In this document: in pieces, positions 1 to 53,878 of the stretch
Layout of the letters: every line of letters begins with the position of its first letter
Position numbering within the stretch: position 1 is the first letter of the stretch
Source: a virus
Reading direction: 5' to 3' (one strand)
IMG/VR virus record: IMGVR_UViG_3300013232_000048
Length of the DNA: 53,878 nucleotides
Position numbers and translations under genes: made by a program
Notes under the pieces: generated by a model
What the model was told of the DNA's origin: nothing
The model's database searches: none
What the model saw: the letters and a program-made list of their open reading frames with translations, nothing else

Positions 1-97
1 AAGTACATAAGTACCTTATTGAAAAAGGGCAAAAAGAGTATTTTGGGGCTTATGGGAAAGTGTTCTATGGGGGTGGGTTTGAAAAAATCCGGGAAAT

Positions 98-418
98 TCA
101 GAATTTAGGTGGGTGATTTTTTTCAGCGACGAAGAGTTCGAGGCGGGGGTTGGAAGAATAATCGTAATGGGATTCCAGTCCTTTTATTTTGATTATGCCA
201 TTGGGGACATTAGTACCTATGGATTTGAGGTAATTGACGAGGATAACTTGCAGATCGGATTCTGAGAAGATCCATAGGTGTTCGGCGGGGATAACGATTT
301 TAGGTTTTTGGTAATAGTTAGTTATATTAGTTGTAGTGGATGAGAGGGTATTTACGGTAATGGAGAGAAGGGTGAGGGCAACAACGGCGAGCCAGAATTT
401 GGTAATAAGATTTTTCAT
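98..418 (-). CDS. small secreted/membrane-anchored protein (N-terminal hydrophobic signal)
   Basis: 106-aa ORF starting MKNLITKFWLAVVALTLLSITV. It is the last gene of a minus-strand run of small ORFs with overlapping ATGA junctions. Confidence 0.4.
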   Translation of the reverse strand: MKNLITKFWLAVVALTLLSITVNTLSSTTTNITNYYQKPKIVIPAEHLWIFSESDLQVILVNYLKSIGTNVPNGIIKIKGLESHYDYSSNPRLELFVAEKNHPPKF

Positions 419-702
419 ATGGGAGTATTTTTGGTATATTTATCCAGTTTGGCGAGGACAGCGTCACGTTGTTTGAGATTTTCGAACCATATCCATATAG
501 AATCGTTACCGCCGATGCGGATACGAAGATAGATACTTTCGTGTCCATTGTCTAGGTTACGTTCAGCGGGTTCGTAACTATAGATGGTAGAAAGATTGAT
601 GCGATAATTATCAATGGTGATATAGTTCATATTGGGAATAGGTATTTTCTGATACCGAGGAAAATGAAATAGATGAGCACACCTAAAATGACCAGTGGCC
701 AA
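415..702 (-). CDS. hypothetical protein (true start may be the internal Met near 630)
   Basis: 95-aa ORF. It overlaps the upstream paralog gene (627-839) by 76 nt, so the shorter start MNYITIDNYRINL is more likely. Confidence 0.3.
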   Translation of the reverse strand: MATGHFRCAHLFHFPRYQKIPIPNMNYITIDNYRINLSTIYSYEPAERNLDNGHESIYLRIRIGGNDSIWIWFENLKQRDAVLAKLDKYTKNTPI

Positions 703-839
703 ATGAGAAGTAGAAAAAACAATGTAAGTCCAATTTCGGCGAGTTCATCTTGTCGAATCCATCGGTTATGGTAGTTAACAATGATAAGAATGACGCCGAT
801 AATGGCGGTAATGAGAGAGTAGATTAGGATTGGGTGCAT
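627..839 (-). CDS. small 2-TM membrane protein, paralog 1 of 3
   Basis: 70 aa with two hydrophobic helices flanking the motif NYHNRWIRQDE...IWPLVI. It is tandem with two similar ORFs. Confidence 0.5.
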   Translation of the reverse strand: MHPILIYSLITAIIGVILIIVNYHNRWIRQDELAEIGLTLFFLLLIWPLVILGVLIYFIFLGIRKYLFPI

Positions 840-869
840 GGGATGATATGTTTGGGTATTTTTGTATAT

Positions 870-1109
870 TTAGTTATTTTTGGATATTTTAACATCTGGG
901 ATACAATAGTTCCACAATCCGTAGGTTAAGAGGAATAGGATTGCGATACCTATAGTGACGGGCCAGATGCAGATAAAGAAGAAGATAGTAACGAGTTGTT
1001 CAACGTGGGTGGGTTCTTTTTTATTGACCCAGGCATAGTGATAGTTGAATATAAGGAATAGTATTGTAATGAAGAGGATACCGCCGAAATATAAGAATGA
1101 GGTAAGCAT
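870..1109 (-). CDS. small 2-TM membrane protein, paralog 2 of 3
   Basis: 79 aa with NYHYAWVNKKE...IWPVTI. The architecture matches the genes at 627-839 and 1116-1349. Confidence 0.5.
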   Translation of the reverse strand: MLTSFLYFGGILFITILFLIFNYHYAWVNKKEPTHVEQLVTIFFFICIWPVTIGIAILFLLTYGLWNYCIPDVKISKNN

Positions 1110-1115
1110 ATGGAG

Positions 1116-1349
1116 TTATATTTTGGGGAGGAAAATATGTATAAAAACATAGTTAACACCGATGATGGTACCGATGAGGGTACCAACGGCGAGGGTGATG
1201 GGCCAGCAGACTAGGACTAGGAGGAATATTACGCTGATGGAGGGATCATGTTCCACTTCGTCTTGAGTAATCCATTTGTATTTGAAGTTAAGAACGGCAA
1301 TGACACCAAGGATGGCAAACATTATAAGGAAATACAGGATGATGTACAT
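1116..1349 (-). CDS. small 2-TM membrane protein, paralog 3 of 3
   Basis: 77 aa with NFKYKWITQDE...CWPITL. It is the third tandem copy. Confidence 0.5.
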   Translation of the reverse strand: MYIILYFLIMFAILGVIAVLNFKYKWITQDEVEHDPSISVIFLLVLVCWPITLAVGTLIGTIIGVNYVFIHIFLPKI

Positions 1350-1485
1350 ATGGTATATTATTTAATGAGCCATGCAACGAACTGGCGGATTTTGACATCG
1401 AGTTTATCTATGGCATTAAAAAAGGGATCGGGGTAATTGAAGAAGATCAACAGGGCGATCCATGGAAAGATGATGATAAAAAGTT

Positions 1486-2574
1486 TCATTTTGTTATTCC
1501 CGGAATGAAGCCGCCGATGGTACCTGGCAAAGAGTTAGATTTTGCGAGAGTGGAGCGGGCAATTGTGCCGGAAGAACCAAACCATTGTTTACCTGTACTA
1601 ATCTCTCGTAATCCTGCCTCAAGGATTTTAATCATTTGGAAGAGTTGGCATCGTTCTTTGTTAAGGGTAGCAATTAGATTTGCTCTTTCGTCCAGGGTTT
1701 TCCTTTGTTCTGCCAAAGCTTTATTGGCATCGGCTAGGTTACTGGCGGTTTGGTTAAGGATACTTTTTGTTTGTTTGAGTTGGCATTCAGTACACCCGCC
1801 GCACATGGAACTGATTTCATTGGTCTTGGCACCTTGGCAAGAGTACGCAGCGTTTTCGGCAATAAGGCGGGTGGTTTGGGTTTGGTACTTTTTGATTTCT
1901 TCTTCGAGTTTGATAACTTCGGAAGTCATTTTCTCATGGTGGTTTGGAAAGGCAAACGTTTCGTTGAGAAGTCTTAGATTTTCTTCATTCAATCGTTTAT
2001 TCTCAGCCACCAGTTTTTGATTGGCTTCGTGGAGTTCAATCAATTTTCTGGCTAGATGTTCGTCACTAACTTTAGCCGCACGGATTTTCTCCATTTCTTT
2101 CTTGGCCAGTTCTATAGTTGTGTTTAACTCTTTGACATGGTTTTGGGCATAAGTCAAGTTGCGTCGTACTTCACACAACTCATTGGTGGTCTTTTGGTTT
2201 TCTTCGGTGATTGCTTGGCGAGTACTTCTTTCTTGTGCCACCCAGATTTCTCGTTGTTGGCATTTGCCTATAAGCAACTTATTATGTTCTTCGGTATCCC
2301 ACAACTCAGTTTGTAACTGGTCGAGGCAGTTTTCCAGAGCTTGGATTTTGATATTTGCCATTTTTACTTCGAGGAGTGACATATCGAGTCGTGTTGGGGG
2401 AGCGGGAAGTGGTTGGCTAGGGATTGGTCTTAGTGGGTTTGACATAAATGCAGTCGTGTTGGGGTGGGGTTGAATCATTGGTCGTTCCGCTGGCATATTC
2501 GTAGGCGTGATAGGAGCAGACGGGGCATTGATCTGGAAAGATTTCCTTAAATGCTTTTGCCATATCCTCGTCAT
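1486..2574 (-). CDS. coiled-coil protein with a Pro-rich N-terminus (possible later start near 2382)
   Basis: 362-aa ORF with a long heptad-like K/E/L/N-rich segment and a C-terminal CGGCTEC. It overlaps ORF 2417-2644 in another frame, so the start is uncertain. Confidence 0.5.
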   Translation of the reverse strand: MTRIWQKHLRKSFQINAPSAPITPTNMPAERPMIQPHPNTTAFMSNPLRPIPSQPLPAPPTRLDMSLLEVKMANIKIQALENCLDQLQTELWDTEEHNKLLIGKCQQREIWVAQERSTRQAITEENQKTTNELCEVRRNLTYAQNHVKELNTTIELAKKEMEKIRAAKVSDEHLARKLIELHEANQKLVAENKRLNEENLRLLNETFAFPNHHEKMTSEVIKLEEEIKKYQTQTTRLIAENAAYSCQGAKTNEISSMCGGCTECQLKQTKSILNQTASNLADANKALAEQRKTLDERANLIATLNKERCQLFQMIKILEAGLREISTGKQWFGSSGTIARSTLAKSNSLPGTIGGFIPGITK

Positions 2575-2644
2575 TAAACAGCCAATTTAGGAGTGCTTTG
2601 ATCATTTGTTTTGGTTTTTGCTTTGCTAAACTCGTTGGTAACAT
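2417..2644 (-). CDS. hypothetical small protein
   Basis: 75-aa ORF. It overlaps the long N-terminal extension of the coiled-coil ORF, so only one of the two reading frames is likely real here. Confidence 0.25.
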   Translation of the reverse strand: MLPTSLAKQKPKQMIKALLNWLFNDEDMAKAFKEIFPDQCPVCSYHAYEYASGTTNDSTPPQHDCIYVKPTKTNP

Positions 2645-2831
2645 GTCCTAGTACAAACTGAGTGCCAGCCATGAATCCAGCCACGAAAACTTTTCGGGTA
2701 ATTTCATAAGCAACGGCATCAATCTCGGGGGTGATGACATTGACTTCAGCAAACTTAGTCCATGCTTCATCTCGACTAGTATCGATGGTTTTGATTGCAT
2801 CTTCGGGGGTGGTATTAAAAAATAGGTTCAT
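2574..2831 (-). CDS. hypothetical protein
   Basis: 85-aa ORF in a minus-strand operon. Its start overlaps the stop of the next gene (ATGA at 2828-2831). Confidence 0.4.
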   Translation of the reverse strand: MNLFFNTTPEDAIKTIDTSRDEAWTKFAEVNVITPEIDAVAYEITRKVFVAGFMAGTQFVLGHVTNEFSKAKTKTNDQSTPKLAV

Positions 2832-3064
2832 GTAGTGTATTTGGGTCTTTTTTGATTTTTTGAAACTTGTCGTACTCGTTTTTCCGCCAGCGGATCAATA
2901 TCATCGTCTAGTCCACAAGGTTTATCTTTTGGCTGTCCCAGTGTTGCCACGGCATCTCTGACAATTTTTACTGCCTGCTGTTGAGTCAGACATGGATTCA
3001 GTTTAGAAGGTGCATCACCGCAAGGTGCGGCATCCAATAGTTCTAGGGCTTCCTTAAGCTTCAT
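2828..3064 (-). CDS. hypothetical protein
   Basis: 78-aa ORF that is translationally coupled to the genes on either side. Confidence 0.4.
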   Translation of the reverse strand: MKLKEALELLDAAPCGDAPSKLNPCLTQQQAVKIVRDAVATLGQPKDKPCGLDDDIDPLAEKRVRQVSKNQKRPKYTT

Positions 3065-3353
3065 TGACTTCCGCCTCCACGGTAATTTTGATTATTTTGT
3101 GAATGAGTTTGGGCAAAGGTAAAACGGCGGGAACGAACATAGGAAACATTCCTTCGGTGAATGGGCCGTCAAACAATGGCATCAAACAAAGGTTTCTGGG
3201 TTCATTTTCTTGTGCGGGAACAAAAAAGATACGGTACAATCCATTGGGCAGAGGATGTTCTGGAGTGGATGCGAGTACTGCATAATCTCCATTTTCAATG
3301 GCATTCCATTTGGATTCATTATTGGAGGGTTTAAGGTTAATGTTTACGTTCAT
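3054..3353 (-). CDS. hypothetical protein
   Basis: 99-aa ORF in the same minus-strand operon. Two further sub-60-aa ORFs follow at about 3356-3527 and 3524-3679, the latter with a CCGAP...CSDCGEH zinc-ribbon-like motif. Confidence 0.4.
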   Translation of the reverse strand: MNVNINLKPSNNESKWNAIENGDYAVLASTPEHPLPNGLYRIFFVPAQENEPRNLCLMPLFDGPFTEGMFPMFVPAVLPLPKLIHKIIKITVEAEVNEA

Positions 3354-3722
3354 TTCAATGCTTTTTTTATTTCAGATATTGGAACTTGCTGTTTCCATAT
3401 AATCGGTCCACCACCCCAGGCTTTATTTCCAGCAACCCGATAATCATTGATCGTAATACTCAGTCCTTCTACTCCCCGAACAATGCAGACTTCAACCGTT
3501 TTTTCTGATTTAGGTTTTTTCATTCTCGTTCGATGTCTATTTCGAATGATGTATGCTCACCGCAATCTGAACAAATATCGGATTCACCCATTCTAGGTGC
3601 TCCACAACAGACGGATAACAATGACGACTCAGAATAAAACTCGTCACCGTAGTTTGGATCGTCCTCAATTCTTTTCATGGTGACAATATAGCAAATGGAA
3701 TGCAGATTGTCAAGGAGATATT

Positions 3723-4004
3723 TTAGGTCAGTGTCTTGCCGACGCTTGGGTGGGAGCGTACTCGGTTGTGGATATGATTTTTCAGTGCGACTTCACATGA
3801 AATGAGGAAGTCTTGGCTCACTCGGGTAAACATTTTGGCTCGTTGGGGTGCGGGATTAGATTGGGCAACTTCCAGGGCAAACTTTTTGCATTTGGACGCA
3901 CAGATCAGTTTGAACTTACTTGGAGCAGAAAAGGTTTCGGGTGTTGTAATTGGTTCATTCATAGTGGCAGAGTATAGTGGAAAGTGGTGATTTGTCAACA
4001 ACAT
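3723..4004 (-). CDS. hypothetical protein
   Basis: 93-aa ORF. The internal Met (MNEPITTPE) is a plausible alternative start. Confidence 0.3.
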   Translation of the reverse strand: MLLTNHHFPLYSATMNEPITTPETFSAPSKFKLICASKCKKFALEVAQSNPAPQRAKMFTRVSQDFLISCEVALKNHIHNRVRSHPSVGKTLT

Positions 4005-4238
4005 TTTGATTTTTCTTTTGGGACACCGCTACATATTGGTATGATAAGCATCGTTAAAATAAAGTCTGATAGAGTGTTGTTTCTGAAGGCGTTACGAGAG
4101 GTAGTTAATATGCAACGGGAGGAAGTAGAAGGTACTGACCGAAAAGAAGTTCGGCGGCTGAAGATTTATTGCCGAGAGATTGACAAATGGATTGATGAAC
4201 TGGAAAAAAAGAAAAAGGAAACCTATGACGTTACTTAA
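3984..4238 (+). CDS. hypothetical protein
   Basis: 84-aa ORF with a charged C-terminus, at the start of the plus-strand gene run. Confidence 0.35.
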   Translation: MVICQQHFDFSFGTPLHIGMISIVKIKSDRVLFLKALREVVNMQREEVEGTDRKEVRRLKIYCREIDKWIDELEKKKKETYDVT

Positions 4239-4259
4239 CCTGACGTACTGGTTGAATGT

Positions 4260-4916
4260 GTGGGCGATATTTTATCCACATTATGTTACTTTCGTGGTAT
4301 ATTTATATCTATGATTAGATTAAAGGAACTATTGCTTGAATATGTAACAGGGACAATCACGTCTGGTGATATTTACAACTTCTATTTTCTGTTCTATTAC
4401 AATCAGTTTGAACCCAATCTTCTTAACACGTCCTACGCCAGAGACATTGAGCGAGAGTATCTTTATGCCATCAAAGAGAAATACCTGTCAACCTTCAAAG
4501 CTTTACTTGCGGAACAGATAAACAAATACATTGGTCGTAAGAGAATGGATCCTGATTTTCCAACCAAACAAGTTTCCGAGACAGATTCCGCCGAAACATT
4601 GGAATTTTTGATGGCTAAGACATTTCGCAGTGATATGAAGCGGCGCAATGATGTGTGGAATATTGCTGCCCGAGCTACGGCTCAGCTAGAAAAGATTACT
4701 AATCCCAAACTTCTTTATGCACCCATCAATGCATTGAATATGGCCGTTCATAATACTAACACTTTAATTCTTGGAAAACTTGGTGGTGGGTATGGTCTGA
4801 TGCAAGCGTATGATGCCTGTGCGAATGCAGACCCAAAATATTATGTGGGCAGAGTATCCAAAGACTTAAGAGATTTGCTTAAAAATCCTGAACCGGAAGA
4901 ACCTCCGCAATTCTAA
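4260..4916 (+). CDS. hypothetical protein sharing a Gly-rich module with the N-terminus of the giant protein
   Basis: 218-aa ORF. Its motif LGKLGGGYGLMQAYDACANADPKYYV resembles WSKLGGGAGS...DPKYSGISAW and WGGGYGGPKWGAG in the 3220-aa protein. Confidence 0.5.
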   Translation: MGDILSTLCYFRGIFISMIRLKELLLEYVTGTITSGDIYNFYFLFYYNQFEPNLLNTSYARDIEREYLYAIKEKYLSTFKALLAEQINKYIGRKRMDPDFPTKQVSETDSAETLEFLMAKTFRSDMKRRNDVWNIAARATAQLEKITNPKLLYAPINALNMAVHNTNTLILGKLGGGYGLMQAYDACANADPKYYVGRVSKDLRDLLKNPEPEEPPQF

Positions 4917-4921
4917 AAGTT

Positions 4922-5350
4922 ATGAAGTTCAATTCGAAAAGTGTTACATTAAATCGAGGCGTCAATGTGATGCATCCAGTACAGTTACCTTCTGCATTGA
5001 CTACCTATAATATTCCAGAAGATATATGGGACGAATCCATTGTGAGGTTTAACAAAGAACTTGATGCACGTTCTCAAGTATCTGAGATTGTTAATGGTAT
5101 TAAAGTAGATGTTCTTCGGATTAAACGTGCGATGGGAAATGTTATTCTTTGGATGACCGCCAAAGAACATGATGTAGCGACCATCGAAGCGTTGACTTTT
5201 ACATTAAAGGGGCAACTTGTTTTTGAAAATGAAAAATCTGACGCAGTGGAAAAACTACTTATCAACGATTTATTCTGTGGAGTACTGGCGTATGGGCTGC
5301 CGAACGATGGGATGAAAAGTATCTTTCGCAAAAAAGACTTGACATCTTGA
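4922..5350 (+). CDS. hypothetical protein
   Basis: 142-aa ORF that ends 30 nt before the tmRNA-like gene. Confidence 0.45.
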   Translation: MKFNSKSVTLNRGVNVMHPVQLPSALTTYNIPEDIWDESIVRFNKELDARSQVSEIVNGIKVDVLRIKRAMGNVILWMTAKEHDVATIEALTFTLKGQLVFENEKSDAVEKLLINDLFCGVLAYGLPNDGMKSIFRKKDLTS

Positions 5351-5380
5351 GTAACTTCTGGCATATTTATAGACATCAGT

Positions 5381-5785
5381 GGGGCCGTAATGGTCTCGAT
5401 TAAGTTCTTTGACTATAGAGAGTACGTAGAGGTTGATCATCTGGCCTCTTAAAAAGAAGATCAAAAAATCAACAGCCAACCGTATTAACGCACTGGCCTC
5501 GATCAACTTTGAGTTCGACATGAACGAAGAGTTGGTTACTGAAGAACTGGCGACAGTTTAACTTTGGTAAGTAGGAATAGATTCTCGCTATAAACCTATT
5601 GAGTAAGCAGCGAGGAAAACTGCTGGTAGTTCTAATTACCAGACTGATTCGAAAAGCCAGTATGCTGATCTATGTCCGACAGTTTGCTCATTTGTCATGC
5701 GGACGAATAAAAAAATGAGATAAACGTATAGTGCTCTGTAGAATAAGTATTTAACACCCGGGTTCGATTCCCGGCGGCTCCACCA
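5381..5785 (+). ncRNA. ssrA: tmRNA (ssrA-like), about 405 nt with encoded CCA
   Basis: The 5' end GGGGCCGTAATGGTCTCGAT resembles the E. coli tmRNA 5' end GGGGCUGAUUCUGGAUUCGAC. The 3' end GGGTTCGATTCCCGGCGGCTCCACCA resembles GGGUUCAACUCCCGCCAGCUCCACCA. The 7-bp acceptor GGGGCCG/CGGCTCC has one G-U pair. An internal ORF-like tag ends ...EELATV-TAA. Confidence 0.75.
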
Positions 5786-5835
5786 CTTCTCTTGTTTTAT
5801 TCCTTTCTTTCGCCATATTTATTCTATGTACTATT

Positions 5836-8800
5836 ATGGCTATTTCTCTAAAAGAACAACTCAATCAGGCCCAACAGATTACGGAAGTCATCTATCGTGC
5901 TCCTATATTTGGATATAACTATTATCAGCACGGAAATCATAGTAAAGGTCGAGAGCAAGGAAGACGAATGTTTTATGATTTCTATGCCATGGAATTGCTA
6001 TGGTCTAAGTTGGGTGGTGGCGCTGGGTCTAAAGCTGAACAGAACCGAGTCAACCAAGCTAAAGCAAAAGTTGCAGCGGGAACGGCTACTGACGACGATT
6101 ATTTTTATGCTAACCTAGACCCAAAATATTCGGGCATTTCTGCGTGGCATGGTACTAGTGCTGTAGCGGGTGCGGTGATTCTTCCTCACAAACTTCAAAC
6201 TACGGTTGATGATTTGTACGAACAAGTAACTCGGGCGGTATCCAAAGAATTGCTTGACTATGTTCGGTTTGCTGTTATCCAAGAATTTCAGTATCTTATA
6301 TCATATTCTGATGGATGGTCGAAGTTTCGTCAGGAAATCGTTTCTCATTATAATTCGAGCAGTACAATCACCAAACAACAATTTGATGCCATTGTTAATA
6401 AGCGCATTCCCGAAATGCGACCATATCCATCAGTAGTTAAACGGTTGCTGAAGTATTCCAAGTACTTTAGTTCGATGCATACGATAGATGATAAAGATCC
6501 ATTTGATGTAACTCGTAATTTGTCTGGTAAACCGCCCGTAGGACCCTCCGAACCAGAAGATCCATTTATTGAACCTCAAGGACATGAGGAAGATGAACCT
6601 ATTTCAATGCCGGGTGGTGAAGAACCTCCACCAGAAGGCGAAGAAATTCCAGGCCGTGAGTTTGGTACACAAGGAGATGTTGTTGGAAATATTCCCCCAG
6701 GATGGCCAGATGATAAAGATGAAGATGAAGACGAAGATGAAAAAAATAAGTTGACAGAACAACTATTGACTGAAGAAGAAATCAATCCGAAAAAAATAAA
6801 AAAGGTAATGGCAGCTATGAAAAAAGCCGATATTACTTTGGATGATATCGAGAAGTCGTACAACTATATTCCATGGGGAGGCGGTTATGGTGGTCCAAAA
6901 TGGGGTGCTGGGGCGTTGGCACTTTTGAAACTCATGGAAGCTAGAAAGACGATGGATGTTGAAGGACTTAACTCCATTATTGACCACATTTACGATTTGC
7001 AACATAATACGGGTGCATTATTGAATAAAGGACCGATGTATGTTGAGGATGAAGATTTGAATCGCCGATACAAAATTAGACATATTGCCCGGTTCCTTCC
7101 ACATGTATCTTTGGTAGTCAAAGGAATTATTACTATTTGTTTGAAGTATCTTGAGAATGATCCTGCTCAAGCGAAGCTGGAGATGGAAAAAGAAAAAATT
7201 GTTAGCAGTCCTACAAAAGACATGACTCCCGAACAACAAGCGTTTCTGAAAGAAAAGGGATTCAATTTTGTAAACGCAGGTAGGTGTCGGGCGGCGATTA
7301 ACTTCAAGAATAAAATGGGCGCATCAGTGTCGGGGGTTTATTATCAAATAACAGCACACGCCGATGGTCGTTTTTCTGTTAACGATAACTTGATGGCGGA
7401 TATTCAAGTGTTTAACACGTTTGAAGAAGTTCAGAAATTCATTCCACATTTTGAAGCTGACATTAAGAAAGGTGGAGTGTCTAGTTCTTCTTCTTCTCAT
7501 GCTGCACCGATCAAATCTGAAAAAGAGATTTATAAACAATCTCATTCTCGTATAAAACTTCCTGCGGATAAAGAGACGGATTTGCTTTATCAAGCAAAAA
7601 TGGGTTGGAGAAATAGTCAGAAGTACAAGGCATATTTCCCAGGTAGTAAGCGATTTGAATTGTATGCATTTTCGGATGGAAGTTTTCTGGCCACTTACAG
7701 TGATTCAATGGAATTCAAAGTTTTTACTGATTGGATAAATGCGTTTAATTATTGTAAAACGGAAGGTGCAAAAGCATTGGATTATCCCGATAAAGATGGA
7801 GCACTGGCTGCCATTGGTAAGGGTGGGTCTGGTAATGTTGTATCACCATCGGAACCTGTGGGGGCACCGGTAGTACCATCGAAACCTGTAGTGACCGTGG
7901 ATTACTATTTGGAACCATTAGAGGTACAATCAATTAAACAATTGCTTTCTGCGGCATCATTTACAGCTATTCATGTTATTGGTCAGGATAGTACTGGAAT
8001 GTATAATATTGGTACTTTGCAAAATGGACACTTATTTTCCGTAGGTCATAAACTCAATACTGCTTATGGGAAAACTTACAGAGTGGCGCATAACCTTCCT
8101 GGTGGAGTACCTGAAACTTGGACATTTTCAGACTGGAAACAAACCTATGAGTTTCTTCAGAAAAACCTACAGGGATTGATAAAGAATATACCAATATCTT
8201 CGACCAAATCATTTCTATCTGCCACAACTCCATTAGCATATACACCCACAGGTAATGATCTTCCAGCTTATTCTCCAAGCAAAGCATCTTATGCGATGCA
8301 CACTGGAATACAAACTCCTCCAAAGCATACAATTCGGTTGACTAAAGAAGACGAAGCATTGGTCACAGCGGCTGGGTTTATACCAAAAATGTTAAGTGGC
8401 GATGTTTGGTATATTCATAAGTTTGCCAAAGATACCATCAAGTTTTATCCTAACAATACTGCAAAACTATTGTTTACCAGTCAATCATCCACTGTTCCTG
8501 GAGTCAACTTTAATAATATAGAAAAAATGTTAGTGTGGGTACAGAAAAACTATACGTCAACGACTACTAAATCACCCCTTGAGACTGGAGTTCCCACGGC
8601 GGCTCCTGTAGCAGGTGGTGGAACCCAGTTGGGGTCAATGATGGAAAAGATTCTAATATCTGCTGGTTTTGCTTGGAATGATGCAACAAAGACTTATGAG
8701 GATGCTAATAAACCTGGCGCTCCGAATACTATAGTTATCAAGCCCAATAAAGCTTCGGTTTTAATGGTTAAACCGAATACAGCTTACAATGATGAAGTAC

Positions 8801-11800
8801 ATCACTTTGCTAATCTGTTGGATTTAATGACATATATTAAAGACGTATATCCTACGGATAAAAAAAAAAGTAAGCCAGCAGTAGCTCCAACAGTTGCCGT
8901 CAGTCCTGACGTAGCAAAAATGACCAAGTCGGACTTGCATGAAAAGTTATTTTCTTTGGGGTATAAAACTACATTAAAAGTTGTTTCAAACGGAGTGGAG
9001 TACTTACACCCCTCAAATGGATCGGTTATAATCCTTTACTATGATGGTAAATCACTTTATATTTCTCCAGCCGCTACAATCAAATATGCATTCAATACTT
9101 TTCAAGAGTTGAGTGATTACCTTGATAAGTTATATCCGGGTGGTGGGAGTATGGATTTTTCCAAATTGCCGAAGGAACCAACTGGTGGTGGAATAACCAA
9201 TGAAGAATACGAGCAATTGAAATCTCTTGCGGGCAAACACGGATATATTTCTTCGTGGATGGGCAGTCAAGGTCAAGCTGGAGTAAGTGATCATGTATCT
9301 ATTTATAAAAAACCTGTTGATGAATCGCCTCCGGCAAAATATCCTCTTGTCTATACAGTCTGGAAGTATGGTGAATATTATCAAATAAATGATGTCAACG
9401 GAAACCCCTTATCATTAACTGATGGGTTTGAAAAACTAAAACAAAGTATTGAGAAGTTACTTGATCCGAAAGAAGCACTCATAACTCTATTAGAACTTCT
9501 TAAACAGGGTGGATTTCAATACGTCAAAGGTCCATCGAAGAATGGTGGGTATGAATATGCCAATACAAAAAATGAGTCCTTCCAATATTTTCCTCATAAC
9601 AAAACTTCGACCTTGTACGATGCGGCAGTTAGTAACATGGTTTTCTTTGACAATTTGCAACAAGCAGTGGATTATCTAACCAAGAAATATGGAAACTTAA
9701 CTCCATCTCCAGTGGCAAAAGATGTTGAAGTTCCATTTGCAAAAGTGGGAAAGATAACTGTCTTTCCTTCGTGGGCAACTGACAAACTGCGTGACTTGAT
9801 GGAAAAGGGAAAGTTCTACTATAAGGGTCCAACATCGGGGGGTGTAGGTTATCGCTATGATAACGAAGCTGAAGATTGGATAACTCTATACAAAGATGGA
9901 TCGTCGGAAGTCTATGATAAGAAACATGGAAACTCCATTGCCTACAATAACTTACCCGATTTGATGGAGTACATGCAGGAGAAGTATGGTTCATCGCCTG
10001 CTCCAGAAGAAGATGTTCCAACGAAAGAAGTACCGTCAACCATAGATTTATTAGGTGATTTGCCAGCGGCTCTTGCCAAAGGTGGATTTAAGTATGCGTC
10101 TCCGGTTGATAGTAGTGATGATAGTTATAGTAGTGGAAGTGTTTATGATGGTAACGATGGAACTAGGATCGTTTTTTATGACAGTGGAAAATCAAACATC
10201 TATTATTCGAACGGCTCTTCTATATCGTTGAATACTCCCAATGAGTTAGTTCAATGGCTGATAGACAAGTATGGTCAACCCTATCAATCTCACACCGAAG
10301 AACTGTATGCGAGATTGAAACAGTATGGATACAAAGATTATCCTTACTCGAACCCACAATTTGTAACGTGGATACATCCGACATCGACAGACCGAATACA
10401 GGTACAGGATGATGGACATGTTATTATTGATCCTGCTGTTACTGCCGAGGAAAAAGGAGCGGTATCAATTTATCTTGATACACCGCAGCAGTTACTTGAA
10501 TATTTGGATAAAAAACATGGGCCTGCTAAGTTGAAGTTGAAGCAGATTCATGAAGAGTTGCCGAAGTTGTTGAAAGAAATTGGGTTTGTGTTAGAAGTCC
10601 TGCCACATATAAGTTTGAATCAGGTTTATAAACATCCACAAGGAAGTACATTTACCGTTCACGAAAAAAATAAGGCGTATGAAATCCATGTCGGGTCAAT
10701 AAAAGTAACTTACCAAAGTATTACGGATGCCATCTATTTCCTTAATCAGTATTTCCATACGGGAGGAAATAACGCCGAAGCTTCAATGGTTACAGGAAAC
10801 ACCGGAAATACTGCTCTTGATGCTGCTATCAATAATGCAGGATTTAAGTATCATGGTACTGCGGAAGATACGTCGGCGATGATATTCTATTCTAACGACG
10901 GAGTCCAACTTAAAATCTTCGACGATAAATCATCTATTCATAATTGGCCTCAAACAGCTATGGGTGGTAAGCAAAAAGTAACCACTTTTAATGACTTTGA
11001 AAGTCTTACAGAGTTCTTGGGTCAGTTGCACGGAAGGAAAGAACCCAAACCAGAAGATTTTCCATTTCCTCAATTGTTGGCACAGTGGGAAGATTTGTCT
11101 GGTAAGTTGAAAGACTATGGGTTTACTTATAAAACCACAAGTAAATCGGGGAATGTTAGTTACAAGGTCTATTCTCATGTAAACCTAGTCAACTTAACAG
11201 TTTATGCTGATGGAAAATCTGCTTATATGGGAAAGGCGTCTGTAGGTGGGCTTACATTCAATACTTTCAAAGAGTTGGAATCCTTTTTGGATACACACTA
11301 TGGTAAAAAAGAAGACTATGCCATTAGCTATTACGATAATTTGGGTCCAAGTCAAACTGCGTATTCCATTCGCTTGAAAGAAGAAGATGAAAAACAACTT
11401 AAGAGTTTGGGTTGGGTGTGGGTACCATCAGCAGAAAGTAGTACGGTATCTGCTTATGTGCATAAAGATACTGCCAAGAGATTAGTATTCTACAACATGC
11501 TTCTTGCTGTAAATAAAGATAAACCAACTGCGGCTTTGCTCGATAAAAGTTTCTATAATTTGATGGACTTCAAAGGTAAGTTTATTCCCGAAGTTATAGC
11601 TTATTTCATTGAACATCCTGAGAAAATATCGGATGCCAATCCTCCTGGAGGAAAATACAGTGTTCATTATTATGATGAAGTGGGACCCGATCAATCACAT
11701 TACAGTATTCGTTTGAGAAAGGAAGATGAGGAGATACTGGAGGACCACGGGTTTATCTGGCGTCCTGCTCATAATAGTGGTGATCCTAACTGGTATCAAA

Positions 11801-14800
11801 ACACAGTCAACGAAACCTATTTGATGTTTTACAACATGTCTTTGCCTGACAATAAATCAGGTCCTGCCGCCAAACTTACACATAAGTATGTAGAACCTAT
11901 TACTAGTTGGACTACGATTGACTTGACGTTGAAATGGGTAACAGACCACATAGCATCAATCAAAGGAGGAAACTATAGTGTTCATTATTATAACGTAGTG
12001 GGTCCAGGACAAGAAGCCAAGACGATTCGTTTGAAGAAGAAAGATGAAGCTGTCCTTTTGGAATTGGGATACAAATGGGTACCATCGTGGGTGCAAGGTA
12101 AACCAAGTGCTTATGTCAATATTATTGGAGGCAAACGCATTGAGTTTTACAACAAAAATCTGGAGCAGTATAGTGGAAACTCTAGTATTGGTGTGCGTTT
12201 GAAAAATTATGAGGGTACAAAAACACTAAATGAATGGATTGAGATTGAAAATGCATTGTTATCGTTATCGTTAAGTGAAGGAAAAAATAAAGCATCTAAA
12301 CAGAGTATATTGACTTATGCAGACGCCAACCCGATTATAAATAATCATCTTCCAACGGTTCTTACTGCGGATGCCAATCTGTATGATCTGATAACATTTA
12401 AGGAGGATGAAAAAAGCGGACAGAAAGAAATGGATCAGAGTACGGGTGAAATATGGGTATCGTATGAAGGAAAGTTGAGGTTTGCCATTGGAAAACTAAA
12501 TGTTAATGATTGCCTGGAACCATCATGGTATATTCGTCAAGTTACTGGGGTAGATAAAATTAAGTTGGGTGAAGAGATTTATACTTTTTACACCGCCAAC
12601 AATGCAATACAGTATATCAATAAATATAGCTTACAGTTTTTAACCGGCGTTCCAATAACGCAGAGCTTGTTACTAAATAAAAAACCAAAAGGAATTGCCG
12701 GCAAAGACCTTTTACCACTTCATTTTGCCGTACTAGGCATAGCCGCAGGGTTTAGTCAAGTGGGGAATGAACAGGAAGGTGTGGTTTATACACATGAAAA
12801 TGGAGAATTTTCATTTACTTGGACTCCTACAAGTATTACTTGGTTTGCCGGTGAGGTCGGCATTAAAGAAGTTACTCCTCTTGCTCCCGCAACTACAACC
12901 GAATTTATTGCGAGCGCACTGGAAAATTGTGGCCCGGAGATGAATGTTGCTGAATTGGACAAAGTATTTTGTTCGGCGGCGCAATCGAGAAAAGAAAAGA
13001 TATTTGATCGTATGCTTAAAATAGCAAGGAAGCATAACGGTGCCAATATGGAAGGAACTCGGTTACATAAGGCGTTGACAGACAAATGGTTTATATGGAA
13101 TGATTTCGATCATGTGTATATGAACGAGAGACTATCTCAAGTTGTGGTAGTAACTCTGTCTAAAAATGTTGCTTACAATGAATATCATCTGTACTGGATA
13201 AAGGTAGATGGTAGTATTGCTCATGCCACACCGGGGGAAACATTGTTGATGGCGTTTATAGGTCCTAATGGTTCATTGAAACAATACCATCAGACTTTCA
13301 AGTCTGCAAAAAACCTTACTTTGACGCCAAGTGGTCATTTATACAAGGTGCATAGTAATGAAGCCAATGCCGACCGTATTAAAGTAAATGAACATGATAC
13401 TGAACTTCTTGAAAAGTGCGGATTTGTTTGGAATTCTTCCTTTTTTGCTTATACTAATTTAGATGAAGATTCATTTTCATTTACCAACACCGATAAAGCA
13501 CAATATTGGAATGCCGCAGAGTTTATGGGATATGGATTTGATGAAATCTCTCAAGCACTGACGTTTGCTATTCAAAAATACATAACTATGGCAGTAGGTA
13601 CTGGAGTGCATCCAACTCAAGCACATTCCAAAATGATTACAACTCCCATCACTGCTCCAAATAAAATGGCTTCCGAAGAAAGTTGGGGTCCGTTTAGTGA
13701 TGAGGCGTATGATAAAGATTATCCAGAGGATGAAGATGACGTGGATATGATTGACTTGAATGACCAAGATACTGGTGAATTGAAAAAACTTGGCTTTGAG
13801 CATGATCCAAAAAACCATAGTTACGTGAAGCACATTCAGAAGGGAGAAAAACCAAACATGAAGTATAAGTTTATCGAAGCAAAGAAGAAAGGCAGTGATA
13901 AGGGTAAAAAAGGCAAACATATTGCTAAGCAGTTTGATTTACCACTGGATGACCCAAAGCACGAGGAACCAGTTGGAGAACTAGATCAGTATGAAGTTAT
14001 TTATGCATTCAATACTGGCAATGCAACGTGGACTTTAACTGACGATCCAGGACCTGGTGGGGATGAAACACAGATGGAAGATGGGACAATCAAGGAAGTC
14101 TTAACCTTTGTTTGGAAGCGATGGTCCAAGATCAAATGGAGTGAGCTACCTTCGGATAATGTATCAAAGAAACTTAGTGAAATGGGATTTACATTCACAG
14201 GAGAAGTAGGTACTGCGGGATATACATATACTAAAAAGATAGGAGAATTTACAAACAAGGTTCAGATATATCCTCCAGATAAGTTTATTTACGTTGTATA
14301 TCAAACCGCTGGCGGATCAACAGCCGAACAAGTTTTCAAATATGAAGATACGATTGACGGAGGCATAAAGTATTTGCAGACGCATGTTCATGCTCCTCCA
14401 CCAAAGAAGAACCCATTACCAAAGAAGTCTAAGCATATTACGACCGTGGAAGATGCGATTCTTAATGGTGGGGGGAGATATATGGATGCTCCATTAGAAT
14501 GGAAACAATATGCTCCGTATGCTCCAGTTAAATCTCCAAAATCTACGACGGTGTATCCAGCACAAATACATAATGAAATATTAAACCTTGGATTTGTTTG
14601 GAGTGACAATCTTGGGATTTATACAAAAAATTACGCCGATGTCAATAAATGGGAAGCAGTAAAATATGAAGATGAATTGGCGTTTTATTTTTATCCAGCT
14701 ACAAGTTGGGATATGTCACGACGGTATTTTGTCTCTAAAAACTCCACTGCGGTTCTTAACAAAATACACATTATTGATAGTTGGAAAAGCGAAAAATCTA

Positions 14801-15498
14801 AAATTTGGGGTGGAGGAACTGGTGAAGTTCCATACAGTGGATTTGATTATGTTAACTTTTACCACAAGGAGCAGGGGCTTCCTACTAATATGAGTATTCA
14901 ACTTGAACCCAAGGACGAAAAGGTTATGGAAGATATGGGATTTAACTTGAACCATTTGCCTGCAACATCCAAATCATACAAATATGCTTATGTCAAAGAT
15001 GCCGAGCGAATGTTCTTTTTTGCTGGTGGTGGGGTGGCCCCTGGAGCGGCGTATTGGACAGACAATACAGGAGTTCAACAATACTTTCCAACAGTAAAGC
15101 AAGCAATGCAGTTTTTGTGGGATAAATATGCTCCAAAGAAAAAGGTGACTGGTGAGATGCCGTTTAGTGATTATCCATATCATAACCTATGGAAGTTACA
15201 AAACATCAACCAACACGTTGCCATTAAGTTAGTGGACGATGACTACGAGGTAATGAAGAGTATGGGATTTAGAGAAAAGTTTAACAAGGGTCTTGGACCC
15301 TATTATCAGAATGGAATTGAAGATATAACATTTTATGCTGATGGAACGGCGAAGTATTGGGAAAACAACACTTCGGGCAACCCTCCTACAAAGTTTCCTT
15401 CGGTAAAAGCTGCAATGACAAAACTCTGGAGAAAACACGCTCCTTACATTGAAGAAACCATTGGTTACGAAGACCTAACTGATCTTATGATGGCATAG
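5836..15498 (+). CDS. giant 3220-aa repeat protein of unknown function
   Basis: Single uninterrupted 9663-nt ORF. It contains many divergent repeats of about 90-110 aa with the pattern GF(K/T)Y...YxDG.s.Y...tF.el..fL...YG, an acidic DEDEDEDE stretch and a KKGSDKGKKGK stretch. Confidence 0.85.
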   Translation: MAISLKEQLNQAQQITEVIYRAPIFGYNYYQHGNHSKGREQGRRMFYDFYAMELLWSKLGGGAGSKAEQNRVNQAKAKVAAGTATDDDYFYANLDPKYSGISAWHGTSAVAGAVILPHKLQTTVDDLYEQVTRAVSKELLDYVRFAVIQEFQYLISYSDGWSKFRQEIVSHYNSSSTITKQQFDAIVNKRIPEMRPYPSVVKRLLKYSKYFSSMHTIDDKDPFDVTRNLSGKPPVGPSEPEDPFIEPQGHEEDEPISMPGGEEPPPEGEEIPGREFGTQGDVVGNIPPGWPDDKDEDEDEDEKNKLTEQLLTEEEINPKKIKKVMAAMKKADITLDDIEKSYNYIPWGGGYGGPKWGAGALALLKLMEARKTMDVEGLNSIIDHIYDLQHNTGALLNKGPMYVEDEDLNRRYKIRHIARFLPHVSLVVKGIITICLKYLENDPAQAKLEMEKEKIVSSPTKDMTPEQQAFLKEKGFNFVNAGRCRAAINFKNKMGASVSGVYYQITAHADGRFSVNDNLMADIQVFNTFEEVQKFIPHFEADIKKGGVSSSSSSHAAPIKSEKEIYKQSHSRIKLPADKETDLLYQAKMGWRNSQKYKAYFPGSKRFELYAFSDGSFLATYSDSMEFKVFTDWINAFNYCKTEGAKALDYPDKDGALAAIGKGGSGNVVSPSEPVGAPVVPSKPVVTVDYYLEPLEVQSIKQLLSAASFTAIHVIGQDSTGMYNIGTLQNGHLFSVGHKLNTAYGKTYRVAHNLPGGVPETWTFSDWKQTYEFLQKNLQGLIKNIPISSTKSFLSATTPLAYTPTGNDLPAYSPSKASYAMHTGIQTPPKHTIRLTKEDEALVTAAGFIPKMLSGDVWYIHKFAKDTIKFYPNNTAKLLFTSQSSTVPGVNFNNIEKMLVWVQKNYTSTTTKSPLETGVPTAAPVAGGGTQLGSMMEKILISAGFAWNDATKTYEDANKPGAPNTIVIKPNKASVLMVKPNTAYNDEVHHFANLLDLMTYIKDVYPTDKKKSKPAVAPTVAVSPDVAKMTKSDLHEKLFSLGYKTTLKVVSNGVEYLHPSNGSVIILYYDGKSLYISPAATIKYAFNTFQELSDYLDKLYPGGGSMDFSKLPKEPTGGGITNEEYEQLKSLAGKHGYISSWMGSQGQAGVSDHVSIYKKPVDESPPAKYPLVYTVWKYGEYYQINDVNGNPLSLTDGFEKLKQSIEKLLDPKEALITLLELLKQGGFQYVKGPSKNGGYEYANTKNESFQYFPHNKTSTLYDAAVSNMVFFDNLQQAVDYLTKKYGNLTPSPVAKDVEVPFAKVGKITVFPSWATDKLRDLMEKGKFYYKGPTSGGVGYRYDNEAEDWITLYKDGSSEVYDKKHGNSIAYNNLPDLMEYMQEKYGSSPAPEEDVPTKEVPSTIDLLGDLPAALAKGGFKYASPVDSSDDSYSSGSVYDGNDGTRIVFYDSGKSNIYYSNGSSISLNTPNELVQWLIDKYGQPYQSHTEELYARLKQYGYKDYPYSNPQFVTWIHPTSTDRIQVQDDGHVIIDPAVTAEEKGAVSIYLDTPQQLLEYLDKKHGPAKLKLKQIHEELPKLLKEIGFVLEVLPHISLNQVYKHPQGSTFTVHEKNKAYEIHVGSIKVTYQSITDAIYFLNQYFHTGGNNAEASMVTGNTGNTALDAAINNAGFKYHGTAEDTSAMIFYSNDGVQLKIFDDKSSIHNWPQTAMGGKQKVTTFNDFESLTEFLGQLHGRKEPKPEDFPFPQLLAQWEDLSGKLKDYGFTYKTTSKSGNVSYKVYSHVNLVNLTVYADGKSAYMGKASVGGLTFNTFKELESFLDTHYGKKEDYAISYYDNLGPSQTAYSIRLKEEDEKQLKSLGWVWVPSAESSTVSAYVHKDTAKRLVFYNMLLAVNKDKPTAALLDKSFYNLMDFKGKFIPEVIAYFIEHPEKISDANPPGGKYSVHYYDEVGPDQSHYSIRLRKEDEEILEDHGFIWRPAHNSGDPNWYQNTVNETYLMFYNMSLPDNKSGPAAKLTHKYVEPITSWTTIDLTLKWVTDHIASIKGGNYSVHYYNVVGPGQEAKTIRLKKKDEAVLLELGYKWVPSWVQGKPSAYVNIIGGKRIEFYNKNLEQYSGNSSIGVRLKNYEGTKTLNEWIEIENALLSLSLSEGKNKASKQSILTYADANPIINNHLPTVLTADANLYDLITFKEDEKSGQKEMDQSTGEIWVSYEGKLRFAIGKLNVNDCLEPSWYIRQVTGVDKIKLGEEIYTFYTANNAIQYINKYSLQFLTGVPITQSLLLNKKPKGIAGKDLLPLHFAVLGIAAGFSQVGNEQEGVVYTHENGEFSFTWTPTSITWFAGEVGIKEVTPLAPATTTEFIASALENCGPEMNVAELDKVFCSAAQSRKEKIFDRMLKIARKHNGANMEGTRLHKALTDKWFIWNDFDHVYMNERLSQVVVVTLSKNVAYNEYHLYWIKVDGSIAHATPGETLLMAFIGPNGSLKQYHQTFKSAKNLTLTPSGHLYKVHSNEANADRIKVNEHDTELLEKCGFVWNSSFFAYTNLDEDSFSFTNTDKAQYWNAAEFMGYGFDEISQALTFAIQKYITMAVGTGVHPTQAHSKMITTPITAPNKMASEESWGPFSDEAYDKDYPEDEDDVDMIDLNDQDTGELKKLGFEHDPKNHSYVKHIQKGEKPNMKYKFIEAKKKGSDKGKKGKHIAKQFDLPLDDPKHEEPVGELDQYEVIYAFNTGNATWTLTDDPGPGGDETQMEDGTIKEVLTFVWKRWSKIKWSELPSDNVSKKLSEMGFTFTGEVGTAGYTYTKKIGEFTNKVQIYPPDKFIYVVYQTAGGSTAEQVFKYEDTIDGGIKYLQTHVHAPPPKKNPLPKKSKHITTVEDAILNGGGRYMDAPLEWKQYAPYAPVKSPKSTTVYPAQIHNEILNLGFVWSDNLGIYTKNYADVNKWEAVKYEDELAFYFYPATSWDMSRRYFVSKNSTAVLNKIHIIDSWKSEKSKIWGGGTGEVPYSGFDYVNFYHKEQGLPTNMSIQLEPKDEKVMEDMGFNLNHLPATSKSYKYAYVKDAERMFFFAGGGVAPGAAYWTDNTGVQQYFPTVKQAMQFLWDKYAPKKKVTGEMPFSDYPYHNLWKLQNINQHVAIKLVDDDYEVMKSMGFREKFNKGLGPYYQNGIEDITFYADGTAKYWENNTSGNPPTKFPSVKAAMTKLWRKHAPYIEETIGYEDLTDLMMA

Positions 15499-15827
15499 TG
15501 GGCGGGATAGCTACGATTCGGGTTTGTTGTTTTCCATTTTTGTCGGTGAAGGATATTTTGTATCCTATCTCACAGTCATCTTTTCCAAACCCGTGGGTTC
15601 TTTCCATTTGAGTTATTTGTTGAGTGGGAAGTCTAGGAGGTTCTGGGGGTAAAACACGTCTTGGAGATGGATGCAGCTTCCGTCCCAGGAACCGTTTGAA
15701 GTTATTCTGCATCGAGTTAAACTGTGTTTGATCCATAAAAAAAGATGTTTTGGTCTTTCCATACATATTTACATTCAGACACACGATTGATATTTATCAA
15801 TCAAATATACACACAGAAAGATGAAAT

Positions 15828-16769
15828 ATGACACAAACAGATTTCTCGCCTCTCGATGCCCACGGCGTCGGTTCCCAAAATATCATCAAACAAAAGATCA
15901 ACAACGGAGATACTCTTACCTCCGATGACGTTGGTGCTTTAATAACTGAACTACAACGAAATGTGCAATCACCAGCCGTAGATAAAATGGCAATCGAAGT
16001 TAGACAAACTCTTCTTACTGCATCGGACAGAGAAGTGGCGCTAACTGGAGAAGTATTGAAAGAAGTTATGAAAGAATTCATGCCTGAAGATAGAGTTCCG
16101 CCTGCCTTATCTACTAACCCTGTGAAACGGAAAGCATTCGAAGAAACCAAAAAGATAATAGATAACTTTCGTGAAAAAACGGCAAACTATCCTAAGTACA
16201 TATCGTATGAAGGGTCAATGGTGTTATGCGTCATGCTCTCAATGAAAGATGTAGCAAGTGTACATATATCTAACCTTCCACAAGTGGACCAAGATGTCAT
16301 TAAAGGATTGTTTGTGGGGGCTCCCAATAAATGCGTTACTAACTTCAGCGTAAAGTTTGATAATGACAAGGATTTTATCCTATTAGATTTTTATGCACAC
16401 AATGATTTCACCGTTAAAATGCTAAACTCGGTTGCTCATCCAAGACCTGAAGATTTGAAAGATGTTGGAGAAGTAGTCCCCATTGAAAATGATGGAGATC
16501 GCATTGCCGTTGGTGGTAAAATTATTATGGACAAACGAAACATCCAACGTCTGGGTGGAATAGTAACTGGAGATCATAAGCCAGAAATGGATGTAGAGTT
16601 AGCTCCAAAACGACAACCTGTTAGTGGTCGCAATGCGTTTGAGATTCGCACTGATATTATGCAAATGGCTTTGGATTGGTCGGTGGCTAATAACAAAACA
16701 GGAATGTCACCTGCCGATGTAGTCAATGTTGCCAAAGTTTTCTATTCATTCGTTGAAAATAGAAGGTAA
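15828..16769 (+). CDS. hypothetical protein
   Basis: 313-aa ORF and first gene of a tightly packed plus-strand cluster. It is preceded by an A-rich leader. Confidence 0.6.
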   Translation: MTQTDFSPLDAHGVGSQNIIKQKINNGDTLTSDDVGALITELQRNVQSPAVDKMAIEVRQTLLTASDREVALTGEVLKEVMKEFMPEDRVPPALSTNPVKRKAFEETKKIIDNFREKTANYPKYISYEGSMVLCVMLSMKDVASVHISNLPQVDQDVIKGLFVGAPNKCVTNFSVKFDNDKDFILLDFYAHNDFTVKMLNSVAHPRPEDLKDVGEVVPIENDGDRIAVGGKIIMDKRNIQRLGGIVTGDHKPEMDVELAPKRQPVSGRNAFEIRTDIMQMALDWSVANNKTGMSPADVVNVAKVFYSFVENRR

Positions 16770-16771
16770 AT

Positions 16772-17074
16772 ATGGCCGAGATCATCGAAATAACAGATGA
16801 TGATTTGATAGAATGGGATAAGAATATTGCAAGGTTTATTCGTTTATCCGATTATCAAAAAATGAAAAAGTTGTTGCAATCCATTGATACACAGTTGGAA
16901 CCGTTGAAAGTTGATGATACGTTTGTCCCAAAAAATGCCCGCCAAGGATCGATTCAGTATCATAACAAGGTTAAAAAGGTGGCCCTTGCCCGACAACGTG
17001 AGCGGGTGATAAAAAAGATGTCGGAGCTTGAAGCACTCATCAAACAGGATATTGATTTATTAAAACAGTTATGA
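16772..17074 (+). CDS. hypothetical protein
   Basis: 100-aa ORF that starts 3 nt after the stop of the previous gene. Confidence 0.5.
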   Translation: MAEIIEITDDDLIEWDKNIARFIRLSDYQKMKKLLQSIDTQLEPLKVDDTFVPKNARQGSIQYHNKVKKVALARQRERVIKKMSELEALIKQDIDLLKQL

Positions 17075-17107
17075 TAAACACACAAAACACACACAGAAAG
17101 GTTCATT

Positions 17108-18202
17108 ATGATAGATTACACAAAAAGATCCCTGGAGGGACTATGGGTTGGAGATTGCATTGGAAATCTTGGTCAACTTTACTTCGTTCACGATATTCTT
17201 AAAGCCCTTGAAGGCGGATTAGCCAAGTTCGGCGGGCAACTGGATAAGTTTCAAAAAGGATTCGTTTATTCCGATGATACGGAAGAAGCCATCGTGCTAT
17301 ACAATCACTTGATGAAGTCTGGAGGTCGAACTCCATTCATTGATCAAGATATGTTGGCCTTAGAGTTTGCTGCTCGTTATATGGAGCGTGACCCCGATGG
17401 AGAAATCTATGGGTATGGTCTAAACACCCGCAAAGTCCTCCGTGACATTTATGAAGGAGTGCCGTGGCGAGAAGCCAATAAGATTATCAAAAAAAGTGAA
17501 GGTATGCCTTCCCATATTGATAGTTTGGTAAATAGCTTATCCCAAGGTAAGGGTTTCAAAGATGCAATGGGCGATGTTAATACTGCTCTACAAAAACAAC
17601 GAACTGACCAGATGAATAAAGTCAAAGAAGGTTCCTGTGGCAATGGTTCGGCAATGAGAGTTGCACCGCTGGGAGCATTTCTTGGTGGTATGGTTGATCT
17701 TCAACCTGATAGAATGATTGCCGAAGCAGCACTTCAAGCGCAAGTTACACATTGTCATCCCGAAGGTATTGCTGGGTCTATTGCTATTACTACGGCAGCA
17801 TTAGTTGTTGCGAGTACGCATCAATCTGCCGAACCATTTATGGCTAGTAAAGGGTTATTACAAAAAATCATTCAGTATGTTCCAGAGAGTGAAGTTAGAA
17901 ACGGAATCAAAAAAGCAATGGATCTTCCGGTTGAAACTCCCATCGGAAAGGCAATAGAAGTCCTTGGCAATGGAACTCACGTTACATGTCAGGATACAGT
18001 GCCTCTTTGTTGTTGGTTGATTTCCAAACACTTACAGAAATATTCTCCCGAAGAAACATATGAGAAAGCAATTATTGAAACTTCAATGGCGTTCGGAGAT
18101 GTAGATACTAACTGCGCTATCGTGGGTGGTGTTGTAGGCATTGTCAGTCCTCCACCTGACAAATGGAAGAAGTTTTGCAATCCAATGGAAGGAGTAATAT
18201 GA
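17108..18202 (+). CDS. ADP-ribosylglycohydrolase family protein (ARH/DraG-like)
   Basis: The N-terminal motif SLEGLWVGDCIGN, the central GSCGNGSAMRVAPLG and the C-terminal GDVDTNCAIVGGVVG match the conserved ARH family motifs (metal-binding Asp/Thr). Confidence 0.8.
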   Translation: MIDYTKRSLEGLWVGDCIGNLGQLYFVHDILKALEGGLAKFGGQLDKFQKGFVYSDDTEEAIVLYNHLMKSGGRTPFIDQDMLALEFAARYMERDPDGEIYGYGLNTRKVLRDIYEGVPWREANKIIKKSEGMPSHIDSLVNSLSQGKGFKDAMGDVNTALQKQRTDQMNKVKEGSCGNGSAMRVAPLGAFLGGMVDLQPDRMIAEAALQAQVTHCHPEGIAGSIAITTAALVVASTHQSAEPFMASKGLLQKIIQYVPESEVRNGIKKAMDLPVETPIGKAIEVLGNGTHVTCQDTVPLCCWLISKHLQKYSPEETYEKAIIETSMAFGDVDTNCAIVGGVVGIVSPPPDKWKKFCNPMEGVI

Positions 18203-18804
18203 GCTTATCGCTAATGGCAATCATCCGTGACGATCCCGATTTCGGGAAACGCATTCAAAAGAAAGTTGAAGAGATCAAACAGGACAAAGCAAACTTGTTG
18301 AACTTAGCTGACGATTATGGACAAAGGTACCAACAAGAAATCATTGAAGGTACTGAGTTGAGAAACCGAATGCTCACCGAAGGTACTTCCAAGGGATTGA
18401 GCGAAGAACAGATTATGGCAAGTTATGGGAAGTTTGTTCCCACTGTTTATACGCCCATCCTGAACTTGTTGTATTTTCTCATTATGGAATCCGCCGACGA
18501 TCCATATTATGGAGATAAGCGTTATCAAAAACGAACTCGGTTAGACGAGCAATTTGGTCACTTGCGGGAGGAAGAAGTAAAAAGTGAAGTATTGAAAGAA
18601 CCTCCGAAGATGGAAGAGTTTTTGTATGGAACTCTTACTCTGGAACAGTTTGATGTACTGAAGAAGTTGAAGGCATTGGCACAATCTCCCAATATCAATG
18701 AAGCTACGTTGGCATTCAAAAAGTGTCGGGAATTATGTGCAAAATATGAGCTTGACTATGAGAGGATTCCATGCTATGTTAAGAAAAAGGAGAATCGTGT
18801 ATGA
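18163..18804 (+). CDS. hypothetical protein
   Basis: 213-aa ORF whose start overlaps the end of the ARH gene. Confidence 0.5.
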   Translation: MEEVLQSNGRSNMSLSLMAIIRDDPDFGKRIQKKVEEIKQDKANLLNLADDYGQRYQQEIIEGTELRNRMLTEGTSKGLSEEQIMASYGKFVPTVYTPILNLLYFLIMESADDPYYGDKRYQKRTRLDEQFGHLREEEVKSEVLKEPPKMEEFLYGTLTLEQFDVLKKLKALAQSPNINEATLAFKKCRELCAKYELDYERIPCYVKKKENRV

Positions 18805-19256
18805 AAGAAATAACTATGAAGTCGGGTACAAGGGCGGAAATACTTGAATATCTGCGGGCAAAAGGAATCAAGACTATTACAGTTAACTCAGATGCATCTG
18901 GAGATAACAAGGTTTGGTCTGAAACCCCGAACCCCGGGGAATACTTTGTGTTTTCTCATAATTCTATTGAAATGCAAATGGATAACTTTATCAACGAAGG
19001 AAGTCCCGTTGTATCGATTTGTATTTCACAGGCGGATGGTAAAGCATGTCGGGAGCAGTTTTTTGTTACCGATTATGCCAGTATCAGGACGGATATGGAG
19101 ATCGAAAAATTGGACGACTCAGATATTAGAGAGCGGCGAATAAACGCCATTAAAACAGTTATGGCAATGGAGTTGGATGCCGAAGAGCGGTGGGATCGTA
19201 TCTTGAAGATTGTGGACCAATTTAGAGGAGTTTCTTTCGCATTTGGACCTGTATGA
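18801..19256 (+). CDS. hypothetical protein
   Basis: 151-aa ORF with an ATGA overlap onto the previous gene and an AAGGAG SD upstream. Confidence 0.5.
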   Translation: MKEITMKSGTRAEILEYLRAKGIKTITVNSDASGDNKVWSETPNPGEYFVFSHNSIEMQMDNFINEGSPVVSICISQADGKACREQFFVTDYASIRTDMEIEKLDDSDIRERRINAIKTVMAMELDAEERWDRILKIVDQFRGVSFAFGPV

Positions 19257-19468
19257 TGACCTGGCCAGAGTTTCAAGATTATGTAAACGAAAACATAGAT
19301 TTCACCAAGCAATGTATTGTTTTCAAATGTTTGAAGTGTGGACGGAAACATTATCATACAGGCATCACCGAATACGTTTACAAGTTACGATATAAACACA
19401 CTTGTTTTTATTGTGATGGAGAAGAAAAAGAAGTTTATGGAGGACCATTCAATGGAACTATTCACTAA
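19253..19468 (+). CDS. small zinc-ribbon protein
   Basis: 71 aa with CLKCGRKH...CFYCDG (two CxxC pairs). Confidence 0.4.
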   Translation: MMTWPEFQDYVNENIDFTKQCIVFKCLKCGRKHYHTGITEYVYKLRYKHTCFYCDGEEKEVYGGPFNGTIH

Positions 19469-20138
19469 AGAAGAAATTGAGAAGTATGGGTTCATTTATG
19501 AACCTGACGAAACTAAGTGTAAGACCGCAAAAACGGGTCCACATTACAAGTGTAACTATTACAAGGACGGAGTGTTTACTGACACCGCAGGTCCAGTTCT
19601 TACTGATGAATGGAAAGAGTTAGTTGTTGAACATATCAAGTCCAGAATTCCACAGTGGACATATTTTCATTCCATATTTGTGCCAGATGTTTCTCCTATG
19701 AGTGGAGAAGGAGTTAGGTGTCAGTTTGTAATGGTACGTGGACATGGGAATGAACTTGTAGATAAATGGTTCAAGACTGGGTTTCTTGATGATATAGCAT
19801 TGGATCAATATCCCGAGGCAGCATTGTTTTTCCATCATGTTGCCAAAGAGATTATCCGTTCAAATCCAACAAAGGGAACTCCAGAATGGGATAGGTTTGA
19901 TAAGTTGGCAGGTCTTGTATTACCTGTTGCTCATGATTTGTTCAAGAAGTGTTATCCCCACACCCCAGACCCAAAATGGATAATGGAACAATGTGAAAAG
20001 TTTTTCGATGAACATCAAAGTCTATACGAAGACCTGAAACAGGGGATAGCACAAGACCATGAGCGAGAGTTCGGGGAGTTGTGTTTGATGGAATTAGAAA
20101 GGAGTTTGAGTTATGAAATGTTCCGCCGGACCAAATGA
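19437..20138 (+). CDS. hypothetical protein (track ORF 19338-20138 trimmed to ATG 19437)
   Basis: Long ORF. The upstream part overlaps the previous gene and GGAG precedes ATG 19437. Confidence 0.45.
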   Translation: MEDHSMELFTKEEIEKYGFIYEPDETKCKTAKTGPHYKCNYYKDGVFTDTAGPVLTDEWKELVVEHIKSRIPQWTYFHSIFVPDVSPMSGEGVRCQFVMVRGHGNELVDKWFKTGFLDDIALDQYPEAALFFHHVAKEIIRSNPTKGTPEWDRFDKLAGLVLPVAHDLFKKCYPHTPDPKWIMEQCEKFFDEHQSLYEDLKQGIAQDHEREFGELCLMELERSLSYEMFRRTK

Positions 20139-20394
20139 TTATCATTTTCTAGCCAAACAAAAACTTGTATTAACTTTGCGTGATTGTCAGCATAAAGTTA
20201 CGAATGTTATAACTGCTTCGGTAAACTGGGATTTGTTTGAAGATCTTATTCCTCACCACGGAGAAACGGCGGCTAAAGATGCGTGGTGGGAAGTATATTT
20301 GTGGATGAAAGAACAAGAAAAAATACAAGATGATAGCTTACAAACTGTTCAGAAAACGGAAGAATGGAACTCTGGGTCCATTGTTCATCAATAG
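20113..20394 (+). CDS. hypothetical protein
   Basis: 93-aa ORF that overlaps the next ORF in another frame. Confidence 0.3.
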   Translation: MKCSAGPNDYHFLAKQKLVLTLRDCQHKVTNVITASVNWDLFEDLIPHHGETAAKDAWWEVYLWMKEQEKIQDDSLQTVQKTEEWNSGSIVHQ

Positions 20395-20641
20395 AACTTT
20401 GATAATACCTCAAGGTCAGTGGTTGAAAGCAGAAGCTCATCGAACCAAACGATTTAAGTTTAGACCTGGATGGCATTGTTGTGCTTTTCCTAAAGCACCG
20501 CATTTGTCTATGAAAGATCGAGTGTGGTGTGAAGTTGAAATCGAAGATTTTGTGGGATTTGTTAGACCCGAAAGTCAAGGTGGATTGTGGTATTTAGCAA
20601 AAAACTTGCGGTTGATTGGAGAAATGAAACAGAGACATTGA
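20330..20641 (+). CDS. hypothetical protein
   Basis: 103-aa ORF that is basic and Trp/Cys-containing. It overlaps the ORF at 20113-20394, so one of the two may be spurious. Confidence 0.3.
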   Translation: MIAYKLFRKRKNGTLGPLFINRTLIIPQGQWLKAEAHRTKRFKFRPGWHCCAFPKAPHLSMKDRVWCEVEIEDFVGFVRPESQGGLWYLAKNLRLIGEMKQRH

Positions 20642-20801
20642 TATGAATACCATTGAAAAGATTGTTGTTGCGTGCGCCGGTATTGTTCTGGTGGTAGTGA
20701 TGGGAATAATTTGTCTGTTTACAACGAGGCCAAATCCGTTTCCACATCAAGATCATCCTGGCATTCCAAGGAATTGACATAAAACAATACACGATATCTA
20801 A

Positions 20802-21425
20802 ATGGGTTATTTTAATATGAACTACACTTGTCATAGCGGAGGATGTCCCGGCGCAGATATGGCGTGGGAGCGATTGGGTAAAAGATATGGCGTCAAAACC
20901 ATCGCTTACTCATTTCACAACCATGTTCACGAGGGGGAGAACCCAAAGATTTTGACCGTGGACGAACTAGCAGAGGGATGGACACACGTTAAGATGGCAG
21001 ACAGGACGTTGAAGAAGAACGTGGAGAGTCTTGATTCGCCGTATATGAGAAACCTCCTTTGTCGGAACTGGTTTCAGGTCAAAAACTCCGATGTGGTGAT
21101 CGCCATAGGTAAACTTATAGACCAACATACGGTTGGCGGAGGTACTGGTTGGGCAGTCCAAATGGCTATTGACGCTGACAAACCAGTGTTTCTATTCCTT
21201 CAAGACGCTATGGGAGGCGGTTGGTTTAGGTATATGCCCATCGTGGGGTTTGAATGGAATCGTGGTGAGATACCAAGACTGACAGAGAATTTTGCGGGTA
21301 TTGGTACTCGGGCATTGAACCAGTACGGTGAAGCAGAAATAGACAGAGTATATCGTCTAACTTGTATTGACGATTACAATGAAAAATTGAAAGGTTCGGG
21401 ATTTAGAAAGATGTATCCACAATGA
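20802..21425 (+). CDS. SLOG-superfamily (DprA/Smf/LOG-like) Rossmann-fold nucleotide-binding protein
   Basis: HSGGCPGADMAWE resembles the SGGA(R/K)GID motif. VVIAIGKLIDQHTVGGGTGWAVQMAIDADKPVFLF resembles the second DprA/LOG motif (GGGxG ... vfavp). Confidence 0.55.
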   Translation: MGYFNMNYTCHSGGCPGADMAWERLGKRYGVKTIAYSFHNHVHEGENPKILTVDELAEGWTHVKMADRTLKKNVESLDSPYMRNLLCRNWFQVKNSDVVIAIGKLIDQHTVGGGTGWAVQMAIDADKPVFLFLQDAMGGGWFRYMPIVGFEWNRGEIPRLTENFAGIGTRALNQYGEAEIDRVYRLTCIDDYNEKLKGSGFRKMYPQ

Positions 21426-22156
21426 AAGCATTCGTAAAAGTTAGAAAAGGAAACTTCCCCGACGTAAATTATTTTATGGCGTGGAAAGGATTTGATGAAA
21501 TCGGTTATGAAGTCATCAAGTTTGAAGAAGACCAAGAAAGTACCATTGATGTCACCGAGGATACTCCCGTGTTTGCGGGCGTGGGTTCCTGTCGCAAAAT
21601 CATCAAGCGAGTGTGGGGATGGGACTATACAGGTATCAATCCTTACCCCGACGAATTGATGCCATATATGCATCGTAAAGTGGAGCGTAAGAAATGGATA
21701 GATGCTCGGCAAGAAGCTTTGGAAGGACATAAGTTCATCAAACCTGTAATTCAAAAACAGTTTACGGGTGTGGTATTAAGTACGCTTTTAGACACCATCC
21801 GCACAGGCAAGATAGATGAAAACCATGAGGTATATGTAGTCGAACCTGTTGAGTTTATCGCAGAATATCGAGTATATGTCCATGAACATGAAATCGTTGG
21901 CGTAAAACATTACTTTGGAGATTGGTATAGTGCTCCGGCCAAAAGAGTTGTTGATGATATGATTGAGGCATATAAACCGTCAGCACCAATAGCATATGGG
22001 TTAGATGTTGGTATTATCAAAGACAATCAATATCATTTAGCTCCGGTAGAAATCAATGACGGTATTTGTCTTGGAAACTATGGGCTGGATCAGATACATT
22101 ATGCCGAAATGATTGCGGCAAGATGGCAAGAGCTTACAACCAATGGAAAAGTATAA
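21422..22156 (+). CDS. ATP-grasp-like enzyme
   Basis: 244 aa. HKFIKPVIQKQFTGVV followed by alternating hydrophobic strands and EINDGIC/LGNYGL resembles ATP-grasp ligases. No exact motif is certain. Confidence 0.4.
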   Translation: MKAFVKVRKGNFPDVNYFMAWKGFDEIGYEVIKFEEDQESTIDVTEDTPVFAGVGSCRKIIKRVWGWDYTGINPYPDELMPYMHRKVERKKWIDARQEALEGHKFIKPVIQKQFTGVVLSTLLDTIRTGKIDENHEVYVVEPVEFIAEYRVYVHEHEIVGVKHYFGDWYSAPAKRVVDDMIEAYKPSAPIAYGLDVGIIKDNQYHLAPVEINDGICLGNYGLDQIHYAEMIAARWQELTTNGKV

Positions 22157-22431
22157 TGGAATCGCTTAAGCATATTACGAAAGATGAATACTATGAGTGG
22201 CTGAAGTCTGCTGATAAGATTGATGCTGAATATCCTGCGTTTACAAGCTGTGGTGGCCCCCATGAATTTGTTACGTCCATTCATAAAGATGGAATGCTGT
22301 ATTCACTATGTTTTGGATGGTATCCCGAAAAAGATACAGATCCAAATGCAAAGTATAAGTTCAAAACCATTTACTGGTGGGGAATACAAAAGTTATACAA
22401 AGAACCGGGACAAGAAGGAGAAGGTATATGA
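22156..22431 (+). CDS. hypothetical protein
   Basis: The track ORF 22066-22431 overlaps the previous gene. ATG 22156 gives MESLKHITKDEYYEW.... Confidence 0.4.
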   Translation: MESLKHITKDEYYEWLKSADKIDAEYPAFTSCGGPHEFVTSIHKDGMLYSLCFGWYPEKDTDPNAKYKFKTIYWWGIQKLYKEPGQEGEGI

Positions 22432-22658
22432 TAATAACAAACGAAGTAGAGATTATTGATGTTAGTGCAGTAGATATTACAGACCTTCCGGTTGGGAAGT
22501 GCTTAGAACGTAAAGTAGTTTTTGTTGAAGATGGAACTTCTACGATTGCCTGTTTGAGATTCAAATTGAATGGAAAGTGGATTCATGTCCCCAAAGATAT
22601 TCTGAAACGAAATCTGAAAGGCCCACGTTCAAAAGAAAACAATTACGGAAGATGGTAA
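22428..22658 (+). CDS. hypothetical protein
   Basis: The ATG follows GGAGAAGG. The product is MIITNEVEIIDVS... and is basic at its C-terminus. Confidence 0.4.
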   Translation: MIITNEVEIIDVSAVDITDLPVGKCLERKVVFVEDGTSTIACLRFKLNGKWIHVPKDILKRNLKGPRSKENNYGRW

Positions 22659-22699
22659 AAAGAGTTGACATTGGGGTAAAGATGTAGTATGATGCGACA

Positions 22700-23113
22700 A
22701 TGAATGATTGGATTGAAAGAGCAATGCAAATAGCAACCGTTGCTCACGAAGGACAGAAGCGAACAAACGGAAGTTCTTACATAGAGCACCCTGCTCGGGT
22801 TGCAGCGAAGGTGGAAGATCGTCTAAAACCGATTGCGTGGTTGCACGATGTTGTGGAAGATACTAAGGTTACAATGGAAGACCTTAGAGCGGAGGGGTTT
22901 CCTACGTACATACTTGATGCTGTTGACGTTTTGACTCATAAAAACAAAGAGCCAAATATGACATATTGGAAACAAATCCTCACAAATCCAGATGCCGTTA
23001 TCGTTAAACTAAGGGATATTGAGGATAATCTCGCTGAAACGCCGAGTGAGTACGCCAAAGAAAAGTATGCACGGGCGTTGGCATTATTCAAGCAAGCGGG
23101 GCATTCTCTTTGA
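22700..23113 (+). CDS. HD-domain small alarmone hydrolase (RelA/SpoT hydrolase-like, Mesh1/SAH-type)
   Basis: 137 aa. It carries AxxAHxGQKRxxGxxYIEHPxxVA ... LHDVVEDT, the classic (p)ppGpp hydrolase HD signature. Confidence 0.75.
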   Translation: MNDWIERAMQIATVAHEGQKRTNGSSYIEHPARVAAKVEDRLKPIAWLHDVVEDTKVTMEDLRAEGFPTYILDAVDVLTHKNKEPNMTYWKQILTNPDAVIVKLRDIEDNLAETPSEYAKEKYARALALFKQAGHSL

Positions 23114-23148
23114 TATTTTTGGTTGGCGAGACATATTTATAAGACACC

Positions 23149-23225
23149 GCTGGTGTAGTCCAATGGAAGGAGACAAGCGACTTAAAATCGCTACAGTGCG
23201 GGTTCGAGTCCCGCTACCAGCACCA
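23149..23225 (+). tRNA. tRNA, class I body with anticodon UAA (a Leu-decoding anticodon); CCA encoded
   Basis: Acceptor GCTGGTG/TACCAGC. The anticodon stem AGCGA/TCGCT is perfect with loop CTTAAAA. T-arm is GCGGG-TTCGAGT-CCCGC. The variable loop is short. Confidence 0.6.
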
Positions 23226-23227
23226 AT

Positions 23228-23312
23228 GGCCGTGTGGATAAGGGAAGCAGGTACAACCGGAAGTCCTAAAAACTTCTATCCTATGTGGGTTCGAATCCCT
23301 CCACGGCTACCA
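23228..23312 (+). tRNA. tRNA, long (85 nt), putative anticodon UAA; arm assignment unresolved
   Basis: Acceptor GGCCGTG/CACGGCT and canonical T-loop TTCGAAT. The stem GAAGT/ACTTC with loop CCTAAAA is the likely anticodon arm. It is a paralog of the tRNA at 29420. Confidence 0.45.
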
Positions 23313-23501
23313 CTTTATGGAAAAAACCGATACATTACTATTAGATTGGTTTGATCAAGGAGAAGTTATTGATAAAATACATCAAGTAGAATGGATTGTG
23401 TTACATAAAAAGATAAGTGTGCGAGACGCCATTAAAAGATGTCTTGAATTCGAAGATGAGATTACATAATTTTTCAGATTATAAAAAGCCAGAAAAACTG
23501 C

Positions 23502-23531
23502 TTGACATTTTCGTGGGTTTGTCCTATACTT
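23502..23531 (+). promoter_or_regulatory. sigma70-like promoter (TTGACA-N18-TATACT)
   Basis: TTGACAttttcgtgggtttgtccTATACT sits upstream of the OMP gene, and the SD AAAGAGAAAG precedes its ATG. Confidence 0.45.
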
Positions 23532-23594
23532 ATCCACGATATAGTAGCCTTGTAAAGTAATGGGCTACAAAACAACCAAAAGAGAAAGAAAACT

Positions 23595-24155
23595 ATGAAG
23601 AAATTCACAAAATTGTTCGTTGGCGTGTTTTGCGCCGTGTTACTTGCAACCTCGGCATTTGCTGCTGATAAGGTAGTAAAGGCAACCAATGCTCCGGTCG
23701 CCGTAGAAACAGTGAAAGCTGCTCCGGCTCCTGAAGCATGGGTACTAACTCTTGGTGGAGTTGGAAATACGGTAACAACCTCGGGTGGAGATACCGCATT
23801 TGGTGTGGATCTGAGCTTGGGTCGCACTGGGCATTTGCTTCTGCCGCTTGAAGCTGGTGTTCGTCAAAGTGTATCCTACAGTGATGGAGATACTACATTG
23901 AATACTCGTCTGTATAGTGACTGGACGCTGTTTACTGTTGTCAAAAAGGTTGACGTGTTTACCGGCGTAGCTGTTGGTGTTCAATATGGGAACCAAAATC
24001 CATCGTGGGAATTGGCTCCTGAAGCCGGTGTAAGATGGTGGCTTAAGAAGGATGTTGCCGCTGTTGCTCGGGCTGAGTTTCCATTTGCCATTGATGACAG
24101 TTGGAAATACAAGGACGACGTTCGTTATTTCCTTGGCTTCGCAGTGAAGTTCTAA
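23595..24155 (+). CDS. outer-membrane beta-barrel protein (OmpW/OmpA-like fold)
   Basis: Signal peptide MKKFTKLFVGVFCAVLLATSAFA, alternating amphipathic beta-strands rich in G/Y/W, and a C-terminal ...GFAVKF ending in Phe. Confidence 0.65.
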   Translation: MKKFTKLFVGVFCAVLLATSAFAADKVVKATNAPVAVETVKAAPAPEAWVLTLGGVGNTVTTSGGDTAFGVDLSLGRTGHLLLPLEAGVRQSVSYSDGDTTLNTRLYSDWTLFTVVKKVDVFTGVAVGVQYGNQNPSWELAPEAGVRWWLKKDVAAVARAEFPFAIDDSWKYKDDVRYFLGFAVKF

Positions 24156-24216
24156 ACAGATTTGCGGAGCAATTCGCAAATGGTGGAGGGTAACGCTCTT
24201 TGAGCTATCGCCCCTA

Positions 24217-24247
24217 GCGAGTGGCCTTCGGGTCACTCGTTTTTATG
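24217..24247 (+). terminator. rho-independent terminator
   Basis: CGAGTGGCCTTCGGGTCACTCG followed by TTTTTAT, directly after the OMP gene. Confidence 0.5.
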
Positions 24248-24295
24248 TACATTATCGGCTTGACAAAAAGTATTATTTGTGGTATGGTGTGTCCA

Positions 24296-24487
24296 ATGAA
24301 GAAAACGACTAAACATAACATCTACGAAGTGTGGTGTGATTATACTGCGTCCAGTGTGTTTCTTGATCATAAACCCACCAAAAAAGAAGTAGAAGAAATT
24401 CGCCGTAAACAATGGCCAGGATCTGATCAATGGGATATTCCATACAAGATTATTGTATTTAAGCTGAAACCTTTTTATACAAAATGA
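24296..24487 (+). CDS. hypothetical small protein
   Basis: The promoter-like TTGACAaaaagtattatttgtggTATGGT at 24260-24288 precedes the ORF MKKTTKHNIYEVWCDY.... Confidence 0.35.
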   Translation: MKKTTKHNIYEVWCDYTASSVFLDHKPTKKEVEEIRRKQWPGSDQWDIPYKIIVFKLKPFYTK

Positions 24488-24723
24488 GTAAATATGTTGA
24501 CCCAAAATCGGTTAAGATGATTGACCTTGTTAAGGATAACAAGAAGGTTCGATTTTCTTGTTTTCGTGATGGAGAGTTCTGGTATGAGCATGAGGATGGC
24601 CTTTTGTTTCCAATCGCACTGAGCGAAATCACTGCAAGTAGAGTTATATTACTTGCCGAGGACAAAGCGATTTACTTTATGCGGTGGATGAAGAAATACA
24701 TCGCCGCATCTAAGGAAACATAA
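24484..24723 (+). CDS. hypothetical protein
   Basis: 79-aa ORF with an ATGA overlap. Confidence 0.4.
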   Translation: MSKYVDPKSVKMIDLVKDNKKVRFSCFRDGEFWYEHEDGLLFPIALSEITASRVILLAEDKAIYFMRWMKKYIAASKET

Positions 24724-24725
24724 GT

Positions 24726-25127
24726 ATGATTGCATACATTAGTGGGCATTTGGATTTGAAAGTTGAAGAGTTTGACCAGCATTATGGCTCTTTAATAAGA
24801 GAAGCGGTTAAACGTGGGGATACTTTTGTTGTTGGGGATGCCAGGGGTACTGATACGATGGCATTGCAATACTTAATACCTCAAAAGCCATTGGGGGTTA
24901 CTTTGTACCATATGTTTGTCAAACCTAGAACCCCCGAACATGTACTGATGGCTATTACAAACCAACTCAACTTGAAAATAGTCGGTGGTTTCAAATCGGA
25001 TGAAGAGCGTGATGCGGCGATGACGGCGGCAAGTGATTATGATATTGCTTGGGTGCGTCCTGGTAGAGAAAAATCTGGTACAGCAAAAAACATTGCAAGG
25101 AGAGCAAAATGTCAAATGACGAAATGA
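24726..25127 (+). CDS. second SLOG/DprA-like Rossmann protein (YpsA-like)
   Basis: 133 aa. TFVVGDARGTDTMALQYL resembles the SGGARGID/DprA-LOG motif, and a second glycine-rich strand is present. Confidence 0.45.
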   Translation: MIAYISGHLDLKVEEFDQHYGSLIREAVKRGDTFVVGDARGTDTMALQYLIPQKPLGVTLYHMFVKPRTPEHVLMAITNQLNLKIVGGFKSDEERDAAMTAASDYDIAWVRPGREKSGTAKNIARRAKCQMTK

Positions 25128-25257
25128 GTAATGAAGAATTTCGTAAGTATGCCGAAGAAGTTTTTCCATTTCGGGTAGATAAAAGATGGGACAGTGTTGA
25201 TGATTGGATAAAGTATGGTGATATGTTTGTTAATTTGAGTATGCCAGACGATCCAAA

Positions 25258-25452
25258 ATGAAAGTGTTACGTAAAACAATCAAGTGGCTAATTGACTGGG
25301 ATGGTAAGAACAACCTAGTAGAGATTGAAACTACTGAAGATGGAAGAGAGTTTGTCTCCGTGAAACCGCTGACACGTCCTATTGGATTAGTGTTTTATTT
25401 AGATGGAATGGGAAAACGTTTTGATTTGTTTTATGACAGCCGAAATCAATAG
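25258..25452 (+). CDS. hypothetical small protein
   Basis: 64-aa ORF. Confidence 0.3.
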   Translation: MKVLRKTIKWLIDWDGKNNLVEIETTEDGREFVSVKPLTRPIGLVFYLDGMGKRFDLFYDSRNQ

Positions 25453-25501
25453 GGGACATTATTTTGTATCCTTTTCATATTTTCAATGATATTTATACCA
25501 T

Positions 25502-26242
25502 ATGAGAATAAATATGGAAGGACAACGATTTGGGCGTTTGTTAGTTGAAAAATTCAAAGGACAATCAAAAGATAGAAAGGCATTGTGGGAATGTTTGTGT
25601 GATTGTGGTAAGACTACAATCGTAAGAGGAAAACATTTACGGCGTGGCCAAATTGTAAGTTGTGGATGTTATCGTCGTGAAAAAGTGACGGAAGCACTTT
25701 TCAAAAACTTGACGGGAAAGCAATTTGGAAGATTAGTTGCTACGAAAATAGATAAAAATGTTCGTGGATGTTATTTTTGGGAATGCCTTTGTGATTGCGG
25801 TAAAAAAGTAATAGTTGCTGGCAATAAACTTACTTTTGGGCATACCCGAAGCTGTGGATGTCTTGCAAGAGAGATGGCATCTAAACATTTTAAGGCATTG
25901 TGTAAAATCCAAAAGGGAAAAAATCATCCACGATGGAATCCAAATATAACTAATGAAGAAAGACGAGAACGAATAGAACGAAAACGACAAGAATTTCGAG
26001 AATTAAAATGGAGAAATATGGTTTATGTTAGAGATAAATATACCTGTCAAAAATGTGGAGATTGTCGTGGAGGAAATCTTAATGCTCATCATATTTTCTC
26101 ATGGAAAGATTATCGAAAGTTGCGGTATGTAGAATCTAATGGGATAACTTTTTGTGAGGAATGTCATAAAAAGTTTCACGAAATAAATGGTTATGGAAAT
26201 AACACAAGAAAACAACTTACAGATTACATGCAAATTGTGTAA
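25502..26242 (+). CDS. HNH homing endonuclease with duplicated Cys4 zinc modules
   Basis: Two repeats, CLCDCGK...SCGC, followed by YTCQKCGDC...NAHHIFSW...N...FCEECHKKFH, the HNH motif. Confidence 0.75.
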   Translation: MRINMEGQRFGRLLVEKFKGQSKDRKALWECLCDCGKTTIVRGKHLRRGQIVSCGCYRREKVTEALFKNLTGKQFGRLVATKIDKNVRGCYFWECLCDCGKKVIVAGNKLTFGHTRSCGCLAREMASKHFKALCKIQKGKNHPRWNPNITNEERRERIERKRQEFRELKWRNMVYVRDKYTCQKCGDCRGGNLNAHHIFSWKDYRKLRYVESNGITFCEECHKKFHEINGYGNNTRKQLTDYMQIV

Positions 26243-26504
26243 TATGCCAGCACCAACAAGGAAACATCATCTTATTCCTCGGTGTAAAAAAGGAACTGAA
26301 ACGATTGATTGCTGTGAAACGTGTGAAAGCTATTTACATCGTCAATGGACTCATAATCAGCTTCGGGACACATACAATTCGGTAGAAGTAATCTTAGCAG
26401 ATGCCGGATTTCAAAAGTTTTTGAAATGGCGTCGTAAACAACCCGCCTCGGCGTTATTCAAATCAAGTCCAGGCAAATTTAGAGACAAACATCCATATCA
26501 TTGA
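26187..26504 (+). CDS. small HNH-like nuclease
   Basis: CKLCNMPAPTRKHHLIPRCKKG...DCCETCESYLHRQW. It is compact with a His-His plus Cys4 pattern. Confidence 0.45.
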   Translation: MVMEITQENNLQITCKLCNMPAPTRKHHLIPRCKKGTETIDCCETCESYLHRQWTHNQLRDTYNSVEVILADAGFQKFLKWRRKQPASALFKSSPGKFRDKHPYH

Positions 26505-26505
26505 T

Positions 26506-26769
26506 ATGAGGTTAACCATACCTATTCATTATGTCTATATTGTAAAGTGTGCCGATGGCACATTATACACGGGTTATACGATGGACTTGGATAAAAGGGT
26601 AGCCACTCATAACAAAGGTAAAGGAGCAAAGTACACCAAGCCAAGATTACCAGTGACGCTGGTGTATTTCGAAGAATATGAATTTCCTGGGGACGCTAAA
26701 AGGCGTGAGCATGCTATCAAACGATTGACCCGAAACCAAAAACTGATACTTATTTGTGCCCATGAATGA
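26506..26769 (+). CDS. GIY-YIG nuclease domain protein
   Basis: VYIVKCADGTLYTGYTMDLDKRVATHNKGKGAKYTK ... FEEYEF...REHAIKRL contains the GIY...YIG, Arg and Glu motifs. Confidence 0.8.
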   Translation: MRLTIPIHYVYIVKCADGTLYTGYTMDLDKRVATHNKGKGAKYTKPRLPVTLVYFEEYEFPGDAKRREHAIKRLTRNQKLILICAHE

Positions 26770-27082
26770 TATTTGCGAGGAATGTAAAGGTAAGTGCTGT
26801 CAAGGCATTATTGATGTTTATTCATCAGACGAAATTTTCTATGACGAGACATTAGTATGCGAAGCGGAAGACACCAAATATGATCGACAGATGCAAACGG
26901 TAGAAAACAATCGTTGTATTGCCTTGAAAGATGGAAAGTGTACCATTTATGAGAAGCGTCCTCAAGTATGTCGTTTGTTTGAAGTGGGAAATCGTTGCTG
27001 TGAGAATTTTCGCACGGGGCATTTGAATGCTCATACGTGCTTTCCGTGTCCCATAAGTGAAAGGGTATTATGCTTAATTTAA
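26756..27082 (+). CDS. Cys-rich hypothetical protein
   Basis: 108 aa with CEECKGKCC...C..C......C.C. Confidence 0.4.
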   Translation: MPMNDICEECKGKCCQGIIDVYSSDEIFYDETLVCEAEDTKYDRQMQTVENNRCIALKDGKCTIYEKRPQVCRLFEVGNRCCENFRTGHLNAHTCFPCPISERVLCLI

Positions 27083-27420
27083 CTGATTACCAATGGAATT
27101 CTTTGTTTGACGAAGTTGACAAAACTGTTATCAAAGCTCAAGATGATTTGCCCGAACCAGTTCGCAAAGAGGCGGAGAAGATTGAAGTCATTGTAGATAA
27201 GTATCAGTTTCCAATTGACCAGTGGAAGTACGTGAAGGTTTTGGGTTGTTATATGGCGTGGACGAATGGACCTATTGCCATTTTTGCCGGTCAGATTTAC
27301 GAAGACTGCCATCAGGATATGGAAGTGGCGATGGCCTCGGTGAGACAGATTTATTATCACGAACTGGCACACGCCATTGGTGACTTGGGAGAACTGGAAG
27401 TAAAAGAACGAGGATTGTGA
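27070..27420 (+). CDS. putative HExxH metallopeptidase-like protein
   Basis: 116 aa with IYYHELAHAIGD, a zincin-type HExxH motif. Confidence 0.35.
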   Translation: MLNLTDYQWNSLFDEVDKTVIKAQDDLPEPVRKEAEKIEVIVDKYQFPIDQWKYVKVLGCYMAWTNGPIAIFAGQIYEDCHQDMEVAMASVRQIYYHELAHAIGDLGELEVKERGL

Positions 27421-27455
27421 TTGTTTTTTGTTAATAACCCGATATTTATACCTGT

Positions 27456-27941
27456 ATGAATATAAAGATTCAAGCTATTCTGATAAAAACAGCCAGAGAA
27501 CTTGTTAAACTTGGTTGGTCGCCCGACTCCGACTATGAGATTACAGTTAAATCCGAAGGACAAGTGCCCTTAACAAAACAAATTGGAGTCGAGGGAATAC
27601 TAGAAGATGAAACATGGCAAGATCACGTTGAAACGAATATTCATTTGAAACTTTCGTCTGATGATGAGTTAACATATTTTCCATCTTATACTGTTTATGC
27701 CAGTATCAGACTTGAAGGAGTGCCGCCAAAAGATATTGCTTATGGCCTAGACGCCGATGTGGCGTTTACTGAGAAAGATGCTCGTGATGACGCCAAGATA
27801 TCCATGGCAGGCAAGAAAATTGATCGTATGGTTCAAAACTACATTGAACAACAGTTTGGGGATTATGTAGATATGAACGCAGCGCAAATTATCAACTATA
27901 AACAGGGTGGCGGAATTCCTGATCAAGACTTGGAGCGTTAA
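27456..27941 (+). CDS. hypothetical protein
   Basis: 161-aa acidic ORF. Confidence 0.45.
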   Translation: MNIKIQAILIKTARELVKLGWSPDSDYEITVKSEGQVPLTKQIGVEGILEDETWQDHVETNIHLKLSSDDELTYFPSYTVYASIRLEGVPPKDIAYGLDADVAFTEKDARDDAKISMAGKKIDRMVQNYIEQQFGDYVDMNAAQIINYKQGGGIPDQDLER

Positions 27942-27946
27942 AAGTA

Positions 27947-27975
27947 CTTGACAATTTTACGGGATGTGATATAGT
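27947..27975 (+). promoter_or_regulatory. sigma70-like promoter (TTGACA-N17-TATAGT) driving the tRNA array
   Basis: TTGACAattttacgggatgtgaTATAGT. Confidence 0.5.
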
Positions 27976-28032
27976 GTGTTCGTAAAGTGAAGTTGGGATT
28001 TGGCACAAGAAGAAAAAAGTGCGAAATAATCG

Positions 28033-28061
28033 TTGACAAGACGATATGTATGTGATAGAGT
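28033..28061 (+). promoter_or_regulatory. second sigma70-like promoter (TTGACA-N17-TAGAGT)
   Basis: TTGACAagacgatatgtatgtgaTAGAGT, about 90 nt upstream of the first tRNA. Confidence 0.5.
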
Positions 28062-28149
28062 GGTCGTAGTAATGGCTGATTCGTTCAATAGTAGGACGGG
28101 ATCCTCATAAGGTCAAAACACTGGGGCAGAACCAGTATCAGCTACCAAT

Positions 28150-28223
28150 GCGGATGTAGCACAATGGCAGTGCAGGACGTTGCCAACGTTCATACGAGGG
28201 TTCGATTCCCTTCATCCGCTCCA
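28150..28223 (+). tRNA. tRNA-Gly(GCC)
   Basis: Acceptor GCGGATG/CATCCGC. Anticodon stem GGACG/CGTTC with loop TTGCCAA. T-arm GAGGG-TTCGATT-CCCTT. CCA encoded. Confidence 0.7.
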
Positions 28224-28236
28224 ATTTGATAGATGT

Positions 28237-28293
28237 GCGGGCGTGGCGCATATTCCAAAGCGTCTGAAGGATTAAGTTCCTATTCCCGCTCCA
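28237..28293 (+). pseudogene. truncated tRNA-like fragment
   Basis: It ends TTCCCGCTCCA-ATTT like the neighbouring tRNAs but is only about 57 nt long, and no full cloverleaf could be drawn. Confidence 0.3.
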
Positions 28294-28315
28294 ATTTAGT
28301 TGTTCTTTGTAATTT

Positions 28316-28389
28316 GCACTGTTGACATATTGGCCGTGTTTCAGCCTTCCAAGCTGACCAAGCGGGTTCGATTCCCGCACAGTGCTCCA
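28316..28389 (+). tRNA. tRNA-Gly(UCC)
   Basis: Acceptor GCACTGT/ACAGTGC. Anticodon stem TCAGC/GCTGA with loop CTTCCAA. T-arm GCGGG-TTCGATT-CCCGC. Confidence 0.7.
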
Positions 28390-28493
28390 AGTTTGGAAAT
28401 AGAACAGAAGTCGGTAGAAAGTACCGTGAGAGTCGTGGAGAATGGGCGTAACTCTGATCAAGTTGTGCTAAGGTGATCCATTATTTCCAAAAT

Positions 28494-28569
28494 GCGATAC
28501 TGGTGTTCAATGGCAGCATGAGACTCTTCCAAAGTCCCGGTACGGGTTCGACTCCCGTGTATCGCTCCA
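28494..28569 (+). tRNA. tRNA, probable Gly(UCC) second copy (anticodon loop CTTCCAA)
   Basis: Acceptor GCGATAC/GTATCGC. T-arm ACGGG-TTCGACT-CCCGT. The anticodon stem is 4 bp plus a mismatch. Confidence 0.55.
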
Positions 28570-28586
28570 GATTTGTTCTTTGAAAT

Positions 28587-28660
28587 GCCGAATTGATGTA
28601 ATGGTAGCCTATTACTTTGGTAAAGTAAATGTTCGGGTTCGATTCCCGGATTCGGCTCCA
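28587..28660 (+). tRNA. tRNA-Thr(GGU) (GUA/Tyr is a less likely alternative)
   Basis: Acceptor GCCGAAT/ATTCGGC. Anticodon stem TTACT/AGTAA with loop TTGGTAA (U33, A37). T-arm TCGGG-TTCGATT-CCCGG. Confidence 0.6.
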
Positions 28661-28668
28661 AATTTTAT

Positions 28669-29226
28669 TTGTTTTTTGATACTCCTAACACTATTTATAG
28701 GTATAGAGTGATAGGATACTGTATGAAATGTGAAATTTGTAAGAATGAGTTAACAAAACGTTATCAAAAACGTTTTTGCAGCCAACTGTGTGCAAGTAAA
28801 GCGAGAATAGTTGTAAGATATTGTAAACAATGCAATGTTCAATTGCAACCTAACACAAAGCAAAGAACATATTGTAGCAAAGTGTGTCAACAAGCTTTTC
28901 AGAGGAAAAGTATTCATAAACAAATTGAAAGCGGAGGTTATGAGTGCGTATATTCTGGAAATAAATTTCTTCGCAACTATCTCATAGAAATTCGAGGAGA
29001 AAAATGCGAAGAGTGTGGATTGTCAGAATGGATTGGAAATAAAATTCCATTGACGGTTCATCATATTGATGGTAATGCGGAAAATAATGTACCATCCAAT
29101 ATGCAATTGATGTGTTGGAATTGTCATGCATTGACTGATAATTATGGGAGAAAAAATAAAATTTCTGCCCGTGATTATAGATATAAAAATGCCCCTATAG
29201 CTCATGGTGAGCCGGTGGTCTTATAA
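28669..29226 (+). CDS. HNH homing endonuclease with N-terminal zinc-ribbon repeats
   Basis: CEICKNE...FCSQLCASKA...YCKQC...YCSKVCQQAF followed by CEECG...HHIDGN...N...LMCWNCH. Its 3' end overlaps the 5' part of the next tRNA. Confidence 0.8.
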   Translation: MFFDTPNTIYRYRVIGYCMKCEICKNELTKRYQKRFCSQLCASKARIVVRYCKQCNVQLQPNTKQRTYCSKVCQQAFQRKSIHKQIESGGYECVYSGNKFLRNYLIEIRGEKCEECGLSEWIGNKIPLTVHHIDGNAENNVPSNMQLMCWNCHALTDNYGRKNKISARDYRYKNAPIAHGEPVVL

Positions 29227-29283
29227 GCCACTTAATCGCTAGATTGGCGTAAGGTGAAGGTTCGATTCCTTCTAGGGGTACCA
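29191..29283 (+). tRNA. class II (93-nt) tRNA with apparent anticodon UAU; identity unclear
   Basis: Acceptor GCCCCTA/TAGGGGT, D-arm TAGCTCATGGTGAGC, anticodon stem GTGGT/GCCAC with loop CTTATAA, a 24-nt variable region, and T-arm GAAGG-TTCGATT-CCTTC. Confidence 0.5.
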
Positions 29284-29342
29284 GATTTTGTATAACACCG
29301 TCATTCGGTGAGGAAGAACAGAGGATGACGGAGAAATGCAGA

Positions 29343-29366
29343 GAAGAAGAAGAAGAAGAAGAAGAA
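29343..29366. repeat. (GAA)8 microsatellite
   Basis: gaagaagaagaagaagaagaagaa lies between two tRNA genes. Confidence 0.9.
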
Positions 29367-29419
29367 GTAGAGGATACATCGGTGGCGGTGTTATACTATT
29401 TTAGAGTTCTTTTTTGAAT

Positions 29420-29504
29420 GCCTATGTGGATAAGGGAAACTGGTACAACCGTAAGTTTCAAAAACTTATATCCGTTGCACGTTCGAATCGAGCCATAGGT
29501 ACCA
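29420..29504 (+). tRNA. tRNA, long (85 nt), putative anticodon CAA; paralog of the tRNA at 23228
   Basis: Acceptor GCCTATG/CATAGGT. The stem TAAGT/ACTTA with loop TTCAAAA is the likely anticodon arm. T-arm GCACG-TTCGAAT-CGAGC. Confidence 0.45.
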
Positions 29505-29509
29505 TTTAT

Positions 29510-29689
29510 ATGATACCGAAGTTTGTAAACATTGTTAAAGTAATAGCGACAGTTCAATGTCTCAATGCGGGTCAGTCAATAGATCAAGTAGCTGCATCTG
29601 CAAAATTATCGCCGCAGCAGATTAGAGGGATGTTAAGAGCAGCAGGTTTTCGGAAAAGTCTGAGAACTGGTAAGTGGTTAATACATTGA
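29510..29689 (+). CDS. small HTH-like protein (the track ORF 29414-29689 overlaps the tRNA and is trimmed here)
   Basis: ...QSIDQVAASAKLSPQQIRGMLRAAGF is helix-turn-helix-like. Confidence 0.3.
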   Translation: MIPKFVNIVKVIATVQCLNAGQSIDQVAASAKLSPQQIRGMLRAAGFRKSLRTGKWLIH

Positions 29690-29707
29690 TTGTTCTTTGT
29701 TAGAGAT

Positions 29708-29781
29708 GCCGGGTTAGTATAAAAGTATTACAGTAGTTTTGTAAACTTCAAAAGTCGGGGCAGTACCGACACTCGGCTCCA
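29708..29781 (+). tRNA. tRNA-Thr(UGU)-like with non-canonical T-loop GGCAGTA
   Basis: Acceptor GCCGGGT/ACTCGGC. The anticodon arm GTAGT-TTTGTAA-ACTTC has one mismatch. T-arm GTCGG-GGCAGTA-CCGAC. It is a paralog of the tRNA at 29847, with a compensatory swap in the first pair of the anticodon stem. Confidence 0.5.
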
Positions 29782-29846
29782 ATTTGATACGAAATTAGAA
29801 CAAACAGTAATTGTAAAATGAAATTTGAACTATCAGTAGTATCTAT

Positions 29847-29920
29847 GCCAGATTGATGTAAAAGTAGCCTGCAAGTTTCGTAAACTTGATGCGTCGGGGC
29901 AGTACCGATATCTGGCTCCA
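29847..29920 (+). tRNA. tRNA-Thr(CGU)-like with non-canonical T-loop GGCAGTA
   Basis: Acceptor GCCAGAT/ATCTGGC. Anticodon arm CAAGT-TTCGTAA-ACTTG. T-arm GTCGG-GGCAGTA-CCGAT. Confidence 0.55.
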
Positions 29921-30124
29921 ATTTGCTACTTAAAACACCGATAATCGGTGCGATAAATAGCATTGTTTTAACATGTCGGAGTAGGCTCTAAGCGGAGTCA
30001 AAAGTTGTAACTGAATATGTTGTCCATCCACCCCTGTTCAGTGAGAAATGACGAAGTGATACGACACCCTTGAGAATGGACTTGGGGAACAGAACTGATA
30101 TCAAGTACTGACTGTTATGTTGAT

Positions 30125-30195
30125 GTCTCGTTAGTTCAGTGGCAGAACAGACCATTGATAAAGGTCAGACGTTGGCTCTAATCCAACACGAGAAT
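30125..30195 (+). tRNA. tRNA-Ile(GAU)-like; T-loop CTCTAAT; no encoded CCA
   Basis: D-arm TAGTTCAGTGGCAGAAC. Anticodon arm GACCA-TTGATAA-AGGTC. Acceptor GTCTCGT/ACGAGAA with a mismatch at 1-72. Confidence 0.5.
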
Positions 30196-30197
30196 AT

Positions 30198-30283
30198 GCA
30201 CCGTTAGACAAGTGGGAAGTCCGAAGTCTGCAAAACTGCTATTGAGTTGGTTCGATTCCAACACGGTGCTCCAAGATTTTTTC
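30198..30283 (+). tRNA. tRNA-Cys(GCA) (probable)
   Basis: Acceptor GCACCGT/ACGGTGC. Anticodon arm GAAGT-CTGCAAA-ACTGC with one A-G mismatch. T-arm GTTGG-TTCGATT-CCAAC. CCA encoded. Confidence 0.55.
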
Positions 30284-30292
30284 AGAAAGATG

Positions 30293-30321
30293 TTGACATC
30301 TTGCATCGGTTCTGGTAGAGT
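30293..30321 (+). promoter_or_regulatory. sigma70-like promoter (TTGACA-N17-TAGAGT)
   Basis: TTGACAtcttgcatcggttctggTAGAGT. There is no long ORF before the terminator at 30536. Confidence 0.4.
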
Positions 30322-30535
30322 ATGCGGCGTAAGATGAAAATCGGATAAGAAATCCGAGCGAAAAGAAAAGTTGAACAGTATTTATTGATAACAGTATGAA
30401 ACGACAATCACAACATTGGTTTAGACTCTCGGATGCTCTTGCATCCCTTGCAAAGAGTGTCTATATCAATGATCGCCCAGAAGGAAAAGGCTCTTGATGT
30501 AACGTACTTACATACTTACACCAAAGAGCCGACCA

Positions 30536-30562
30536 AAAGGTCGGTTTTTTTGTTGGGAAAAT
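30536..30562 (+). terminator. rho-independent terminator
   Basis: GAGCCGACCaaaaGGTCGG followed by TTTTTTT. Confidence 0.7.
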
Positions 30563-30566
30563 AGTT

Positions 30567-30755
30567 ATGAAAGCAAATGTGGAGTTGGTAAGTGTGACGG
30601 TGAAGATAAATGGTGTAGAAAAGACATTTGCCAAAAAAGATTGTTGGTTTCACGGATGGGAATGGTCAAATGAAGATATCATGGAATGTGATAGTGGAGT
30701 AGATTTAGAGTTGACAGAAGGTAAGAAACGGTATAAGCTGTCTGTAGAAGGTTAG
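30567..30755 (+). CDS. hypothetical small protein
   Basis: 62-aa ORF lying between the terminator and the next promoter. Confidence 0.35.
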   Translation: MKANVELVSVTVKINGVEKTFAKKDCWFHGWEWSNEDIMECDSGVDLELTEGKKRYKLSVEG

Positions 30756-30920
30756 AATTTTGTTGAATAAGGCTTTTAGAAAAGTTATGAGCCTTTGAAA
30801 AATCAAAACTTCCGTAGAGGCGTTCCACGGAATAGGATATAACGTGTGATTTATCACACCACGCCGGTATCACGAGGGATCGTGGTGCTACCAACGCAGG
30901 TGAACAATCCATTATTATGT

Positions 30921-30949
30921 TGACATACATGGTAATATAGGGTATAGTT
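30921..30949 (+). promoter_or_regulatory. sigma70-like promoter (TTGACA-N17-TATAGT)
   Basis: TTGACAtacatggtaatatagggTATAGT, upstream of the HNH gene at 30955. Confidence 0.45.
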
Positions 30950-30954
30950 AGGTC

Positions 30955-31401
30955 ATGTATAGTGCAACAAGCATGTTGGCAAAAGCTAAAGACAATAATA
31001 TTCTTCCTGTAAGAAGAAACAATTTCTATTATAGGGAGGTTTATCTTAAAAGTGATCACTGGAAACTTTTGAGAGAAGAAAAACTTAATAGAAATCCTAC
31101 TTGTCAACAATGTGGGTCTTCGGTTTGTTTAGATGTTCATCACAAAGACTATCGGGGACTTTATGATGTTAGGTTAAATGATTTACAAACGTTATGTCGA
31201 AAATGTCATAATAAAAAGCACAAGCGAAAGGACCATAAAAAACCCAAGAGAAACTTGATTGAGCGTATAAAATGGCACGCCGAAGGATATGGAAATCCAG
31301 TCAAATTAACTGCACGCAACAAAGAAAGACAAGAAGTGTTCGACAAGATGGTTAATTGGAGATGTAGAGACATAAACACTTACATTTCTATTCATTATTA
31401 A
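30955..31401 (+). CDS. HNH homing endonuclease
   Basis: CQQCGSSVCLDVHHKDYRG...ND..TLCRKCHNKKHK. Confidence 0.75.
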   Translation: MYSATSMLAKAKDNNILPVRRNNFYYREVYLKSDHWKLLREEKLNRNPTCQQCGSSVCLDVHHKDYRGLYDVRLNDLQTLCRKCHNKKHKRKDHKKPKRNLIERIKWHAEGYGNPVKLTARNKERQEVFDKMVNWRCRDINTYISIHY

Positions 31402-31416
31402 AAACAATTTCAGTAT

Positions 31417-31502
31417 GCAGTCGTGAGCCGAGTTGGTCGAAGGCACCAGACTTTTAATCTGGTATTCAAACATCGTGGGTTCGAATCCCACCGGCTGCAC
31501 CA
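31417..31502 (+). tRNA. class II tRNA with a Ser-type D-arm but anticodon UUU
   Basis: Acceptor GCAGTCG/CGGCTGC. The D-arm AGCCGAGTTGGTCGAAGGC resembles the bacterial tRNA-Ser D-arm GCCGAGCGGTTGAAGGC. Anticodon arm CCAGA-CTTTTAA-TCTGG. A 12-nt variable region has no obvious stem. T-arm GTGGG-TTCGAAT-CCCAC. Confidence 0.55.
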
Positions 31503-31510
31503 ATTTCAAT

Positions 31511-31584
31511 AGGTAGTTCGTATAATGGTATTATGGGACTCTCCAAAAGTTTTGATGTGGGTTCGATTCCTACACTACCTGCCA
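31511..31584 (+). tRNA. tRNA-Trp(CCA) (probable)
   Basis: Acceptor AGGTAGT/ACTACCT. Anticodon arm GGACT-CTCCAAA-AGTTT with two G-U pairs. T-arm GTGGG-TTCGATT-CCTAC. Confidence 0.5.
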
Positions 31585-31724
31585 ATTTCATTCAGAAACG
31601 AAACTTGTTAGCTGATAACCTCAAATATGTGGTATGTCCCATCCAACTGCCATAACATATTGAGCTAGGACAAAGTTGCCTTGGAGAAGCAGCGGTAATG
31701 TCAGTTTTCTGAATACGACTTTAT

Positions 31725-31800
31725 GGTGGTATTGGTGTAATGGTTAGCACTAGAGTTTGTGGAACTCTCAGCGCCGGTTCGACTCCGGTATATCACCCCA
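31725..31800 (+). tRNA. tRNA-His(GUG) with genomically encoded G-1
   Basis: G-1 pairs with C73 (GGTGGTAT...ATATCAC-C-CCA). Anticodon arm AGAGT-TTGTGGA-ACTCT. T-arm GCCGG-TTCGACT-CCGGT. Confidence 0.65.
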
Positions 31801-31911
31801 ATTTCTAGGATACTCATTTGTCGGGTACCCTAGCGGAATGAGATAGACACCCTAGTAGGGCACGAACGGGGGGGAACAATCCGTGAAATCCTCAGAAAGC
31901 TATTTCAAAAT

Positions 31912-31988
31912 GCGTCGAAAGCTACAGTGGACCGGCACCCGGCTCTTACCCGGATATGGTTGGGTTTCAACTACCCATCGGCGCACCA
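31912..31988 (+). tRNA. tRNA-Lys(CUU)
   Basis: Acceptor GCGTCGA/TCGGCGC. Anticodon arm CCCGG-CTCTTAC-CCGGA with a 27-43 mismatch. T-arm TGGGT-TTCAACT-ACCCA. Confidence 0.5.
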
Positions 31989-31995
31989 ATTTCTG

Positions 31996-32442
31996 TTAGT
32001 AAACTCCCGGAAGTCCAGCTTTAACCAGTGCGGTTTGAATAGCATCGATGATTCCAATACAAACTTCTGGGCGATCAGCTTCGATAGCATTATTGAAAAC
32101 TGTAATAAATGATGCTGGTTCATAGCCAACAATTTTAGCAAGAGCCGAAGATTCTGCTTCAATGGTATAGAGATTATTTAATTTGAGCGTGTAATAAGCA
32201 GTTCCAATTTTTCGCAAAGTAGTTGGATCGGGACCAATCATGGCATCAACAATGGCTTTTACATCTTCCGCAGCTTTTTTAGCGACATCGGATTCTGCTG
32301 AAGGCAAAGTTACTGGTGAAGTTACTGATGGTGGAGTTACAACAACTCCATCACAGGAAACTGTCATTTTGAAAACGTCTCCTTTTGGTCCAGTGAAACT
32401 GAGAGTAAGAGGTTCGTTGAGTTTGATATCGAATGTATTCAT
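31996..32442 (-). CDS. hypothetical protein (the only minus-strand gene inside the tRNA array)
   Basis: 148-aa ORF that is Ala/Val/Thr-rich, with an FTGPKGDVFKMTVSCDG beta-rich N-terminus. Confidence 0.5.
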   Translation of the reverse strand: MNTFDIKLNEPLTLSFTGPKGDVFKMTVSCDGVVVTPPSVTSPVTLPSAESDVAKKAAEDVKAIVDAMIGPDPTTLRKIGTAYYTLKLNNLYTIEAESSALAKIVGYEPASFITVFNNAIEADRPEVCIGIIDAIQTALVKAGLPGVY

Positions 32443-32519
32443 TTTTGTCCTATGGTTAAGTGTTCTCCAATAAATAGAACTTTAACCTTTATTCTATAGA
32501 AAAAGTTTTACTTAAGTAT

Positions 32520-32593
32520 TCCCTCTTGTTGTAATGGAAGCAAGTTTGGCTTTGAACCAAAAAGCGGTGGATCGATACCATCAGAGGGAGCCA
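32520..32593 (+). tRNA. tRNA-Gln(UUG); T-loop ATCGATA
   Basis: Acceptor TCCCTCT/AGAGGGA (U1-A72, typical of tRNA-Gln). Anticodon arm TTTGG-CTTTGAA-CCAAA. T-arm GGTGG-ATCGATA-CCATC. Confidence 0.6.
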
Positions 32594-32686
32594 ATTTGAA
32601 AGAGAAAGACAGTATATGTCAAATAGCGAGTGAACTCGGTCAATATAGTAATGGATTTTTGTGTTTGAGGACACAACTCTTTCAAT

Positions 32687-32760
32687 CGGGGTATGGCGTA
32701 ATAGTAGCGTGCGTGTTTTGGGGACATGAGGCGACTGAGCATAACAGTCTATCCCGACCA
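32687..32760 (+). tRNA. tRNA-Pro(UGG); T-loop AGCATAA
   Basis: Acceptor CGGGGTA/TATCCCG. Anticodon arm CGTGT-TTTGGGG-ACATG (G37). T-arm GACTG-AGCATAA-CAGTC. Confidence 0.55.
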
Positions 32761-32764
32761 TTTT

Positions 32765-32821
32765 AAGATACAGACAGCAACCAAACCAAATTCATCTGTT
32801 AAATGAAAAAAACTGTATCTT
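32765..32821 (+). repeat. IR element family member a (AAGATACAG ... CTGTATCTT)
   Basis: 9-bp perfect inverted repeat flanking ACAGCAACCAAACCAAA... It starts 4 nt after a tRNA 3' end and is followed by GTTTTT. Confidence 0.6.
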
Positions 32822-32828
32822 GTTTTTC

Positions 32829-32902
32829 GGTCTATTGTTGAATGGGTATCATAGAATCCTGTCACGATTCAGTAACGAGTTCAAGCCTCGTATAGACCGC
32901 CA
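32829..32902 (+). tRNA. tRNA-Asp(GUC)
   Basis: Acceptor GGTCTAT/ATAGACC with G73. Anticodon arm GAATC-CTGTCAC-GATTC. T-arm ACGAG-TTCAAGC-CTCGT. Confidence 0.7.
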
Positions 32903-32999
32903 TTTTATAGAGGGTTTGGCAGTATAACCTGTGCGCTAACTGGGTAACTGCAAGTCAAGATAGACTTCAATGGAACTTCCGTGAAATCCTTAATGCATC

Positions 33000-33073
33000 C
33001 GTCCTGTAGCTCAATAGCAGAGCATTCGACTGATAATCGAAAGACAGTGGGGCAGTACCACTCTGGACGACCA
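33000..33073 (+). tRNA. tRNA-Ile(GAU); T-loop GGCAGTA
   Basis: Acceptor CGTCCTG/CTGGACG with one mismatch. D-arm TAGCTCAATAGCAGAGC. Anticodon arm TTCGA-CTGATAA-TCGAA. T-arm AGTGG-GGCAGTA-CCACT. Confidence 0.6.
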
Positions 33074-33247
33074 TTTTAACCTCGGTATGATGGATATGTT
33101 AATATGTAACCTACTCCCGCATGGGAAGCGTAGCCCTACTACGAGTCATGCGGTTAAAGGTATTAAATACAGAGAACATAACTGTAAAGGGCATACTGAA
33201 AATCCTCTAAGGTAAACGAGGTTGACACTCGGGAATAGACCGGGATT

Positions 33248-33691
33248 TTGATTTGGGTTGCACTATTTATTGATATGGGTAACATTGCGACATTTCTGAG
33301 AGAGTTGGCTACATATCAATCCAATCATTATGGATATTATGATAGGTCTGTTTTGGTGAACGCCTATGATAACTTGCCCGTGGGAATTAAAAAGTATTTG
33401 ACACCCAACGAAAAACATCTCAAGCGTTTATGGCGTGGATGCGATGGCCTTTCCGAAATGAGAGCTATTTCATTTACAACAAACAGAGGAATAGCACATT
33501 TGTTTGGCGCTTATGTTATTCCTTTCAGTGAATTAATCAGTTATGGCGGATTGATTAGTACTGAAATGGCAAGAAAGTTGAATAAACGGTTGGGGTTTGA
33601 TCTTGGCATTGGGGATGATGAAGGAGAAGTTGTTATTATTCGCCCGCAATGGAATAAAGATTTGAATTTGAGACAGTATTTTGTTGGATAA
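33248..33691 (+). CDS. hypothetical protein
   Basis: 147-aa ORF. Confidence 0.45.
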   Translation: MIWVALFIDMGNIATFLRELATYQSNHYGYYDRSVLVNAYDNLPVGIKKYLTPNEKHLKRLWRGCDGLSEMRAISFTTNRGIAHLFGAYVIPFSELISYGGLISTEMARKLNKRLGFDLGIGDDEGEVVIIRPQWNKDLNLRQYFVG

Positions 33692-33692
33692 T

Positions 33693-33768
33693 GCGTTGCT
33701 GGTGAAATTGGATATCATAAAAGATTACGAATCTTTTGTTCCGGGTTCGAGTCCCGGGTGGCGCACCA
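33693..33768 (+). tRNA. tRNA-Arg(ACG)
   Basis: D-arm GGTGAAATTGGATATCAT is shared with the other Arg tRNAs. Anticodon arm AAAGA-TTACGAA-TCTTT. T-arm CCGGG-TTCGAGT-CCCGG. The acceptor has 3 G-U pairs. Confidence 0.55.
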
Positions 33769-33836
33769 CTTTGAGATATTGATGAAGGTAAAGGCCAATA
33801 TGAAAAAGGATTGGACGAGAATAATCAGTATCTTAC

Positions 33837-33911
33837 GGCCCATTCGTCTAACAGCTAGGACAATAGATTCTCAATCTATAAACACCGGGGCAGCACCGGT
33901 ATGGGCTACCA
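33837..33911 (+). tRNA. tRNA-Glu(CUC)-like; T-loop GGCAGCA
   Basis: Acceptor GGCCCAT/ATGGGCT. Anticodon arm ATAGA-TTCTCAA-TCTAT. T-arm ACCGG-GGCAGCA-CCGGT. Confidence 0.5.
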
Positions 33912-33915
33912 ATTT

Positions 33916-33990
33916 CGCCATATGATGTAAATGGAAACATGAACTCTTGATGAGGGTTTCTTACAGGTTCGACTCCTGTTGTGGCGACCA
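33916..33990 (+). tRNA. tRNA with anticodon GAU (Ile-like; loop TTGATGA)
   Basis: Acceptor CGCCATA/TGTGGCG. Anticodon arm AACTC-TTGATGA-GGGTT. T-arm ACAGG-TTCGACT-CCTGT. Confidence 0.5.
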
Positions 33991-34053
33991 AATATAAATA
34001 ATCTAAACCACAAATACTCGCTATTCTACATATGATGGGCGATATTTATTGGT

Positions 34054-34635
34054 ATGACAAAAAATTATTATACCATAAAAATTCGACGGATACGGATGAA
34101 AAGGGAGGCGATTCGTCTTAAGGGAGGGAAATGTGCTGATTGTGGATGGAATGGAAACATAGCAGCATTTCAATTTCATCATCGAACCCCATCCGAAAAA
34201 AAATTTACTATATCATCAAACCCAAAAGTTAGTTGGGAAAAATATTGGGAGGAAATAGAAAAATGTGACTTGTTATGTGCCAATTGCCATATGATACGTC
34301 ATTCAGACAATGCTGACCCTCAATTCTTGAAAGATGTTGAAAATTATAAGGGACGGGAGTTGGTAGTATCCGTTATTCCGTGGAAAAATCAAACCCACAT
34401 TCCTCATAGTTATGATCATAATTGTCAGTATTGCAATAAACCATTTACATCATCCAGACAAGTTCAGAAATATTGTTGTCCGAATTGTCAAAGTAAAGGT
34501 CGACGAAAATGTATTAGGCCATCTAGGGAAGAACTAGAAAAAATGATTATTGAAATGCCAATGACTCATATTGGGAAAAAGTATGGTGTGTCCAGTGTTG
34601 CAGTAAAAAAATGGTGTAAAAATTATGAAATTTAA
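34054..34635 (+). CDS. HNH homing endonuclease with C-terminal zinc ribbon
   Basis: GGKCADCGW...FQFHHRTPSEKKF...LLCANCHMIRH followed by CQYCNKPF...CCPNCQ. Confidence 0.8.
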   Translation: MTKNYYTIKIRRIRMKREAIRLKGGKCADCGWNGNIAAFQFHHRTPSEKKFTISSNPKVSWEKYWEEIEKCDLLCANCHMIRHSDNADPQFLKDVENYKGRELVVSVIPWKNQTHIPHSYDHNCQYCNKPFTSSRQVQKYCCPNCQSKGRRKCIRPSREELEKMIIEMPMTHIGKKYGVSSVAVKKWCKNYEI

Positions 34636-34636
34636 T

Positions 34637-34722
34637 GGTAGTATGGCAGAGTAGCAAATGCGAATGACTGTAGATCATTTGGCCTTCGGCCTACGGTGGT
34701 GCAAGTCCATCTACTACCACCA
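34637..34722 (+). tRNA. tRNA-Tyr(GUA), class II; T-loop TGCAAGT
   Basis: Acceptor GGTAGTA/TACTACC. Anticodon arm AATGA-CTGTAGA-TCATT. Variable arm hairpin GGCCTTCGGCC. T-arm GGTGG-TGCAAGT-CCATC. Confidence 0.6.
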
Positions 34723-34730
34723 AGTTTATT

Positions 34731-34814
34731 GGGAGCGAGGACTAATGGTGGTCGCTTGACTGTAAATCAAGTAACCTGTATGGGTACATCGTTCGATTCG
34801 GTGCGCTCCCACCA
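34731..34814 (+). tRNA. tRNA-Tyr(GUA), second class II copy
   Basis: Acceptor GGGAGCG/CGCTCCC. Anticodon arm CTTGA-CTGTAAA-TCAAG. 15-nt variable arm ACC...GGT. T-arm CATCG-TTCGATT-CGGTG. Confidence 0.6.
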
Positions 34815-35046
34815 CCATTTTAACCAAAGGAAACTAAACACATGAATGCAGCACATAAACTCTGTAAGTTACGGAATCGTTTGAAAAGATTGAAAAAGAA
34901 TGCCCCAGAGGCAGGATCAGATCGTCAAGGAATGATGTCGTCCAGAATTGCTGAGATTGAAGACATTCTCAAACGAGCAAAGATGTTGTAAATCAAAGTG
35001 GGGAACTTCGTGCTGTGAAGTTCTTAAACCGTTAACCCACCATTAT

Positions 35047-35120
35047 TCTCGGGTCATATAACGGTATTATGGGTGACTGTTACTCACTTCATGGGGGTTC
35101 AATTCCTTCTCCGAGAGCCA
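35047..35120 (+). tRNA. tRNA-Asn(GUU)
   Basis: Acceptor TCTCGGG/TCCGAGA with G73. Anticodon arm GGTGA-CTGTTAC-TCACT. T-arm GGGGG-TTCAATT-CCTTC with G-U pairs. Confidence 0.55.
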
Positions 35121-35125
35121 ATTTT

Positions 35126-35770
35126 CTAAAAAACACACAATCTAACACTGGCCAATTGTTCTTTGGTTAGTTTGACTTCTCTAAATGCAAACCCATCAAG
35201 GGTTTGTGGTTCATAAAAGATGACTCGTTTTCCGTCATAGAATACATTGATGGCGTGCCATAAAGATTCTGTCTTTGTTCCCATGTTGAGGATAATCCAT
35301 CCCAAAGCTGGATGTGATGCGTTGGGAGAGTAACGGACTGCGGATTCAATAGCAAAAGAACAAGCTACAATTGCATATTGACCACAAACAAATAAATCAT
35401 CTGTATATTTAATACCAACATCTTTCAAGTGTGTTTGATAAGCATCGGTAAATTCTCCGAGAAACCATTTGGAATCTAGGATGCCGTACATAGCAGAAAG
35501 GGGCACATATTTTTCTCGTGGAACACCAGCATTTTCTAATGCTTCACCAATATCGGTGGCTTCACAAGTACTTTCAATGTATTGGCCCGTATGAACTGGA
35601 GCAGGTTCGCCTGGCATAGGTTGGAAGACTGCCTCAACCATTTCAAACTTGGCGGCTGGTGGTGCTTGAACTTTGTCTTGTCTATCAGCTTTGGAACAGC
35701 CGATGATAGAAACAATAACCAACAACATTGATAAATATAATGCGATTTTTCTCATACCTATAAATAGCAT
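35126..35770 (-). CDS. lipoprotein, putative papain-like (Cys-His) peptidase fold
   Basis: Signal peptide plus lipobox SIIGC. It has a candidate catalytic Cys in YAIVACSFAIES and a His in LWHAINVFYDGKRVIFYEPQT. Confidence 0.5.
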   Translation of the reverse strand: MLFIGMRKIALYLSMLLVIVSIIGCSKADRQDKVQAPPAAKFEMVEAVFQPMPGEPAPVHTGQYIESTCEATDIGEALENAGVPREKYVPLSAMYGILDSKWFLGEFTDAYQTHLKDVGIKYTDDLFVCGQYAIVACSFAIESAVRYSPNASHPALGWIILNMGTKTESLWHAINVFYDGKRVIFYEPQTLDGFAFREVKLTKEQLASVRLCVF

Positions 35771-35794
35771 ACTTAATCACTTTCGTGATGGTAA

Positions 35795-35990
35795 TCTCAA
35801 CACGGAAGAGTGCATGTTTTACATTCATGCGGTTGGGAGTTCGATTCTCCCCTATCCCACCACTTTACGGGACAAAAAATCATATCTTGTCCAAGATGTT
35901 AACTGCATATAAATCTTGTCCCGCCACTTTATGCCACTGAAACCTCATGAGTCATCCCGTGTCATGAACGGGATATGGTGGCACCACTTT
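35795..35990 (+). repeat. three tandem minihelix-CCA units (CCACTTTAYGSS repeated)
   Basis: The hairpins GGGAG-TTCGATT-CTCCC, CGGGACAA...TTGTCCCG and ATCCCGT...ACGGGAT are each followed by CCACTTTA(C/T)G(G/C)(G/C). They resemble T-arm/acceptor remnants of tRNAs. Confidence 0.45.
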
Positions 35991-36069
35991 ATGCCGCTCT
36001 ACACAATCACATAAACGAATTGAGTAAATATAATAAGTAGTTTAGTGGTAGTACACTCTATGTATAACC

Positions 36070-36528
36070 ATGAACTGTAAAAAATGTGATAAGCCGTTTT
36101 CTATTTGAGTATGGATAGATGGAAAGCAAAAAAATCTTCAACGTAGAAAATATTGTCTCGAATGTTCTCCGTTTGGAAAACATAATACTCGTAACCTTAC
36201 AAAGGGTCCATCGCCTCCGAAAATTTGTACGGTCTGTGGCAATCCTTTTTTTCAAAAAGGAACGTGTTGCGGATCATGTAGGGTAACTAAATGGAGGCAA
36301 GACAAAAAACGACGACTTGTTGAATATAAAGGTGGCAAATGTCAATCGTGTGGATATGTTAGGTGTATTGATAATCTGACATTTCATCATCTCGATTCGT
36401 CTAAGAAAGATTTCATTATAAGCGGTACAAGTAAAGCATTTGAAACTTTGAAAGCAGAAACCGATAAATGCGTTCTATTGTGTCGCAATTGTCATGGAGA
36501 AGTCCATGCAGGAATGTTGACAGTTTAA
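36070..36528 (+). pseudogene. HNH endonuclease gene interrupted by an in-frame TGA at codon 13
   Basis: MNCKKCDKPFSI-TGA-VWIDGKQ...KGGKCQSCGY...FHHLDSSKKDF...LLCRNCHGEVH. The full HNH motif is intact downstream, there is no alternative start after the TGA, and TGA is used as a stop elsewhere. Confidence 0.5.
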
Positions 36529-36529
36529 T

Positions 36530-36675
36530 TCTCCTCTAGCTCAATGGTAGAGCGTTCGGCTGTGCGGTCTGATATAGTCTATACAAGGTTGTCCCGAGGG
36601 ACGATGCAGAGTGCAAAACTCTAAGACCGGAAGTTAACCGAATGGTTGCACGTTCAAGTCGTGCGGGGAGAGCCA
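36530..36675 (+). tRNA. tRNA (probably Asn-GUU) with about 71-nt insertion in the anticodon loop
   Basis: Acceptor TCTCCTC/GGGGAGA, D-arm TAGCTCAATGGTAGAGC and T-arm GCACG-TTCAAGT-CGTGC. The anticodon stem TTCGG...CCGAA encloses CT[...71 nt...]GTTAA. Removing the insert leaves CTGTTAA. Confidence 0.5.
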
Positions 36676-36682
36676 ACTTTAC

Positions 36683-36715
36683 TTGCAAGTTTAACATTCA
36701 ATTGCAAGTTTAACT
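36683..36715. repeat. direct repeat TTGCAAGTTTAAC x2
   Basis: TTGCAAGTTTAACattcaaTTGCAAGTTTAAC. Confidence 0.7.
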
Positions 36716-36974
36716 TTACGGGCGGCGTATGAAGTTCTAATCGTGTCATCAATTGATATAGCTAGTTGATTGATTGTAAAAAATCCGTACCGAATCATAA
36801 CTACGAGTTAACCCGCCCACCAATTTGCACCAGTTCAGGATTGTATGGCTTCCAGCCTAGCACAGGCGAAGTAACGAAGTCGGGGTTCTGAGTGCTCTGG
36901 TTGCAATATTTTGACACATAGACGTTACATGGTTGACATTAAATTGTAATAGAGGTTTGATATATTATGATGTA

Positions 36975-37154
36975 TGAAAACATGTAAACATTTTAGATAC
37001 CAAATACCAGAAGATGAAGCAAATGCACTGCGAATCTTAGATGAAGAACATTGCATTGTATGTGATATTCGTCCACGTCATATATTTTGTGAAAATCGTG
37101 GGCAATATGTTTTCATTCCGAAACTTTTCAACACCGAAAAACAACGATGATCAT
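36975..37154 (+). CDS. small Cys-containing protein (59 aa)
   Basis: MKTCKHFRYQ...HCIVCD...HIFCEN, preceded by a TTGACA...-10 promoter-like sequence at 36934. Confidence 0.3.
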
Positions 37155-37269
37155 CGGGTTCCCGCAAGGGACGCATGTTGAAAGAGGGATGCGTTAGCCT
37201 CTCAAAAAAATCGCTTCAATTTATCATACCCTAGCCGCCTCTTAACAATGCGTAATTGCCGGGGTGTTT

Positions 37270-37344
37270 CAGGTGCGTGTTGTAATAGTAGCATCTTTCG
37301 CTGTGAACGAAACGGCATGGGAGCGTAACCCATCCACCTGACCA
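37270..37344 (+). tRNA. tRNA with anticodon GUG but A73 and no G-1 (His-like anticodon with a non-His acceptor); T-loop AGCGTAA
   Basis: Acceptor CAGGTGC/CCACCTG with one mismatch. Anticodon arm TTTCG-CTGTGAA-CGAAA. T-arm ATGGG-AGCGTAA-CCCAT. Confidence 0.5.
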
Positions 37345-37602
37345 ATTTCTCCAAACATTACCACCCATAAACAGATAGTCTATAGCTCCCTCTGTATTGG
37401 TTAATTGGTGGACTCCCCTGAAAGTCGCTCTTTCTTCTTGGAGTGGTGCGGAGAATTCACTTTCTCAGTGACGGAGCCAACGTCCAGTGAAGCGATAAAG
37501 TTGATCACAATTCATGAACTTGTTTCTAGCTGTCGTAACGATGCCTAAATTGGCGCAAGCCATCGTGGGTAGTAGTTTGGGCATGACTGAGATTTACAAA
37601 AT

Positions 37603-37679
37603 GCACCCGTGGTGATAATGGAATCATTCCACGCTTCGAACGTGGAGAACAACAAGTTCGATCCTTGTCGGGTGTACCA
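37603..37679 (+). tRNA. tRNA-Arg(UCG)
   Basis: Acceptor GCACCCG/CGGGTGT. D-arm GGTGATAATGGAATCAT. Anticodon arm CCACG-CTTCGAA-CGTGG. T-arm ACAAG-TTCGATC-CTTGT. Confidence 0.65.
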
Positions 37680-37743
37680 CTTTAGCTTGAAAATAGTAGC
37701 GGTATTCTTGTGGTTTATACTACTTCAGTTATATGTATGATAT

Positions 37744-38325
37744 ATGCAAAAAGAAATTTTGGAAAAATTAGTAAGCAGTGGATTATCTACAACTGAAATA
37801 GGAAAGCGAGTAAATTTAAGTCAATCCGGTATTCGACACTGGTTGAAAAAATATAATCTCAAAACTGTTCCACGTCAAAGTCTGGAAAATAGATTTAAGT
37901 ATTCTGATTCCGTATTATTAGATATATGGAACCGCAGTGATTCTATAAATCAATTTTTATTGGCTTTAGGAGTAGGAAACAGTGGTGGGGCATGGTATCA
38001 TTATAAAAGGAGATTGGTAACATTGGGAATTGATTTGTCCGATTGTACTCTTAATGGTAGAAGTCGTGGAGGGCTTACAACAGCAAAGTTTAGAAACAAA
38101 GAAACCATTAAAAAAAGAATTAGGCTTAAAAGATTGACATTGAAAAAGTCAATGGATTTAGAAAACGTAATATATGCTTGTATCAAGTGTTCTTTATCTG
38201 AGTGGAAAGGAAAGAAATTAAAGCTTCATATTCATCATAAGAACCATGATAAAACAGATAACAGGATAGATAATTTGGAATATTTATGTCCCAATTGTCA
38301 CAGCATAACACATTATACAGAATGA
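37744..38325 (+). CDS. HNH homing endonuclease with N-terminal HTH
   Basis: LSTTEIGKRVNLSQSGIRHWL (HTH) ... CIKCSLSEW...HIHHKNHDKTDNRIDNLEYLCPNCHSITH. Confidence 0.8.
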   Translation: MQKEILEKLVSSGLSTTEIGKRVNLSQSGIRHWLKKYNLKTVPRQSLENRFKYSDSVLLDIWNRSDSINQFLLALGVGNSGGAWYHYKRRLVTLGIDLSDCTLNGRSRGGLTTAKFRNKETIKKRIRLKRLTLKKSMDLENVIYACIKCSLSEWKGKKLKLHIHHKNHDKTDNRIDNLEYLCPNCHSITHYTE

Positions 38326-38332
38326 TTTGTAT

Positions 38333-38407
38333 CTGGATGTAACATAGAAGTTTATGTGCTGCTCTGAAAAAGCAGAAATGAAGGAGCGTTACCTTCCATC
38401 CAGGCCA
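38333..38407 (+). tRNA. tRNA-Phe(GAA); T-loop AGCGTTA
   Basis: Acceptor CTGGATG/CATCCAG. D-stem ACAT/ATGT. Anticodon arm CTGCT-CTGAAAA-AGCAG. T-arm GAAGG-AGCGTTA-CCTTC. Confidence 0.6.
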
Positions 38408-38413
38408 ATTTAT

Positions 38414-38489
38414 GGGAATGTAGTGTATAGTAACACGCTTACTAACAGTTCGAGAAGCGGAGTATAACTTACCTCCGTCATTTCCACCA
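38414..38489 (+). tRNA. tRNA-like gene, anticodon unresolved
   Basis: Acceptor GGGAATG/CATTTCC-A-CCA with D-stem GTGT/ACAC, but the anticodon and T arms do not fold canonically. Confidence 0.3.
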
Positions 38490-38493
38490 TTTT

Positions 38494-38568
38494 TGGCGAA
38501 TGCTGAAGTACAAGGCATTTGGAGAAGTCCCTAAACAAGGATGAGGGGTTCGAATCCCCAGTTCGCCA
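38494..38568 (+). tRNA. tRNA-like gene, anticodon unresolved; no encoded CCA
   Basis: Acceptor TGGCGAA/TTCGCCA is perfect. T-arm AGGGG-TTCGAAT-CCCCA. The possible anticodon loop is 8 nt. Confidence 0.35.
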
Positions 38569-38578
38569 AATTCAATTT

Positions 38579-38712
38579 AGATGCGTACAGCTAGAAAACC
38601 TCTTATGTAAACCTGCGTGTCGGTGTGTGCAAATCCACCCCTTCGGACTCGACCCGAAGGTAGCTCAGTTAGTAGAGCAGCGGGAGCCGCAAGGCAAGAA
38701 AAAAACGCATCT
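38579..38712 (+). repeat. IR element family member b (AGATGCGT ... ACGCATCT) with an internal tRNA-half-like insert
   Basis: The arms show covariation relative to member a (GCGT/ACGC versus ACAG/CTGT). The insert contains CCTTCGG-ACTCGAC-CCGAAGG followed by the D-arm-like TAGCTCAGTTAGTAGAGC. Confidence 0.55.
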
Positions 38713-38723
38713 AGCTCTTTAAT

Positions 38724-38798
38724 GGTCCTGTGGTGCAAGAGAAGCACAGAAGTCTTTCAAGCTTCAGATCGTGAGTGCAATACTCCGCAGGACTACCA
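38724..38798 (+). tRNA. tRNA-Glu(UUC); T-loop GTGCAAT-like
   Basis: Acceptor GGTCCTG/CAGGACT. Anticodon arm GAAGT-CTTTCAA-GCTTC. The T-arm is poorly paired (GAGTGCAATACTC). Confidence 0.55.
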
Positions 38799-39036
38799 AT
38801 TTGGAAAAGTTAGGAGGTTGGCTTAGAGGCAGCAATCCTTAAAAGAGTGATCGAGTGCAAATGTTTATTCTTTTTCGCCCTGTGGTGACATGGGGATAGA
38901 CGCACACCTACCCGCAAGTATCGCATCGTATCTCGTCAGAGGTACAGGCAGAGCAGCAATCAATTCTACATTCGAGAGATAGAGAAAGCGGCGGTCTGAG
39001 GTCTTTGGCGTAGCAGCACACTATCTTTTCCAATTT

Positions 39037-39106
39037 GCCGAGATAGTTTAATAGCAAAACCACTGGTGACAGTGAATGATGGTTCATTTCCAATCTCTCG
39101 GCTCCA
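39037..39106 (+). tRNA. short (70-nt) tRNA-like gene, probably defective
   Basis: Acceptor GCCGAGA/TCTCGGC-T-CCA is perfect, with D-stem GTTT/AAAC. The putative anticodon hairpin has only a 4-nt loop. Confidence 0.3.
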
Positions 39107-39110
39107 ATTT

Positions 39111-39215
39111 AGATACAGACAGCAAGAAAACCTCTTAATCCAAACCAAAGGTGTGGGTTCGATTCCCATGTATAGTGTAATGGCAGCACACAGGTCAAAA
39201 GAAAAAACTGTATCT
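39111..39215 (+). repeat. IR element family member c (AGATACAG ... CTGTATCT) with a T-arm/acceptor-like insert
   Basis: Same arms as member a. The about 45-nt insert GGTGTGGGTTCGATTCCCATGTATAGTGTAATGGCAGCACACAGG looks like a T-arm followed by an acceptor 5' strand and D-arm, which is a permuted order. Confidence 0.5.
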
Positions 39216-39220
39216 AGTTC

Positions 39221-39295
39221 GCATCCATAAGTCAATTGGCAGACTGCAAGCCTTTTAAGCTTGCGATCTCGGATCGTCCCCGAGTGGATGCACCA
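39221..39295 (+). tRNA. tRNA-Lys(UUU); T-loop ATCGTCC
   Basis: Acceptor GCATCCA/TGGATGC. D-stem AGTC/GACT. Anticodon arm CAAGC-CTTTTAA-GCTTG. T-arm CTCGG-ATCGTCC-CCGAG. Confidence 0.65.
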
Positions 39296-39299
39296 ATTT

Positions 39300-39407
39300 A
39301 AGATGCCCGTTATCTACAGCAACTCCCAAAAGGAAAAGATCAATGCATATGAGCAATGACCCAGCTTGGTTCAAACCCGAGCACCCTCGCAAGAGGTTGG
39401 GCATCTT
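39300..39407 (+). repeat. IR element family member e (AAGATGCCC ... GGGCATCTT) with a T-arm-like insert
   Basis: The 9-bp arms covary relative to the other members. The interior has ACAGCAACTCCCAAAAGG and CTTGG-TTCAAAC-CCGAG. Confidence 0.5.
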
Positions 39408-39422
39408 GATTTTAGTTATTCT

Positions 39423-39508
39423 GCTACTGTGTCGTAATTGGTAAACGAGCGAGCCTGAGAAGCTCGTGCCTAAAAAGCGTGGGAGTTCGAGTCTCCCCAG
39501 TAGCACCA
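39423..39508 (+). tRNA. tRNA-Leu(GAG), class II
   Basis: Acceptor GCTACTG/CAGTAGC. Anticodon arm CGAGC-CTGAGAA-GCTCG. 13-nt variable arm. T-arm GGGAG-TTCGAGT-CTCCC. Confidence 0.65.
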
Positions 39509-39514
39509 GTTTTG

Positions 39515-39628
39515 GGCCAGTGGTGAAAATAGTTAAACACGCCGATGACCCCGGTTGAATGAGAACGATGAAGGGAGATTTCATTTAAGTCTTATTCCAA
39601 TGTAGGTGTAATTCCTGCCTGGCCCACC
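39515..39628 (+). tRNA. tRNA-like gene (114 nt) with about 40-nt extra internal sequence
   Basis: Acceptor GGGCCAG/CTGGCCC-A-CCA is perfect. D-arm GGTGAAAATAG. T-arm GTAGG-TGTAATT-CCTGC. The middle region is too long for a canonical anticodon and variable arm. Confidence 0.4.
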
Positions 39629-39689
39629 ACTTTAAGACCTCATATATCAGTCGCTAACCCAGTTAATGACCGATATACGAGACATTATT

Positions 39690-39767
39690 CAGGGTATAGT
39701 GTAGTTTGGCCAACACGTCAGTCTGGGGGACTGAAGACCGGCAGTTCGAATCTGCCTATCCTGACCA
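39690..39767 (+). tRNA. tRNA-Pro(GGG)
   Basis: Acceptor CAGGGTA/TATCCTG. D-stem GTGT/ACAC. Anticodon arm TCAGT-CTGGGGG-ACTGA. T-arm GGCAG-TTCGAAT-CTGCC. Confidence 0.65.
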
Positions 39768-39771
39768 ATTT

Positions 39772-39886
39772 GGGTGTATGGTGTAATGGATAACATACCA
39801 AAGTGAAACCGTAGCAGCCTAGGAACCAACCACGTTAGTAGCGATTCGCTTTTGCGAAGACACGGGTTCGATTCCCGTTACATCCA
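39772..39886 (+). tRNA. tRNA-like gene (115 nt) with about 40-nt extra internal sequence; no encoded CCA
   Basis: Acceptor GGGTGTA/TACATCC, D-stem GTGT/ATAC, T-arm ACGGG-TTCGATT-CCCGT. There are 62 nt between the D- and T-arms. Confidence 0.4.
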
Positions 39887-39893
39887 CCGATTT

Positions 39894-39957
39894 AAGATGC
39901 ATACAGCAACCAAAAATCTAATTCACACCTATTCTTGTGAAAAAGAAAATGCATCTT
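39894..39957 (+). repeat. IR element family member d (AAGATGCAT ... ATGCATCTT)
   Basis: The arms covary (GCAT/ATGC). The interior ACAGCAACCAAAAATC resembles member a. Confidence 0.55.
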
Positions 39958-39967
39958 GTTACTTTGT

Positions 39968-40044
39968 GGGGTCGAGGAGGAACAGCTAGACTCGCTTGCC
40001 TGTCACGCAAGAGACAGCCGGGGCAGCACCGGTCGATCCCGCCA
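39968..40044 (+). tRNA. tRNA-Asp(GUC), second copy; T-loop GGCAGCA
   Basis: Acceptor GGGGTCG/CGATCCC with G73. Anticodon arm CTTGC-CTGTCAC-GCAAG. T-arm GCCGG-GGCAGCA-CCGGT. Confidence 0.6.
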
Positions 40045-40068
40045 CTTTTGTTTGGGAATCAAAGATAG

Positions 40069-40140
40069 ACATTAGGATTGGTGTAATGGAAGCACAGCCT
40101 CACATATAGAGGAAGGATCGGTTCGATTCCGACTAATGGA
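40069..40140 (+). tRNA. tRNA-like gene, anticodon unresolved
   Basis: D-arm-like TGGTGTAATGGAAGCAC and T-arm TCGG-TTCGATT-CCGA. The acceptor pairing is imperfect. Confidence 0.3.
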
Positions 40141-40144
40141 ATTT

Positions 40145-40231
40145 GCGGGGACGCCTGCGCCCAGTGAAATCCTTTGAATGAAGATAGACGCAACTCCAAA
40201 AACGGAGGTTCAAATCCTCCCTGCCCCGCCA
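40145..40231 (+). tRNA. tRNA-like gene, anticodon unresolved
   Basis: The canonical T-arm GGAGG-TTCAAAT-CCTCC is followed by CTGCCCC-G-CCA. The 5' strand GCGGGGA pairs with a bulge. The next 80 nt contain the hairpin CCCCGCC-ATAT-GGGGCGG and a 5'-half-like segment TAGTGTCAGGGGTTAACAC. Confidence 0.3.
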
Positions 40232-40347
40232 TATGGGGCGGTAGTGTCAGGGGTTAACACGTTGGAACCGGAACATTGCTTGAAATCCTTCAATCCCATT
40301 CAATTTACCACTTGACAAATTGCTGAAGTAGTGTATGCTGTTAGTCT

Positions 40348-40548
40348 ATGAAAAAACTACGAGTTCGTAACCGGGATATCGGACGATGGGTAACAGTTAA
40401 ATGGGATGATATTGGGAGGCAAGACTGTTTACTGGTTGATGTGGATTTAGATAACAAGCGGGGAAAAGTATTCGTTCCTCACGAAAGAATGAGTACCATT
40501 GATTTGAGTCAAGTGACTGAAATCAGATCACGATTGAATGCGGCATAA
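40348..40548 (+). CDS. hypothetical small protein
   Basis: 66-aa ORF. Confidence 0.35.
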   Translation: MKKLRVRNRDIGRWVTVKWDDIGRQDCLLVDVDLDNKRGKVFVPHERMSTIDLSQVTEIRSRLNAA

Positions 40549-40852
40549 GATTTACAAAGACTCAATGGACGCTGAACCAAGGGCTATAATCCGACCCCCT
40601 CGGACTGGCCGCTTAAGTGAAATACTTGGCTCATGAGTTTAGCAAAGCATTTTGATTTCCCCACGGGTGATTGTTGTCTATACACTGTGGGGCTGACAAC
40701 AAAGCATGTGAATCATGTTGCTAATGGTGGATTGAAGAATTGGACACCGACAGGCTCCACTCCGTATCGGTTAACAGATGGGTAATATATTAACCCCGGC
40801 AAGGGGAAATTGCTTCCGCACACGCTCTCCCCATCCAGAGTAGTGCGGTATT

Positions 40853-40929
40853 CAGCGTGTAGGATAATTTGGTATTCCGCATGGTTCGGGTCCATGAGAT
40901 TGTGGGTTCAAATCCCACTACGCTGACCA
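40853..40929 (+). tRNA. tRNA-Pro(CGG)
   Basis: Acceptor CAGCGTG/TACGCTG. Anticodon arm CATGG-TTCGGGT-CCATG. T-arm GTGGG-TTCAAAT-CCCAC. Confidence 0.6.
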
Positions 40930-40936
40930 ATTTAAT

Positions 40937-41013
40937 GCTGATGTGATGCAATTGGAAGACATCAATCGCTTAGAACGATTGTTCCGCAGGTTCGAGTCCT
41001 GTCATCAGCACCA
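40937..41013 (+). tRNA. class I tRNA with anticodon UAG (a Leu-decoding anticodon on a short-variable-arm body)
   Basis: Acceptor GCTGATG/CATCAGC. Anticodon arm AATCG-CTTAGAA-CGATT. 5-nt variable loop. T-arm GCAGG-TTCGAGT-CCTGT. Confidence 0.55.
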
Positions 41014-41017
41014 TTTT

Positions 41018-41188
41018 ATGAAGAGAATACATCCGATCAAATACACGGATAAACAATGGAAACGAAAATATAGAGAATATGTTTGCTTTTGTCGGAAGTC
41101 TCCGTGGAAAATTGACGAAGAGCATATTGCTGAGTTTGACGAATTCAAGCGGAATACGTTAGACCCCAACATCAATACTGAATTATGA
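41018..41188 (+). CDS. hypothetical small protein (track ORF 40943-41188 trimmed because it overlaps the tRNA)
   Basis: MKRIHPIKYTDKQWKRKYREYVCFCRK.... Two further small ORFs of about 50 aa follow, at about 41185-41337 and 41305-41469. Confidence 0.3.
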   Translation: MKRIHPIKYTDKQWKRKYREYVCFCRKSPWKIDEEHIAEFDEFKRNTLDPNINTEL

Positions 41189-41477
41189 TTACACGAGACA
41201 AATTTGATAAGTTTCTGACGGATATTGCTCAATCAACATTGGGATTTCGTAGAAAAATTATACTCATAGAACGAGCAATTAAAAAGATAAAAGATGAGGC
41301 TAAAAATGAGCGCACAATCAAAACGAATTCAACATGAACAAGATTATGTTACTTTTCTTGAGAAACGGTTGAAGAGTAAACATTACAAAGAGCACACCAG
41401 TCCCGAAGAGTTTACCAAGACTGAGCAGAAACTTAAGAAAGCACGGTTGGTGCTTAAGATATTGAAATGATTTTTAT

Positions 41478-41563
41478 GCTAGTGTGGTGTAATTGGCAAA
41501 CACGCTACACTCAGAATGTAGAGCCGAAAGGCATTGTGGGTTCAAGTCCCTCCACTAGCACCA
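41478..41563 (+). tRNA. tRNA-Leu(CAG), class II
   Basis: Acceptor GCTAGTG/CACTAGC. Anticodon arm CTACA-CTCAGAA-TGTAG. Long variable arm. T-loop TTCAAGT. Confidence 0.65.
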
Positions 41564-41570
41564 TTTTTTC

Positions 41571-41598
41571 TTGACTTCTGTGCGGAATAGTGTATCAT
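41571..41598 (+). promoter_or_regulatory. sigma70-like promoter upstream of the MVP-like gene
   Basis: TTGACTtctgtgcggaatagtgTATCAT. Confidence 0.4.
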
Positions 41599-41667
41599 CT
41601 TAGTTTGAAAGTAAAAATACGCCCAAAATAATTTGGGAAATTCTAACAAATCAACCAATAATACGTT

Positions 41668-50110: not shown

Positions 50111-50518
50111 GTGACTTACACATCAAGTGTAGGTTCACATAATCAAATGAGAATCAAAAACAAGTACCTCCGCAATCGTGCATTCCGTACTAAGTACTGG
50201 AATCGCATTCGTGCAAAATCACATCCTTACGAAACCATGATGCCTTACAACTGGCATTTTGGTCCGTTGTATTACGAACATCTCGGGCAAGACACCGAGG
50301 ATCAAATCAAACGCCACTTTGAGTGGATTACCGAGCAAGCCCGTGCGCTTGAAAACGGTAGCCATTATGGAATGTTTCACGCAACCGCTAGGTTTCGTCG
50401 TACCATTGATCGTGAGAAAAAAGCCAAGGTCCGTGTAGCAATGCAGAAAATTCGTAGTGGTGATTACGATATTGAAATCCCCCAATTCAAAAAAGATGCC
50501 GATTGGCTTTATTTTTGA
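50111..50518 (+). CDS. hypothetical protein
   Basis: 135-aa ORF. Confidence 0.45.
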   Translation: MTYTSSVGSHNQMRIKNKYLRNRAFRTKYWNRIRAKSHPYETMMPYNWHFGPLYYEHLGQDTEDQIKRHFEWITEQARALENGSHYGMFHATARFRRTIDREKKAKVRVAMQKIRSGDYDIEIPQFKKDADWLYF

Positions 50519-50520
50519 CC

Positions 50521-50548
50521 TTGACATTCAATCAAACTCTGCTATAAT
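50521..50548 (+). promoter_or_regulatory. consensus sigma70 promoter (TTGACA-N16-TATAAT)
   Basis: TTGACAttcaatcaaactctgcTATAAT, immediately upstream of the methyltransferase gene. Confidence 0.55.
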
Positions 50549-50557
50549 GTGCGTCCG

Positions 50558-51028
50558 ATGAATGATGTACATTATAGCAGTGCTTCCAACGAATGGGAAA
50601 CCCCGAAATCATTATTTGATGAATATGATGCCACTTATCACTTTCAGTTAGATGCCGCTGCTACCAAAGAAAACGCACTTTGCCAATCATTTTTCACCAT
50701 TGAAGACGATGCATTAACCAAGGACTGGTCTATTTATAGATCGGTATGGTTAAATCCTCCTTATGGTAGAATTATTGGAAAGTTTATGAAGAAGGCGTGG
50801 GAGGAAAGTGAGAAAGGATGCACGGTGGTTTGTCTTATACCCGCACGGACTGATACCAAGTATTTTCATGATTATTGCTTGAAATATGGAAAGGTAAAAT
50901 TTCTGCGGGGCAGGTTAAAGTTTATTAATCGTGCGCTTCCTTCTTATCGGAGTGATGGCAATTTCAAATCTTCACCGGCACCATTTCCAAGCTGTATTGT
51001 AGTATTTAACGGCAAATCAGAAAGTTAA
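50558..51028 (+). CDS. phage Dam-like DNA N6-adenine methyltransferase
   Basis: The N-terminal EWETPKSLFDEYD...FQLDAAAT and the motif IV WLNPPYG match the phage N6-adenine methyltransferase family. The track start 50549 is GTG, and ATG 50558 is used here. Confidence 0.8.
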   Translation: MNDVHYSSASNEWETPKSLFDEYDATYHFQLDAAATKENALCQSFFTIEDDALTKDWSIYRSVWLNPPYGRIIGKFMKKAWEESEKGCTVVCLIPARTDTKYFHDYCLKYGKVKFLRGRLKFINRALPSYRSDGNFKSSPAPFPSCIVVFNGKSES

Positions 51029-51032
51029 ACAT

Positions 51033-51386
51033 ATGACAAACGAAGAAAAGTTTCAAGGTATTATTGAGCGAATGAAAAAGTTAGGTGAGGATTTGGACCC
51101 CCATCACGTATCAGTAATGGTTATTATTGGATATTTGGATGCTCTTCAAAAGAAAGGGCTTGTTGAATGTGCTTTCAACATGACACCAGTCGGTAATAAA
51201 GTAATGGCCATTTGCGATGAATTTGAATGGAAGCCATCCGACGTAGAAGTACGCAACTTTGTCAATGAAATGGTTGACGAACAAGATCGTCCAGCATTTA
51301 GTTATATGATTAAGCGGTATCGAGATGACCGTGAAGGACTTTTAGATGAAGTTGTAAAATTCCGTGAAGGAAACGTAGAAGAATGA
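51033..51386 (+). CDS. hypothetical protein
   Basis: 117-aa ORF. Confidence 0.45.
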   Translation: MTNEEKFQGIIERMKKLGEDLDPHHVSVMVIIGYLDALQKKGLVECAFNMTPVGNKVMAICDEFEWKPSDVEVRNFVNEMVDEQDRPAFSYMIKRYRDDREGLLDEVVKFREGNVEE

Positions 51387-51982
51387 AAAAATTTTATGCT
51401 GAATTGTTGGCGTTATTTTTATCAATAGCAACGCTGTTTGCTGTTACGTTAGCATGGGATCCTAGTCCAGATGACAGAGTATCGGGGTATGCTATTCGTC
51501 ATGGGTTACAAAGTAGTAACTATAATATGAGAGTAGATGTCGGTAATATAACACAGGCTACTATTACGAATTTGACATCTGGCATCACCTATTTCTTCGT
51601 CGCTACAGCGTACACAACAGATGGATTAGAAAGTCTCCCCTCCAATGAAGTTTCTTATACTGTTCCAACAGGCCCGCCTCCAAAAATAACCTATTTGGGA
51701 ACCCGCCTTGAGTGGTGGACCAATATGGCATTTATTACTCGCCAAAATTTCAACTTGAAATCTTTTACGAACCCTCCAGATGGACAGTTTTATCGATCAT
51801 TTTTGATATTAACTAATCGTTGGAATAGCCCAATCAAAATTGTTGATTTGAAAACCCGATTGGAATGGTGGACTAACATGGCATATGTCAACCGGCAAGT
51901 TTTTGATTTGAGATCGTTTACCAATCCACCCAATCCTCAATTTTACAGGTCATTTTTGGTCATAACCAATAATTCATTTTGA
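51383..51982 (+). CDS. FN3-domain protein with a C-terminal tandem repeat
   Basis: N-terminal hydrophobic anchor. WDPSPDDRVSGYAIRHG...TITNLTSGITYFFVATAYTTDGLES is a fibronectin type III pattern. It is followed by two copies of TRLEWWTNMA-x-RQ-x-F-x-L-x-SFTNPP-x-QFYRSFL. Confidence 0.6.
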   Translation: MKKFYAELLALFLSIATLFAVTLAWDPSPDDRVSGYAIRHGLQSSNYNMRVDVGNITQATITNLTSGITYFFVATAYTTDGLESLPSNEVSYTVPTGPPPKITYLGTRLEWWTNMAFITRQNFNLKSFTNPPDGQFYRSFLILTNRWNSPIKIVDLKTRLEWWTNMAYVNRQVFDLRSFTNPPNPQFYRSFLVITNNSF

Positions 51983-52121
51983 CCTATGATATATTTGTGG
52001 ATTTCTTTGATACTTTTAGCGGCAGTGGGGATATTTATCCTGGTGAGGGAAATCTTAAAGAAAAGAAAAGAAGCACGCAGCTTAACATTTAAGATTGGTC
52101 CCATAACCCTAAAATAAACAT

Positions 52122-52430
52122 ATGTTAACTTTAACGATAGAACAAAAAGCAAAAGTAACCGTAAAACCCTTAACGGCCAAAGGTAATCCAGCACCTGTTG
52201 ATGGAGCACCAGGTTGGAGTATTTCTGATCCTGCCGTAGCAAGTTTGGTTGTCGCTCCTGATGGAATGTCAGCCGATGTTGTTGCTGCTACTGCCGGTGT
52301 TGTAACTGTTACTGTTGCAGCAGATGCCGATTTGACCGGTGGTGTGAGACAGATTACTGGAATACTTGATGTAACCGTTGTAGCAGCCGAAGCCGCCACA
52401 TTGGTACTTGAAGCTGGCGTCCCAGTCTAA
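52122..52430 (+). CDS. Big_2-like (bacterial Ig-like) domain protein
   Basis: 102 aa. Strands VTVKPLTAKGNPAPVDGAPGWSISDPAVASLVVAPDGMSADVVAATAGVVTVTV are typical of Ig-like group 2 domains. Confidence 0.55.
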   Translation: MLTLTIEQKAKVTVKPLTAKGNPAPVDGAPGWSISDPAVASLVVAPDGMSADVVAATAGVVTVTVAADADLTGGVRQITGILDVTVVAAEAATLVLEAGVPV

Positions 52431-52435
52431 TATAA

Positions 52436-52687
52436 ATGAATATTCATTGGGCCGAACTCATTCAAGACAGGAAAGGTAAGGTTTCTAAATCTGCCGTAGC
52501 GTTTCTTGCATGGATGGTGTTTCTTATGACATGTATCGGTTACGTTACATTCAAAGAGAATAAACTGGCTGATCTTCCAGAACCATATGTTTACCTTACA
52601 GTGGTTTTATGTGGAACATATACCGCTCGTAGGTTTTTGGATGATAAGTTTGGAATTATACGGACAGCAGATAAGCCGCCCGTGTAA
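52436..52687 (+). CDS. small membrane protein
   Basis: 83 aa with two hydrophobic segments. Confidence 0.4.
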   Translation: MNIHWAELIQDRKGKVSKSAVAFLAWMVFLMTCIGYVTFKENKLADLPEPYVYLTVVLCGTYTARRFLDDKFGIIRTADKPPV

Positions 52688-52743
52688 CCAATATCTACTG
52701 TAACGGAAGTACCAAGCATCATTGAAGATTCCACAAAAACTCC

Positions 52744-52771
52744 TTGACATATTCACAACTTGTGGTATGCT
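52744..52771 (+). promoter_or_regulatory. sigma70-like promoter with no ORF downstream
   Basis: TTGACAtattcacaacttgtggTATGCT. The next about 680 nt have no convincing ORF. Confidence 0.4.
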
Positions 52772-53457
52772 CCTTGTAGTTCTTTGAGATTTTGTCGTAA
52801 GCGATCTTACGCTGGTGATAAAACCAATTTTTTGACGTATCATTGGTTTGAATTACAGTCGAAGCACAACGTCGTCAGACTGTAAATTACTAGAGGAAGT
52901 TCGAGCCTCCAAAGCAGATGATTGGAAGGGTGCGTGAACACCCGTTAAAACCACAAATTAGGAGTAACCCAAACAGAGCAAAGAGTAGTGCTTCTCGTTG
53001 TAACGCTCGGGTTGGGGCACCCATTACGGGCATACATGTGACGTGTATGAGATAAATGTAAGAATAGAACAGAATCTCGGCTACGGCTGCGACAATTATG
53101 AGATAGGTGCCGAAAGGCAGCGTTGGTGACGCCCCCTGACAGAAATGTAGAATCACTACCTATCTCATCAATTTATGAAAGTAAACGTTAGATTTTTTGA
53201 CTGGCATTTTCAAATAGATAAAAAGTGGAAAATTGCCTTAGTCAAAAACAGTTCGTATCATTCCAAGTGTGGCTATCCACACGGTTTGTGGTGTGTTTAC
53301 AAACTATGGAATTGGGTTTAATTTTGTGGGGATGTCGTTCAACAGTAGGATGGGAAATTCGCAATTTTCAGATCGGAGTGCGACTCTCCGCATCTCCACC
53401 ATTTAGAAAAGATTGTTCATTCTTTTCCCATTCTCTCCACTATTTATTGGTATATGA

Positions 53458-53878
53458 AAATGATACCTGTAACTTGTCACAATTGCCTTAAAACATTTGA
53501 GCGATCCAAAAAAGAAGTTGATCGTCAAATACGAAATAATCGCCCATATTTCTTTTGTTCATTATCCTGTTCTACTTCGTCAACTAAAACGCTTTATACA
53601 AAAACAAAATCAAGTTGTTTATTTTGTCATAAAGAATTTGAGACAACTACTCATAAAAAAGCAAGAAAATGTTGTAGTAAAAACTGTGCAGTAAAATATG
53701 CACAGTCCAAAGTAGATATAATAAAACACGTCGAAGCATTACAAAAAATAATCCATCCTCCTAAAACATTTCCAAAAAATAAAGAATTTGTATGTGTAAT
53801 GTGTGGAAACAAGTTTTTACATTTAATGAAAAATAACGTGGATGTGATAAAAACTTGCTCCAAAATATGCTATTCTAA
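53458..53878 (+). CDS. Cys-rich zinc-ribbon repeat protein, partial (runs off the window); resembles N-terminal modules of the local HNH endonucleases
   Basis: Frame starting ATG 53458 is MIPVTCHNCLKTFERSKK...FFCSLSCSTSS...CLFCHKEF...KCCSKNCAVKYAQSK...CVMCGNKF...KTCSKICYS with no stop before the window end. It compares with FCSQLCASKA...YCSKVCQQAF in the HNH gene at 28669. Confidence 0.45.

Follow-up and report, generated by a model that had tools for sequence, protein, structure and literature searches.

The 53,878-nt sequence of IMG/VR record IMGVR_UViG_3300013232_000048 (the whole stretch of DNA analyzed here, termed the window) carries at positions 5381 to 5785 what is, with a probability of roughly 0.85, an intact and functional one-piece tmRNA gene of a large uncultivated phage rather than a bacterial ssrA, a function that we infer from sequence alone. 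Among 14 divergent relatives, purifying selection maintains both the RNA structure and the tag reading frame. The gene encodes a phage tmRNA of presumably ordinary mechanism, which belongs to a known class and is here combined with a long, lineage-specific tag.

Identification of the tmRNA gene

The Rfam tmRNA model RF00023 matched the plus strand at 102.4 bits (E = 5.9e-39; gathering score of the model, 47 bits), covering model positions 1 to 374 of 374 and returning coordinates identical to those given for a tmRNA gene in an initial annotation of this DNA. The tmRNA-like ends quoted in that annotation are both present, with the 5' end reading GGGGCCGTAATGGTCTCGAT and the 3' end reading GGGTTCGATTCCCGGCGGCTCCACCA. 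The 26-nt 3' end occurs as a single copy in the window and had no copies in 100 shuffles, and the minimum-free-energy fold of the gene reached z = -3.7 relative to shuffles. A two-piece (circularly permuted) tmRNA was ruled out by the colinear, full-length match of the one-piece model; the permuted Rfam models found nothing in the window. Coordinates of the gene, its structural elements, and its neighbors are collected in Table 1.

Run in tmRNA mode, ARAGORN made no tmRNA call either on the window or on a 600-nt sub-window. This silence is a false negative of the tool and no evidence against the gene; ARAGORN was blind to 10 of the 14 tmRNAs in the family, all of which were accessible to homology searches as described below. 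The initial annotation had named ARAGORN as a check on the tmRNA assignment, and relied on alone it would have led us to dismiss the gene wrongly.

Table 1 Features of the tmRNA locus in the window
Feature	Position	Strand	Remarks
Conserved 142-aa ORF preceding the tmRNA throughout the family	4922..5350	+	Not SmpB
Sigma-70-type promoter of the tmRNA gene	5339..5370	+	-35 TTGACA 5339-5344, 17-nt spacer, TGgCATATTTAT
tmRNA (ssrA) gene, one-piece, 405 nt, 3' CCA encoded	5381..5785	+	RF00023, fold energy, family covariation
Acceptor stem, 5' strand GGGGCCG	5381..5387	+	Pairs with CGGCTCC 5775-5781; all 7 pairs canonical in the window
Long helix P2, 5' strand	5400..5426	+	Pairs with 5724-5754
Pseudoknot PK1	5428..5463	+	AGAGG/CCTCT and TGATC/GATCA; stems 100% and 91% paired
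Frame-setting CAACA (Y-A-A-N-N) directly 5' of the resume codon	5470..5474	+	A at -4 is the counterpart of E. coli A86
Tag reading frame	5475..5561	+	Resume codon GCC 5475-5477, 28 codons, stop TAA 5559-5561
Helix 5: CTGAAG-AACTG, loop GCGA, CAGTT, bulged TAA stop, CTTTGG	5539..5567	+	All pairs canonical in the window
Pseudoknot PK2	5571..5615	+	GTAGG/CCTAT and TCTCGCT/AGCGAGG
PK3 position	5623..5670	+	Hairpins H1 (CTGGTA/TACCAG, 5623-5642) and H2 (GAAAAGC/GCTGATC, 5651-5670)
Pseudoknot PK4	5674..5719	+	GTCCG/CGGAC and CTCATT/AATGAG
T-arm: CCGGG, loop TTCGATT, CCCGG	5758..5774	+	Helix 96% paired; changes on both sides in 3/5 pairs
CATATTTAT motif, 13 nt before the ATG of the giant gene	5814..5822	+	Same -10-like element as the tmRNA, without -35
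Giant ORF, 3220 aa, start 50 nt after the tmRNA	5836..15498	+	Conserved downstream neighbor
About 39 tRNA genes, same strand, with interspersed HNH endonuclease genes	23149..53401	+	Context for a reading as translation support

Relatives of the tmRNA and genomic context

Searches of viral and metagenome contigs recovered 13 further distinct tmRNA relatives (14 distinct tmRNAs including that of the window), two of them on large contigs of 236 kb (ENA ERZ27247780 k141_125970) and 312 kb (GCA_040384425.1 JAWVGW010000008.1). Thirteen relatives scored 83 to 127 bits with the Rfam model, and an nhmmer profile of the family added a 14th. Covariance-model searching recovers family tmRNAs that ARAGORN does not see. 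In every relative recovered, a conserved ORF of about 140 aa is followed by the tmRNA and then by the giant gene, an arrangement also carried by the IMG/VR UViGs 3300033074_001309, 3300019487_000029, and 3300011264_000028. The genes that flank the tmRNA therefore form part of one element. This two-sided synteny in viral contigs supports the earlier proposal of a virus-encoded tmRNA that stands alongside a tRNA array, although the array is smaller than the roughly 50 tRNA genes first counted: ARAGORN called 33, Rfam 36, and a manual merge 39.

Neighboring genes matched phage protein families (DprA-like, endonuclease, ADP-ribosylglycohydrolase, and phrog_7313), and homing-type endonuclease genes adjoin the 3' end of the tmRNA in several relatives. 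The conserved upstream ORF has a fold unlike that of SmpB, and no SmpB (PF01668) was matched among the 30 window ORFs searched against Pfam. The giant ORF yielded no Pfam domain and a search for homologues of its residues 251 to 500 came back empty; the N-terminus of the protein (MAISLKEQL) is conserved in all relatives.

The phage lineage to which the window belongs is absent from GenBank phages. No DNA match was obtained in 50,697 deposited phage genome records, using blastn for the tmRNA and megablast for 20 kb of the window, and the window ADP-ribosylglycohydrolase had no tblastn match among deposited phage genomes. Capsid, portal, terminase, and tail families were not detected among about 45 ORFs from the window and the flanks of the tmRNA in L002, L003, and L032, which represent part of each genome. 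The carrier is named a phage on the IMG/VR membership of the relatives, the PHROG matches, the homing endonucleases, and the tRNA array, features that together point to a probable phage genome; a large extrachromosomal element of some other kind is less likely.

A sigma-70-type promoter precedes the tmRNA, with an extended -10 region (TG at 5359-5360 and CATATT at 5362-5367) and an end 13 nt before the mature 5' end; it matched the consensus in our scan at 10 of 12 positions and has the TG element. The combination of TTGAC[AT] and TGn[CT]ATA[TG]TTAT lies immediately upstream in 11 of the 14 family tmRNAs, even though the neighboring proteins are just 35 to 50% identical. Members L029, L028, and L024 carry the TATATTTAT element about 30 to 45 nt further upstream of the tmRNA.

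RNA structure and covariation

We evaluated 90 proposed base pairs on a MAFFT alignment of 11 family members, with controls in which the 3' partners were slid. The proposed pairs were formed in 86.1% of cells, compared with 41 to 47% in the slid controls, and 57 of the 90 had changed on both sides in a compensatory manner. The covariation score was 0.477 against 0.09 to 0.14 in the slid controls, and none of 500 shuffles reached the observed values. Within the window itself, all proposed pairs are canonical save one U-U.

The tRNA-like domain is complete, with ACCA (5782-5785) placed directly after the 3' strand of the acceptor stem. Compensatory changes occur among the aligned members at acceptor-stem pairs 4 to 6, and the G3:U70 pair is invariant (11 of 11). 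A G3:U70 pair is the alanine identity element. Helices 2 to 4, which make up P2, were 84 to 100% paired, with both sides changed in 19 of 23 pairs.

The initial annotation had raised the folding of four pseudoknots, PK1 to PK4, between the two ends; covariation bears this out for PK1, PK2, and PK4, whereas PK3 is not clearly folded. PK1, located just upstream of the tag frame, covaries from AGAGG/CCTCT to AGGAG/CTCCT in one stem and from GATC to GGTC/GACC in the other. All five pairs of the first PK2 stem changed on both sides (TAGG/CCTA, GCGCC/GGCGC, GTGAAA/TTTCAC), and the second (helix 11) is conserved and 86% paired. In PK4, helix 15 was 88% paired and showed changes on both sides in 4 of 6 pairs. 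Helix 14 reached 64% pairing on the MAFFT alignment, yet it is visible in each sequence (e.g., GCCGC/GCGGC and GGTATCG/CGGTGCC). The helix 5 hairpin was also predicted by the unconstrained fold, and its weaker family support (71 to 78% paired) arises because the stem shifts between members.

At the PK3 position, hairpin H1 had changed on both sides in 6 of 6 pairs, and hairpin H2 aligned poorly (60% paired). A search for a second PK3 stem found only a short and inconsistently present loop-to-linker pairing: in the window, CAGT in the loop of H2 (5658-5661) is a potential partner of ACTG (5643-5646), and by inspection of the sequences a 3- to 4-bp pairing of this kind exists in about 8 to 9 of the 14 members and is absent in 5. 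PK3 seems to have been replaced by hairpins and is not demonstrable as a pseudoknot. PK2 to PK4 are dispensable or reduced in some tmRNA lineages.

Tag reading frame and tag peptide

The tag reading frame that had been noticed earlier is real, with the same frame read by ARAGORN in four relatives. It is open in 14 of 14 members, at 25 to 31 codons, and in the window encodes ANRINALASINFEFDMNEELVTEELATV (28 aa). A Y-A-A-N-N motif precedes the resume codon (GCN or GAT) in all 14 members; A86 is the main reading-frame determinant in E. coli tmRNA (PMC2481249). The tags have a conserved core, ANRLNELA[AS][VI]DF[DE]F, and are acidic, with net charges of -3 to -7 across the family, and 12 of the 14 contain two to four aromatic residues. 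Conservation is at the protein level (pN/pS = 0.33 in the family): within the first 16 tag codons the third position is variable in 16 of 16 and the second in 7, and leucine codons switch among CTT, TTG, TTA, and CTA between members.

Tag C-termini read LA[LFVI]A or ALAA in 13 of the 14 members, including LAFA in four and, in one, a canonical ALAA followed by a double stop. The outlier is the window, in which LATV is hydrophobic and lacks a terminal Ala. The initial annotation correctly described the tag as unusually long and ending in EELATV; its length is common to the family, and the ATV ending is peculiar to the window copy. In E. coli, degradation is less efficient for tags with ASV- and AAV-type endings (PMC11003136), and the LATV ending would, with some uncertainty, be a weaker degradation signal. 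The window and its closest relative show 38 differences, 29 of which lie within the 116 nt comprising the tag ORF and PK2 (Fisher p = 2e-10).

No bacterial tmRNA with the same tag coding was found in 185,579 species-representative genomes, using one exact degenerate pattern of 29 nt that encodes ANRLNELA and would miss diverged host tags. The pattern hit six genome sites, none of them a tmRNA by Rfam or ARAGORN, and these are chance matches.

Alternative explanations

The 3' ends of ssrA genes are well known as integration sites (also noted in PMC9004378), and the initial annotation had accordingly considered a bacterial chromosomal ssrA with an integrated element downstream; host DNA would then lie upstream. 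Like the ssrA attachment sites of prophages and genomic islands, this tmRNA gene adjoins mobile-element genes, and the window has no identified phage structural gene; in contrast to such sites, no attachment repeat was found in the window and no integrase among 30 of its ORFs, and both flanks were inherited together with the tmRNA in every recovered relative, IMG/VR viral contigs included. The search for a repeat covered the 26-nt 3' end with up to three mismatches as well as all 11- to 16-mers of the tmRNA within the window, beyond which a far border could lie. The downstream direct repeat that had been suggested did not appear, and the matches of 11 to 16 nt were generic T-arm sequence in the window tRNA genes. 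The lack of a visible integrase held up among the 30 ORFs scanned. The ORFs upstream of the tmRNA showed no Pfam domains and no matches to bacterial housekeeping genes, G+C content is even across the window (0.39 to 0.46), and the tag-coding pattern matched no tmRNA in the bacterial genomes. Conserved two-sided synteny contradicts an integration hotspot, the missing repeat and integrase also speak against it, and we regard a chromosomal ssrA as extremely improbable.

A decaying or decoy tmRNA, that is, a nonfunctional relic of host origin or an SmpB sponge that does not tag, would fit the ARAGORN failures, the degenerate PK3, an aberrant T-loop in L028, the missing encoded CCA in L024, and the loss in the window tag of the terminal xA seen in the family. 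There is also a precedent in mycobacteriophage DS6A, in which a sequence with only the tRNA-like domain was proposed to soak up SmpB (PMC4131195). Against such decay, every helix has been kept by compensatory changes in spite of the divergence of the neighboring proteins, pairs in the window are canonical bar the one U-U, the tag frame has stayed open at its full range of lengths in all members with a protein-coding substitution pattern, and conservation extends to the promoter and to the context of the resume codon. We judge this reading very unlikely. A working tmRNA whose long acidic tag serves as a phage-specific signal, directed to another protease (such as Lon), to evasion of SspB/ClpXP, or to a phage reader, is a possibility that deserves attention even if the odds are against it. 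The conserved core, the length and charge of the tag in all 14 members, the LAFA endings, and the clustering of differences in the tag ORF and PK2 are consistent with it, as is the lack of such tag coding in the tmRNAs of species-representative bacterial genomes, though that scan, being one exact pattern, passes over diverged host tags. Well-studied tags of similar length occur only in Mollicutes (27 residues), where they are read by Lon and not by ClpXP (PMC8403727, PMC9097571). The family tag, however, shows no detectable sequence similarity to that of Mollicutes apart from its length and ending, the ordinary hydrophobic-Ala endings of 13 of the 14 members and the one ALAA with its double stop fit ordinary C-terminus recognition, and the window yielded no phage protease or adaptor. 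More speculative, and somewhat less probable again, is the proposal that the tag might be an invention of the phage lineage that redirects rescue products (to Lon rather than SspB/ClpXP, or to a phage reader), with a tag-plus-PK2 cassette exchanged between related phages with the help of homing-type endonucleases.

Proposed role during infection

For the preferred reading, a functional phage tmRNA, we take the steps of its action from the established trans-translation pathway. The gene would be transcribed by host RNA polymerase without phage factors, probably early in infection, and RNase P would trim the short 5' leader. Host alanyl-tRNA synthetase would then charge the tmRNA via G3:U70, and together with host SmpB and EF-Tu it would enter ribosomes that have stalled on truncated mRNAs, these being probably abundant during infection; dependence on host SmpB is assumed because the 30 window ORFs searched included no SmpB gene. 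Translation would resume at GCC (5475), adding the 28-residue acidic tag and stopping at TAA. In this way ribosomes may be returned to the synthesis of phage proteins. Because LA[LFVI]A or ALAA forms the C-terminus in 13 of 14 tags of the family, the most probable role of the tag is to direct the unfinished protein to an ATP-dependent host protease.

Comparison with known tmRNAs and implications

The window tmRNA shares with the E. coli-type one-piece tmRNA the acceptor stem with G3:U70, the T-arm, the 3' ACCA, the long P2, PK2, and PK4, as well as the placement of PK1 shortly upstream of the resume codon, an A at position -4, an Ala resume codon followed by Asn (AN...), the stop codon in helix 5, and a hydrophobic tag C-terminus. 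It differs in the two hairpins at the PK3 position, which form no clear pseudoknot, in its location on a phage-like element without an adjacent smpB, and in a strongly acidic tag of 28 residues (25 to 31 in the family), compared with 10 to 11 in E. coli. The 27-residue Mollicutes tags are rich in hydrophobic and aromatic residues, end in YAFA, and are read by Lon (PMC8403727, PMC9097571). Those of Mycoplasma pneumoniae and Mesoplasma florum resemble the family tags in length, in mid-tag aromatic and hydrophobic residues, and in an xAFA or xALA ending; the family tag, in contrast, shows no evident sequence similarity, is much more acidic, and comes from environmental contigs of about 40% G+C.

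Phage tmRNAs are an established class (PMC4131195, PMC9004378, PMC7162821), and the existence of this one changes little. As in the window, the tmRNAs of Bxz1-group mycobacteriophages, Bacillus phage G, huge metagenome phages, and the marine phage Melnitz are complete, sit in large genomes with many tRNAs and without an integrase, and presumably keep hijacked ribosomes working (PMC4131195, PMC7162821, PMC9004378, PMC12484599). The Melnitz tmRNA is two-piece whereas that of the window is one-piece, and the window tag has over twice the length of that of phage G (13 residues). Published counts of phage tmRNAs may be too low, as the surveys in question identified them with ARAGORN (PMC7162821, PMC9004378), a tool that misses 10 of the 14 members here. 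The long, acidic, and conserved tag lends itself to studying how the length and sequence of a tag determine the fate of rescued proteins in infection. The fixed position of the tmRNA, its conserved host-type promoter, and the nearby endonuclease insertions suggest a defined locus for the retention and exchange of translation-support genes in large phages.

Identification and structure of the tmRNA gene

The initial annotation proposed a tmRNA gene at 5381-5785 (+), and the gene is confirmed as real: both of the ends quoted for it were found in the window sequence, and the Rfam tmRNA model RF00023 matched the interval over its full length with 102.4 bits (E = 5.9e-39), well above the gathering score of 47. 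The 26-nt 3′ end occurs once in the window and is absent from shuffles, and the fold is more stable than that of shuffled versions (z = -3.7). ARAGORN, the check proposed in the initial annotation, identified 33 tRNA genes in the window and did not call this tmRNA, there or on a 600-nt sub-window, while Rfam matched the whole model. In the family as a whole (14 distinct tmRNAs: the window's and those of 13 relatives on viral or metagenome contigs), ARAGORN detected 4, missing those of the window, L002, L003, L023, L025-L028, L034, and L044. By Rfam cmscan, all 13 members run scored well above threshold, and the 14th was recovered with an nhmmer family profile. Merging the 33 ARAGORN and 36 Rfam tRNA calls by hand gave ~39 genes, all on the strand of the tmRNA, fewer than the about 50 first estimated.

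Of the defining features of one-piece tmRNAs that were tested, the window gene lacks only a demonstrable PK3. All proposed pairs are canonical, apart from one U-U in the long connecting helix P2. When the window structure, including pseudoknots, was projected onto a MAFFT alignment of 11 members, standard pairs filled 86.1% of cells, versus 41-47% in controls with 3′ partners slid by 1-3 columns; both-sided changes were seen in 57 of 90 pairs, and the covariation score was 0.477 versus 0.09-0.14 in the slid controls. None of 500 shuffles matched the observed values. The covariation test supported the acceptor stem (with G3:U70 invariant in the 11 members), T-arm, P2, and both PK1 stems, and pairs were compensatory in PK2 stem a (5/5), H1 (6/6), and PK4 stem b (4/6). 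Helix 5, H2, and PK4 stem a scored lower on this non-structural alignment, yet are visible in every sequence. The expected folding of PK1 to PK4 thus held for PK1, PK2, and PK4, with two hairpins, H1 and H2, standing where PK3 was expected. Inspection for a second PK3 stem found only a 3-4-bp pairing of ACTG after H1 with CAGT in the H2 loop; the window and ~8-9 of the 14 members have it (as GTG/CAC in L028), and five lack it. Some natural tmRNAs have lost or reduced PK2-PK4, and E. coli tolerates such changes. Two relatives have atypical 3′ parts: L028 (4389-4794) carries the T-loop GGGGGCGGTGCCCC in place of GGTTCGAnTCC, and L024 (4741-5145) ends in ...TCCAGTT, with the terminal CCA not encoded.

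Features of the tmRNA locus and neighboring genes (L numbers denote loci of relatives)
Feature	Locus	Coordinates	Strand	Details
tmRNA promoter	Window	5339-5370	+	TTGACA, 17-nt spacer, TGgCATATTTAT; ends 13 nt 5′ of mature 5′ end
YATATTTAT sites	Window	435, 4298, 5362, 5814, 23132	+	5 more on -
Acceptor stem	Window		+	GGGGCCG/CGGCTCC, with G3:U70, then ACCA
T-arm	Window		+	CCGGG, TTCGATT, CCCGG
P2	Window	5400-5426 with 5724-5754	+	
PK1	Window	5428-5463	+	AGAGG/CCTCT and TGATC/GATCA
Resume codon	Window	5475	+	GCC, after AAAAAATCAACA
Tag	Window	5475 to stop TAA 5559-5561	+	ANRINALASINFEFDMNEELVTEELATV
Helix 5	Window		+	Last tag codons and post-stop sequence: CTGAAG-AACTG, GCGA, CAGTT, (TAA), CTTTGG; same hairpin in unconstrained fold
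PK2	Window	5571-5615	+	Clear H-type pseudoknot
H1, H2	Window	5623-5642, 5651-5670	+	Between PK2 and PK4; no obvious PK3
PK4	Window	5674-5719	+	Clear H-type pseudoknot
Tag	L034			ANRINELAAVDFEFDMNEEFVSEELAIA
Tag	L003			ANRLAQLASLDFSFEMNEAETELAVA
Tag	L002			ANRLNELAAVDFDFVLTEEVNQSVDAELALA
Tag	L032			ANRLNELAAMDFSFNMNEESVALAA
Tag	L026			ANRLNELASVDFDFALNGDEVEAPVADLAFA
Tag	L022			ANRLNEIAAIAFDFALGEEESVSELALA
Tag	L023			ANRLNELASVDFDFALGEVEAPVADLAFA
Tag	L025			ANRLNELASVDFDFAFGEVEAPVADLAFA
Tag	L029			ANRLNELASVDCSITLGVEESVDELALA
Tag	L027			ANRLSELASVDFDFALNGDEVEVSAGDLAFA
Tag	L028			ANRLNQLASIDCSITLGEEESIGELALA
Tag	L024			DNRLNELSAINFEFPLGNEEVVSEELALA
Tag	L044			ANRLNELAALDFEFSLNGEAKTELALA
tmRNA 5′ relic	L029	~345-400		
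tmRNA 5′ relic	L028	~4335-4388		
Endonuclease	L002	9333-9884	-	phrog_3322 (E = 1e-18 to 1e-25 over the four)
Endonuclease	L029	752-1363	-	phrog_3322
Endonuclease	L028	4755-5060	-	phrog_3322
Endonuclease	L024	5190-5888	-	phrog_3322
Family-11 glycosyltransferase	L023	3985-4761		~255 aa; PF01531, E = 1e-6
Family-11 glycosyltransferase	L025	4581-5348		~255 aa; PF01531, E = 1e-6
Family-11 glycosyltransferase	L028	3548-4312		~255 aa
Giant ORF	Window	5836-15498	+	3220 aa
Giant ORF	L002	10001-20743		3580 aa
HNH endonucleases among tRNA genes	Window	25502-26242, 28669-29226, 30955-31401, 34054-34635, 37744-38325		
ADP-ribosylglycohydrolase	Window	17108-18202		PF03747
DprA-like	Window	20802-21425		phrog_768
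R2K-clade ATP-grasp	Window	21422-22156		PF18299
Vault-protein-like ORF	Window	41668-44223	+	851 aa; PF11978, E = 1.6e-21; PF17795
Dam-type N6-adenine methyltransferase	Window	50549-51028		PF05869

A conserved long tag peptide

The resume codon was placed by Rfam alignment. In 14 of 14 members, one and the same frame encodes a tag 25-31 residues long, and ARAGORN assigned the identical frame in the four that it detected. The five bases 5′ of the resume codon are Y-A-A-N-N throughout the family; the A at -4 is the counterpart of E. coli A86, the main reading-frame determinant (PMC2481249). Over tag codons 1-16, the third position varied in 16 of 16 and the second in 7 of 16, leucine codons alternated (CTT, TTG, TTA, CTA), and pooled pN/pS was 0.33; the peptide, and not the RNA alone, is therefore under selection.

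Net charge ranged from -3 to -7, and 12 of the 14 tags have 2-4 aromatic residues. The endings were LALA (six), LAFA (four), LAVA, LAIA, and ALAA (one each), with LATV in the window the sole outlier; the unusually long tag ending in EELATV that had been noted at the outset was therefore borne out, the length being family-wide and the ending the window's own. Because degradation efficiency in E. coli falls from tags ending in LVA through AAV to ASV (PMC11003136), the ATV ending is probably best read as attenuated, not disabled. When 185,579 species genomes were scanned with a single exact pattern, no counterpart of the family tag emerged in bacteria.

Genomic context and probable viral origin

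No match to the window was found among GenBank phages. The conserved ~140-aa ORF upstream of its tmRNA is also present on JGI metagenome contig 3300013315 Ga0173609_11100566. Searches with the N-terminus of the giant protein encoded 3′ of the tmRNA recovered two IMG/VR viral contigs and ten metagenome loci (one duplicating a viral contig), each with an Rfam tmRNA that lies just 5′ of the giant gene and shares its strand. With the upstream ORF as query, three further contigs came up, from ENA (236 kb; the closest relative), NCBI (312 kb), and IMG/VR (the third from that source), each again with the tmRNA at the same place, for a total of 14 distinct tmRNAs. The gap to the giant-gene ATG is typically 48-53 nt (74 nt in L034). 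Adjacency to the neighbors is typical, not obligatory, because some relatives carry insertions. In four, an endonuclease gene (HNH and endonuclease VII families are also matched, more weakly) lies between tmRNA and giant gene, overlapping the tmRNA 3′ end by ~35-50 nt in L002, L029, and L028; the window has no such insertion. In three, a fucosyltransferase-like glycosyltransferase gene (motif GGxGNQMFQYA; the L028 copy assigned from N-terminal sequence alone) lies between upstream ORF and tmRNA.

The initial annotation had left two readings, a phage-encoded tmRNA or a chromosomal ssrA serving as an integration hotspot. The hotspot reading is rejected. Both flanks accompany the tmRNA in all relatives recovered, three of them IMG/VR viral contigs, and where nearby genes have any match, it is to phage protein families. 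G+C content is even across the window, no direct repeat of the tmRNA 3′ end that could mark an attachment site was found in it, and no integrase among the 30 ORFs scanned. HNH and homing endonuclease genes are spread through the tRNA array, as homing endonuclease genes typically are in phages. The virus-encoded reading is thus supported. No capsid, terminase, portal, or tail genes were found in the available stretches, which leaves "large phage" as the best-supported, though not proven, label for the carrier.

The giant ORF has no Pfam domain and is split into ORFs of ~1000-1300 aa in L003 (10001-16992) and several other relatives; its strongly conserved N-terminal block, IPWGGGYGGPKWGAG...DHIYDLQHNTGALLNKG, is preceded by an acidic, proline-rich stretch. 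Inside the tRNA array, an ORF that matches the major vault protein shoulder domain and a vault repeat, and has no PHROG match, is unusual for a phage-like element. An unrelated viral contig, L011 (IMGVR_UViG_3300045988_075249), likewise with a tmRNA and tRNA array, encodes a full-length ROOL RNA (RF03087, 350 bits) at 4478-5073 amid tRNA genes.

Putative promoters

The element directly upstream of the tmRNA reads as an extended -10 promoter of the sigma-70 type, from which unmodified host RNA polymerase would transcribe the gene, leaving ~6 nt of leader to be trimmed by RNase P. In 11 of 14 members, TTGAC[AT] and, 3′ of it, TGn[CT]ATA[TG]TTAT directly precede the tmRNA, and in L029, L028, and L024 the TATATTTAT element lies ~30-45 nt further upstream. 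YATATTTAT is enriched in the window (10 sites versus 1.75 expected) and occurs just 5′ of the tmRNA (5362), the giant gene (5814), the array's first tRNA (23132), and a probable ATG at 4312; it probably serves this phage clade as a -10-type promoter element. The ATG at 4312 follows the nonamer by only 5 nt and the TATATT hexamer by 8 nt, a spacing suggestive of a leaderless mRNA. No terminator hairpin was found 3′ of the window tmRNA; some relatives have one.

Possible recombination at the tmRNA locus

The window tmRNA differs from that of L034, its closest relative, at 38 positions, 29 of which fall within nt 111-226 (window 5491-5606; Fisher p = 2e-10), a segment covering the tag ORF and PK2. 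Outside it the two are ~97% identical, with PK1, H1/H2, and PK4 almost unchanged. Between the promoter and the actual gene, L029 and L028 retain 31 nt of a different tmRNA 5′ end (GGGGCCGACAGGTTTCGATTAAGTTCTTTGG) as a relic; the acceptor stem of the actual gene is another one (GGGGATG or GGGCCTG), suggesting that the gene may have been replaced through recombination. This relic, the mosaic divergence, and the endonuclease genes set against the tmRNA 3′ end in four relatives suggest that recombination or gene conversion may have acted here.

Relation to known phage tmRNAs

Phage tmRNAs are already established: they are carried by Bxz1-group mycobacteriophages and Bacillus phage G (PMC4131195), whose tag is AKLNITNNELQVA (PMC12484599), are reported from huge metagenomic phages (PMC7162821), and occur in ~2.3% of 18,146 phage genomes (PMC9004378). 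Long tags are not new either, since Mollicutes tags, recognized by Lon, have 27 residues (PMC8403727; PMC9097571), compared with 25-31 here. Among 10 other viral-contig tmRNAs with the same 5′ 19-mer, as read by ARAGORN, tags run to 21 and 26 residues in two and to 9-11 in the others. What is lineage-specific is that the tag is long, acidic, and conserved, that the gene keeps a fixed genomic position, and that recall by ARAGORN is poor. The gene is predicted to work by ordinary trans-translation, with a long tag specific to the lineage; roles proposed for phage tmRNAs are upkeep of the hijacked translation machinery or protein tagging for recycling (PMC9004378). Because published surveys (PMC7162821, PMC9004378) relied on ARAGORN, their phage tmRNA counts may be too low for genes of this kind.

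Follow-up and report, generated by a model that had tools for sequence, protein, structure and literature searches.

The window analysed here is the complete 53,878-nt stretch of IMG/VR virus record IMGVR_UViG_3300013232_000048. It harbours 33 tRNA genes and, at positions 5381–5785 (+ strand), a phage tmRNA gene that scored 102.4 bits against Rfam family RF00023 (gathering score 47). The full model was matched (model positions 1–374) and a tag reading frame is present; ARAGORN did not report a tmRNA at 5381–5785. Only 51 nt further downstream begins a giant ORF (5836–15498, + strand, stop codon within these coordinates), in line with the original prediction, which had described a single-ORF protein of 3,220 aa encoded directly after the tmRNA. 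Reading from a single ATG, the ORF contains no internal stop codon, and the N terminus of its product, MAISLKEQL, agrees with the conserved N terminus of the protein family described below. The tmRNA and the giant gene have stayed together in nine loci despite insertions and deletions on both sides: the tmRNA lies 49–162 nt upstream of the orthologous gene in the related loci L001, L003, L004, L007, L010 and L012, and about 630–850 nt upstream in L008 and L009.

Fourteen nucleotides upstream of the giant ATG we identified a promoter-like motif, GCCATATTTAT (5812–5822, + strand; also written G.TATATTTAT), with no Shine-Dalgarno sequence between it and the start codon. The motif occurs at the matching position in L001, L004 and L007 and also upstream of the tmRNA, tRNAs and other ORFs; it is enriched, its 21 matches comparing with 6.2 ± 2.7 expected.

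An ORF of this size might be an artefact, with several genes merged by a frameshift, an assembly error or collapsed repeats, and in two relatives the gene is indeed split (a 732-aa ORF and an overlapping 105-aa ORF in L001, two ORFs in L010). However, 3,220 codons stay open in DNA of 39% G+C, two contigs carry the identical protein, and colinear homologues of 2,867–3,587 aa exist in independent assemblies and data sets. At the DNA level the giant gene contains no tandem repeats, the sole DNA repeat being one of 83 nt with 75% identity. Because of this lack of DNA tandem repetition and the colinear homologues in independent assemblies, the gene is not an assembly artefact; the same two observations, with colinearity extending over the whole length, led us to reject a recent tandem expansion or assembly collapse. 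The giant ORF is one genuine gene of a huge phage.

The protein opens with a head of about 440 aa, modelled as all-alpha, in which two conserved sub-domains are bridged by an acidic and proline-rich loop predicted to be disordered. Sub-domain A (aa 1–221; 5836–6498, + strand; alignments A2 and A3) was predicted by AlphaFold2 (AF2) with pLDDT values mostly above 90. It carries the conserved motifs FYDFYAM, QEFxYL, FR..YN and VKRLLKxSKY, and its HMM matched about 50 family members with E-values from 1e-40 to 1e-100. The loop (aa 225–313; 6508–6774, + strand), which contains DDKDEDEDEDEKNK, is variable in length and sequence in alignment A2, and its modelled pLDDT falls below 50 at aa 248–311. 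Sub-domain B (aa 314–442; 6775–7161, + strand), likewise all-alpha in the model, has invariant columns in alignments A3 and A6, including the motifs W..GG..WG.G and DHIYDLxHNTGxLLNKG...DLxRR; it weakly matches phrog_20946, a family of unknown function. The AF2 model of the entire head, all-alpha with disordered loops, reached a pLDDT of 81 and a pTM of 0.76, the latter suggesting that the two sub-domains form a single unit. About 25 head residues are invariant, many of them polar (D48, E150, D383, H390, N391, N397, K398, R411) or Trp/Gly. Sub-domain B is also present in L014, a distant relative of 618 aa, and since L014 carries the head with a different C-terminal region, we regard the head as the constant unit.

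Behind the head follows a repeat array (7168–15468, + strand), delimited by iterative HMMs and supported by cross-validation, alignment A1 and an AF2 model of aa 1745–1832. The 25–30 divergent repeats of about 100 aa in the original prediction correspond to 19–20 statistically supported repeats of 87–108 aa (about 95 aa) plus some six to seven degenerate units, which we read in the gaps between them (aa 657–816, 1112–1204, 2157–2498, 2595–2761 and 2866–3010), giving about 26 units in total. An HMM built from the units of the first half detected all listed units of the second half, mostly with 8–36 bits; in the reverse direction nearly all first-half units were found, mostly with 4–26 bits and three of them near or below 3 bits, against a best score of 1.6 bits in 20 shuffles. 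The repeats are real. They are joined by short linkers rich in P, S, T, G and K, and the poly-acidic and poly-lysine stretches noticed earlier are found as acidic runs at aa 289–306 and 2626–2637 and a Lys-rich run at aa 2683–2694. A search for further single-domain paralogues elsewhere in the window found none.

Modelled on its own, the repeat at aa 1745–1832 adopts an alpha-beta5-alpha fold (pLDDT 87). Such globular alpha+beta domains differ from the long helices of tape-measure proteins, and we recognized no tail genes in the window. A tape-measure-type ruler, defined as a long, mostly helical protein encoded in a tail module, is thereby discarded as well; it shares with the artefact reading a very small residual probability, and the evidence listed above essentially refutes the latter.

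Conservation along the array is uneven. The proximal repeats 1–5 (aa 445–1017, one of them, aa 657–816, degenerate; 7168–8886, + strand) align in 56–93% of 57 family members at 31–50% identity and are also recognizable in the family consensus. The most degenerate stretch (aa 2157–2498; 12304–13329, + strand) comprises about three units missed by the repeat HMM; it is conserved in the long homologues, aligning to P0016, P0018, P0014, P0024 and P0027. A terminal double repeat (aa 3011–3211; 14866–15468, + strand) consists of two units sharing 36% identity; long family members retain it at their C-terminal end, where the matches stop within about 10 residues of the homologues' C termini. The protein ends in a peptide (..APYIEETIGYEDLTDLMMA; 15445–15495, + strand) that is shared by the C termini of about 20 long homologues, with the family consensus IEExxYKxxMxxxLE; L001 keeps it on its separate overlapping 105-aa ORF. 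Among the paralogous repeats, conservation is limited to hydrophobic core, aromatic and turn residues, yet each position of the array is orthologously retained between distant phages. Whole-length colinearity with P0014, P0018 and P0015 at 31–37% identity indicates that the repeat units are ancient and individually kept.

We defined the family by N-terminal sub-domains A and B followed by at least two alpha-beta5-alpha repeats; in the window protein, sub-domain A was detected with an E-value of 3e-88 and sub-domain B with 2.5e-62, along with 19 full repeats. At least about 50 clusters (at 50% identity) share this head-plus-repeat layout, with lengths of 730–3,600 aa and 2–20 repeats, and 344 profile matches were obtained among metagenomic proteins. 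Residues 1–1000 align in 56–97% of members and the distal array in 5–29%. The number of repeats varies strongly between related genomes, from 2–3 to at least 20. We found the family only in huge phages that are uncultured, among them a circular Mahaphage of 401 kb. This relative and the 33 tRNA genes plus tmRNA agree with a jumbo or huge phage context. Searches of 50,697 phage records with the giant gene (megablast and tblastn) and with its conserved downstream neighbour (tblastn) returned nothing, and tblastn with domain B alone nothing below E 0.8; we therefore see no cultured relative in the phage collection searched. The gene order of the window matches that of L004, which is GD_PHAGE_CIR_48_49, a Mahaphage by both terminase and protein clustering (Al-Shayeb et al.). 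From this gene-order match, in a 54-kb window that holds no terminase or capsid gene, we call the phage putatively Mahaphage-type.

The original prediction had seen no recognizable enzymatic motif and no familiar repeat family, and our searches agree on both points. Pfam (at E ≤ 1), NCBIfam and PDB sequence searches returned no match to the giant protein, and phrog_20946 was its only PHROG match. Pfam was also without a match for each repeat (E ≤ 5) and for each domain B, and it detected no known domain in 17 long homologues (about 48,000 residues). Sequence profiles for the repeat and for the head gave nothing significant in the PDB, and a Foldseek search of BFVD with the head returned no hit with an E-value under 0.8. 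Judged by these searches, head and repeat are previously undescribed domains.

Several two-layer alpha+beta folds were compared with the repeat, namely the Med17 C-domain, Med20, the C-terminal 'double-wing' domain of T4 MotA, coronavirus SUD-C, frataxin/CyaY, and the TriTu and CdiI immunity proteins. Sequence identity to these is 5–17%, none gave a sequence-profile match, and none is known to form long tandem arrays as the giant protein does. The repeat also shares a local motif of 20–25 residues, xIkLTeExixxLxxxGFxW, with the helicase-associated HA domain (PF03457); in our repeat, this motif spans the first strand and helix. Summed over many copies, it yields profile-search E-values of 1e-16 to 1e-7. 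HA domains are helical, about 64 aa long and lack a beta-sheet part, and only profile positions of about 8–47 match. As the Pfam search with the giant protein did not return PF03457 even at E ≤ 1 and only the local motif is held in common, we rejected membership in the HA family.

This motif (in the form xIxLTxExxxxLxxxGFxW), the tmRNA directly upstream in nine loci and the 33 tRNA genes might indicate a multivalent RNA- or DNA-binding array, possibly tied to the tmRNA and tRNA island and organizing tRNAs, tmRNA or ribosomes. We consider this improbable: the protein is net acidic (−49), single repeats range from −7 to +5, and no basic patch is conserved across them. Moreover, the tmRNA and the giant gene are each preceded by a promoter-like motif, so that their adjacency may simply reflect inherited synteny. 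A more specific version would make the array a translation-linked, RNA- or ribosome-associated multivalent scaffold working with the upstream tmRNA and the tRNA island, which could, for instance, concentrate phage tRNAs, tmRNA or ribosomes in a phage-controlled translation compartment. It draws on the preserved tmRNA–giant gene junction, on the promoter-like motif common to tmRNA, tRNAs and giant gene, and on the resemblance of the repeat to nucleic-acid-binding alpha+beta modules and to the HA motif; we regard it as very improbable.

A conserved neighbouring gene upstream (4311–4916, + strand) encodes about 201 aa when read from its likely true start, MIRLKELL, and has syntenic orthologues in L001, L007 and L008 at 40–45% identity. 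The original prediction had proposed an N-terminal module common to this ORF (as 4260–4916) and the giant protein, which did not hold up. BLASTP returned merely ANxDPKY (6 of 7 residues, E 0.62), and profile–profile comparison of head and neighbour gave a probability of 0.5%. The KLGGGxG...DPKY motif of the giant protein sits in a variable insert missing from homologues, and the L001 orthologue of the neighbour has KLNNYYG and no DPKY. Homology of the neighbour to the giant N terminus is not supported, its similarity to the head being not significant.

Further genes of the window encode an ADP-ribosylglycohydrolase, a DUF2786 protein and an R2K ATP-grasp enzyme in conserved synteny, to which the region in relatives adds SIR2, DSPc and a convergent ART-PolyVal gene. 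The giant gene lies within an island of ADP-ribosylation and NAD-metabolism genes, an accessory region of counter-defence type, and not among recognizable structural genes. Because the whole region is syntenic within the clade, this association is weak evidence. Of about 9 loci, only 3 (L004, L007 and L008) have ART-PolyVal next to the giant gene, as a stand-alone gene of convergent orientation that overlaps the giant gene's 3′ end; the window lacks it.

This overlap bears on another possibility, that the giant protein is packaged in the head and ejected with the DNA, like polyvalent or internal virion proteins. Its small domains, each folding by itself and tethered by linkers, would be able to thread through the tail, and the protein would act as infection begins, perhaps in concert with the ART-PolyVal ADP-ribosyltransferase encoded next to it. 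At the extreme N terminus, M1, I3 and L5 are invariant or nearly so, and in 29 of 43 family N termini the first 12 residues include an [LI]xE motif, which resembles a T4-type prohead protease cleavage site; the L004 phage encodes a Peptidase_S77 (prohead protease), 8 kb upstream of the giant gene orthologue. However, the motif is found in only those 29 N termini and the first helix is modelled within the folded head; ART-PolyVal is absent from the window and most loci, and convergent genes are not co-transcribed. Virion-embedded polyvalent proteins are reported to contain ART domains of the ART-PolyVal type (PMC9503650). The polyvalent class, known from phages and conjugative elements, is marked by 2–15 distinct effector or enzymatic domains (Iyer, Burroughs, Anand, de Souza & Aravind 2017, PMC5512222). 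The giant protein resembles them as a very large single phage polypeptide encoded beside counter-defence genes, in relatives with ART-PolyVal, ADP-ribosylglycohydrolase and SIR2 in the neighbourhood. In contrast, neither Pfam, PHROGs and NCBIfam for the giant protein nor Pfam for its homologues revealed a combination of at least two distinct effector or enzymatic domains, or any recognizable one in the roughly 50,000 residues scanned, and Pfam found no MuF or portal-associated domain; the family consists of one repeated non-catalytic fold and a novel head. We judge ejection with the DNA to be unlikely.

A virion appendage, such as a head or tail fibre, whisker or decoration, deserves more weight, though we still think it rather unlikely. 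Head and proximal repeats would anchor it and the distal array would project as a flexible beads-on-a-string filament of about 80–100 nm when extended (our estimate for about 26 domains of 3–4 nm). Phage fibres classically combine a conserved N terminus with a variable distal part, and very large proteins of phages commonly belong to the virion; here, conservation covers the N-terminal 1,000 aa, and the distal part differs in length, sequence and repeat number. Ig-like, PKD and FN3 decoration and fibre arrays of tailed phages, such as T4 Hoc, likewise consist of tandem small domains in varying copy number with a conserved N-terminal part. Three PKD-domain genes lie immediately upstream of the orthologue in L007, to be set beside the Peptidase_S77 gene of L004, and some large proteins have tentatively been annotated as structural (Al-Shayeb et al. 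2020). Nevertheless, Pfam found no fibre or adhesin domain (Ig-like, BIG, PKD, FN3, collagen, beta-helix) in the giant protein. Its array has an alpha+beta fold instead of a beta-sandwich, shows no signature of those arrays and is much longer. Its extreme C terminus is conserved, unlike hypervariable receptor-binding tips, the invariant polar head residues would be less expected in a simple anchor than at a ligand site or active site, and the 54-kb window contains no recognizable structural or tail gene.

What goes beyond the architecture we infer, and we tentatively prefer, at somewhat below an even chance, an extended multivalent scaffold or adaptor in host takeover. The head would serve as its constant functional unit, acting as a pocket for ligand binding or catalysis or else as a docking site, with another docking point in the C-terminal peptide. 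Between the two, the array would provide reach and many individually conserved surfaces that bind host or phage macromolecules. Since conservation among paralogous repeats is restricted to hydrophobic core, aromatic and turn residues, yet every position is maintained orthologously, the repeats fit domains of a common fold that each have their own partner. The scaffold reading is favoured by the reality of the repeats, the structure models of repeat and head, the absence of known domains, the layout of a head with 2–20 repeats, the ancient, individually kept units, the conserved C-terminal peptide, the head in L014, the synteny of the accessory region (ADP-ribosylglycohydrolase, DUF2786, R2K; in relatives also SIR2, DSPc and ART-PolyVal) and a promoter-like motif as at the tRNA and tmRNA genes. 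The fibre-like pattern of a conserved N-terminal and a variable distal part speaks against it, as do the frequent virion role of very large phage proteins, the weakness of the neighbourhood association and ART-PolyVal, present at so few of the loci. The invariant polar head residues could also mean an enzyme, in which case 'scaffold' would be an incomplete description.

Cellulosomal scaffoldins offer a parallel, by analogy only: they hold many small globular copies on short Pro/Ser/Thr-rich linkers, with diverged surfaces and docking elements at the ends. The giant protein likewise repeats one fold on short linkers with diverged surfaces, and we propose docking elements at its ends. It differs from them in its alpha-beta5-alpha fold (scaffoldin cohesins being beta-sandwiches), in lacking a secretion signal, in being phage-encoded and in that no partner 'dockerin' has been identified.

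Many very large ORFs of huge phages remain unannotated, and the giant protein defines a coherent family among them. Its head and repeat could enter domain databases, by which several hundred metagenomic proteins would become annotated, including the clusters with the full architecture. The family is tractable owing to its fixed layout, five-fold length range and fixed site after the tmRNA, next to genes related to ADP-ribosylation and NAD. Multivalent binding of host factors by the array would make it a new type of takeover scaffold; should the giant protein be a virion fibre, the known structural building blocks would gain a new one.

The region 5836..15498 (+) is a single ATG-started open reading frame of 3,220 codons with no stop within it, just as the original prediction had it, in DNA of ~39-40% G+C. 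Since the tmRNA found by Rfam (5381-5785, +; full-length, 102 bits vs a gathering score of 47; not reported by ARAGORN) ends 51 nt before it, the giant gene also follows the tmRNA directly, as claimed. Searches of Pfam, PHROGs and NCBIfam with the encoded protein gave no match except a weak one of aa 340-408 to phrog_20946 (function unknown), in agreement with the lack of a recognisable enzymatic motif noticed from the sequence.

BLASTP of fragments against the whole protein revealed many off-diagonal matches, the best being a triplet at aa 1838-2156 (37-47% identity) and a pair at aa 2995-3203 (36%). Iterated HMMs delimited 19-20 repeat units of 87-108 aa each (alignment A1 of the repeat units). 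For a non-circular test, separate HMMs were built from the units before and after aa 1744. The HMM of the first-half units recovered all listed second-half units, mostly at 8-36 bits, and the reciprocal HMM missed almost none of the first-half units, scoring most of them at 4-26 bits and three near or below 3 bits; the 20 shuffles reached 1.6 bits at best. Five stretches without a repeat-HMM match were read as extra degenerate copies, giving ~26 units in total, which agrees with the ~25-30 divergent repeats of ~100 aa expected. No tandem repeat was found in the DNA of the giant gene, the sole direct repeat being 83 nt at 75% identity, and this excludes both assembly collapse and recent tandem expansion. 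The repeats are real and old and the giant gene is a real gene; that we are dealing with an artefact, or with a tape measure protein, is extremely improbable.

Positions recurring across paralogous repeats are those of the core only (L...L...GF.(W/Y), Y.Y, I.FY.DG and F.T..EL..YL...YG), and no polar position is conserved across them in A1. The modelled repeat aa 1745-1832 consists of a helix, five strands and a helix (pLDDT 87); the repeat is a new domain with a generic alpha+beta fold. Its first strand and helix correspond in each unit to the motif xIxLTxEDExxLxxxGFxW (window 7168-15468; A1 positions ~8-34). Helicase-associated (HA, PF03457) domains end in the same short motif, which explains why proteins with multiple HA copies came up in the profile search (E 1e-16 to 1e-7); they were its lowest-scoring group and share only xIkLTeExixxLxxxGFxW with the repeat. 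Short linkers rich in P/S/T/G/K connect the units, and the predicted poly-acidic and poly-lysine stretches were located at aa 289-306 and 2626-2637 (acidic) and aa 2683-2694 (Lys-rich).

The first ~440 aa form a head that is conserved across all relatives and consists of two blocks, A (aa 1-221) and B (aa 314-442), with an acidic, proline-rich stretch between them. AlphaFold2, run on a 46-sequence alignment, modelled the head as all-alpha (pLDDT 81, pTM 0.76), with aa 97-111 and 248-311 disordered. Invariant residues include F46, D48, Y50, A51, E150, W347, G352, G353 and W356, as well as D383, H390, N391, N397, K398, G399, R411 and S425; judged from the alignment, this pattern suggests a pocket or an active site and not mere packing. 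Long relatives retain, at their extreme end, the last two units together with a C-terminal peptide (family consensus IEExxYKxxMxxxLE); both ends of the protein are conserved, and the middle is of variable length. Neither of the two domains, head and repeat, has a family match in Pfam, NCBIfam, PDB or BFVD; the weak PHROG match is the only one, and the impression that the repeat belongs to no recognised family was thus correct.

The proposal that the giant protein and ORF 4260-4916 have an N-terminal module in common had to be abandoned. BLASTP of the giant N-terminus against this ORF returned ANxDPKY only (E 0.62), and a profile-profile comparison gave a probability of 0.5%. In the family alignment, KLGGGAG...DPKY of the giant protein falls in a variable insert absent from homologues, and the orthologue of the ORF in the related phage locus L001 (44% identical) shows KLNNYYG and lacks DPKY. 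ORF 4260-4916 is a conserved syntenic partner with 40-45% identity in L001, L007 and L008; it is probably translated from the ATG at 4311 (MIRLKELL), just downstream of a promoter-like motif.

The repeat alignment was used for an exhaustive profile search of 1.84 billion cluster representatives, which yielded 344 proteins at E ≤ 1e-3, including 32 at E ≤ 1e-30. Among the best 150 of these 344 matches, ~50 show domain A, domain B and 2-20 full repeats in this order, at lengths of 730-3,600 aa, so that repeat number varies between relatives, a point the original prediction had raised; the remainder of the 150 include fragments. The short forms P0001 and P0002 (~740 aa) have three repeats. The giant protein is colinear over nearly its entire length with P0014 (3,580 aa), P0018 (3,022 aa) and P0015 (3,206 aa) at 31-37% identity, and individual units are hence orthologous and have been maintained. 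Among 57 members, aa 1-1000 were aligned in 56-97% and the rest of the protein in 5-29%. That the N-terminus is conserved and the distal part variable would fit a virion fibre or decoration, as would the general prior for giant phage ORFs; we regard this as unlikely. No known catalytic, fibre or packaging domain was found in the giant protein, and no Pfam domain in 17 long family members.

The L001 orthologue lies in two overlapping ORFs in different frames (10001-12199 and 12180-12497), the second of which (105 aa) holds the terminal repeat and the conserved C-terminal peptide. That of L010 is split likewise (9914-13126 and 13063-16989); programmed frameshifting, gene decay or sequencing error could be responsible. 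A distant relative of 618 aa (L014, 9533-11389, +; IMGVR_UViG_3300010352_001565, 222.7 kb), adjoined by a cell-wall hydrolase gene, has no match in Pfam. Its compact head (FYDFYA ... SSYGGKAW ... DHVFDMQHNTGTVLNK) is fused to a Cys-containing, leucine-rich-repeat-like region in place of the long repeat array; with such a different C-terminal region, it is the head that is the constant unit.

The tmRNA is directly upstream of the giant gene in nine loci, an adjacency that holds despite differing insertions on both sides (PKD genes in L007; ART-PolyVal present or absent). A nucleic-acid-binding array tied to the tmRNA and the tRNAs might be imagined from this arrangement; we consider it quite improbable. 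The tag encoded by the tmRNA of the window, ANRINALASINFEFDMNEELVTEELATV*, is unusually long and has ATV at its end where AA is usual, and the tmRNAs of relatives have similar long tags with the ends VAVAA, ALAA, VSLAA, LALA, LAVA or AFA. ARAGORN called 33 tRNA genes, all on the plus strand between 23149 and 53401, spread across 30 kb among small ORFs and an HNH endonuclease gene (25502-26242); three were called as tRNA-Ile, one with anticodon TAT. An 851-aa ORF that also lies among the tRNA genes (41668-44223, +) encodes the shoulder domain of the major vault protein (PF11978, E 1.6e-21) as well as a Vault_3 repeat (PF17795); a vault-protein-like gene at such a site in a phage genome is unusual.

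The window is enriched in the promoter-like motif G.TATATTTAT(A) (21 matches vs 6.2 ± 2.7 expected), with plus-strand occurrences at 4296-4306, 5360-5370, 5812-5822, 15790, 23130-23140, 25489, 27442, 34039-34049 and 49563. The motif precedes several ATGs, the giant gene's among them, by 4-16 nt and the 5′ ends of the tmRNA, tRNA-Leu and tRNA-Pro by ~8-10 nt, a spacing that implies leaders which are very short and have no Shine-Dalgarno sequence; relatives keep the motif before both tmRNA and giant gene. We take G.TATATTTAT to resemble the Bacteroidota -7 element TAnnTTTG, which would fit the lack of Shine-Dalgarno sequences.

The giant gene and its conserved neighbour were absent from the cultured phages of the INPHARED collection. 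The homologue P0020 (3,437 aa) is encoded on CACVFR010000001.1 (401,513 bp). GD_PHAGE_CIR_48_49 (locus L004), a circular genome from groundwater, is a Mahaphage by both terminase and protein clustering (Al-Shayeb et al. 2020, supplementary tables), and Bacteroidetes are the predicted hosts of the largest Mahaphage genomes (Al-Shayeb et al. 2020). Gene order around the giant gene is kept in L001, L003, L004, L007 and L008: four minus-strand genes, the partner genes w4260 and w4922 (named by window start), tmRNA and giant gene, then in some loci a convergent ART-PolyVal and a 550-aa gene, followed by w15828, w16772, ADP-ribosylglycohydrolase, DUF2786, SIR2 (relatives), R2K ATP-grasp and DSPc (relatives). 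The neighbourhood's most conserved protein (56-72% identity in all relatives examined) is that of a 93-aa ORF at 3723-4004 (-), which matched no family. Downstream of the giant gene, a conserved ADP-ribosylation/NAD-related island (17108-22156, +; 22945-26856 in L007, 23948-27666 in L008) comprises genes for ADP-ribosylglycohydrolase (17108-18202), DUF2786 (18163-18804), a DprA-like protein (20802-21425) and R2K ATP-grasp (21422-22156), all on the plus strand. In relatives, genes for SIR2, a DSPc phosphatase and a stand-alone ART-PolyVal come in addition, the last of them convergent with the giant gene; the window has neither ART-PolyVal nor the 550-aa gene beside it. The accessory region in which the giant gene has its fixed place is rich in ADP-ribosylation genes. 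ART-PolyVal adjoins the giant gene in three loci and the N-terminal tip is invariant, both consistent with a protein packaged in the phage head and ejected, an explanation that seems improbable to us.

As the likeliest reading, we tentatively propose that the protein serves host takeover as an extended, multivalent scaffold or adaptor; its repeats would then be distinct binding modules and its head the unit of function or docking. Giant unannotated proteins of huge phages are already known (PMC7162821), and the literature also describes giant multidomain proteins of phages, under the name of polyvalent proteins (PMC5512222); the latter are defined by several different effector domains, which the present family lacks. 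The family bears on no long-standing question yet; it represents well-defined, tractable phage dark matter, and its fixed link to the tmRNA is intriguing.

Follow-up and report, generated by a model that had tools for sequence, protein, structure and literature searches.

Jumbo-phage accessory genes for SLOG, ADP-ribosylglycohydrolase, R2K ATP-grasp and HD hydrolase proteins in a large, tRNA-rich phage genome

The region at positions 15828-25127 of the window (the whole 53,878-nt stretch of DNA that was analysed) is real and correctly read, and its sequence marks it as an ordinary member of the known phage repertoire of NAD/ADP-ribose and alarmone counter-defence genes. The best explanation, which we hold somewhat more likely than not, is a loose and variable counter-defence region in which the ADP-ribosylglycohydrolase (ARH), R2K ligase, HD hydrolase and SLOG proteins probably act independently of each other. 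From the family and fold assignments, catalytic motifs, synteny and mosaic presence or absence of genes, all shown here, we infer substrates, targets and expression timing. The region would form part of the variable host-manipulation and counter-defence stretch of a large phage, the host of which is probably Gram-negative with sigma-70-type promoters. Its genes resemble a loose, reshuffled set of host-manipulation genes of the kind already on record for jumbo phages, and do not look like a novel multi-part system of fixed composition.

Gene content and family assignments

The region holds about 20 open reading frames, all co-oriented on the + strand (Table 1) and identical to the gene calls recorded for the source contig; the first-pass annotation had spoken of thirteen or more co-oriented genes. 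Profile and structure searches recovered in place all five families that it had named (ARH, two SLOG proteins, an ATP-grasp enzyme and an HD protein) and reassigned none of these frames to other families. Its link to ADP-ribose, NAD and alarmone biology seems reasonable. In base composition the region is no 'island', its GC content of 0.40-0.42 being close to that of the flanks (0.38-0.41). Both tRNA-like genes in Table 1 fall within 15828-25127 and went unmentioned in the first-pass annotation.

Table 1. Features at positions 15828-25127 of the window
Feature	Position	Strand	Remarks
g01	15828..16769	+	313 aa; starts the block in most relatives
g02	16772..17074	+	100 aa
ADP-ribosylglycohydrolase, ARH/ARG family (ARH)	17108..18202	+	Pfam ADP_ribosyl_GH
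g04	18199..18804	+	201 aa; C-terminal DUF2786-like motif
g05-g10, variable filler genes	18801..20777	+	151, 71, 266, 93, 103 and 44 aa
SLOG1	20802..21425	+	207-aa SLOG fold; closest to the cpYpsA-like structure 3imk
R2K.2-family ATP-grasp ligase (R2K)	21422..22156	+	Pfam R2K_2
g13 and g14	22156..22658	+	91 and 76 aa
Sigma-70-like promoter site	22665..22693	+	TTGACA, 17-nt spacer, TATGAT; 11/12 matches; just 5' of the HD gene
Small RelA/SpoT-type HD pyrophosphohydrolase (SAH; HD)	22700..23113	+	Short Aph1-like architecture
tRNA-Leu(UAA)	23149-23225	+	
Second tRNA-like match	23228-23309	+	Weaker
Sigma-70-like promoter site	23502..23530	+	11/12 matches; 5' of g17
g17	23595..24155	+	186 aa; kept in most relatives
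Terminator-like hairpin	24216..24241	+	11-bp stem, then a T run; 3' of g17
g18 and g19	24245..24723	+	80 and 79 aa; g19 matches phrog_20427
SLOG2	24726..25127	+	133-aa minimal SLOG fold

The ARH protein matched Pfam ADP_ribosyl_GH with an E-value of 5.3e-40 and a score of 138 bits, where the cut-off is 26. Its nearest solved relative is ARH3, and alignment to ARH3 revealed both metal-binding motifs, SDDT and DVDT. With this two-metal site intact, the ARH3-like hydrolase would most likely cleave ADP-ribose off macromolecules to which host ADP-ribosyltransferases or sirtuins have attached it. It recalls AdfN, a phage NADAR 'orphan antitoxin' that reverses DNA ADP-ribosylation by DarT1; as a phage-borne ADP-ribose eraser without a partner transferase, AdfN can undo a host ADP-ribosylating defence whatever the structure of the toxin (PMC11825919). 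The likeness is one of logic only, as the NADAR and ARH folds are unrelated.

The R2K ligase matched Pfam R2K_2 over its full length (E 3.5e-36). R85, K107, K112 and the E210-x-N212 motif are conserved, with R85, K107, E210 and N212 invariant, and its family membership suggests that the enzyme joins an amino acid or a peptide to a carboxylate on a protein.

Among the genes without a functional name, g01 has a conserved C-terminal portion of about 215 aa that defines a family of 143 representative clusters; it had no significant match in Pfam or PDB, and 6 of 37 homologues matched PF24182 weakly (best E 0.0023). The g17 product, with a signal-peptide-like N-terminus and a C-terminal Phe, is possibly an exported or outer-membrane protein. 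Within the filler genes, g09 matches phrog_12224. PADLOC returned no match for the ten proteins scanned, all five named ones included; as its models describe defence systems, this says little about anti-defence function.

Gain and loss among relatives and the question of a single system

The whole gene order is kept, at 63-97% protein identity, in a related phage contig of 236 kb (L002). This lineage and its gene order are absent from INPHARED. When 13 related contigs were compared, all five genes occurred together only in the window and L002. Elsewhere they come and go independently: R2K is found without ARH in L130, L131 and L141, ARH, HD and SLOG2 without R2K in L085, and HD and SLOG2 alone in L093. 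The slot of g05-g10 is occupied in relatives by a SIR2 gene instead. The recurrent loose core of the lineage consists of g01, ARH or SIR2, the DUF2786 protein (g04, which most relatives carry together with ARH and R2K), R2K, sometimes a DSPc phosphatase, HD and g17, with the SLOG genes as optional add-ons.

The first-pass annotation had proposed a single multi-component module. In its obligate form, ARH would erase ADP-ribose marks, R2K would modify either that target or the host transferase, phospho-ribose or nucleotide products set free in the process would be cleared by HD (or a DSPc phosphatase), and both SLOG proteins would sense or sequester an ADP-ribose-derived signal. Proximity lends this some support. 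Of the 11 R2K-carrying related contigs, 9 have ARH and/or SIR2 no more than about 3 kb from this gene, at R2K identities down to 41%; in the looser relatives (R2K at 41-76% identity) HD also lies within about 3 kb; and ARH, g04, R2K and HD are compacted into 3.6 kb in L133 and similarly into about 5 kb in L135. That ARH/SIR2, R2K and HD recur over so wide a range of identity could reflect functional coupling and not shared ancestry alone. Furthermore, SLOG1 and R2K share 4 bases, where the stop codon of the one meets the start codon of the other, suggesting translational coupling in this phage.

Against such a system, the five genes do not co-vary in presence and absence, and relatives in which ARH or R2K is decaying (ARH internally deleted in L133, R2K truncated in L135) retain the other genes. 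The adjacency of SLOG1 and R2K is limited to the closest relatives: just 3 of the 13 related contigs have SLOG1 near R2K, and among 46 other lineages with SLOG1 a single one does, at a distance of 9 kb. At 18 distant R2K loci from bacteria and other phages, the 137 neighbouring genes included no ARH, and GNAT acetyltransferases were the commonest neighbours. The region is also interrupted by promoter-like sites in front of HD and g17 and by the strong terminator-like hairpin after g17 (Table 1). Both the promoters and the terminator are called solely from agreement with a consensus; sigma-70-like sites that agree at 11 or more of the 12 positions numbered 5 on the + strand, compared with 0.97 +/- 0.92 in shuffled sequences, and the region appears to contain at least four transcription units plus the two tRNA-like genes. 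We therefore consider an obligate system unlikely, and the single module proposed earlier is not supported.

In Firmicutes, R2K.2-ARG-R2K.3 operons have been reported (Burroughs, Zhang and Aravind 2015, PMC4431377), and this genomic linkage of an R2K.2 ATP-grasp enzyme to an ADP-ribosylglycohydrolase, which also speaks for a joint system, suggests that both act on proteins. Unlike those operons, the window has a single R2K without R2K.3, eight genes separate it from ARH, and the link is absent from the 18 other R2K loci scanned for neighbours. According to section 3.8 of PMC9503650, bacterial ARG-centred systems lack a partner transferase and are often coupled to rhodanese/DSP-type or alarmone-type HD phosphatases, another point in favour of a joint system. 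Both pairings are present in this lineage (HD in the window; DSPc and HD in L130 and L134). In contrast to the bacterial systems as described there, the genes here are phage-carried, ARH and HD lie 4.5 kb apart in the window with R2K between them, and they come without a Nudix or WYL transcription factor, a chaperone or an REase effector.

For jumbo phages, the catalogues of Iyer, Burroughs, Anantharaman and Aravind (PMC7824862, 2021; PMC9503650, 2022) already contain ARG/ARH, SIR2, YpsA-like and DprA-like SLOG, R2K ATP-grasp, HD alarmone phosphodiesterase and a DUF4326-SLOG fusion. For jumbo phages, the former lists R2K, HD-alarmone phosphodiesterase, DprA/SLOG and SIR2, and the latter gives SLOG domains in 31% and ARG in 5%. 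Their predictions also agree with ours, directing ARG at macromolecular ADP-ribose, SLOG at ADP-ribose-derived signals and HD at alarmones. All of the families, as well as the pairing of R2K with ARG and that of ARG with an HD phosphatase, were previously described by one group's comparative genomics (2015, 2021, 2022). Term searches of PMC7824862 and PMC9503650 did not meet the block of g01, ARH/SIR2, DUF2786, R2K, HD and g17.

The two SLOG proteins

SLOG1 and SLOG2 have no detectable sequence similarity to each other. SLOG1, the true start of which is probably the ATG at 20817 judging from alignment with homologues, carries the glycine-rich loops SGGxxGxD and GGTGWA; SLOG2 carries GDARGxD and PGxxxSGT and belongs to a large, highly conserved family that has no Pfam model. 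A Rossmann-like fold with glycine-rich loops is shared with ShosA/DprA (8zva), YpsA (2nx2), the cpYpsA-like 3imk, Moco carrier protein, LOG and the SLOG domain of ThsA (7uxs), although neither sequence matched any of these significantly. Unlike ThsA, ShosA and DprA, both are single-domain proteins without effector or DNA-binding domains.

Fold, residue conservation, a DUF4326 domain fused to one SLOG2 homologue and one NAD-cluster context suggest that these two unrelated proteins bind or process a nucleotide derived from NAD or ADP-ribose. The NAD cluster belongs to one unrelated phage lineage (L066), in which both families lie among NAD synthase, NMNAT-like and NUDIX genes. In PMC9503650, viral SLOGs are predicted to act on ADP-ribose derivatives, and DUF4326 is a predicted processor of ADP-ribose phosphates. 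Numerous polar and charged residues are invariant in both families at 50-60% identity, in phages as well as in bacteria and giant-virus bins. Such a pattern is easier to reconcile with enzymes, or with specific binding of a universal small molecule, than with decoys that evolve fast; the earlier suggestion that the SLOG proteins are sponges is therefore somewhat disfavoured.

It is also conceivable, if rather unlikely, that both serve DNA metabolism, whether as DprA-like proteins that bind ssDNA or mediate recombination or as enzymes of the nucleotide pool, outside any ADP-ribose or signalling function and with an incidental position here. PHROG labels the SLOG1 family 'DprA-like' recombination mediators, a few SLOG1 homologues match Pfam DprA, and an ssDNA-binding role for jumbo-phage DprA-type proteins is suggested in PMC7824862. 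SLOG1 adjoins clamp-loader-like, exonuclease-like and dUTPase-like replication genes in about 10 of the 46 other phage lineages, which points to DNA metabolism. However, neither window protein reaches Pfam DprA or has its extra domains, the top fold match of SLOG1 is a cpYpsA-type protein and not DprA, and the DUF4326 fusion and the L066 cluster favour binding or processing of an NAD- or ADP-ribose-derived nucleotide.

The HD hydrolase and its tRNA context

Although the HD protein stayed below the Pfam HD_4 cut-off (20.8 against 27.2 bits), it matched phrog_990 (6e-40), NCBIfam spoT_relA (9e-13) and RelSeq (2.7e-8), and its best solved match was the '(p)ppApp hydrolase' Aph1 (PDB 7smg, 1.4e-20). 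Its His/Asp catalytic motifs align with those of Aph1 and RelSeq. The earlier label of a (p)ppGpp-hydrolase type is fair for the family, with specificity not readable from sequence. The enzyme is predicted to take the 3'-pyrophosphate off (p)ppGpp or (p)ppApp, or off tRNAs pyrophosphorylated at the CCA end, and may thereby blunt the stringent response or toxSAS-type abortive infection.

The HD gene has its own promoter-like site and lies just 5' of two tRNA-like genes: only 35 nt separate its stop codon from tRNA-Leu(UAA), which is followed by the second tRNA-like gene. The window as a whole carries 33-37 tRNA genes and a tmRNA. HD might thus serve this translation toolkit, mainly clearing the 3'-pyrophosphate that CapRel- or FaRel2-type toxSAS defences attach to tRNA CCA ends, with degradation of soluble alarmones secondary. 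SAH enzymes do reverse tRNA CCA pyrophosphorylation and can restore aminoacylation (bioRxiv 10.1101/2021.04.30.441581), and toxSAS systems take part in defence against phages (PMC9712102; PMC11245113). We find this reading doubtful: HD adjoins epimerase, DSPc or R2K genes in relatives, tRNA and nucleotide substrates are inseparable by sequence, and one residue is that of (p)ppGpp hydrolases.

That residue emerges from comparison with Aph1, itself phage-encoded (PMC10083569), which has the same short architecture (149 aa, against 137 aa for HD) and the same catalytic motifs. No (p)ppApp synthetase toxin was recognised in the neighbourhood of HD in the window, and four of the six (p)ppApp-specificity residues of Aph1 are changed in HD (D24 to R, R96 to Q, D116 to A and R119 to P), the Arg at the D24 position being the one found in (p)ppGpp hydrolases. 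Because the D24R/R119A double mutant of Aph1 also hydrolyses ppGpp (PMC10083569), a broad or guanosine-directed specificity of HD is plausible.

Genome setting and layout of the region

The window is a 53.9-kb JGI metagenome contig from sample 3300013315. Its 3,220-aa ORF, its tRNA array with a tmRNA, its homing endonucleases and the placement of nearly all genes on the + strand are features typical of a very large phage. Thirty-three tRNA genes were called by ARAGORN and 36 by Rfam. Homing endonucleases of both the HNH and GIY-YIG types are encoded, and copies of the small Cys-rich ORF and of the GIY-YIG gene shift position among related contigs in the fashion of homing elements. Near and distant DNA searches of INPHARED returned nothing similar except tRNA-Leu matches. 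The product of the 3,220-aa ORF contains many similar short stretches of the type '...YSIRLKEEDE..L...G..W.P...', and an 851-aa protein encoded midway through the tRNA array (41668-44223, +) matches domains of the eukaryotic major vault protein (MVP_shoulder, 1.6e-21; Vault_3, 6.6e-7).

Table. Coordinates of features in the window and in two other contigs
Feature	Contig	Coordinates	Strand	Remarks
Full-length tmRNA	window	5381-5785	+	Rfam RF00023, 102 bits, E 6e-39; directly 5' of the 3,220-aa ORF; missed by ARAGORN
3,220-aa ORF	window	5836-15498	+	No Pfam match
Region under study	window	15828-25127	+	
g01	window	15828-16769	+	
ARH (ADP-ribosylglycohydrolase)	window	17108-18202	+	
g04	window	18199-18804	+	DUF2786-like
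SLOG1	window	20802-21425	+	207 aa
R2K (R2K.2 ATP-grasp ligase)	window	21422-22156	+	
Sigma-70-like promoter site	window	22665	+	Immediately 5' of the HD gene
HD (RelA/SpoT-type hydrolase)	window	22700-23113	+	
tRNA-Leu(UAA) and second tRNA-like gene	window	23149-23309	+	
Sigma-70-like promoter site	window	23502	+	Ahead of g17
g17	window	23595-24155	+	
11-bp hairpin with T run	window	24216	+	3' of g17
SLOG2	window	24726-25127	+	133 aa
HNH endonuclease (246 aa), second small Cys-rich ORF, GIY-YIG endonuclease	window	25502-26769	+	Downstream of SLOG2
Dense tRNA array	window	28150-53401	+	About 32 genes with small ORFs between; tRNA-Leu at 23149 brings the ARAGORN total to 33
NAD cluster	L066 (IMG/VR 3300045988_104686)	8134-13993		Calcineurin-like phosphoesterase, NAD synthase, SLOG1, NMNAT-like nucleotidyltransferase, unknown gene, NUDIX, SLOG2, YqeY, dNMP kinase
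Features around R2K	L130	4482-4886, 7977-8720, 10811-11281	-, +, +	

The tight packing of co-oriented genes described in the first-pass annotation holds, as about twenty such ORFs fill the region; the term 'island' does not hold in its compositional sense, since a composition check of the region speaks against it. On the + strand of the window, five sites agree with the sigma-70 consensus at 11 or more of 12 positions, against 0.97 +/- 0.92 in shuffled sequences, and all five (22665, 23502, 27948, 30920 and 50521) lie in gaps ahead of + strand genes. This enrichment suggests transcription by the RNA polymerase of a host whose promoters carry canonical -35 and -10 elements. Two further matches of this type on the - strand (3685-3713 and 3971-3998) lie near - strand ORFs. 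Given the predicted promoter sites before HD and g17 and the hairpin after g17, which are consensus matches rather than mapped transcripts, the region appears to comprise at least four transcription units: one from g01 to g14, with ARH, SLOG1 and R2K; HD with two tRNA-like genes; g17; and g18 to SLOG2 and beyond.

The second tRNA-like sequence (23228-23309, +), directly 3' of tRNA-Leu(UAA), scored 36.9 bits with Rfam, carries an 11-nt insertion in its D region and was not called by ARAGORN; a 111-aa ORF overlapping both genes (23019-23354) is probably spurious. At its N-terminus the g17 product resembles a signal peptide, and its last residues are ...GFAVKF, an ending of the kind found in outer-membrane beta-barrel proteins. 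It had no match in Pfam and only chance-level matches in a PDB sequence search; the gene is kept in 8 of the 13 related contigs, where it adjoins HD or ARH genes. A profile built from 37 homologues of g01, the first gene of the region, gave no significant match in PDB or Pfam. Ten proteins scanned with PADLOC had no match.

Protein families and predicted activities

The family calls of the first-pass annotation have all stood up. ARH matches Pfam PF03747 (ADP_ribosyl_GH; E 5e-40, 138.3 bits, cut-off 26.2), its residues 9-345 covering profile positions 3-277 of 287 and thus the whole domain. Members of the ARH/DraG family are recognized by a pair of acidic motifs that bind metal, (S/T)DDT towards the N-terminus and DxDT towards the C-terminus. 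Both are present here: YSDDT aligns with YTDDT, and GDVDT with GDTDT, of ARH3, the nearest solved relative. The protein would act as an ADP-ribose eraser. An exact-protein look-up with ARH found nothing, and tblastn with relatives' copies as queries detected no partner ADP-ribosyltransferase or SIR2 in the window. That a phage-borne ADP-ribose eraser can serve as an orphan antitoxin is known from experiments on NADAR, not on ARH (PMC11825919).

The ATP-grasp call is borne out by a full-length match of R2K to Pfam PF18299 (R2K_2; E 3.5e-36, 124.7 bits, cut-off 26.2, profile positions 1-147 of 147). R85, K107, E210 and N212 show no variation among 25 homologues, and K112 is kept in at least 90% of them. 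The R2K clade takes its name from one conserved Arg and two Lys, which define it together with an ExN metal motif, and by mapping these residues onto the description in PMC4431377 we infer that R2K has the full set. It is predicted to work as a protein-directed amino-acid ligase. Neither an IMG/VR scan with the single R2K protein nor a PDB sequence search with it gave a match. No ARH was found among 137 proteins neighbouring 18 more distant R2K genes of bacteria and other phages, which rules out a universal R2K-ARH link; the commonest neighbours of those genes are GNAT acetyltransferases.

The assignment of HD to the RelA/SpoT type is upheld by RSH homology, despite a score for Pfam HD_4 (20.8 bits) that lies under the cut-off of 27.2 and does not place the protein in that Pfam family. 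HD matches the (p)ppApp hydrolase Aph1 (PDB 7smg, 1.4e-20), RelSeq (2.7e-8) and another 16 chains of the RSH, Mesh1 or related HD-domain kind, and the His/Asp motifs line up; it also matches NCBIfam spoT_relA (9e-13) and phrog_990 (6e-40). In Aph1, specificity for (p)ppApp depends on D24, R96, D116, R119, K133 and Y134, and a D24R/R119A double mutant cleaves ppGpp as well (PMC10083569). HD has the same short architecture as Aph1 but not its specificity signature: R21, Q92, A112 and P115 align with D24, R96, D116 and R119, and K122-Y123, beyond the aligned stretch, is a possible counterpart of K133-Y134. Because the four aligned residues differ from the signature, HD is not filed as a (p)ppApp-specific Aph. 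It may work as a 3'-pyrophosphohydrolase on one or more candidate substrates: (p)ppGpp, (p)ppApp, both, or pyrophosphorylated tRNA, which small alarmone hydrolases are known to repair (bioRxiv 10.1101/2021.04.30.441581). An alternative role would be the processing of released ADP-ribose, by parallel with bacterial ARG (ARH-family) systems, whose alarmone-type HD phosphatases are thought to do so (PMC9503650).

Both SLOG proteins show the Rossmann-like SLOG fold, as had been proposed, and the true start of SLOG1 is probably at 20817. Their glycine-rich loops are conserved, and many of their polar residues never vary, even though homologues from phages, bacteria and giant-virus bins are only 50-60% identical. 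This pattern seems to suit enzymes, or proteins that bind a universal metabolite specifically, better than sponges for a signalling nucleotide, a role suggested in the first-pass annotation and of the kind known for Tad1, Tad2 and Acb2; the two proteins would bind or process nucleotides. The two families are not recent paralogues, since profile-profile comparison showed no resemblance between them. In a PDB sequence search SLOG1 had no match and SLOG2 only chance-level matches. Membership of DprA/Smf (PF02481) is rejected for both: Pfam gave no match for either, the match to DprA chains had an E value of about 0.9, and the 133- and 207-aa proteins are each single-domain, unlike the multi-domain DprA. 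More than 1,150 clusters of SLOG2 homologues exist, with no Pfam model.

Gene turnover in the lineage and the question of one system

Relatives were found by searches anchored on R2K, SLOG1 and SLOG2 in IMG/VR, GTDB genomes and assemblies, which yielded a lineage set of 13 distinct contigs, the window included. The gene order recurs in L002, a 236-kb contig whose proteins are 63-97% identical to those of the window and which has a SIR2 gene where the window has g06-g08. More generally, a loose core is recurrent, consisting of g01, ARH and/or SIR2, the DUF2786 protein g04, R2K, then HD and the secreted-looking g17, sometimes with a DSPc phosphatase, or with two additional ARH genes, between R2K and HD. 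In L133, ARH, g04, R2K and HD lie inside 3.6 kb, and L135 has a similar arrangement of about 5 kb. This recurrence of ARH/SIR2, R2K and HD, together with the published R2K-ARG and ARG-phosphatase pairings (PMC4431377; PMC9503650) and a 4-base overlap of SLOG1 and R2K, leaves some support for the explanation that the ARH, R2K, HD and SLOG genes form one system.

The mosaic distribution of the genes points the other way. Of the 13 contigs, the window and L002 alone carry all five, and each is also found without the others: R2K is present without ARH in three contigs (L130, L131 and L141), ARH, HD and SLOG2 without R2K in L085, and HD and SLOG2 alone in L093. SLOG1 is found in 3 of the 13 and SLOG2 in 4. 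Gene decay is seen in relatives, as the ARH of L133 (8481-9275) has lost about 100 internal residues, the SDDT motif among them, and the R2K of L135 (3427-5233) is N-terminally truncated and adjoins an inserted 381-aa ORF on the opposite strand. In the 364-kb relative L130, an ART-PolyVal ADP-ribosyltransferase, SIR2 and a DSPc phosphatase surround R2K, with no ARH. In the more distant L132 (11224-13279) and L136 (11236-14306), a 162-aa gene and then two different ARH paralogues in tandem come after R2K. Outside the lineage, 46 dereplicated SLOG1 lineages have as recurrent neighbours clamp-loader-like, exonuclease-like and dUTPase-like genes and homing endonucleases; R2K is nearby in one of them, 9 kb away, which rules out a conserved SLOG1-R2K pair, and neither HD nor ARH was found among the neighbours of distant SLOG genes.

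A single multi-gene counter-defence system would imply co-occurrence and co-variation, and these were not observed across related and unrelated genomes; within the lineage the genes do not co-vary, and separate predicted regulatory signals divide the region. The first-pass interpretation is thus upheld in part: the family calls and the neighbourhood are retained, but not the single multi-component module. The best-supported reading, which combines observed families, folds, motifs, synteny and mosaic distribution with predicted substrates and targets, is a variable host-manipulation and counter-defence segment of independently acting proteins.

A further reading, which we regard as very improbable, is that the recurrent block of ARH/SIR2, the DUF2786 protein, R2K and HD, with or without DSPc, together with the SLOGs, is a phage system both erasing and blocking ADP-ribosylation. 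ARH would strip host-imposed ADP-ribose; R2K would cap the freed acidic acceptor, or the catalytic glutamate of a host transferase, with an amino acid; HD or DSPc would destroy the released phospho-ADP-ribose product or signal; and the two SLOG enzymes would degrade soluble ADP-ribose-derived messengers. Legionella SidJ glutamylates SidE, and the proposed capping by R2K would parallel this action.

Known jumbo-phage repertoire and the SLOG families

Returning to the segment of independently acting proteins, all of its components already appear in published accounts of jumbo phages, with identical predictions of function (PMC4431377; PMC7824862; PMC9503650). SLOG domains occur in 31% and ARG in 5% of jumbo phages (PMC9503650), so their joint presence in one large phage is unsurprising. 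The region is at present a new lineage for an existing catalogue, not a new principle. Cooperation of ARH, R2K and HD, if it proves real, would show by what means large phages reverse immunity based on ADP-ribosylation. It provides concrete, well-modelled examples of widespread phage families: an ARH without a partner transferase, R2K, two SLOG families and an Aph1-like hydrolase with altered specificity residues. The main sources of interest are the recurrent predicted block of ARH/SIR2, R2K and HD and the two large SLOG families, which are uncharacterised and now have confident structural models. In one tight lineage of unrelated phages (L066 and eight close relatives), a distance of 1.5 kb separates SLOG1 from SLOG2, both of which belong to an NAD cluster. 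DUF4326, for which processing of ADP-ribose phosphates has been proposed (PMC9503650), is fused to one SLOG2 homologue.

Follow-up and report, generated by a model that had tools for sequence, protein, structure and literature searches.

A tRNA-Asn(GUU) gene with a small structured insert and two further long tRNA-like units in a phage tRNA array

The window analysed here is the whole 53,878-nt stretch of viral DNA in IMG/VR record IMGVR_UViG_3300013232_000048. Judged from its sequence, the unit at 36530-36675 (+ strand), called C1, is best read as a functional-type phage tRNA-Asn(GUU) gene interrupted by an intervening sequence that belongs to a family of small, structured elements (51-71 nt, possibly also 30 nt). 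On the same best reading, this family is previously undescribed. We are highly confident that the insert is a conserved, site-specific, mobile element. The further step, that it is excised in the manner of an intron, is a reading to which we lean only slightly. A preliminary description had placed C1 and two other long tRNA-like units, C2 and C3, in a single class. All three units are real and lie on the + strand within the phage tRNA array, but they are of three kinds: a split tRNA-Asn, a tRNA-Leu-derived RNA and a tRNA-Ala-like shell.

ARAGORN with default settings reported 33 tRNAs in the window, and none of these was C1, C2 or C3. The Rfam search gave 36 tRNA matches and a tmRNA; among the three units, only 39772-39886 was called (42.2 bits). 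C1 was recovered by ARAGORN only when introns were allowed. A scan for acceptor stem, T arm and CCA found 70 matches on the + strand of the window versus 31 on the - strand, an enrichment on the array-bearing strand. Many degenerate-looking units lie close to C1, C2 and C3. The array is also rich in conserved, apparently non-decoding tRNA-like RNAs, including C2, YrlA-like units and long units in related phages. The intact tRNA-Asn(GUU) previously noted at 35047 was confirmed by default ARAGORN at 35047-35120 (+). This second gene, termed type B, differs from C1 in its D arm and anticodon stem, and in most relatives the type-B orthologue precedes the interrupted gene by 9 nt.

With introns allowed, ARAGORN read C1 as tRNA-Asn(gtt) with a 75-nt mature form and a 71-nt insert, as had been proposed. 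The exons are further delimited by cloverleaf covariation, examined in 8 interrupted genes. The 5' exon (36530-36561, +) runs through U33 and contains the acceptor 5' strand, the D arm (GCTC/GAGC), the anticodon stem 5' strand (TTCGG) and then CT. The 3' exon (36633-36675, +) contains GTTAA, the anticodon stem 3' strand (CCGAA), the variable loop, the T arm (GCACG-TTCAAGT-CGTGC), the acceptor 3' strand, G73 and CCA. Every canonical tRNA feature is retained in these exons. The minimum free energy fold is a clean cloverleaf. The insert appears in it as a three-helix junction, and its closing helix is the CGGTCT/AGACCG pairing that the preliminary description had noticed at the insert ends. Across the 8 interrupted genes, 94.6% of the cells of the exon cloverleaf were paired, with both-sided changes at ten pairs. 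This level of covariation was reached in 0 of 500 shuffles, and slid controls were 42-50% paired. Among interrupted genes with differing exons, the pairing was perfect throughout.

The intervening sequence occupies 36562-36632 (+), as placed by ARAGORN, by folding and by homologous inserts at the same site (L090, L097 and L084-L102). Throughout the family it occupies one position of the anticodon loop, at U33 or immediately 3' to it. The splice junction of C1 is ambiguous (33/34, 34/35 or 35/36, a boundary shift of +1 or +2 being allowed) because GT is present at both sides of the insert. Folded alone, the insert gave z = -2.3, and 2 of 200 shuffles folded equally well. Three helices, all on the + strand, were recognised. 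In P1, CGGTCT (36565-36570) pairs in the folds with AGACCG (36624-36629), which is also supported by comparison and is followed by GAA and then G34. The outermost P1 pair is C-G in the window and G-C in L090 and L097, and the versions across members are CGGUCU/AGACCG, GGGUCU/AGACCC, GGCC/GGCC, GGCU/GGCU and GUAUGA/UCAUAC. The P2 hairpin (GTCC-CGAG-GGAC, 36591-36602) is an optional element that is missing from the 51-nt type. Its counterpart in L090 and L097 is CCTTC-YGAG-GAAGG, with another stem (CCUUC/GAAGG for GUCC/GGAC) around the same conserved YGAG loop. The P3 hairpin (AGAGT-GCAAA-ACTCT, 36608-36622) has a T-arm-like core, GAGUGCAAAWCUC. Its GAG/CUC stem and most of its loop do not vary among the 51-, 67- and 71-nt inserts, and the motif doubles as the T arm in other tRNA-like units of these phages. 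An AUAWAGU stretch is conserved in the family as well. From the covariation of P1 and P2 we infer that the RNA fold of the insert is under selection.

The insert proved to be conserved among orthologous tRNA genes. Beyond the window, the C1 site is interrupted in over 20 phage contigs, by homologous inserts of 51, 67 and 71 nt and by one of 30 nt. A search with the HNH protein encoded next to C1 led to same-site interrupted tRNA-Asn genes in L022 (67 nt), L033 and L034 (51 nt) and L050 (30 nt), and the interrupted L022 gene is identical to that of L097. The pattern scan yielded the 71-nt insert of L090; the pattern CGGCTGTG...GAGTGCAAANCTC matched 19 IMG/VR loci, representing 9 distinct genes, and ARAGORN called all 19 as tRNA-Asn plus an insert. 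When 185,579 representative cellular genomes were searched, the sole true match was one phage-like contig. The host gene of the motif-carrying inserts was tRNA-Asn in 23 of 23 cases, and no second copy was found in the window. The "new small intron or insertion" of the preliminary description is supported for C1, as a conserved, structured, mobile family at a fixed site, and does not fit C2.

The intact genes of L156 and L167 match the interrupted L101 allele at 75 of 75 exon positions, and the difference is exactly 51 nt. Therefore, the element has been gained or lost precisely. Intact counterparts exist for other exon types too. Between L084 and L086, the flanks are identical and the inserts match at 50 of 51 positions, but the exons at only 66 of 75; the insert is present in several distinct allele backgrounds. 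Complete exon identity to intact alleles is also compatible with live genes having received the insert only very recently. There is no junction at which GUU is restored in all members: L097 requires 34/35 or 35/36 (otherwise the anticodon is AUU), and L050 requires 33/34. The D stem of L097 carries one extra C, which hints at decay of some copies. An intact type-B tRNA-Asn is present in nearly every phage bearing the interrupted gene, and therefore the interrupted copy could be dispensable.

An HNH homing-endonuclease gene (36070-36528, +) stops 1 nt before C1. It contains an in-frame TGA at 36106-36108; the L022 (86% identity) and L023 orthologues have CGA or AAA there and remain open. In view of the TGA, the window gene is probably inactive. 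Members of this HNH family are located 0-10 nt upstream of tRNA genes. Immediately upstream of the tRNA, they were present at 6 interrupted alleles and at 0 of 57 intact alleles that share the anticodon arm, counts that are inflated by relatedness and may reflect perhaps 3-4 independent lineages. Intact tRNA-Asn genes adjoining HNH carry other anticodon stems. The other 11 of the 17 interrupted contexts are without HNH, and the 9-nt spacer at these loci is that of intact lineages, which suggests that the insert arrived earlier than the HNH gene.

Because the insert fold appears to be selected and the exons are kept perfect, we believe that removal of the insert from the precursor is the most likely course. 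The precursor (124-146 nt in the family) would yield a 75-nt tRNA-Asn with exons joined as GGCUGUUAACCG. The mechanism would be neither that of group I nor that of bulge-helix-bulge introns; the agent may be a new small ribozyme, or a phage or host endonuclease plus a ligase. Among the 20 window ORFs scanned, there was no RNA ligase, RtcB or splicing endonuclease. The free-standing HNH, sited directly 5' of the tRNA, would exploit the insert. Its probable cleavage site is in intact alleles, within or close to the CGGCTGTTAACCG anticodon arm, and interrupted alleles would be immune. Given such immunity, the HNH gene could persist only beside them ("collaborative homing"). The gene in the window would have gained its nonsense codon afterwards.

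The insert might instead be a passenger or immunity spacer at the DNA level that is never excised. The gene would then be dead, with decoding left to type B; the insert would destroy the HNH target in tRNA-Asn and spread by co-conversion during endonuclease-driven repair. We consider this possible but rather unlikely. It would account for the restriction of HNH to interrupted alleles, the almost constant presence of type B, the two defects in L097 and the inconsistent splice junctions, and exon identity to intact alleles is what recent conversion predicts. However, an RNA fold would be superfluous in a pure DNA spacer, whereas P1 and P2 covary, and the hairpin and motifs have been conserved between the 51-nt and 71-nt types despite their divergence. 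The HNH-less contexts, with their undisturbed spacer, and the perfect pairing of all interrupted genes despite different exons also argue against it.

Doubtful, in our opinion, is a second alternative: that the unspliced transcript itself functions as a non-coding RNA of tRNA shape, with the anticodon arm enlarged to a three-helix module. It might act as a decoy or sponge, taking up either an anticodon nuclease or a defence protein that binds tRNA, or as a scaffold comparable to the tRNA-like domains in tmRNA and Y RNA. The abundance of conserved non-decoding tRNA-like RNAs in the array and the T-arm-like hairpin inside the insert are consistent with this. Nevertheless, the CU...GUUAA flanks are exact, such that a perfect Asn anticodon loop can be re-formed, which a decoy would not need. 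Precise presence or absence in identical alleles is more like the behaviour of an intron or mobile element than that of a newly evolved gene.

It is very improbable that the insert is a group I intron remnant without its catalytic core. In Patescibacteria, tRNA-Asn genes contain group I introns at 35/36 (PMC13011429); this is the same gene and anticodon-loop region, and a homing endonuclease is close by C1. Against this, the Rfam group I models gave no match in the window or L229 even at E up to 5-10, and no junction yields U at -1 together with a terminal G. Conservation and covariation of the 51-71-nt forms in more than 20 contigs are unexpected for a decaying remnant. More generally, the insert could be assigned to no described class of intron or ribozyme, and no Rfam intron or ribozyme family matched in the window or L229. 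A bulge-helix-bulge intron was also rejected for C1, as the 3-4-3 bulge-helix-bulge cannot be drawn.

C2 was first bounded at 39515-39628; its ends are corrected to 39514-39629 (+). The unit is supported by its homologue, the shared fold, a covariance model and alignment with tRNA-Leu. The acceptor GGGCCAG/CTGGCCC pairs at 7 of 7 positions and is followed by A73 and CCA. The near-perfect acceptors and good D and T arms attributed to all three units are found in C1 and C3; C2 has the acceptor, but its D stem is only 3 bp, G18G19 is absent and its T arm (39602-39618, +) has the loop UGUAAUU. A 4-bp stem with the loop AUGACCC (39541-39555, +) precedes a branched extra arm of 41 nt (39557-39597, +; 46 nt with unpaired flanks). 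The homologue, at L013 5326-5441 in a related phage, folds identically and shows compensatory changes at about 10 pairs, in a comparison of two sequences only. In the covariance model the pair scored 134.9 and 117.7 bits and ordinary tRNAs 35.8 bits or less; the fold of C2 gave z = -2.9, and its ends align with tRNA-Leu. From its sequence, C2 is a conserved tRNA-Leu-derived tRNA-like RNA with an expanded variable arm. C2 as an intron carrier or decaying gene was rejected: its extra 40-odd nt are a variable arm kept by compensatory changes. With its giant variable arm and altered elbow, it is probably not a decoder; the acceptor stem, A73 and CCA make tRNA-like processing probable.

C3 extends over 39772-39889 (+), its earlier end of 39886 being corrected. 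It has the acceptor GGGTGTA/TACATCC with G3:U70, A73 and a 3' end of CCG, not CCA. The D and T arms are canonical, and the 66-nt middle is without a recognisable anticodon arm and has no extra structure relative to shuffles (z = -0.6). C3 scored 27.1 bits in the Rfam tmRNA model, under the gathering score of 47. The ARAGORN reading of Val plus a 24-nt intron was rejected for its poor anticodon stem. No homologue of C3 was found; short blastn matches to other loci cover only the T arm and the acceptor 3' strand. C3 is thus a tRNA-Ala-derived shell of uncertain status, which may be a tRNA-like RNA or a pseudogene. We give very little credence to the view that all three units are decaying pseudogenes of a phage genome that is large and under loose constraint: the unstructured, homologue-less C3, the broken HNH and the numerous degenerate-looking units nearby fit it, but compensatory changes in the homologues of C1 and C2 and the canonical C1 exons refute it for those two units, so that this part of the preliminary description survives only for C3.

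Like the C1 insert, group I tRNA introns interrupt the anticodon loop of bacterial-type tRNAs, with tRNA-Asn among the hosts, and show presence/absence polymorphism and association with homing endonucleases. They are about 200 nt or more, compared with 51-71 nt here; the preliminary description had already judged the inserts too short. In contrast to group I introns, the C1 insert is without a P3-P9 core or Rfam match, does not satisfy the U(-1) and terminal-G rules, and has its endonuclease gene outside the tRNA gene. Archaeal and eukaryal bulge-helix-bulge tRNA introns are similarly small (tens of nt) and lie in or near the anticodon loop. They need protein enzymes, and C1 differs from them in its bacterial-type context, with encoded CCA, tmRNA and bacterial tRNA identity elements.

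The T4 species 1 and 2 RNAs are tRNA-like stable RNAs of a phage tRNA cluster. C2 and C3 resemble these and class II tRNAs in acceptor stem (with CCA in C2), tRNA-like ends and location in a tRNA array. C2 differs from both in its 46-nt branched variable arm, the absence of G18G19, a non-TΨC T loop, a 4-bp "anticodon" stem and C at position 37.

T4 SegB and T5 F-Tfl are free-standing endonucleases of phage tRNA clusters, presumed to target the tRNA genes of competitors. We know of no structured tRNA insert reported in these systems. SegB is mentioned in PMC13096335. The HNH gene beside C1 is likewise a homing endonuclease gene embedded in a phage tRNA array. Immunity in SegB and F-Tfl systems lies in sequence divergence, unlike the insert-based immunity proposed for C1.

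In collaborative homing, a free-standing endonuclease lies beside an intron that has no endonuclease gene of its own. Zeng, Bonocora and Shub reportedly described this in 2009 for cyanophage psbA with F-CphI. C1 and its HNH share the endonuclease gene beside rather than inside the element, its occurrence with interrupted alleles only, and the existence of interrupted alleles without it. They differ from psbA and F-CphI in having an intervening element outside the group I class and a tRNA gene as the putative target.

The plus-strand gene at 36530-36675 (C1) is a tRNA-Asn(GUU) gene split in its anticodon loop by an insert of 71 nt (36562-36632). With default settings, none of the three long tRNA-like units (C1, C2 and C3) was called by ARAGORN, and only one was called by Rfam, at 39772-39886 (42.2 bits). 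When introns were allowed, ARAGORN called C1 as tRNA-Asn(gtt) of 75 nt plus a 71-nt insert, in agreement with the preliminary description, which had read it as an interrupted tRNA-Asn. The bounds proposed there were kept for C1; those of the other two units were corrected to 39514-39629 (C2) and 39772-39889 (C3). The exons of C1 form a cloverleaf with a 7-bp acceptor stem and D, anticodon and T stems. Without the insert, the loop is the 7-nt CUGUUAA, and U1:A72 and G73 are as in bacterial tRNA-Asn. The pairing suggested for the insert ends, CGGTCT...AGACCG, was recovered in the predicted fold, in which a three-helix insert, with CGGUCU/AGACCG as its closing stem, extends from a clean cloverleaf. 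Folded alone, the insert gave z = -2.3. Because GU flanks the insert on both sides, the junction may be 33/34, 34/35 or 35/36.

The comparison with orthologous tRNAs that had been proposed found homologous inserts at the same site in related phages. A search of IMG/VR with the HNH protein of 36070-36528 as the query returned 62 loci. Among them, tRNA-Asn is interrupted at the same site as in C1 by 67 nt in L022 (identical to L097), 51 nt in L033/L034 and 30 nt in L050, and the HNH proteins of these loci share 86%, 63% and 49% identity with the window copy, respectively. L090 has a 71-nt tRNA-Asn insert with the HNH gene directly upstream (61% identity). The shared-motif pattern CGGCTGTG...GAGTGCAAANCTC occurred in 19 IMG/VR loci representing 9 distinct genes, and ARAGORN identified all 19 as tRNA-Asn with a 51-, 67- or 71-nt insert. 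Among the first 120 IMG/VR matches listed for the shared 5' exon, 92 loops were intact and 18 were interrupted. The sole true match in 185,579 representative cellular genomes was a phage-like contig of 2.9 kb that had been binned with a Crocinitomicaceae MAG; the other 16 of the 17 matches were due to chance. The exact 26-nt junction pattern had no match in IMG/VR, and the pattern GGTCTGATANAGTCTANA gave nothing further but chance matches in coding DNA.

From 5' to 3', the insert consists of GUG, the 5' strand of the closing stem P1, (U)GAUAWAGU, an optional YGAG-loop hairpin (P2, long type only), the T-arm-like hairpin GAGUGCAAAWCUC (P3), 1-3 nt, the 3' strand of P1 and RAR, followed by G34. 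P1 is CGGUCU/AGACCG in the window, GGGUCU/AGACCC in L090 and L097, GGCC/GGCC in L084, GGCU/GGCU in L095 and GUAUGA/UCAUAC in L050. For P2, the window has GUCC/GGAC, and L090 and L097 have CCUUC/GAAGG. RNAalifold recovered the P1 and P2 helices from the three long inserts, with 4 pairs changed on both sides. The conserved hairpin is of an unusual 'UGCAA' T-arm type that also serves several of the tRNA-like units in these phages. When a minimum intron length was forced, ARAGORN bridged neighbouring tRNAs and over-predicted, and of these calls we retained just those that recurred, in Asn and Phe. The Phe case is a tRNA-Phe(GAA) gene (L229 872-974; Rfam tRNA, 40.8 bits) interrupted after C32 by 30 nt of invariant sequence, ACTATGATGGTAAATGACACCGTAAAAGTG. 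The identical split sequence was found in 11 loci (e.g. L033 3473-3575), in phages with the 51-nt Asn insert. The end of the Phe insert, a 3-bp hairpin with the 7-nt loop NGNAAAA, resembles the Asn insert.

In 8 interrupted genes, 94.6% of the cloverleaf cells were paired, compared with 42-50% in slid controls, and none of 500 shuffles equalled this value. The acceptor and anticodon stems were 100% paired, and 10 pairs were changed on both sides. Judged by this comparison of sequences, the exons of the interrupted genes are under selection for the tRNA fold. Standard annotation misses such genes, so tRNA inventories and codon-usage inferences for large phages are distorted.

We lean slightly towards the view that the insert is removed from the tRNA-Asn precursor, because the insert covaries, the exons are preserved and the loop halves are exactly kept. 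The insert could instead be a mere DNA spacer; the covariation inside it points to selection on an RNA fold, for which a spacer would have no need. Several observations speak against excision. No single junction restores GUU in both L097 and L050, and L097 has an extra C in the D stem. An intact type-B tRNA-Asn (the second tRNA-Asn(GUU), at 35047-35120 in the window) is almost always also present. Identical exons also fit a very recent insertion, and the 20 ORFs scanned contained no ligase or endonuclease candidate. Excision of the insert would yield a 75-nt product with the junction GGCUGUUAACCG, and the allele-specific spliced 40-mer expected for the 51-nt type would be GGTAGAGCATGCGGCTGTTAACCGCAGGGTTGGGGGTTCGA.

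Known intron, ribozyme and mobile-element classes were considered for the insert. The inserts of 67 and 71 nt can be read as a kink-turn or box C/D-like motif (CGG-UCU-GA...GA-CCG), and those of 51 and 30 nt cannot. Excision as a nested mini-tRNA by RNase P and RNase Z would leave 3-6 extra nt at the predicted cuts. A group II/III intron was rejected for the lack of domains V and VI and of an Rfam match; the window insert begins with GUGCG and its relatives with GUGGG (the class rule is GUGYG at the 5' end and AY at the 3' end, with a bulged A in domains V and VI). As the preliminary description had argued, a group I intron is precluded by length, since its P3-P9 core needs about 200 nt or more and the inserts are 51-71 nt. 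The Rfam model Intron_gpI had no match in the window (35.7-40.9 kb, E up to 5) or in L229 (E up to 10), and the window scan over this range returned no intron or ribozyme family of any kind; a 51-nt relative gave the same result. The group I end rule (exon-final U and intron-final G) is unmet at every junction: a U does close the exon at 33/34 and 35/36, but there the intron ends in A or U; at 34/35 both end in G. A bulge-helix-bulge intron would have a 4-bp helix between two 3-nt bulges at the splice sites, and by inspection no such exon-intron helix of 4 bp could be drawn; the predicted structure at the splice region is the anticodon stem, a 5 x 8-nt internal loop and P1. No tRNA splicing endonuclease or ligase was matched among the 20 window ORFs scanned in Pfam. 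Permissive Rfam scans of the window region and L229 gave no match to hammerhead, twister, pistol, hatchet or HDV-like ribozymes. Theta ribozymes may lack an Rfam model. An HDV-like fold could not be drawn by hand, and for an HDV-like or theta fold there is no room for P2 and P4, because P1 closes the element. An IS200/IS605-type miniature element (for which several copies per genome at a short target motif and subterminal hairpins would be expected), repeat or miniature transposon was dismissed by the single copy in the window (all 23 motif-bearing inserts lie in tRNA-Asn), and an internal promoter by the absence of a -35 element. In Patescibacteria, group I introns have been reported in tRNA-Asn, where they sit at 35/36 (PMC13011429); theta ribozymes lie 3' of phage tRNAs (PMC10879173). 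A full-text literature search found no description of small inserts inside phage tRNA genes.

C2 (39514-39629, plus strand) has the acceptor GGGCCAG/CTGGCCC, A73 and CCA. Its homologue, L013 5326-5441, is also 116 nt long (82% identity over 72 nt) and folds to the same architecture. By eye, about 10 of 34 pairs were changed on both sides and one pair was broken; the two-sided changes were 1 in the 4-bp stem (C-G to G-C), 5 in the outer and 1 in the inner extra-arm stem, 2 in the T stem and 1 in the acceptor. Loop AUGACCC and junction ACGAUG are the same in both. With a covariance model, C2 and its homologue scored 134.9 and 117.7 bits and everything else 35.8 bits or less; the further matches were ordinary tRNAs, and those at the top included several long-arm tRNAs of 83-90 nt. 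A pattern search for C2 had no match in IMG/VR. The ends of C2 align with tRNA-Leu(UAG)-type genes, and C2 has the long variable arm, A73 and tRNA-Leu-like acceptor and D arm of a class II tRNA. It lacks canonical tRNA features in the D loop, AAAAUAGUUAAA (no G18G19), and in the T loop, UGUAAUU or UGAGAGU (no T54-Ψ55-C56). The stem at the anticodon position has 4 bp with the loop AUGACCC, whereas class II tRNAs have a 5-bp stem and purine 37. ARAGORN made no call for C2, and the Rfam tRNA model had no match at E up to 5. From the homologue, shared fold, two-sided changes, model scores and Leu alignment we conclude that C2 derives from tRNA-Leu and is conserved, with an altered elbow and a variable arm that is branched and 46 nt long. 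It is not an intron carrier or a decaying gene, the two options offered before.

C3 (39772-39889, plus strand) is a tRNA-Ala-like shell with an alanine-type acceptor, GGGUGUA/UACAUCC, G3:U70 and A73 followed by CCG, and its T arm is similar to that of tRNA-Ala genes. The middle of about 65 nt folds no better than shuffles (z = -0.6), and a search of 1.8 Mb of related arrays gave no homologue; C3 may be a tRNA-like RNA or a pseudogene. The ARAGORN reading as Val plus a 24-nt intron has a poor anticodon stem. A tmRNA or mini-tmRNA was rejected, with 27.1 bits against an Rfam gathering threshold of 47 and no pseudoknots; the candidate tag frame ...SETVAA-stop is short and post hoc, and the tag of the phage's real tmRNA ends in ...ELATV. 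This tmRNA lies at 5381-5785 (Rfam, 102 bits; no ARAGORN call), and its likely tag frame ends in ...NEELVTEELATV-stop, unlike the usual Ala-Ala.

Other tRNA-like RNAs occur in the array and in relatives. The units at 38577-38716, 39107-39218, 39297-39410 and 39888-39960 are closed by the stem AGATGC...GCATCT, within which a T-arm-like hairpin is followed by a closed acceptor-like hairpin and a D arm. By analogy, they look like the circularly permuted tRNA-like domain of YrlA / Y RNA; they scored only 19.3 bits with Rfam YrlA. Homologues of the unit at 38577-38716 occur in L090 and L023, and both sides are altered in 10 of the pairs. There are many cloverleaf genes of 74-77 nt whose T loops are non-canonical (GGCAGNA, AGCGTNA, TGCAAGT) and which ARAGORN often misses (28074-28147, 29708-29781, 29847-29920, 33837-33911, 39968-40044, 32687-32760, 47977-48050 and others); these odd T-loop types recur in related phages. 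Short hairpins or tRNA-like units ending in NCCA, which are not tRNAs, lie at 35869-35926, 35933-35986, 36720-36822, 38412-38487 (with G3:U70) and 39037-39106. Nearly every unit of the array is followed by [AC]TTT. The unit at 38804-39032 (229 nt) is closed by GGAAAAG/CTTTTCC, and within it 38812-38881 weakly matches bacterial 23S rRNA 1095-1146 (Rfam scan, 17.6 bits, E = 0.027). A conserved RNA, about 240 nt long, comes after tRNA-Pro(ggg) in relatives (L008 1046-1320, L012 about 6640-6930, L013 7896-8131, L016 from 2231, L017 8601-8848); the window lacks it at the corresponding position. This RNA carries a TTGACA / TATGGT-like promoter of its own, has a T arm, an acceptor-like stem and UCCA at its end, and matches no Rfam family. 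Other units of 99-194 nt have a 7-bp acceptor, T arm and NCCA around large internal expansions, and some contain two T-arm-like hairpins (L012 3125-3223, L013 2999-3154 and 5446-5572, L016 1068-1182 and 1189-1303, L017 6540-6733, L090 6259-6416 and 8813-8919). C2 and the many tRNA-shaped RNAs nearby mean that the 'tRNA arrays' of huge phages encode tRNA-derived RNAs far beyond decoders.

The window comes from a huge-phage-like genome and contains an ORF of 3220 aa and, on the plus strand from about 23 to 53 kb, a tRNA array with 33 tRNAs by ARAGORN and 36 tRNA matches by Rfam. An 851-aa major-vault-like protein is encoded at 41668-44223. Its closest GenBank phage relatives (40% identity) are in the uncultured phages LR756501 (735 kb) and LR756500 (462 kb), where no tRNAs were found in the regions examined around the homologous gene; its cellular relatives, at ~47% identity, are in Riflebacteria and other bacteria. 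An ADP-ribosylglycohydrolase (17108-18202) and an R2K-type ATP-grasp protein (21422-22156) are also phage-encoded. Megablast of 35-41 kb against GenBank phages gave no match, and neither of two window ORFs was on record in an exact-protein look-up. Most contigs returned by a metagenome scan with the vault-like protein end too near the gene. In L017, whose vault protein is 76% identical to that of the window, the type-A tRNA-Asn (the kind that is interrupted elsewhere) is uninterrupted in a similar neighbourhood of Asn, Asn, Phe, Phe and Arg-tcg. HNH endonuclease genes are dispersed in the window array (25502-26242, 30955-31401, 37744-38325 and 36070-36528).

Comparison of alleles indicates that the insert element is mobile. 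L156 and L167 carry an intact tRNA-Asn identical to the interrupted L101 at 75/75 exon positions, and the sole difference is the exact 51 nt; other exon types likewise have intact counterparts. Between L084 and L086 the 200-nt flanks are identical and the inserts agree at 50/51 positions, yet the exons agree at only 66/75. The exons of L086 and L095 agree at 74/75 positions, and their flanks and inserts differ. The HNH ORF at 36070-36528 ends 1 nt before C1 and is broken in the window at codon 13 (CGA to TGA), where the ORFs of L022 and L023 are open. Across the 62 loci of this family, the distance from the end of the gene to the tRNA gene that follows is typically 0-10 nt, and tRNA-Asn is the commonest such neighbour. 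We counted distinct contexts of Asn genes with the CGGCU...UUAACCG anticodon arm. HNH was directly upstream in 6 interrupted contexts and in no intact context; it was not upstream in 11 interrupted and 57 intact contexts. The intact tRNA-Asn genes that adjoin the HNH family have different anticodon stems. Loci without HNH have a 9-nt spacer to the upstream type-B tRNA-Asn, the same as in intact lineages, which suggests that the endonuclease gene arrived after the insert.

A bolder reading, which we hold only tentatively, is that the 51-71-nt element represents a new intron class, excised from pre-tRNA-Asn (with a 30-nt relative excised from pre-tRNA-Phe) in a way that has no relation to group I, group II or bulge-helix-bulge splicing. 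On this reading it moves between tRNA alleles, and a free-standing HNH endonuclease exploits it. Such an intron would be a tiny new self-splicing ribozyme built around the closing stem and the T-loop-like hairpin, or the substrate of a new phage or host endonuclease-ligase pathway. To our knowledge, all tRNA introns so far described from bacteria and phages belong to group I or, in a few cases, to group II. An insert of 51-71 nt that is conserved, mobile and structured would therefore point either to a minimal ribozyme of a new kind or to a pathway of RNA cleavage and ligation that has gone unrecognised in bacteria or their viruses. The transcript of 126-146 nt is a compact and tractable test case for cooperation between a homing endonuclease and an intervening sequence. 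In gene context, HNH lies beside interrupted alleles and never beside intact alleles of the same target. In collaborative homing, a free-standing endonuclease would cut the intact allele at or near the insertion site, and the interrupted allele would be immune; the distribution of HNH and insert is the pattern described for it.

Follow-up and report, generated by a model that had tools for sequence, protein, structure and literature searches.

YrlA (Y RNA-like A) RNAs, which occur in bacteria and in mycobacteriophages, contain a tRNA-like domain in which the RNA ends lie on the anticodon side and in which a variable region, a T arm, a closed acceptor-like stem-loop, and a D arm follow one another (PMC4201824). 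Experiments on M. smegmatis YrlA have established that its acceptor stem comprises 7 bp, that RNase P cuts it at the position of a tRNA 5′ end, and that it receives CCA (PMC4201824). Binding by Ro60 and modification by TruB/DusA are further marks of the family. Junctions between tandem tRNAs, which place the T arm of one tRNA ahead of the D arm of its neighbour, are a known source of false YrlA predictions (PMC4201824).

Our analysis of a 53,878-nt stretch of DNA (the window) reveals a 72-nt unit with a similar topology (positions 40195–40266, + strand) among the clustered tRNA genes of a huge bacteriophage. The back half of the tRNA comes first there, and the front half that matches it comes second. 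As in YrlA, a variable region leads into the T arm, a closed acceptor-like stem-loop and then the D arm come after it, and the ends are on the anticodon side. It differs from YrlA in having its CCA encoded in the loop, in lying inside an inter-tRNA spacer, and in having a different enclosing bracket; in addition, the near-invariant sequences of the YrlA T and D arms are not those of the unit.

The permuted tRNA genes of Cyanidioschyzon merolae, other algae, and Thermofilum pendens, together with the split genes of Nanoarchaeum, resemble the unit in having the 3′ half upstream, a short spacer, and a full cloverleaf. However, those genes have a bulge-helix-bulge (BHB) at the leader/trailer junction, depend on an archaeal or eukaryotic splicing endonuclease and a ligase, and have normal anticodon loops, whereas the unit has no BHB, no U33, and a bacterial host. 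Soma et al. 2007 and Chan et al. 2011 reportedly recognise a permuted tRNA gene by the order of its halves, by a cloverleaf with all its parts, by a CCA encoded in the gene, and by ends that only a short spacer separates. The two-piece tmRNA of alpha-proteobacteria and cyanobacteria (permuted ssrA) is likewise the product of a bacterial permuted tRNA-like gene, whose transcript becomes two paired pieces once it is cut at a point that separates the CCA end from the 5′ G. However, tmRNA is marked by G3:U70, a long P2 helix, a tag frame, and the lack of a D stem, whereas the unit carries G3:C70 together with a D arm and an outer stem of 5 bp, and shows no credible tag. Dimeric tRNA precursors, in which the T arm of one tRNA precedes the D arm of the next, are the probable evolutionary origin of the unit, but the two tRNAs of a real dimer do not pair together, and the outer halves are absent from the unit.

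The unit comprises, in order, the anticodon-stem 3′ strand, the variable loop, the T arm, the acceptor 3′ strand, G73, CCA, and UAU, followed by the acceptor 5′ strand, U8 and A9, the D arm, G26, and the anticodon-stem 5′ strand (Table 1). Both halves are on one strand, the upstream half at 40195–40231 and the downstream half at 40235–40266, with a TAT spacer between them. All four cloverleaf helices are present in the permuted order, with 21 of 21 base pairs formed. The permuted junction proposed in a preliminary description, with a 3′ half followed by a 5′ half, is therefore real, and its sequence is as described there. Its T-arm and acceptor sequence also holds; its hairpin register, an exactly complementary pairing around a 4-nt loop, does not. 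Specifically, CCCCGCC and GGGGCGG are not complementary, and the pairing is instead between CTGCCCC (40221–40227) and GGGGCGG (40235–40241), with 7 bp, including one G-U, and the 7-nt loop GCCAUAU. The acceptor hairpin has exact tRNA geometry, because the 7-nt strand lies directly 3′ of the T stem. The D arm has C, not A, at position 14; this abolishes the contact between U8 and A14, and A15/C48 does not form a Levitt pair.

The outer stem TTGGA/TCCAA (5/5), the strongest point of the arrangement, was missed in the preliminary description. Its TCCAA strand lies four bases upstream of the T arm and falls in a leader motif common to spacers without tRNA-like parts.

Table 1. Coordinates of the permuted unit, its enclosure, its neighbours, and its sister elements in the window.
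Feature	Position	Strand	Remarks
Sister element S3	38578-38713	+	Closing helix TAGATGCGT/ACGCATCTA, 9/9; second complete permuted cloverleaf inside (38612-38684)
Sister element S4, paralogue of S3 (leader and trailer alike)	39111-39215	+	T arm, 3 nt, D arm; acceptor hairpin absent
Sister element S5	39301-39406	+	Closing helix AAGATGCCC/GGGCATCTT; partial tRNA-like interior
Element E3, same bracket motifs	40063-40174	+	tRNA-like interior in normal order, plus hairpin 40145-40163
Basal inverted repeat, 5′ strand GAATGAAG	40176-40183	+	Pairs 7/8 with CTTCAATC at 40288-40295
5′ bracket motif AAGATAGAC	40181-40189	+	Related to the AAGAT-N4 arm of S-type spacers
Linker GCAAC	40190-40194	+	With the next 9 nt forms leader GCAACTCCAAAAAC, common to other spacers
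Outer stem, 5′ side, TCCAA (equivalent of tRNA positions 39-43)	40195-40199	+	Pairs 5/5 with TTGGA at 40262-40266
Variable region AAAC, 4 nt	40200-40203	+	A 4-nt variable loop is the norm among tRNAs of the phage
T arm GGAGG-TTCAAAT-CCTCC	40204-40220	+	5/5 pairs; canonical T loop
Closed acceptor hairpin: CTGCCCC, G73, CCA, UAU, GGGGCGG	40221-40241	+	7/7 pairs
U8 A9, D arm GTGT-CAGGGGTTA-ACAC, G26	40242-40261	+	4/4 pairs; equivalents of G18 G19 and A21 present
Outer stem, 3′ side, TTGGA (equivalent of tRNA positions 27-31)	40262-40266	+	One base after the D arm
3′ linker ACCGGAACATTGCT	40267-40280	+	No tRNA-like feature; begins AC, hence no U33
3′ bracket motif TGAAATCCTT and basal repeat 3′ strand CTTCAATC (40288-40295)	40281-40295	+	
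Promoter-like site TTGACA-16-TATGCT	40312-40339	+	10/12 to consensus; consensus match only

In the native order, neither ARAGORN nor Rfam calls a tRNA at the unit; after in silico re-joining of the halves, ARAGORN calls a tRNA at default settings, with any loop junction. A covariance model permuted in silico and trained only on 18 canonical tRNAs of the window scores the unit at 62.6 bits (E about 1e-18). The next best match in the window, at 36.8 bits, is a junction of real tandem tRNAs in which the acceptor and outer stems are mismatched. The best scores elsewhere are 34.8 bits in 75 kb of relatives, 35.8 bits in 89 kb of five further relatives (about 96 tRNAs), and 29.3 bits in 677 kb of unrelated phage DNA, and 40 kb of a distant huge phage gave no match; besides the unit, nothing exceeds 37 bits in about 930 kb of phage DNA. 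The permuted cloverleaf is both the minimum-energy and the centroid structure of the isolated 72 nt (−25.9 kcal/mol, z −1.7). A bare 7-bp pairing after CCA occurs at chance level (23 observed vs 17.6 expected), and the significance of the unit therefore derives from the presence of all its helices together. Each half has the other as its only match. A search of the 54-kb contig that tolerated 11–12 mismatches found neither half a second time, a result on which we rejected an arrangement of two tandem copies of one tRNA, each with an insert and with distant outer halves; the tRNAs of the window include no convincing close paralogue of either half.

The unit sits within an inter-tRNA spacer bracketed by an inverted repeat (element E4), and other such spacers hold tRNA-like interiors, in agreement with the earlier remark that inverted-repeat elements here carry tRNA-like inserts. 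The E-type basal pairing is 7/8 for the unit, and its compensatory changes are few and were read by hand. The basal repeat of the neighbouring element E3, AATCAAAG/CTTTGAAT, also pairs 7/8 and, read by eye, has C-G where E4 has G-C; the 3′ strand of the E3 repeat is overlapped by 4 nt by the 5′ strand of the E4 repeat. The interior of E3 contains D, anticodon-like, and T arms, with a loop, ACATATA, that likewise has C33. The motif AGATAGAC occurs at four sites in the window (31841, 32958, 40063, and 40182), each with GAAATCC 17–95 nt downstream. The bracket pair AAGATAGAC...TGAAATCC is present at 4/4 sites, as is the E-type variant AAGATAGAC...TGAAATCCTT, to which the unit belongs. The 10-nt direct repeat TGAAATCCTT borders a 106-nt piece that holds the core of the unit, and ACAGCAAC(T)CCAAAA occurs in spacers S1, S5, and S6. 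Matches to AGATAGAC in L001 and L002 were set aside as chance, the L002 match lying inside coding sequence. Downstream of the element, the promoter-like site at 40312–40339 probably starts the next transcription unit (ORF 40348–40548), to judge from its match to the consensus.

We define the stem-enclosed spacers of this phage by a position between tRNA or tRNA-like units, a 5′ arm that includes AAGAT, and a 3′ arm complementary to it. The S-type spacers of the array have perfect closing helices of 9–10 bp with covariation. In particular, the AGAT that follows the tRNA trailer has a perfect 9/9 partner ending in ATCT at six of six sites, and the central bases differ from copy to copy. The second complete permuted cloverleaf, in S3, has the outer stem CCTGC/GCGGG, the T arm GGTG(T)G-TGCAAAT-CCACC, UA, and the D arm GCTC-AGTTAGTA-GAGC; its closed hairpin (CCTTCGG-ACTCGAC-CCGAAGG) has 7 bp, no CCA, and a C at position −1, and the minimum-energy fold of S3 is the whole structure. 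S4 scores 35.1 bits with the permuted model and contains repeat families D8 and D20. S5 lacks a D arm; its interior consists of the T arm CTTGG-TTCAAAC-CCGAG and of a short hairpin whose sequence is CCTC-GCAA-GAGG. Spacers S1, S2, and S6 keep the closing helix and have no tRNA-like interior; given these three spacers and the parts lacking from S4 and S5, the tRNA-like interior may be dispensable.

An element with an outer stem, a T arm, a short closed hairpin, and a D arm is present at the same place in two relatives, L152 and L153. All 36 cells pair in this element; four pairs are altered on both sides and none is broken. In 182 kb, the best non-self matches to a model built from these two sequences are the unit, at 22.7 bits (E 0.002), and S3, at 20.2 bits. 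Searches of phage records, viral contigs, and relatives found no orthologue of the unit, and there is therefore no direct evidence of selection on it. Specifically, megablast against phage records gave no match; the exact halves and junction of the unit, the conserved core of the L152/L153 element, and relatives of the 556-aa anchor gene were absent from viral contigs; and proteins of the window itself were absent from other contigs. The nearest relatives are at most 80% identical, and the arrays of relatives with 71–84% vault-protein identity do not align with that of the window at the DNA level. The bracket pattern AAGATAGAC N70-100 TGAAATCC, tried as a search handle, returned at least 120 matches, all attributable to chance, and these loci were reused as background DNA. 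Matches of the 3′ half in genomes (17, all to archaeal tRNA-Val or tRNA-Pro) cover only the generic acceptor strand and T arm, and were rejected as a clue to ancestry or host.

We propose, with confidence just short of even, that the unit is a stem-enclosed, circularly permuted tRNA mimic that can be cleaved by RNase P, that arose from a head-to-tail junction, and that resides in an inter-tRNA spacer. The junction would most probably have joined two copies of one tRNA. The unit is presumably co-transcribed with the array, and its RNA would fold in vivo into an L-shaped tRNA mimic, with the T arm, the closed 7-bp acceptor hairpin, and the D arm mounted on a 5-bp stem in place of the anticodon stem. 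Such a fold has no anticodon loop and therefore could not decode. Bacterial RNase P is predicted to cut between U40234 and G40235, because the 7-bp acceptor stem is stacked on the T arm, a U is at position −1, and GCCA is encoded; a 7-bp stem stacked on a T arm, U at −1, and RCCA are known determinants of cleavage by the bacterial enzyme. The cut would split the spacer and produce a tRNA-like RNA in two pieces, with a CCA end open to trimming. In the cell, the unit may recruit or titrate tRNA-handling enzymes, or may punctuate the polycistronic transcript. Several observations weigh against this proposal: the failure to find an orthologue, the possible dispensability of the interior, the imperfect basal stem and its overlap with the E3 repeat, leader-trailer pairing at the level of shuffles, C14 and the A15/C48 combination, the position of TCCAA in a shared leader motif, and the abundance of tRNA debris and HNH endonuclease genes in the array. 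A wider reading, which we regard as unlikely though worth stating, is that the arrays of huge phages hold an undescribed class of Ro60-independent, stem-enclosed permuted tRNA mimics, of which the unit, opened by RNase P, would be the most tRNA-like member. On that reading, the two-piece RNA with its CCA end might even be aminoacylated, and the unit could titrate or recruit tRNA-handling enzymes or host defence factors aimed at the acceptor/elbow region.

It is unlikely that the unit gives a working decoding tRNA; a tRNA mimic or a leftover of gene duplication is more likely than a working-tRNA gene. The preliminary description had raised the idea that rearranged or split genes supply some of the tRNAs here, which our results do not support. 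A true circularly permuted or split tRNA gene, with a transcript that is circularised or ligated in its anticodon loop and is cut open at the acceptor end as in Cyanidioschyzon merolae or Thermofilum pendens, would explain the half order, the complete cloverleaf, the encoded CCA, and the short spacer between the ends, but we consider it highly improbable. Every loop that can be formed from the flanks has A32 C33, whereas the canonical tRNAs of the array have U33 in 26/26 cases; position 14 is C in the unit as against A in 24 of those 26; and the possible anticodons (GCA, CCA, and CGG) are each already covered by a normal tRNA gene in the window. No BHB arrangement with 4/4 of the central helix and at least 3/4 of the outer helix exists at the unit, and its leader-trailer pairing and duplex energy are not above those of shuffles. 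No group I intron or other intron signature was matched there by Rfam, and a group I permuted intron-exon arrangement was discarded on this result and on the lack of a loop U as 5′ splice site. No splicing endonuclease, RtcB, or RNA ligase was found among the ORFs of the window, which is about 54 kb of a much larger genome. The host is bacterial, because the phage has tmRNA and tRNA-Pro genes with C1-G72, and the splicing endonuclease is not known from bacteria. The S3 cloverleaf at 38612–38684 has no CCA and therefore fits a tRNA mimic, not a tRNA gene. A 45-aa ORF across the unit (40178–40315) was judged spurious, having no ribosome-binding site. A Ro60-binding Y RNA of the YrlA family would share the topology of the unit, with its ends on the anticodon side, its T arm, closed acceptor-like stem, and D arm, and YrlA is known in phages (PMC4201824); it nonetheless has a similarly slight probability. 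The Ro60-contact motif GNCGAAN0-1G is absent from 38496–41113, the region up to 135 nt upstream having only one-mismatch matches inside the neighbouring unit; no Ro60/TROVE gene, which for a YrlA would be expected on the same strand within about 4 kb, was matched among the ORFs scanned by Pfam or PHROGs; the Rfam YrlA model gave no match at E up to 10 in searches of 1151 nt and 191 nt; and the unit lies among tandem tRNAs, a setting that the YrlA authors left out because it yields false positives. A 556-aa ORF considered as a Ro60 candidate showed no similarity (Pfam/PHROGs scan; no PDB match). Two further readings are already refuted. Two adjacent ordinary tRNA genes or pseudogenes with a terminator hairpin, the scenario that the preliminary description had named as its own refutation, do not fit the locus: the hairpin at 40221–40241 is followed by TAGTGTC, with no T run and hence no terminator-like site on the + strand, and neither flank is called a tRNA or a recognisable pseudogene by Rfam or ARAGORN. 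For a permuted two-piece tmRNA gene, the sole Rfam matches at the junction are two permuted tmRNA families, which have the order T arm, CCA, loop, 5′ strand in common with the unit, and ARAGORN at an 80% threshold proposes a tmRNA. However, the Rfam matches (17.3 and 15.3 bits) are weak and fall far below the gathering thresholds (70 and 47), the 3:70 pair is G-C whereas alanine charging requires G-U, the unit differs from tmRNA in having a complete D arm and an anticodon-like stem, the tag proposed by ARAGORN is implausible and its 5′ domain is the 5′ end of the neighbouring tRNA-Asp, and the phage already has a normal tmRNA gene at 5381–5785.

A non-functional relic is a substantial possibility, although we doubt it: a tRNA would have been duplicated head to tail with a 3-nt spacer, and the outer halves, 5′ in the first copy and 3′ in the second, later overwritten or decayed, the inner halves being young. 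The setting suits such an origin, being a recombination-prone array that holds much tRNA debris, many orphan T arms, and at least six HNH endonuclease genes, and in which short spacers between tandem tRNAs are normal. An ATTT spacer immediately precedes the upstream unit, whose first bases, GGGGACG, agree with GGGGCGG at 5/7 positions; the sequence that runs from 40235 up to an ACCA-CTT end measures exactly 76 nt and includes a T-loop-like TTCAATC. Partial duplications do occur: in relatives, a sequence partly complementary to the acceptor strand of tRNA-Gln(CTG) lies downstream of that tRNA; C14 and C33 resemble pseudogene features, and S1, S2, S4, S5, and S6 resemble stages of decay. Yet uniform neutral decay would not wipe out the outer halves while sparing all 21 inner pairs, the destroyed halves are occupied by recurring bracket motifs and not by random sequence, and the complete arrangement is repeated in S3, while a related one is kept with compensatory changes in other phages. 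The inverted repeats at the ends, the direct repeat TGAAATCCTT around the 106-nt piece, and the existence of several copies with differing interiors could alternatively reflect a mobile or duplicating DNA cassette, MITE-like, with chance tRNA-derived cargo and with repeats that act as DNA. This is improbable: the S-type arms vary between copies and are perfectly complementary within each, which points to base pairing and not to recognition of fixed ends by a protein; all copies lie on one strand, exactly between tRNA genes; and no transposase was found.

A phage tRNA array is usually taken to be a list of tRNA genes with junk between them. The spacers of this array, however, have structure: a closing helix that covaries is present in six of six, and several contain permuted tRNA-shaped domains that go unreported by standard tRNA finders and by Rfam. 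If the domains are functional, tRNA mimicry of the YrlA type would extend beyond the Ro60 system and into huge phages, and the unit would be a concrete RNase P substrate, with a bearing on phage tRNA processing or on the evasion of tRNA-directed host defences. If they are relics, they would offer a clear natural example of the route proposed for the origin of permuted RNA genes, in which a duplication precedes the loss of the outer halves. Either way, tRNA counts in such arrays overlook non-canonical tRNAs and permuted modules, which matters to those who annotate them.

The permuted tRNA-like unit at 40195–40266 (the candidate) comprises, in series and in exact tRNA geometry, a T stem, a 7-nt acceptor strand, a discriminator G, CCA, three spacer bases, the acceptor 5′ strand, U8 A9, and a D arm. 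In particular, CTGCCCC (40221–40227) pairs with GGGGCGG (40235–40241) over 7 bp around the loop GCCAUAU, while TTGGA (40262–40266, after G26) pairs 5/5 with TCCAA (40195–40199), which lies four bases 5′ of the T arm. The preliminary description reported the sequence exactly, overlooked this fourth helix, and set the hairpin in a register that does not hold, as CCCCGCC and GGGGCGG form no hairpin stem. For the isolated core, the permuted cloverleaf is both the minimum-energy and the centroid structure. Neither ARAGORN nor Rfam calls a tRNA in the native order, relaxed settings included; with default settings, ARAGORN recognizes as tRNAs all constructs in which the two halves are re-joined. A 45-aa ORF (40178–40315, MKIDATPKTEVQ...) covers the whole element and starts inside the AAGATAGAC motif; lacking a ribosome-binding site, it is judged spurious.

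A 7-bp pairing following a CCA occurs at chance level in itself (23 observed, 17.6 expected), so the entire arrangement was scored instead. Of 26 canonical window tRNAs parsed, 18 were permuted in silico at the anticodon loop and aligned to give a covariance model with nested permuted structure (R1), searched without filters. Against it the candidate reaches 62.6 bits (E ~1e-18; 21/21 pairs standard). The next-best matches in the window are ordinary tRNA junctions with mismatched stems, at ≤36.8 bits; a Tyr-Tyr junction with an identical anticodon on both sides reaches just 14.9 bits. Control maxima were 34.8 bits in 75 kb of relatives, 35.8 bits in 89 kb from five further relatives (~96 tRNAs), and 29.3 bits in 677 kb of unrelated phage DNA, and 40 kb of a distant huge phage gave no match.

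On the evidence, the candidate does not encode a functional tRNA. The loop opens A32 C33 under any assumed junction (U33 in 26/26 canonical window tRNAs), position 14 is C (A14 in 24/26), and each possible anticodon (GCA, CCA, CGG) already has a normal gene in the window. The known maturation route of permuted and split tRNAs depends on a bulge-helix-bulge. Systematic searching revealed none at the candidate, its leader–trailer pairing is not above shuffles, and the window ORFs yielded no match to a splicing endonuclease, RtcB, or ligase. The earlier suggestion that rearranged or split genes yield some of the tRNAs is not supported, in view of C33, the redundant anticodons, and the failure to find a bulge-helix-bulge or, among the window ORFs, a splicing or ligation gene. 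Maturation through a group I permuted intron-exon arrangement is ruled out because the loop has no U and Rfam gives no intron hit, and two intron-interrupted tandem genes fail because neither half has a second copy in the window. A permuted tmRNA is ruled out as well: the candidate has G3:C70 and both D and outer stems, and it scores 15–17 bits against Rfam thresholds of 47–70. A check for + strand terminators excluded that reading of the 40221–40241 hairpin, the case named beforehand as refuting a permuted gene.

The candidate shares the order of its parts with the tRNA-like domain of YrlA RNAs, in which the termini sit on the anticodon side and a T arm, a closed acceptor-like stem, and a D arm follow in turn; such RNAs are known from 22 phages and >250 bacteria (PMC4201824). 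In M. smegmatis, whose YrlA is the one that has an acceptor stem of 7 bp, RNase P cleaves this RNA at the position of a tRNA 5′ end, and CCA is added in vivo (PMC4201824). The candidate too has a 7-bp stem stacked on the T arm, with U at −1 and an encoded GCCA, from which RNase P cleavage between U40234 and G40235 can reasonably be predicted. Family membership is rejected on defining features: the candidate has no GNCGAAN0-1G motif and no match to the Rfam YrlA model, and no Ro60 gene was found in the window. The YrlA authors warn explicitly that tandem tRNAs mimic YrlA (PMC4201824); this artefact is addressed by the absence of outer halves and the 26-bit gap to real junctions. In the literature, we found neither permuted tRNAs described for bacteriophages nor tRNA-like modules described for the spacers of phage arrays.

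The candidate lies between bracket motifs, and GAAATCC follows AGATAGAC at 4/4 window sites. By eye, the flanks immediately outside the motifs can pair: GAATGAAG/CTTCAATC 7/8 at the candidate, AATCAAAG/CTTTGAAT 7/8 at the neighbouring element (site 40063), and TGAG/CTCA at site 31841, with pair types varying between copies (few sequences). These are evidently the IR elements of the preliminary description. The neighbouring unit has an acceptor stem of just 6 bp (CATTAG/CTAATG), no CCA, and the loop ACATATA with C33.

Six other spacers show a clearer version of this design. Specifically, the CCA-NTTT of the upstream tRNA runs at once into (N)AGAT-N4, and N4′-ATCT(N) lies a few bases 5′ of the next tRNA. 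A perfect 9/9 partner is present at 6/6 such AGAT sites, compared with 6–8 pairs including wobbles at unrelated AGAT sites; the central bases vary in every copy (ACAG, ATTG, GCGT, GCCC, GCAT) and are always complementary; and two outer pairs, outside the selection of the scan, are paired in 12/12 cells with three pair types. The inter-tRNA spacers of the array are therefore stem-closed structured units, whose closing helix is possibly a processing signal. Several share the leader ACAGCAAC(T)CCAAAA, of which the candidate has the version GCAACTCCAAAAAC.

Spacer S3 contains a second complete permuted cloverleaf, reported by no tRNA finder and recovered in the minimum-energy fold of the whole spacer. 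It has an outer stem CCTGC/GCGGG, a T arm GGTG(T)G-TGCAAAT-CCACC with the T loop UGCAAAU, a perfect 7-bp closed hairpin CCTTCGG-ACTCGAC-CCGAAGG without CCA, then UA, and a D arm GCTC-AGTTAGTA-GAGC. Its paralogue S4 has the T arm, 3 nt, and the D arm without the acceptor hairpin (35.1 bits with R1). The interiors of S1, S2, and S6 contain nothing tRNA-like.

Two phages with vault proteins 74–76% identical to that of the window (L152 and L153) share the placement of a 66-nt element, which heads the tRNA array and follows a PKD-domain gene in both. The element is conserved far above its flanks. Eight of its 11 differences make up four compensatory pairs, of which three lie in the T stem and one lies in the hairpin, with 0 pairs broken, and pairing is 100% versus 47–59% in slid registers. 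With two sequences, this is suggestive and falls short of proof; the element looks like a conserved small RNA. In 182 kb, the best non-self matches of a model built from this pair (R2) are the candidate (22.7 bits, E 0.002) and S3 (20.2 bits), and S3 shares with the element an unusual UGCAA T loop and an AG-type D loop.

In three relatives' loci (L005 8195–8249, L151 14706–14760, L153 20026–20088), UGGUAAG follows the CCA-AUU of tRNA-Gln(CTG) and pairs 6/7 with the acceptor 3′ strand of that same tRNA; L153 additionally has a D-arm-like hairpin after it. These trailing complements look like partial head-to-tail duplications, a possible source of permuted units. Among 185,579 species genomes, the candidate's 24-nt T arm and acceptor strand matched only archaeal tRNA-Val/Pro (L132–L148; Asgard, DPANN, Bathyarchaeota). 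Their 5′ halves differ, so the matches are judged to be convergence on a generic GC-rich acceptor.

Features of the window and of related phages, with interior lengths between bracket motifs given as pairs (the second figure takes the T of TGAAATCC as interior)
Feature	Position	Remarks
tmRNA	5381–5785	standard one-piece; 102 bits (Rfam); unreported by ARAGORN
ADP-ribosylglycohydrolase, R2K-clade ATP-grasp, Dam methyltransferase genes	17108–18202, 21422–22156, 50549–51028	flanking the array
HNH homing-endonuclease genes, at least five	25502–26242, 28669–29226, 30955–31401, 34054–34635, 37744–38325	within the tRNA array
CxxC repeats	36466, 50017	listed alongside HNH genes
tRNAs and tRNA-like units, non-canonical T loop	39968–40054, 33837–33908, 29735–29790, 29874–29929	GGCAGCA/GGCAGTA
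Uncalled units	38414–38495, 31964–31992, 37320–37348, 39601–39633, 47608–47660, 47922–47974	N-CCA end then ATTT or NTTT, as in tRNAs
Rfam tRNA	39772–39886	42 bits; ~41 extra nt in anticodon/variable region; ends CCG, not CCA
Six stem-closed spacers	32766–32820, 33774–33833, 38579–38712, 39111–39215, 39301–39406, 39895–39956	9–10 bp helix (N)AGAT-N4/N4′-ATCT(N)
Spacer S3	38578–38713	second complete permuted cloverleaf, 38612–38684
Spacer S4	39111–39215	paralogue of S3, with which it shares leader and trailer
Spacer S5	39301–39406	retains T arm and short GNRA hairpin
Bracket interior	site 32958	16/17 nt
Bracket interior	site 31841	35/36 nt
Bracket interior (neighbour, E3)	site 40063	94/95 nt; odd tRNA-like unit, normal order, C33 too
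Bracket interior (candidate)	site 40182	91/92 nt
Neighbouring tRNA-like unit	40071–40143	normal order: D, anticodon-like, T arms; same bracket motif as candidate
5′ motif AAGATAGAC	40181–40189	flanks core
3′ motif TGAAATCCTT	40281–40290	flanks core
66-nt element	L152 2348–2413, L153 589–654	outer stem TCCCG/CGGGG, T arm, short closed hairpin, D arm

The window is a complete metagenomic contig of 53,878 nt from a huge phage. The tmRNA and the tRNA-Pro genes, which begin with C1, point to a bacterial host. A 3220-aa ORF without a Pfam match (5836–15498) directly follows the tmRNA. The major-vault-protein-like gene (41668–44223; 851 aa; Pfam MVP_shoulder), with MVP shoulder and vault repeat domains, is ~40% identical to genes of uncultured phage genomes of 462–735 kb and 71–84% identical to genes on further phage contigs. 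It is kept across the phage clade, where it often adjoins tRNA arrays, and is also present in many bacterial MAGs at ~47% identity.

From ~23 kb onward, the + strand carries 33 tRNAs by ARAGORN and 36 hits by Rfam, nearly all of which encode CCA and then ATTT or NTTT. HNH genes and many tRNA fragments are scattered among them, and HNH homing endonucleases are likely to have driven rearrangement of the array. By hand parse, 39968–40054, missed by default ARAGORN and Rfam, is a tRNA-Asp(GTC) with 7/7 acceptor pairs and G73-CCA. The uncalled unit 38414–38495 combines 7/7 acceptor pairs with an oversized T loop. The true count of tRNA-like genes in the array is >37. The insert in 39772–39886 falls short of group I intron length and may in part form a long variable arm (TTCGC-TTTT-GCGAA).

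That the candidate is a functional tRNA mimic stands at close to an even chance, given its perfect helices, the recurrence in S3, the conserved and covarying relative, and its apparent enclosure in a selected spacer architecture. That it is instead a relic is a real, if doubtful, possibility: no orthologue of the unit was found, the interiors of sister spacers may be dispensable, position 14 is C, the 15–48 pair is poor, the basal stem is weak, traces of full-length tRNA units remain to either side (GGGGACG following ATTT; 76 nt to ACCA-CTT), the tRNA-Gln genes of relatives are adjoined by partial self-complementary duplications, and the array is rich in endonuclease genes and debris. A true permuted tRNA gene, a Ro60 Y RNA, a tmRNA, and a terminator are improbable even when taken together, and a cassette acting at the level of DNA is highly improbable. 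The mimic and relic readings are compatible as to origin, and under either one a head-to-tail duplication is the likely source of the candidate.
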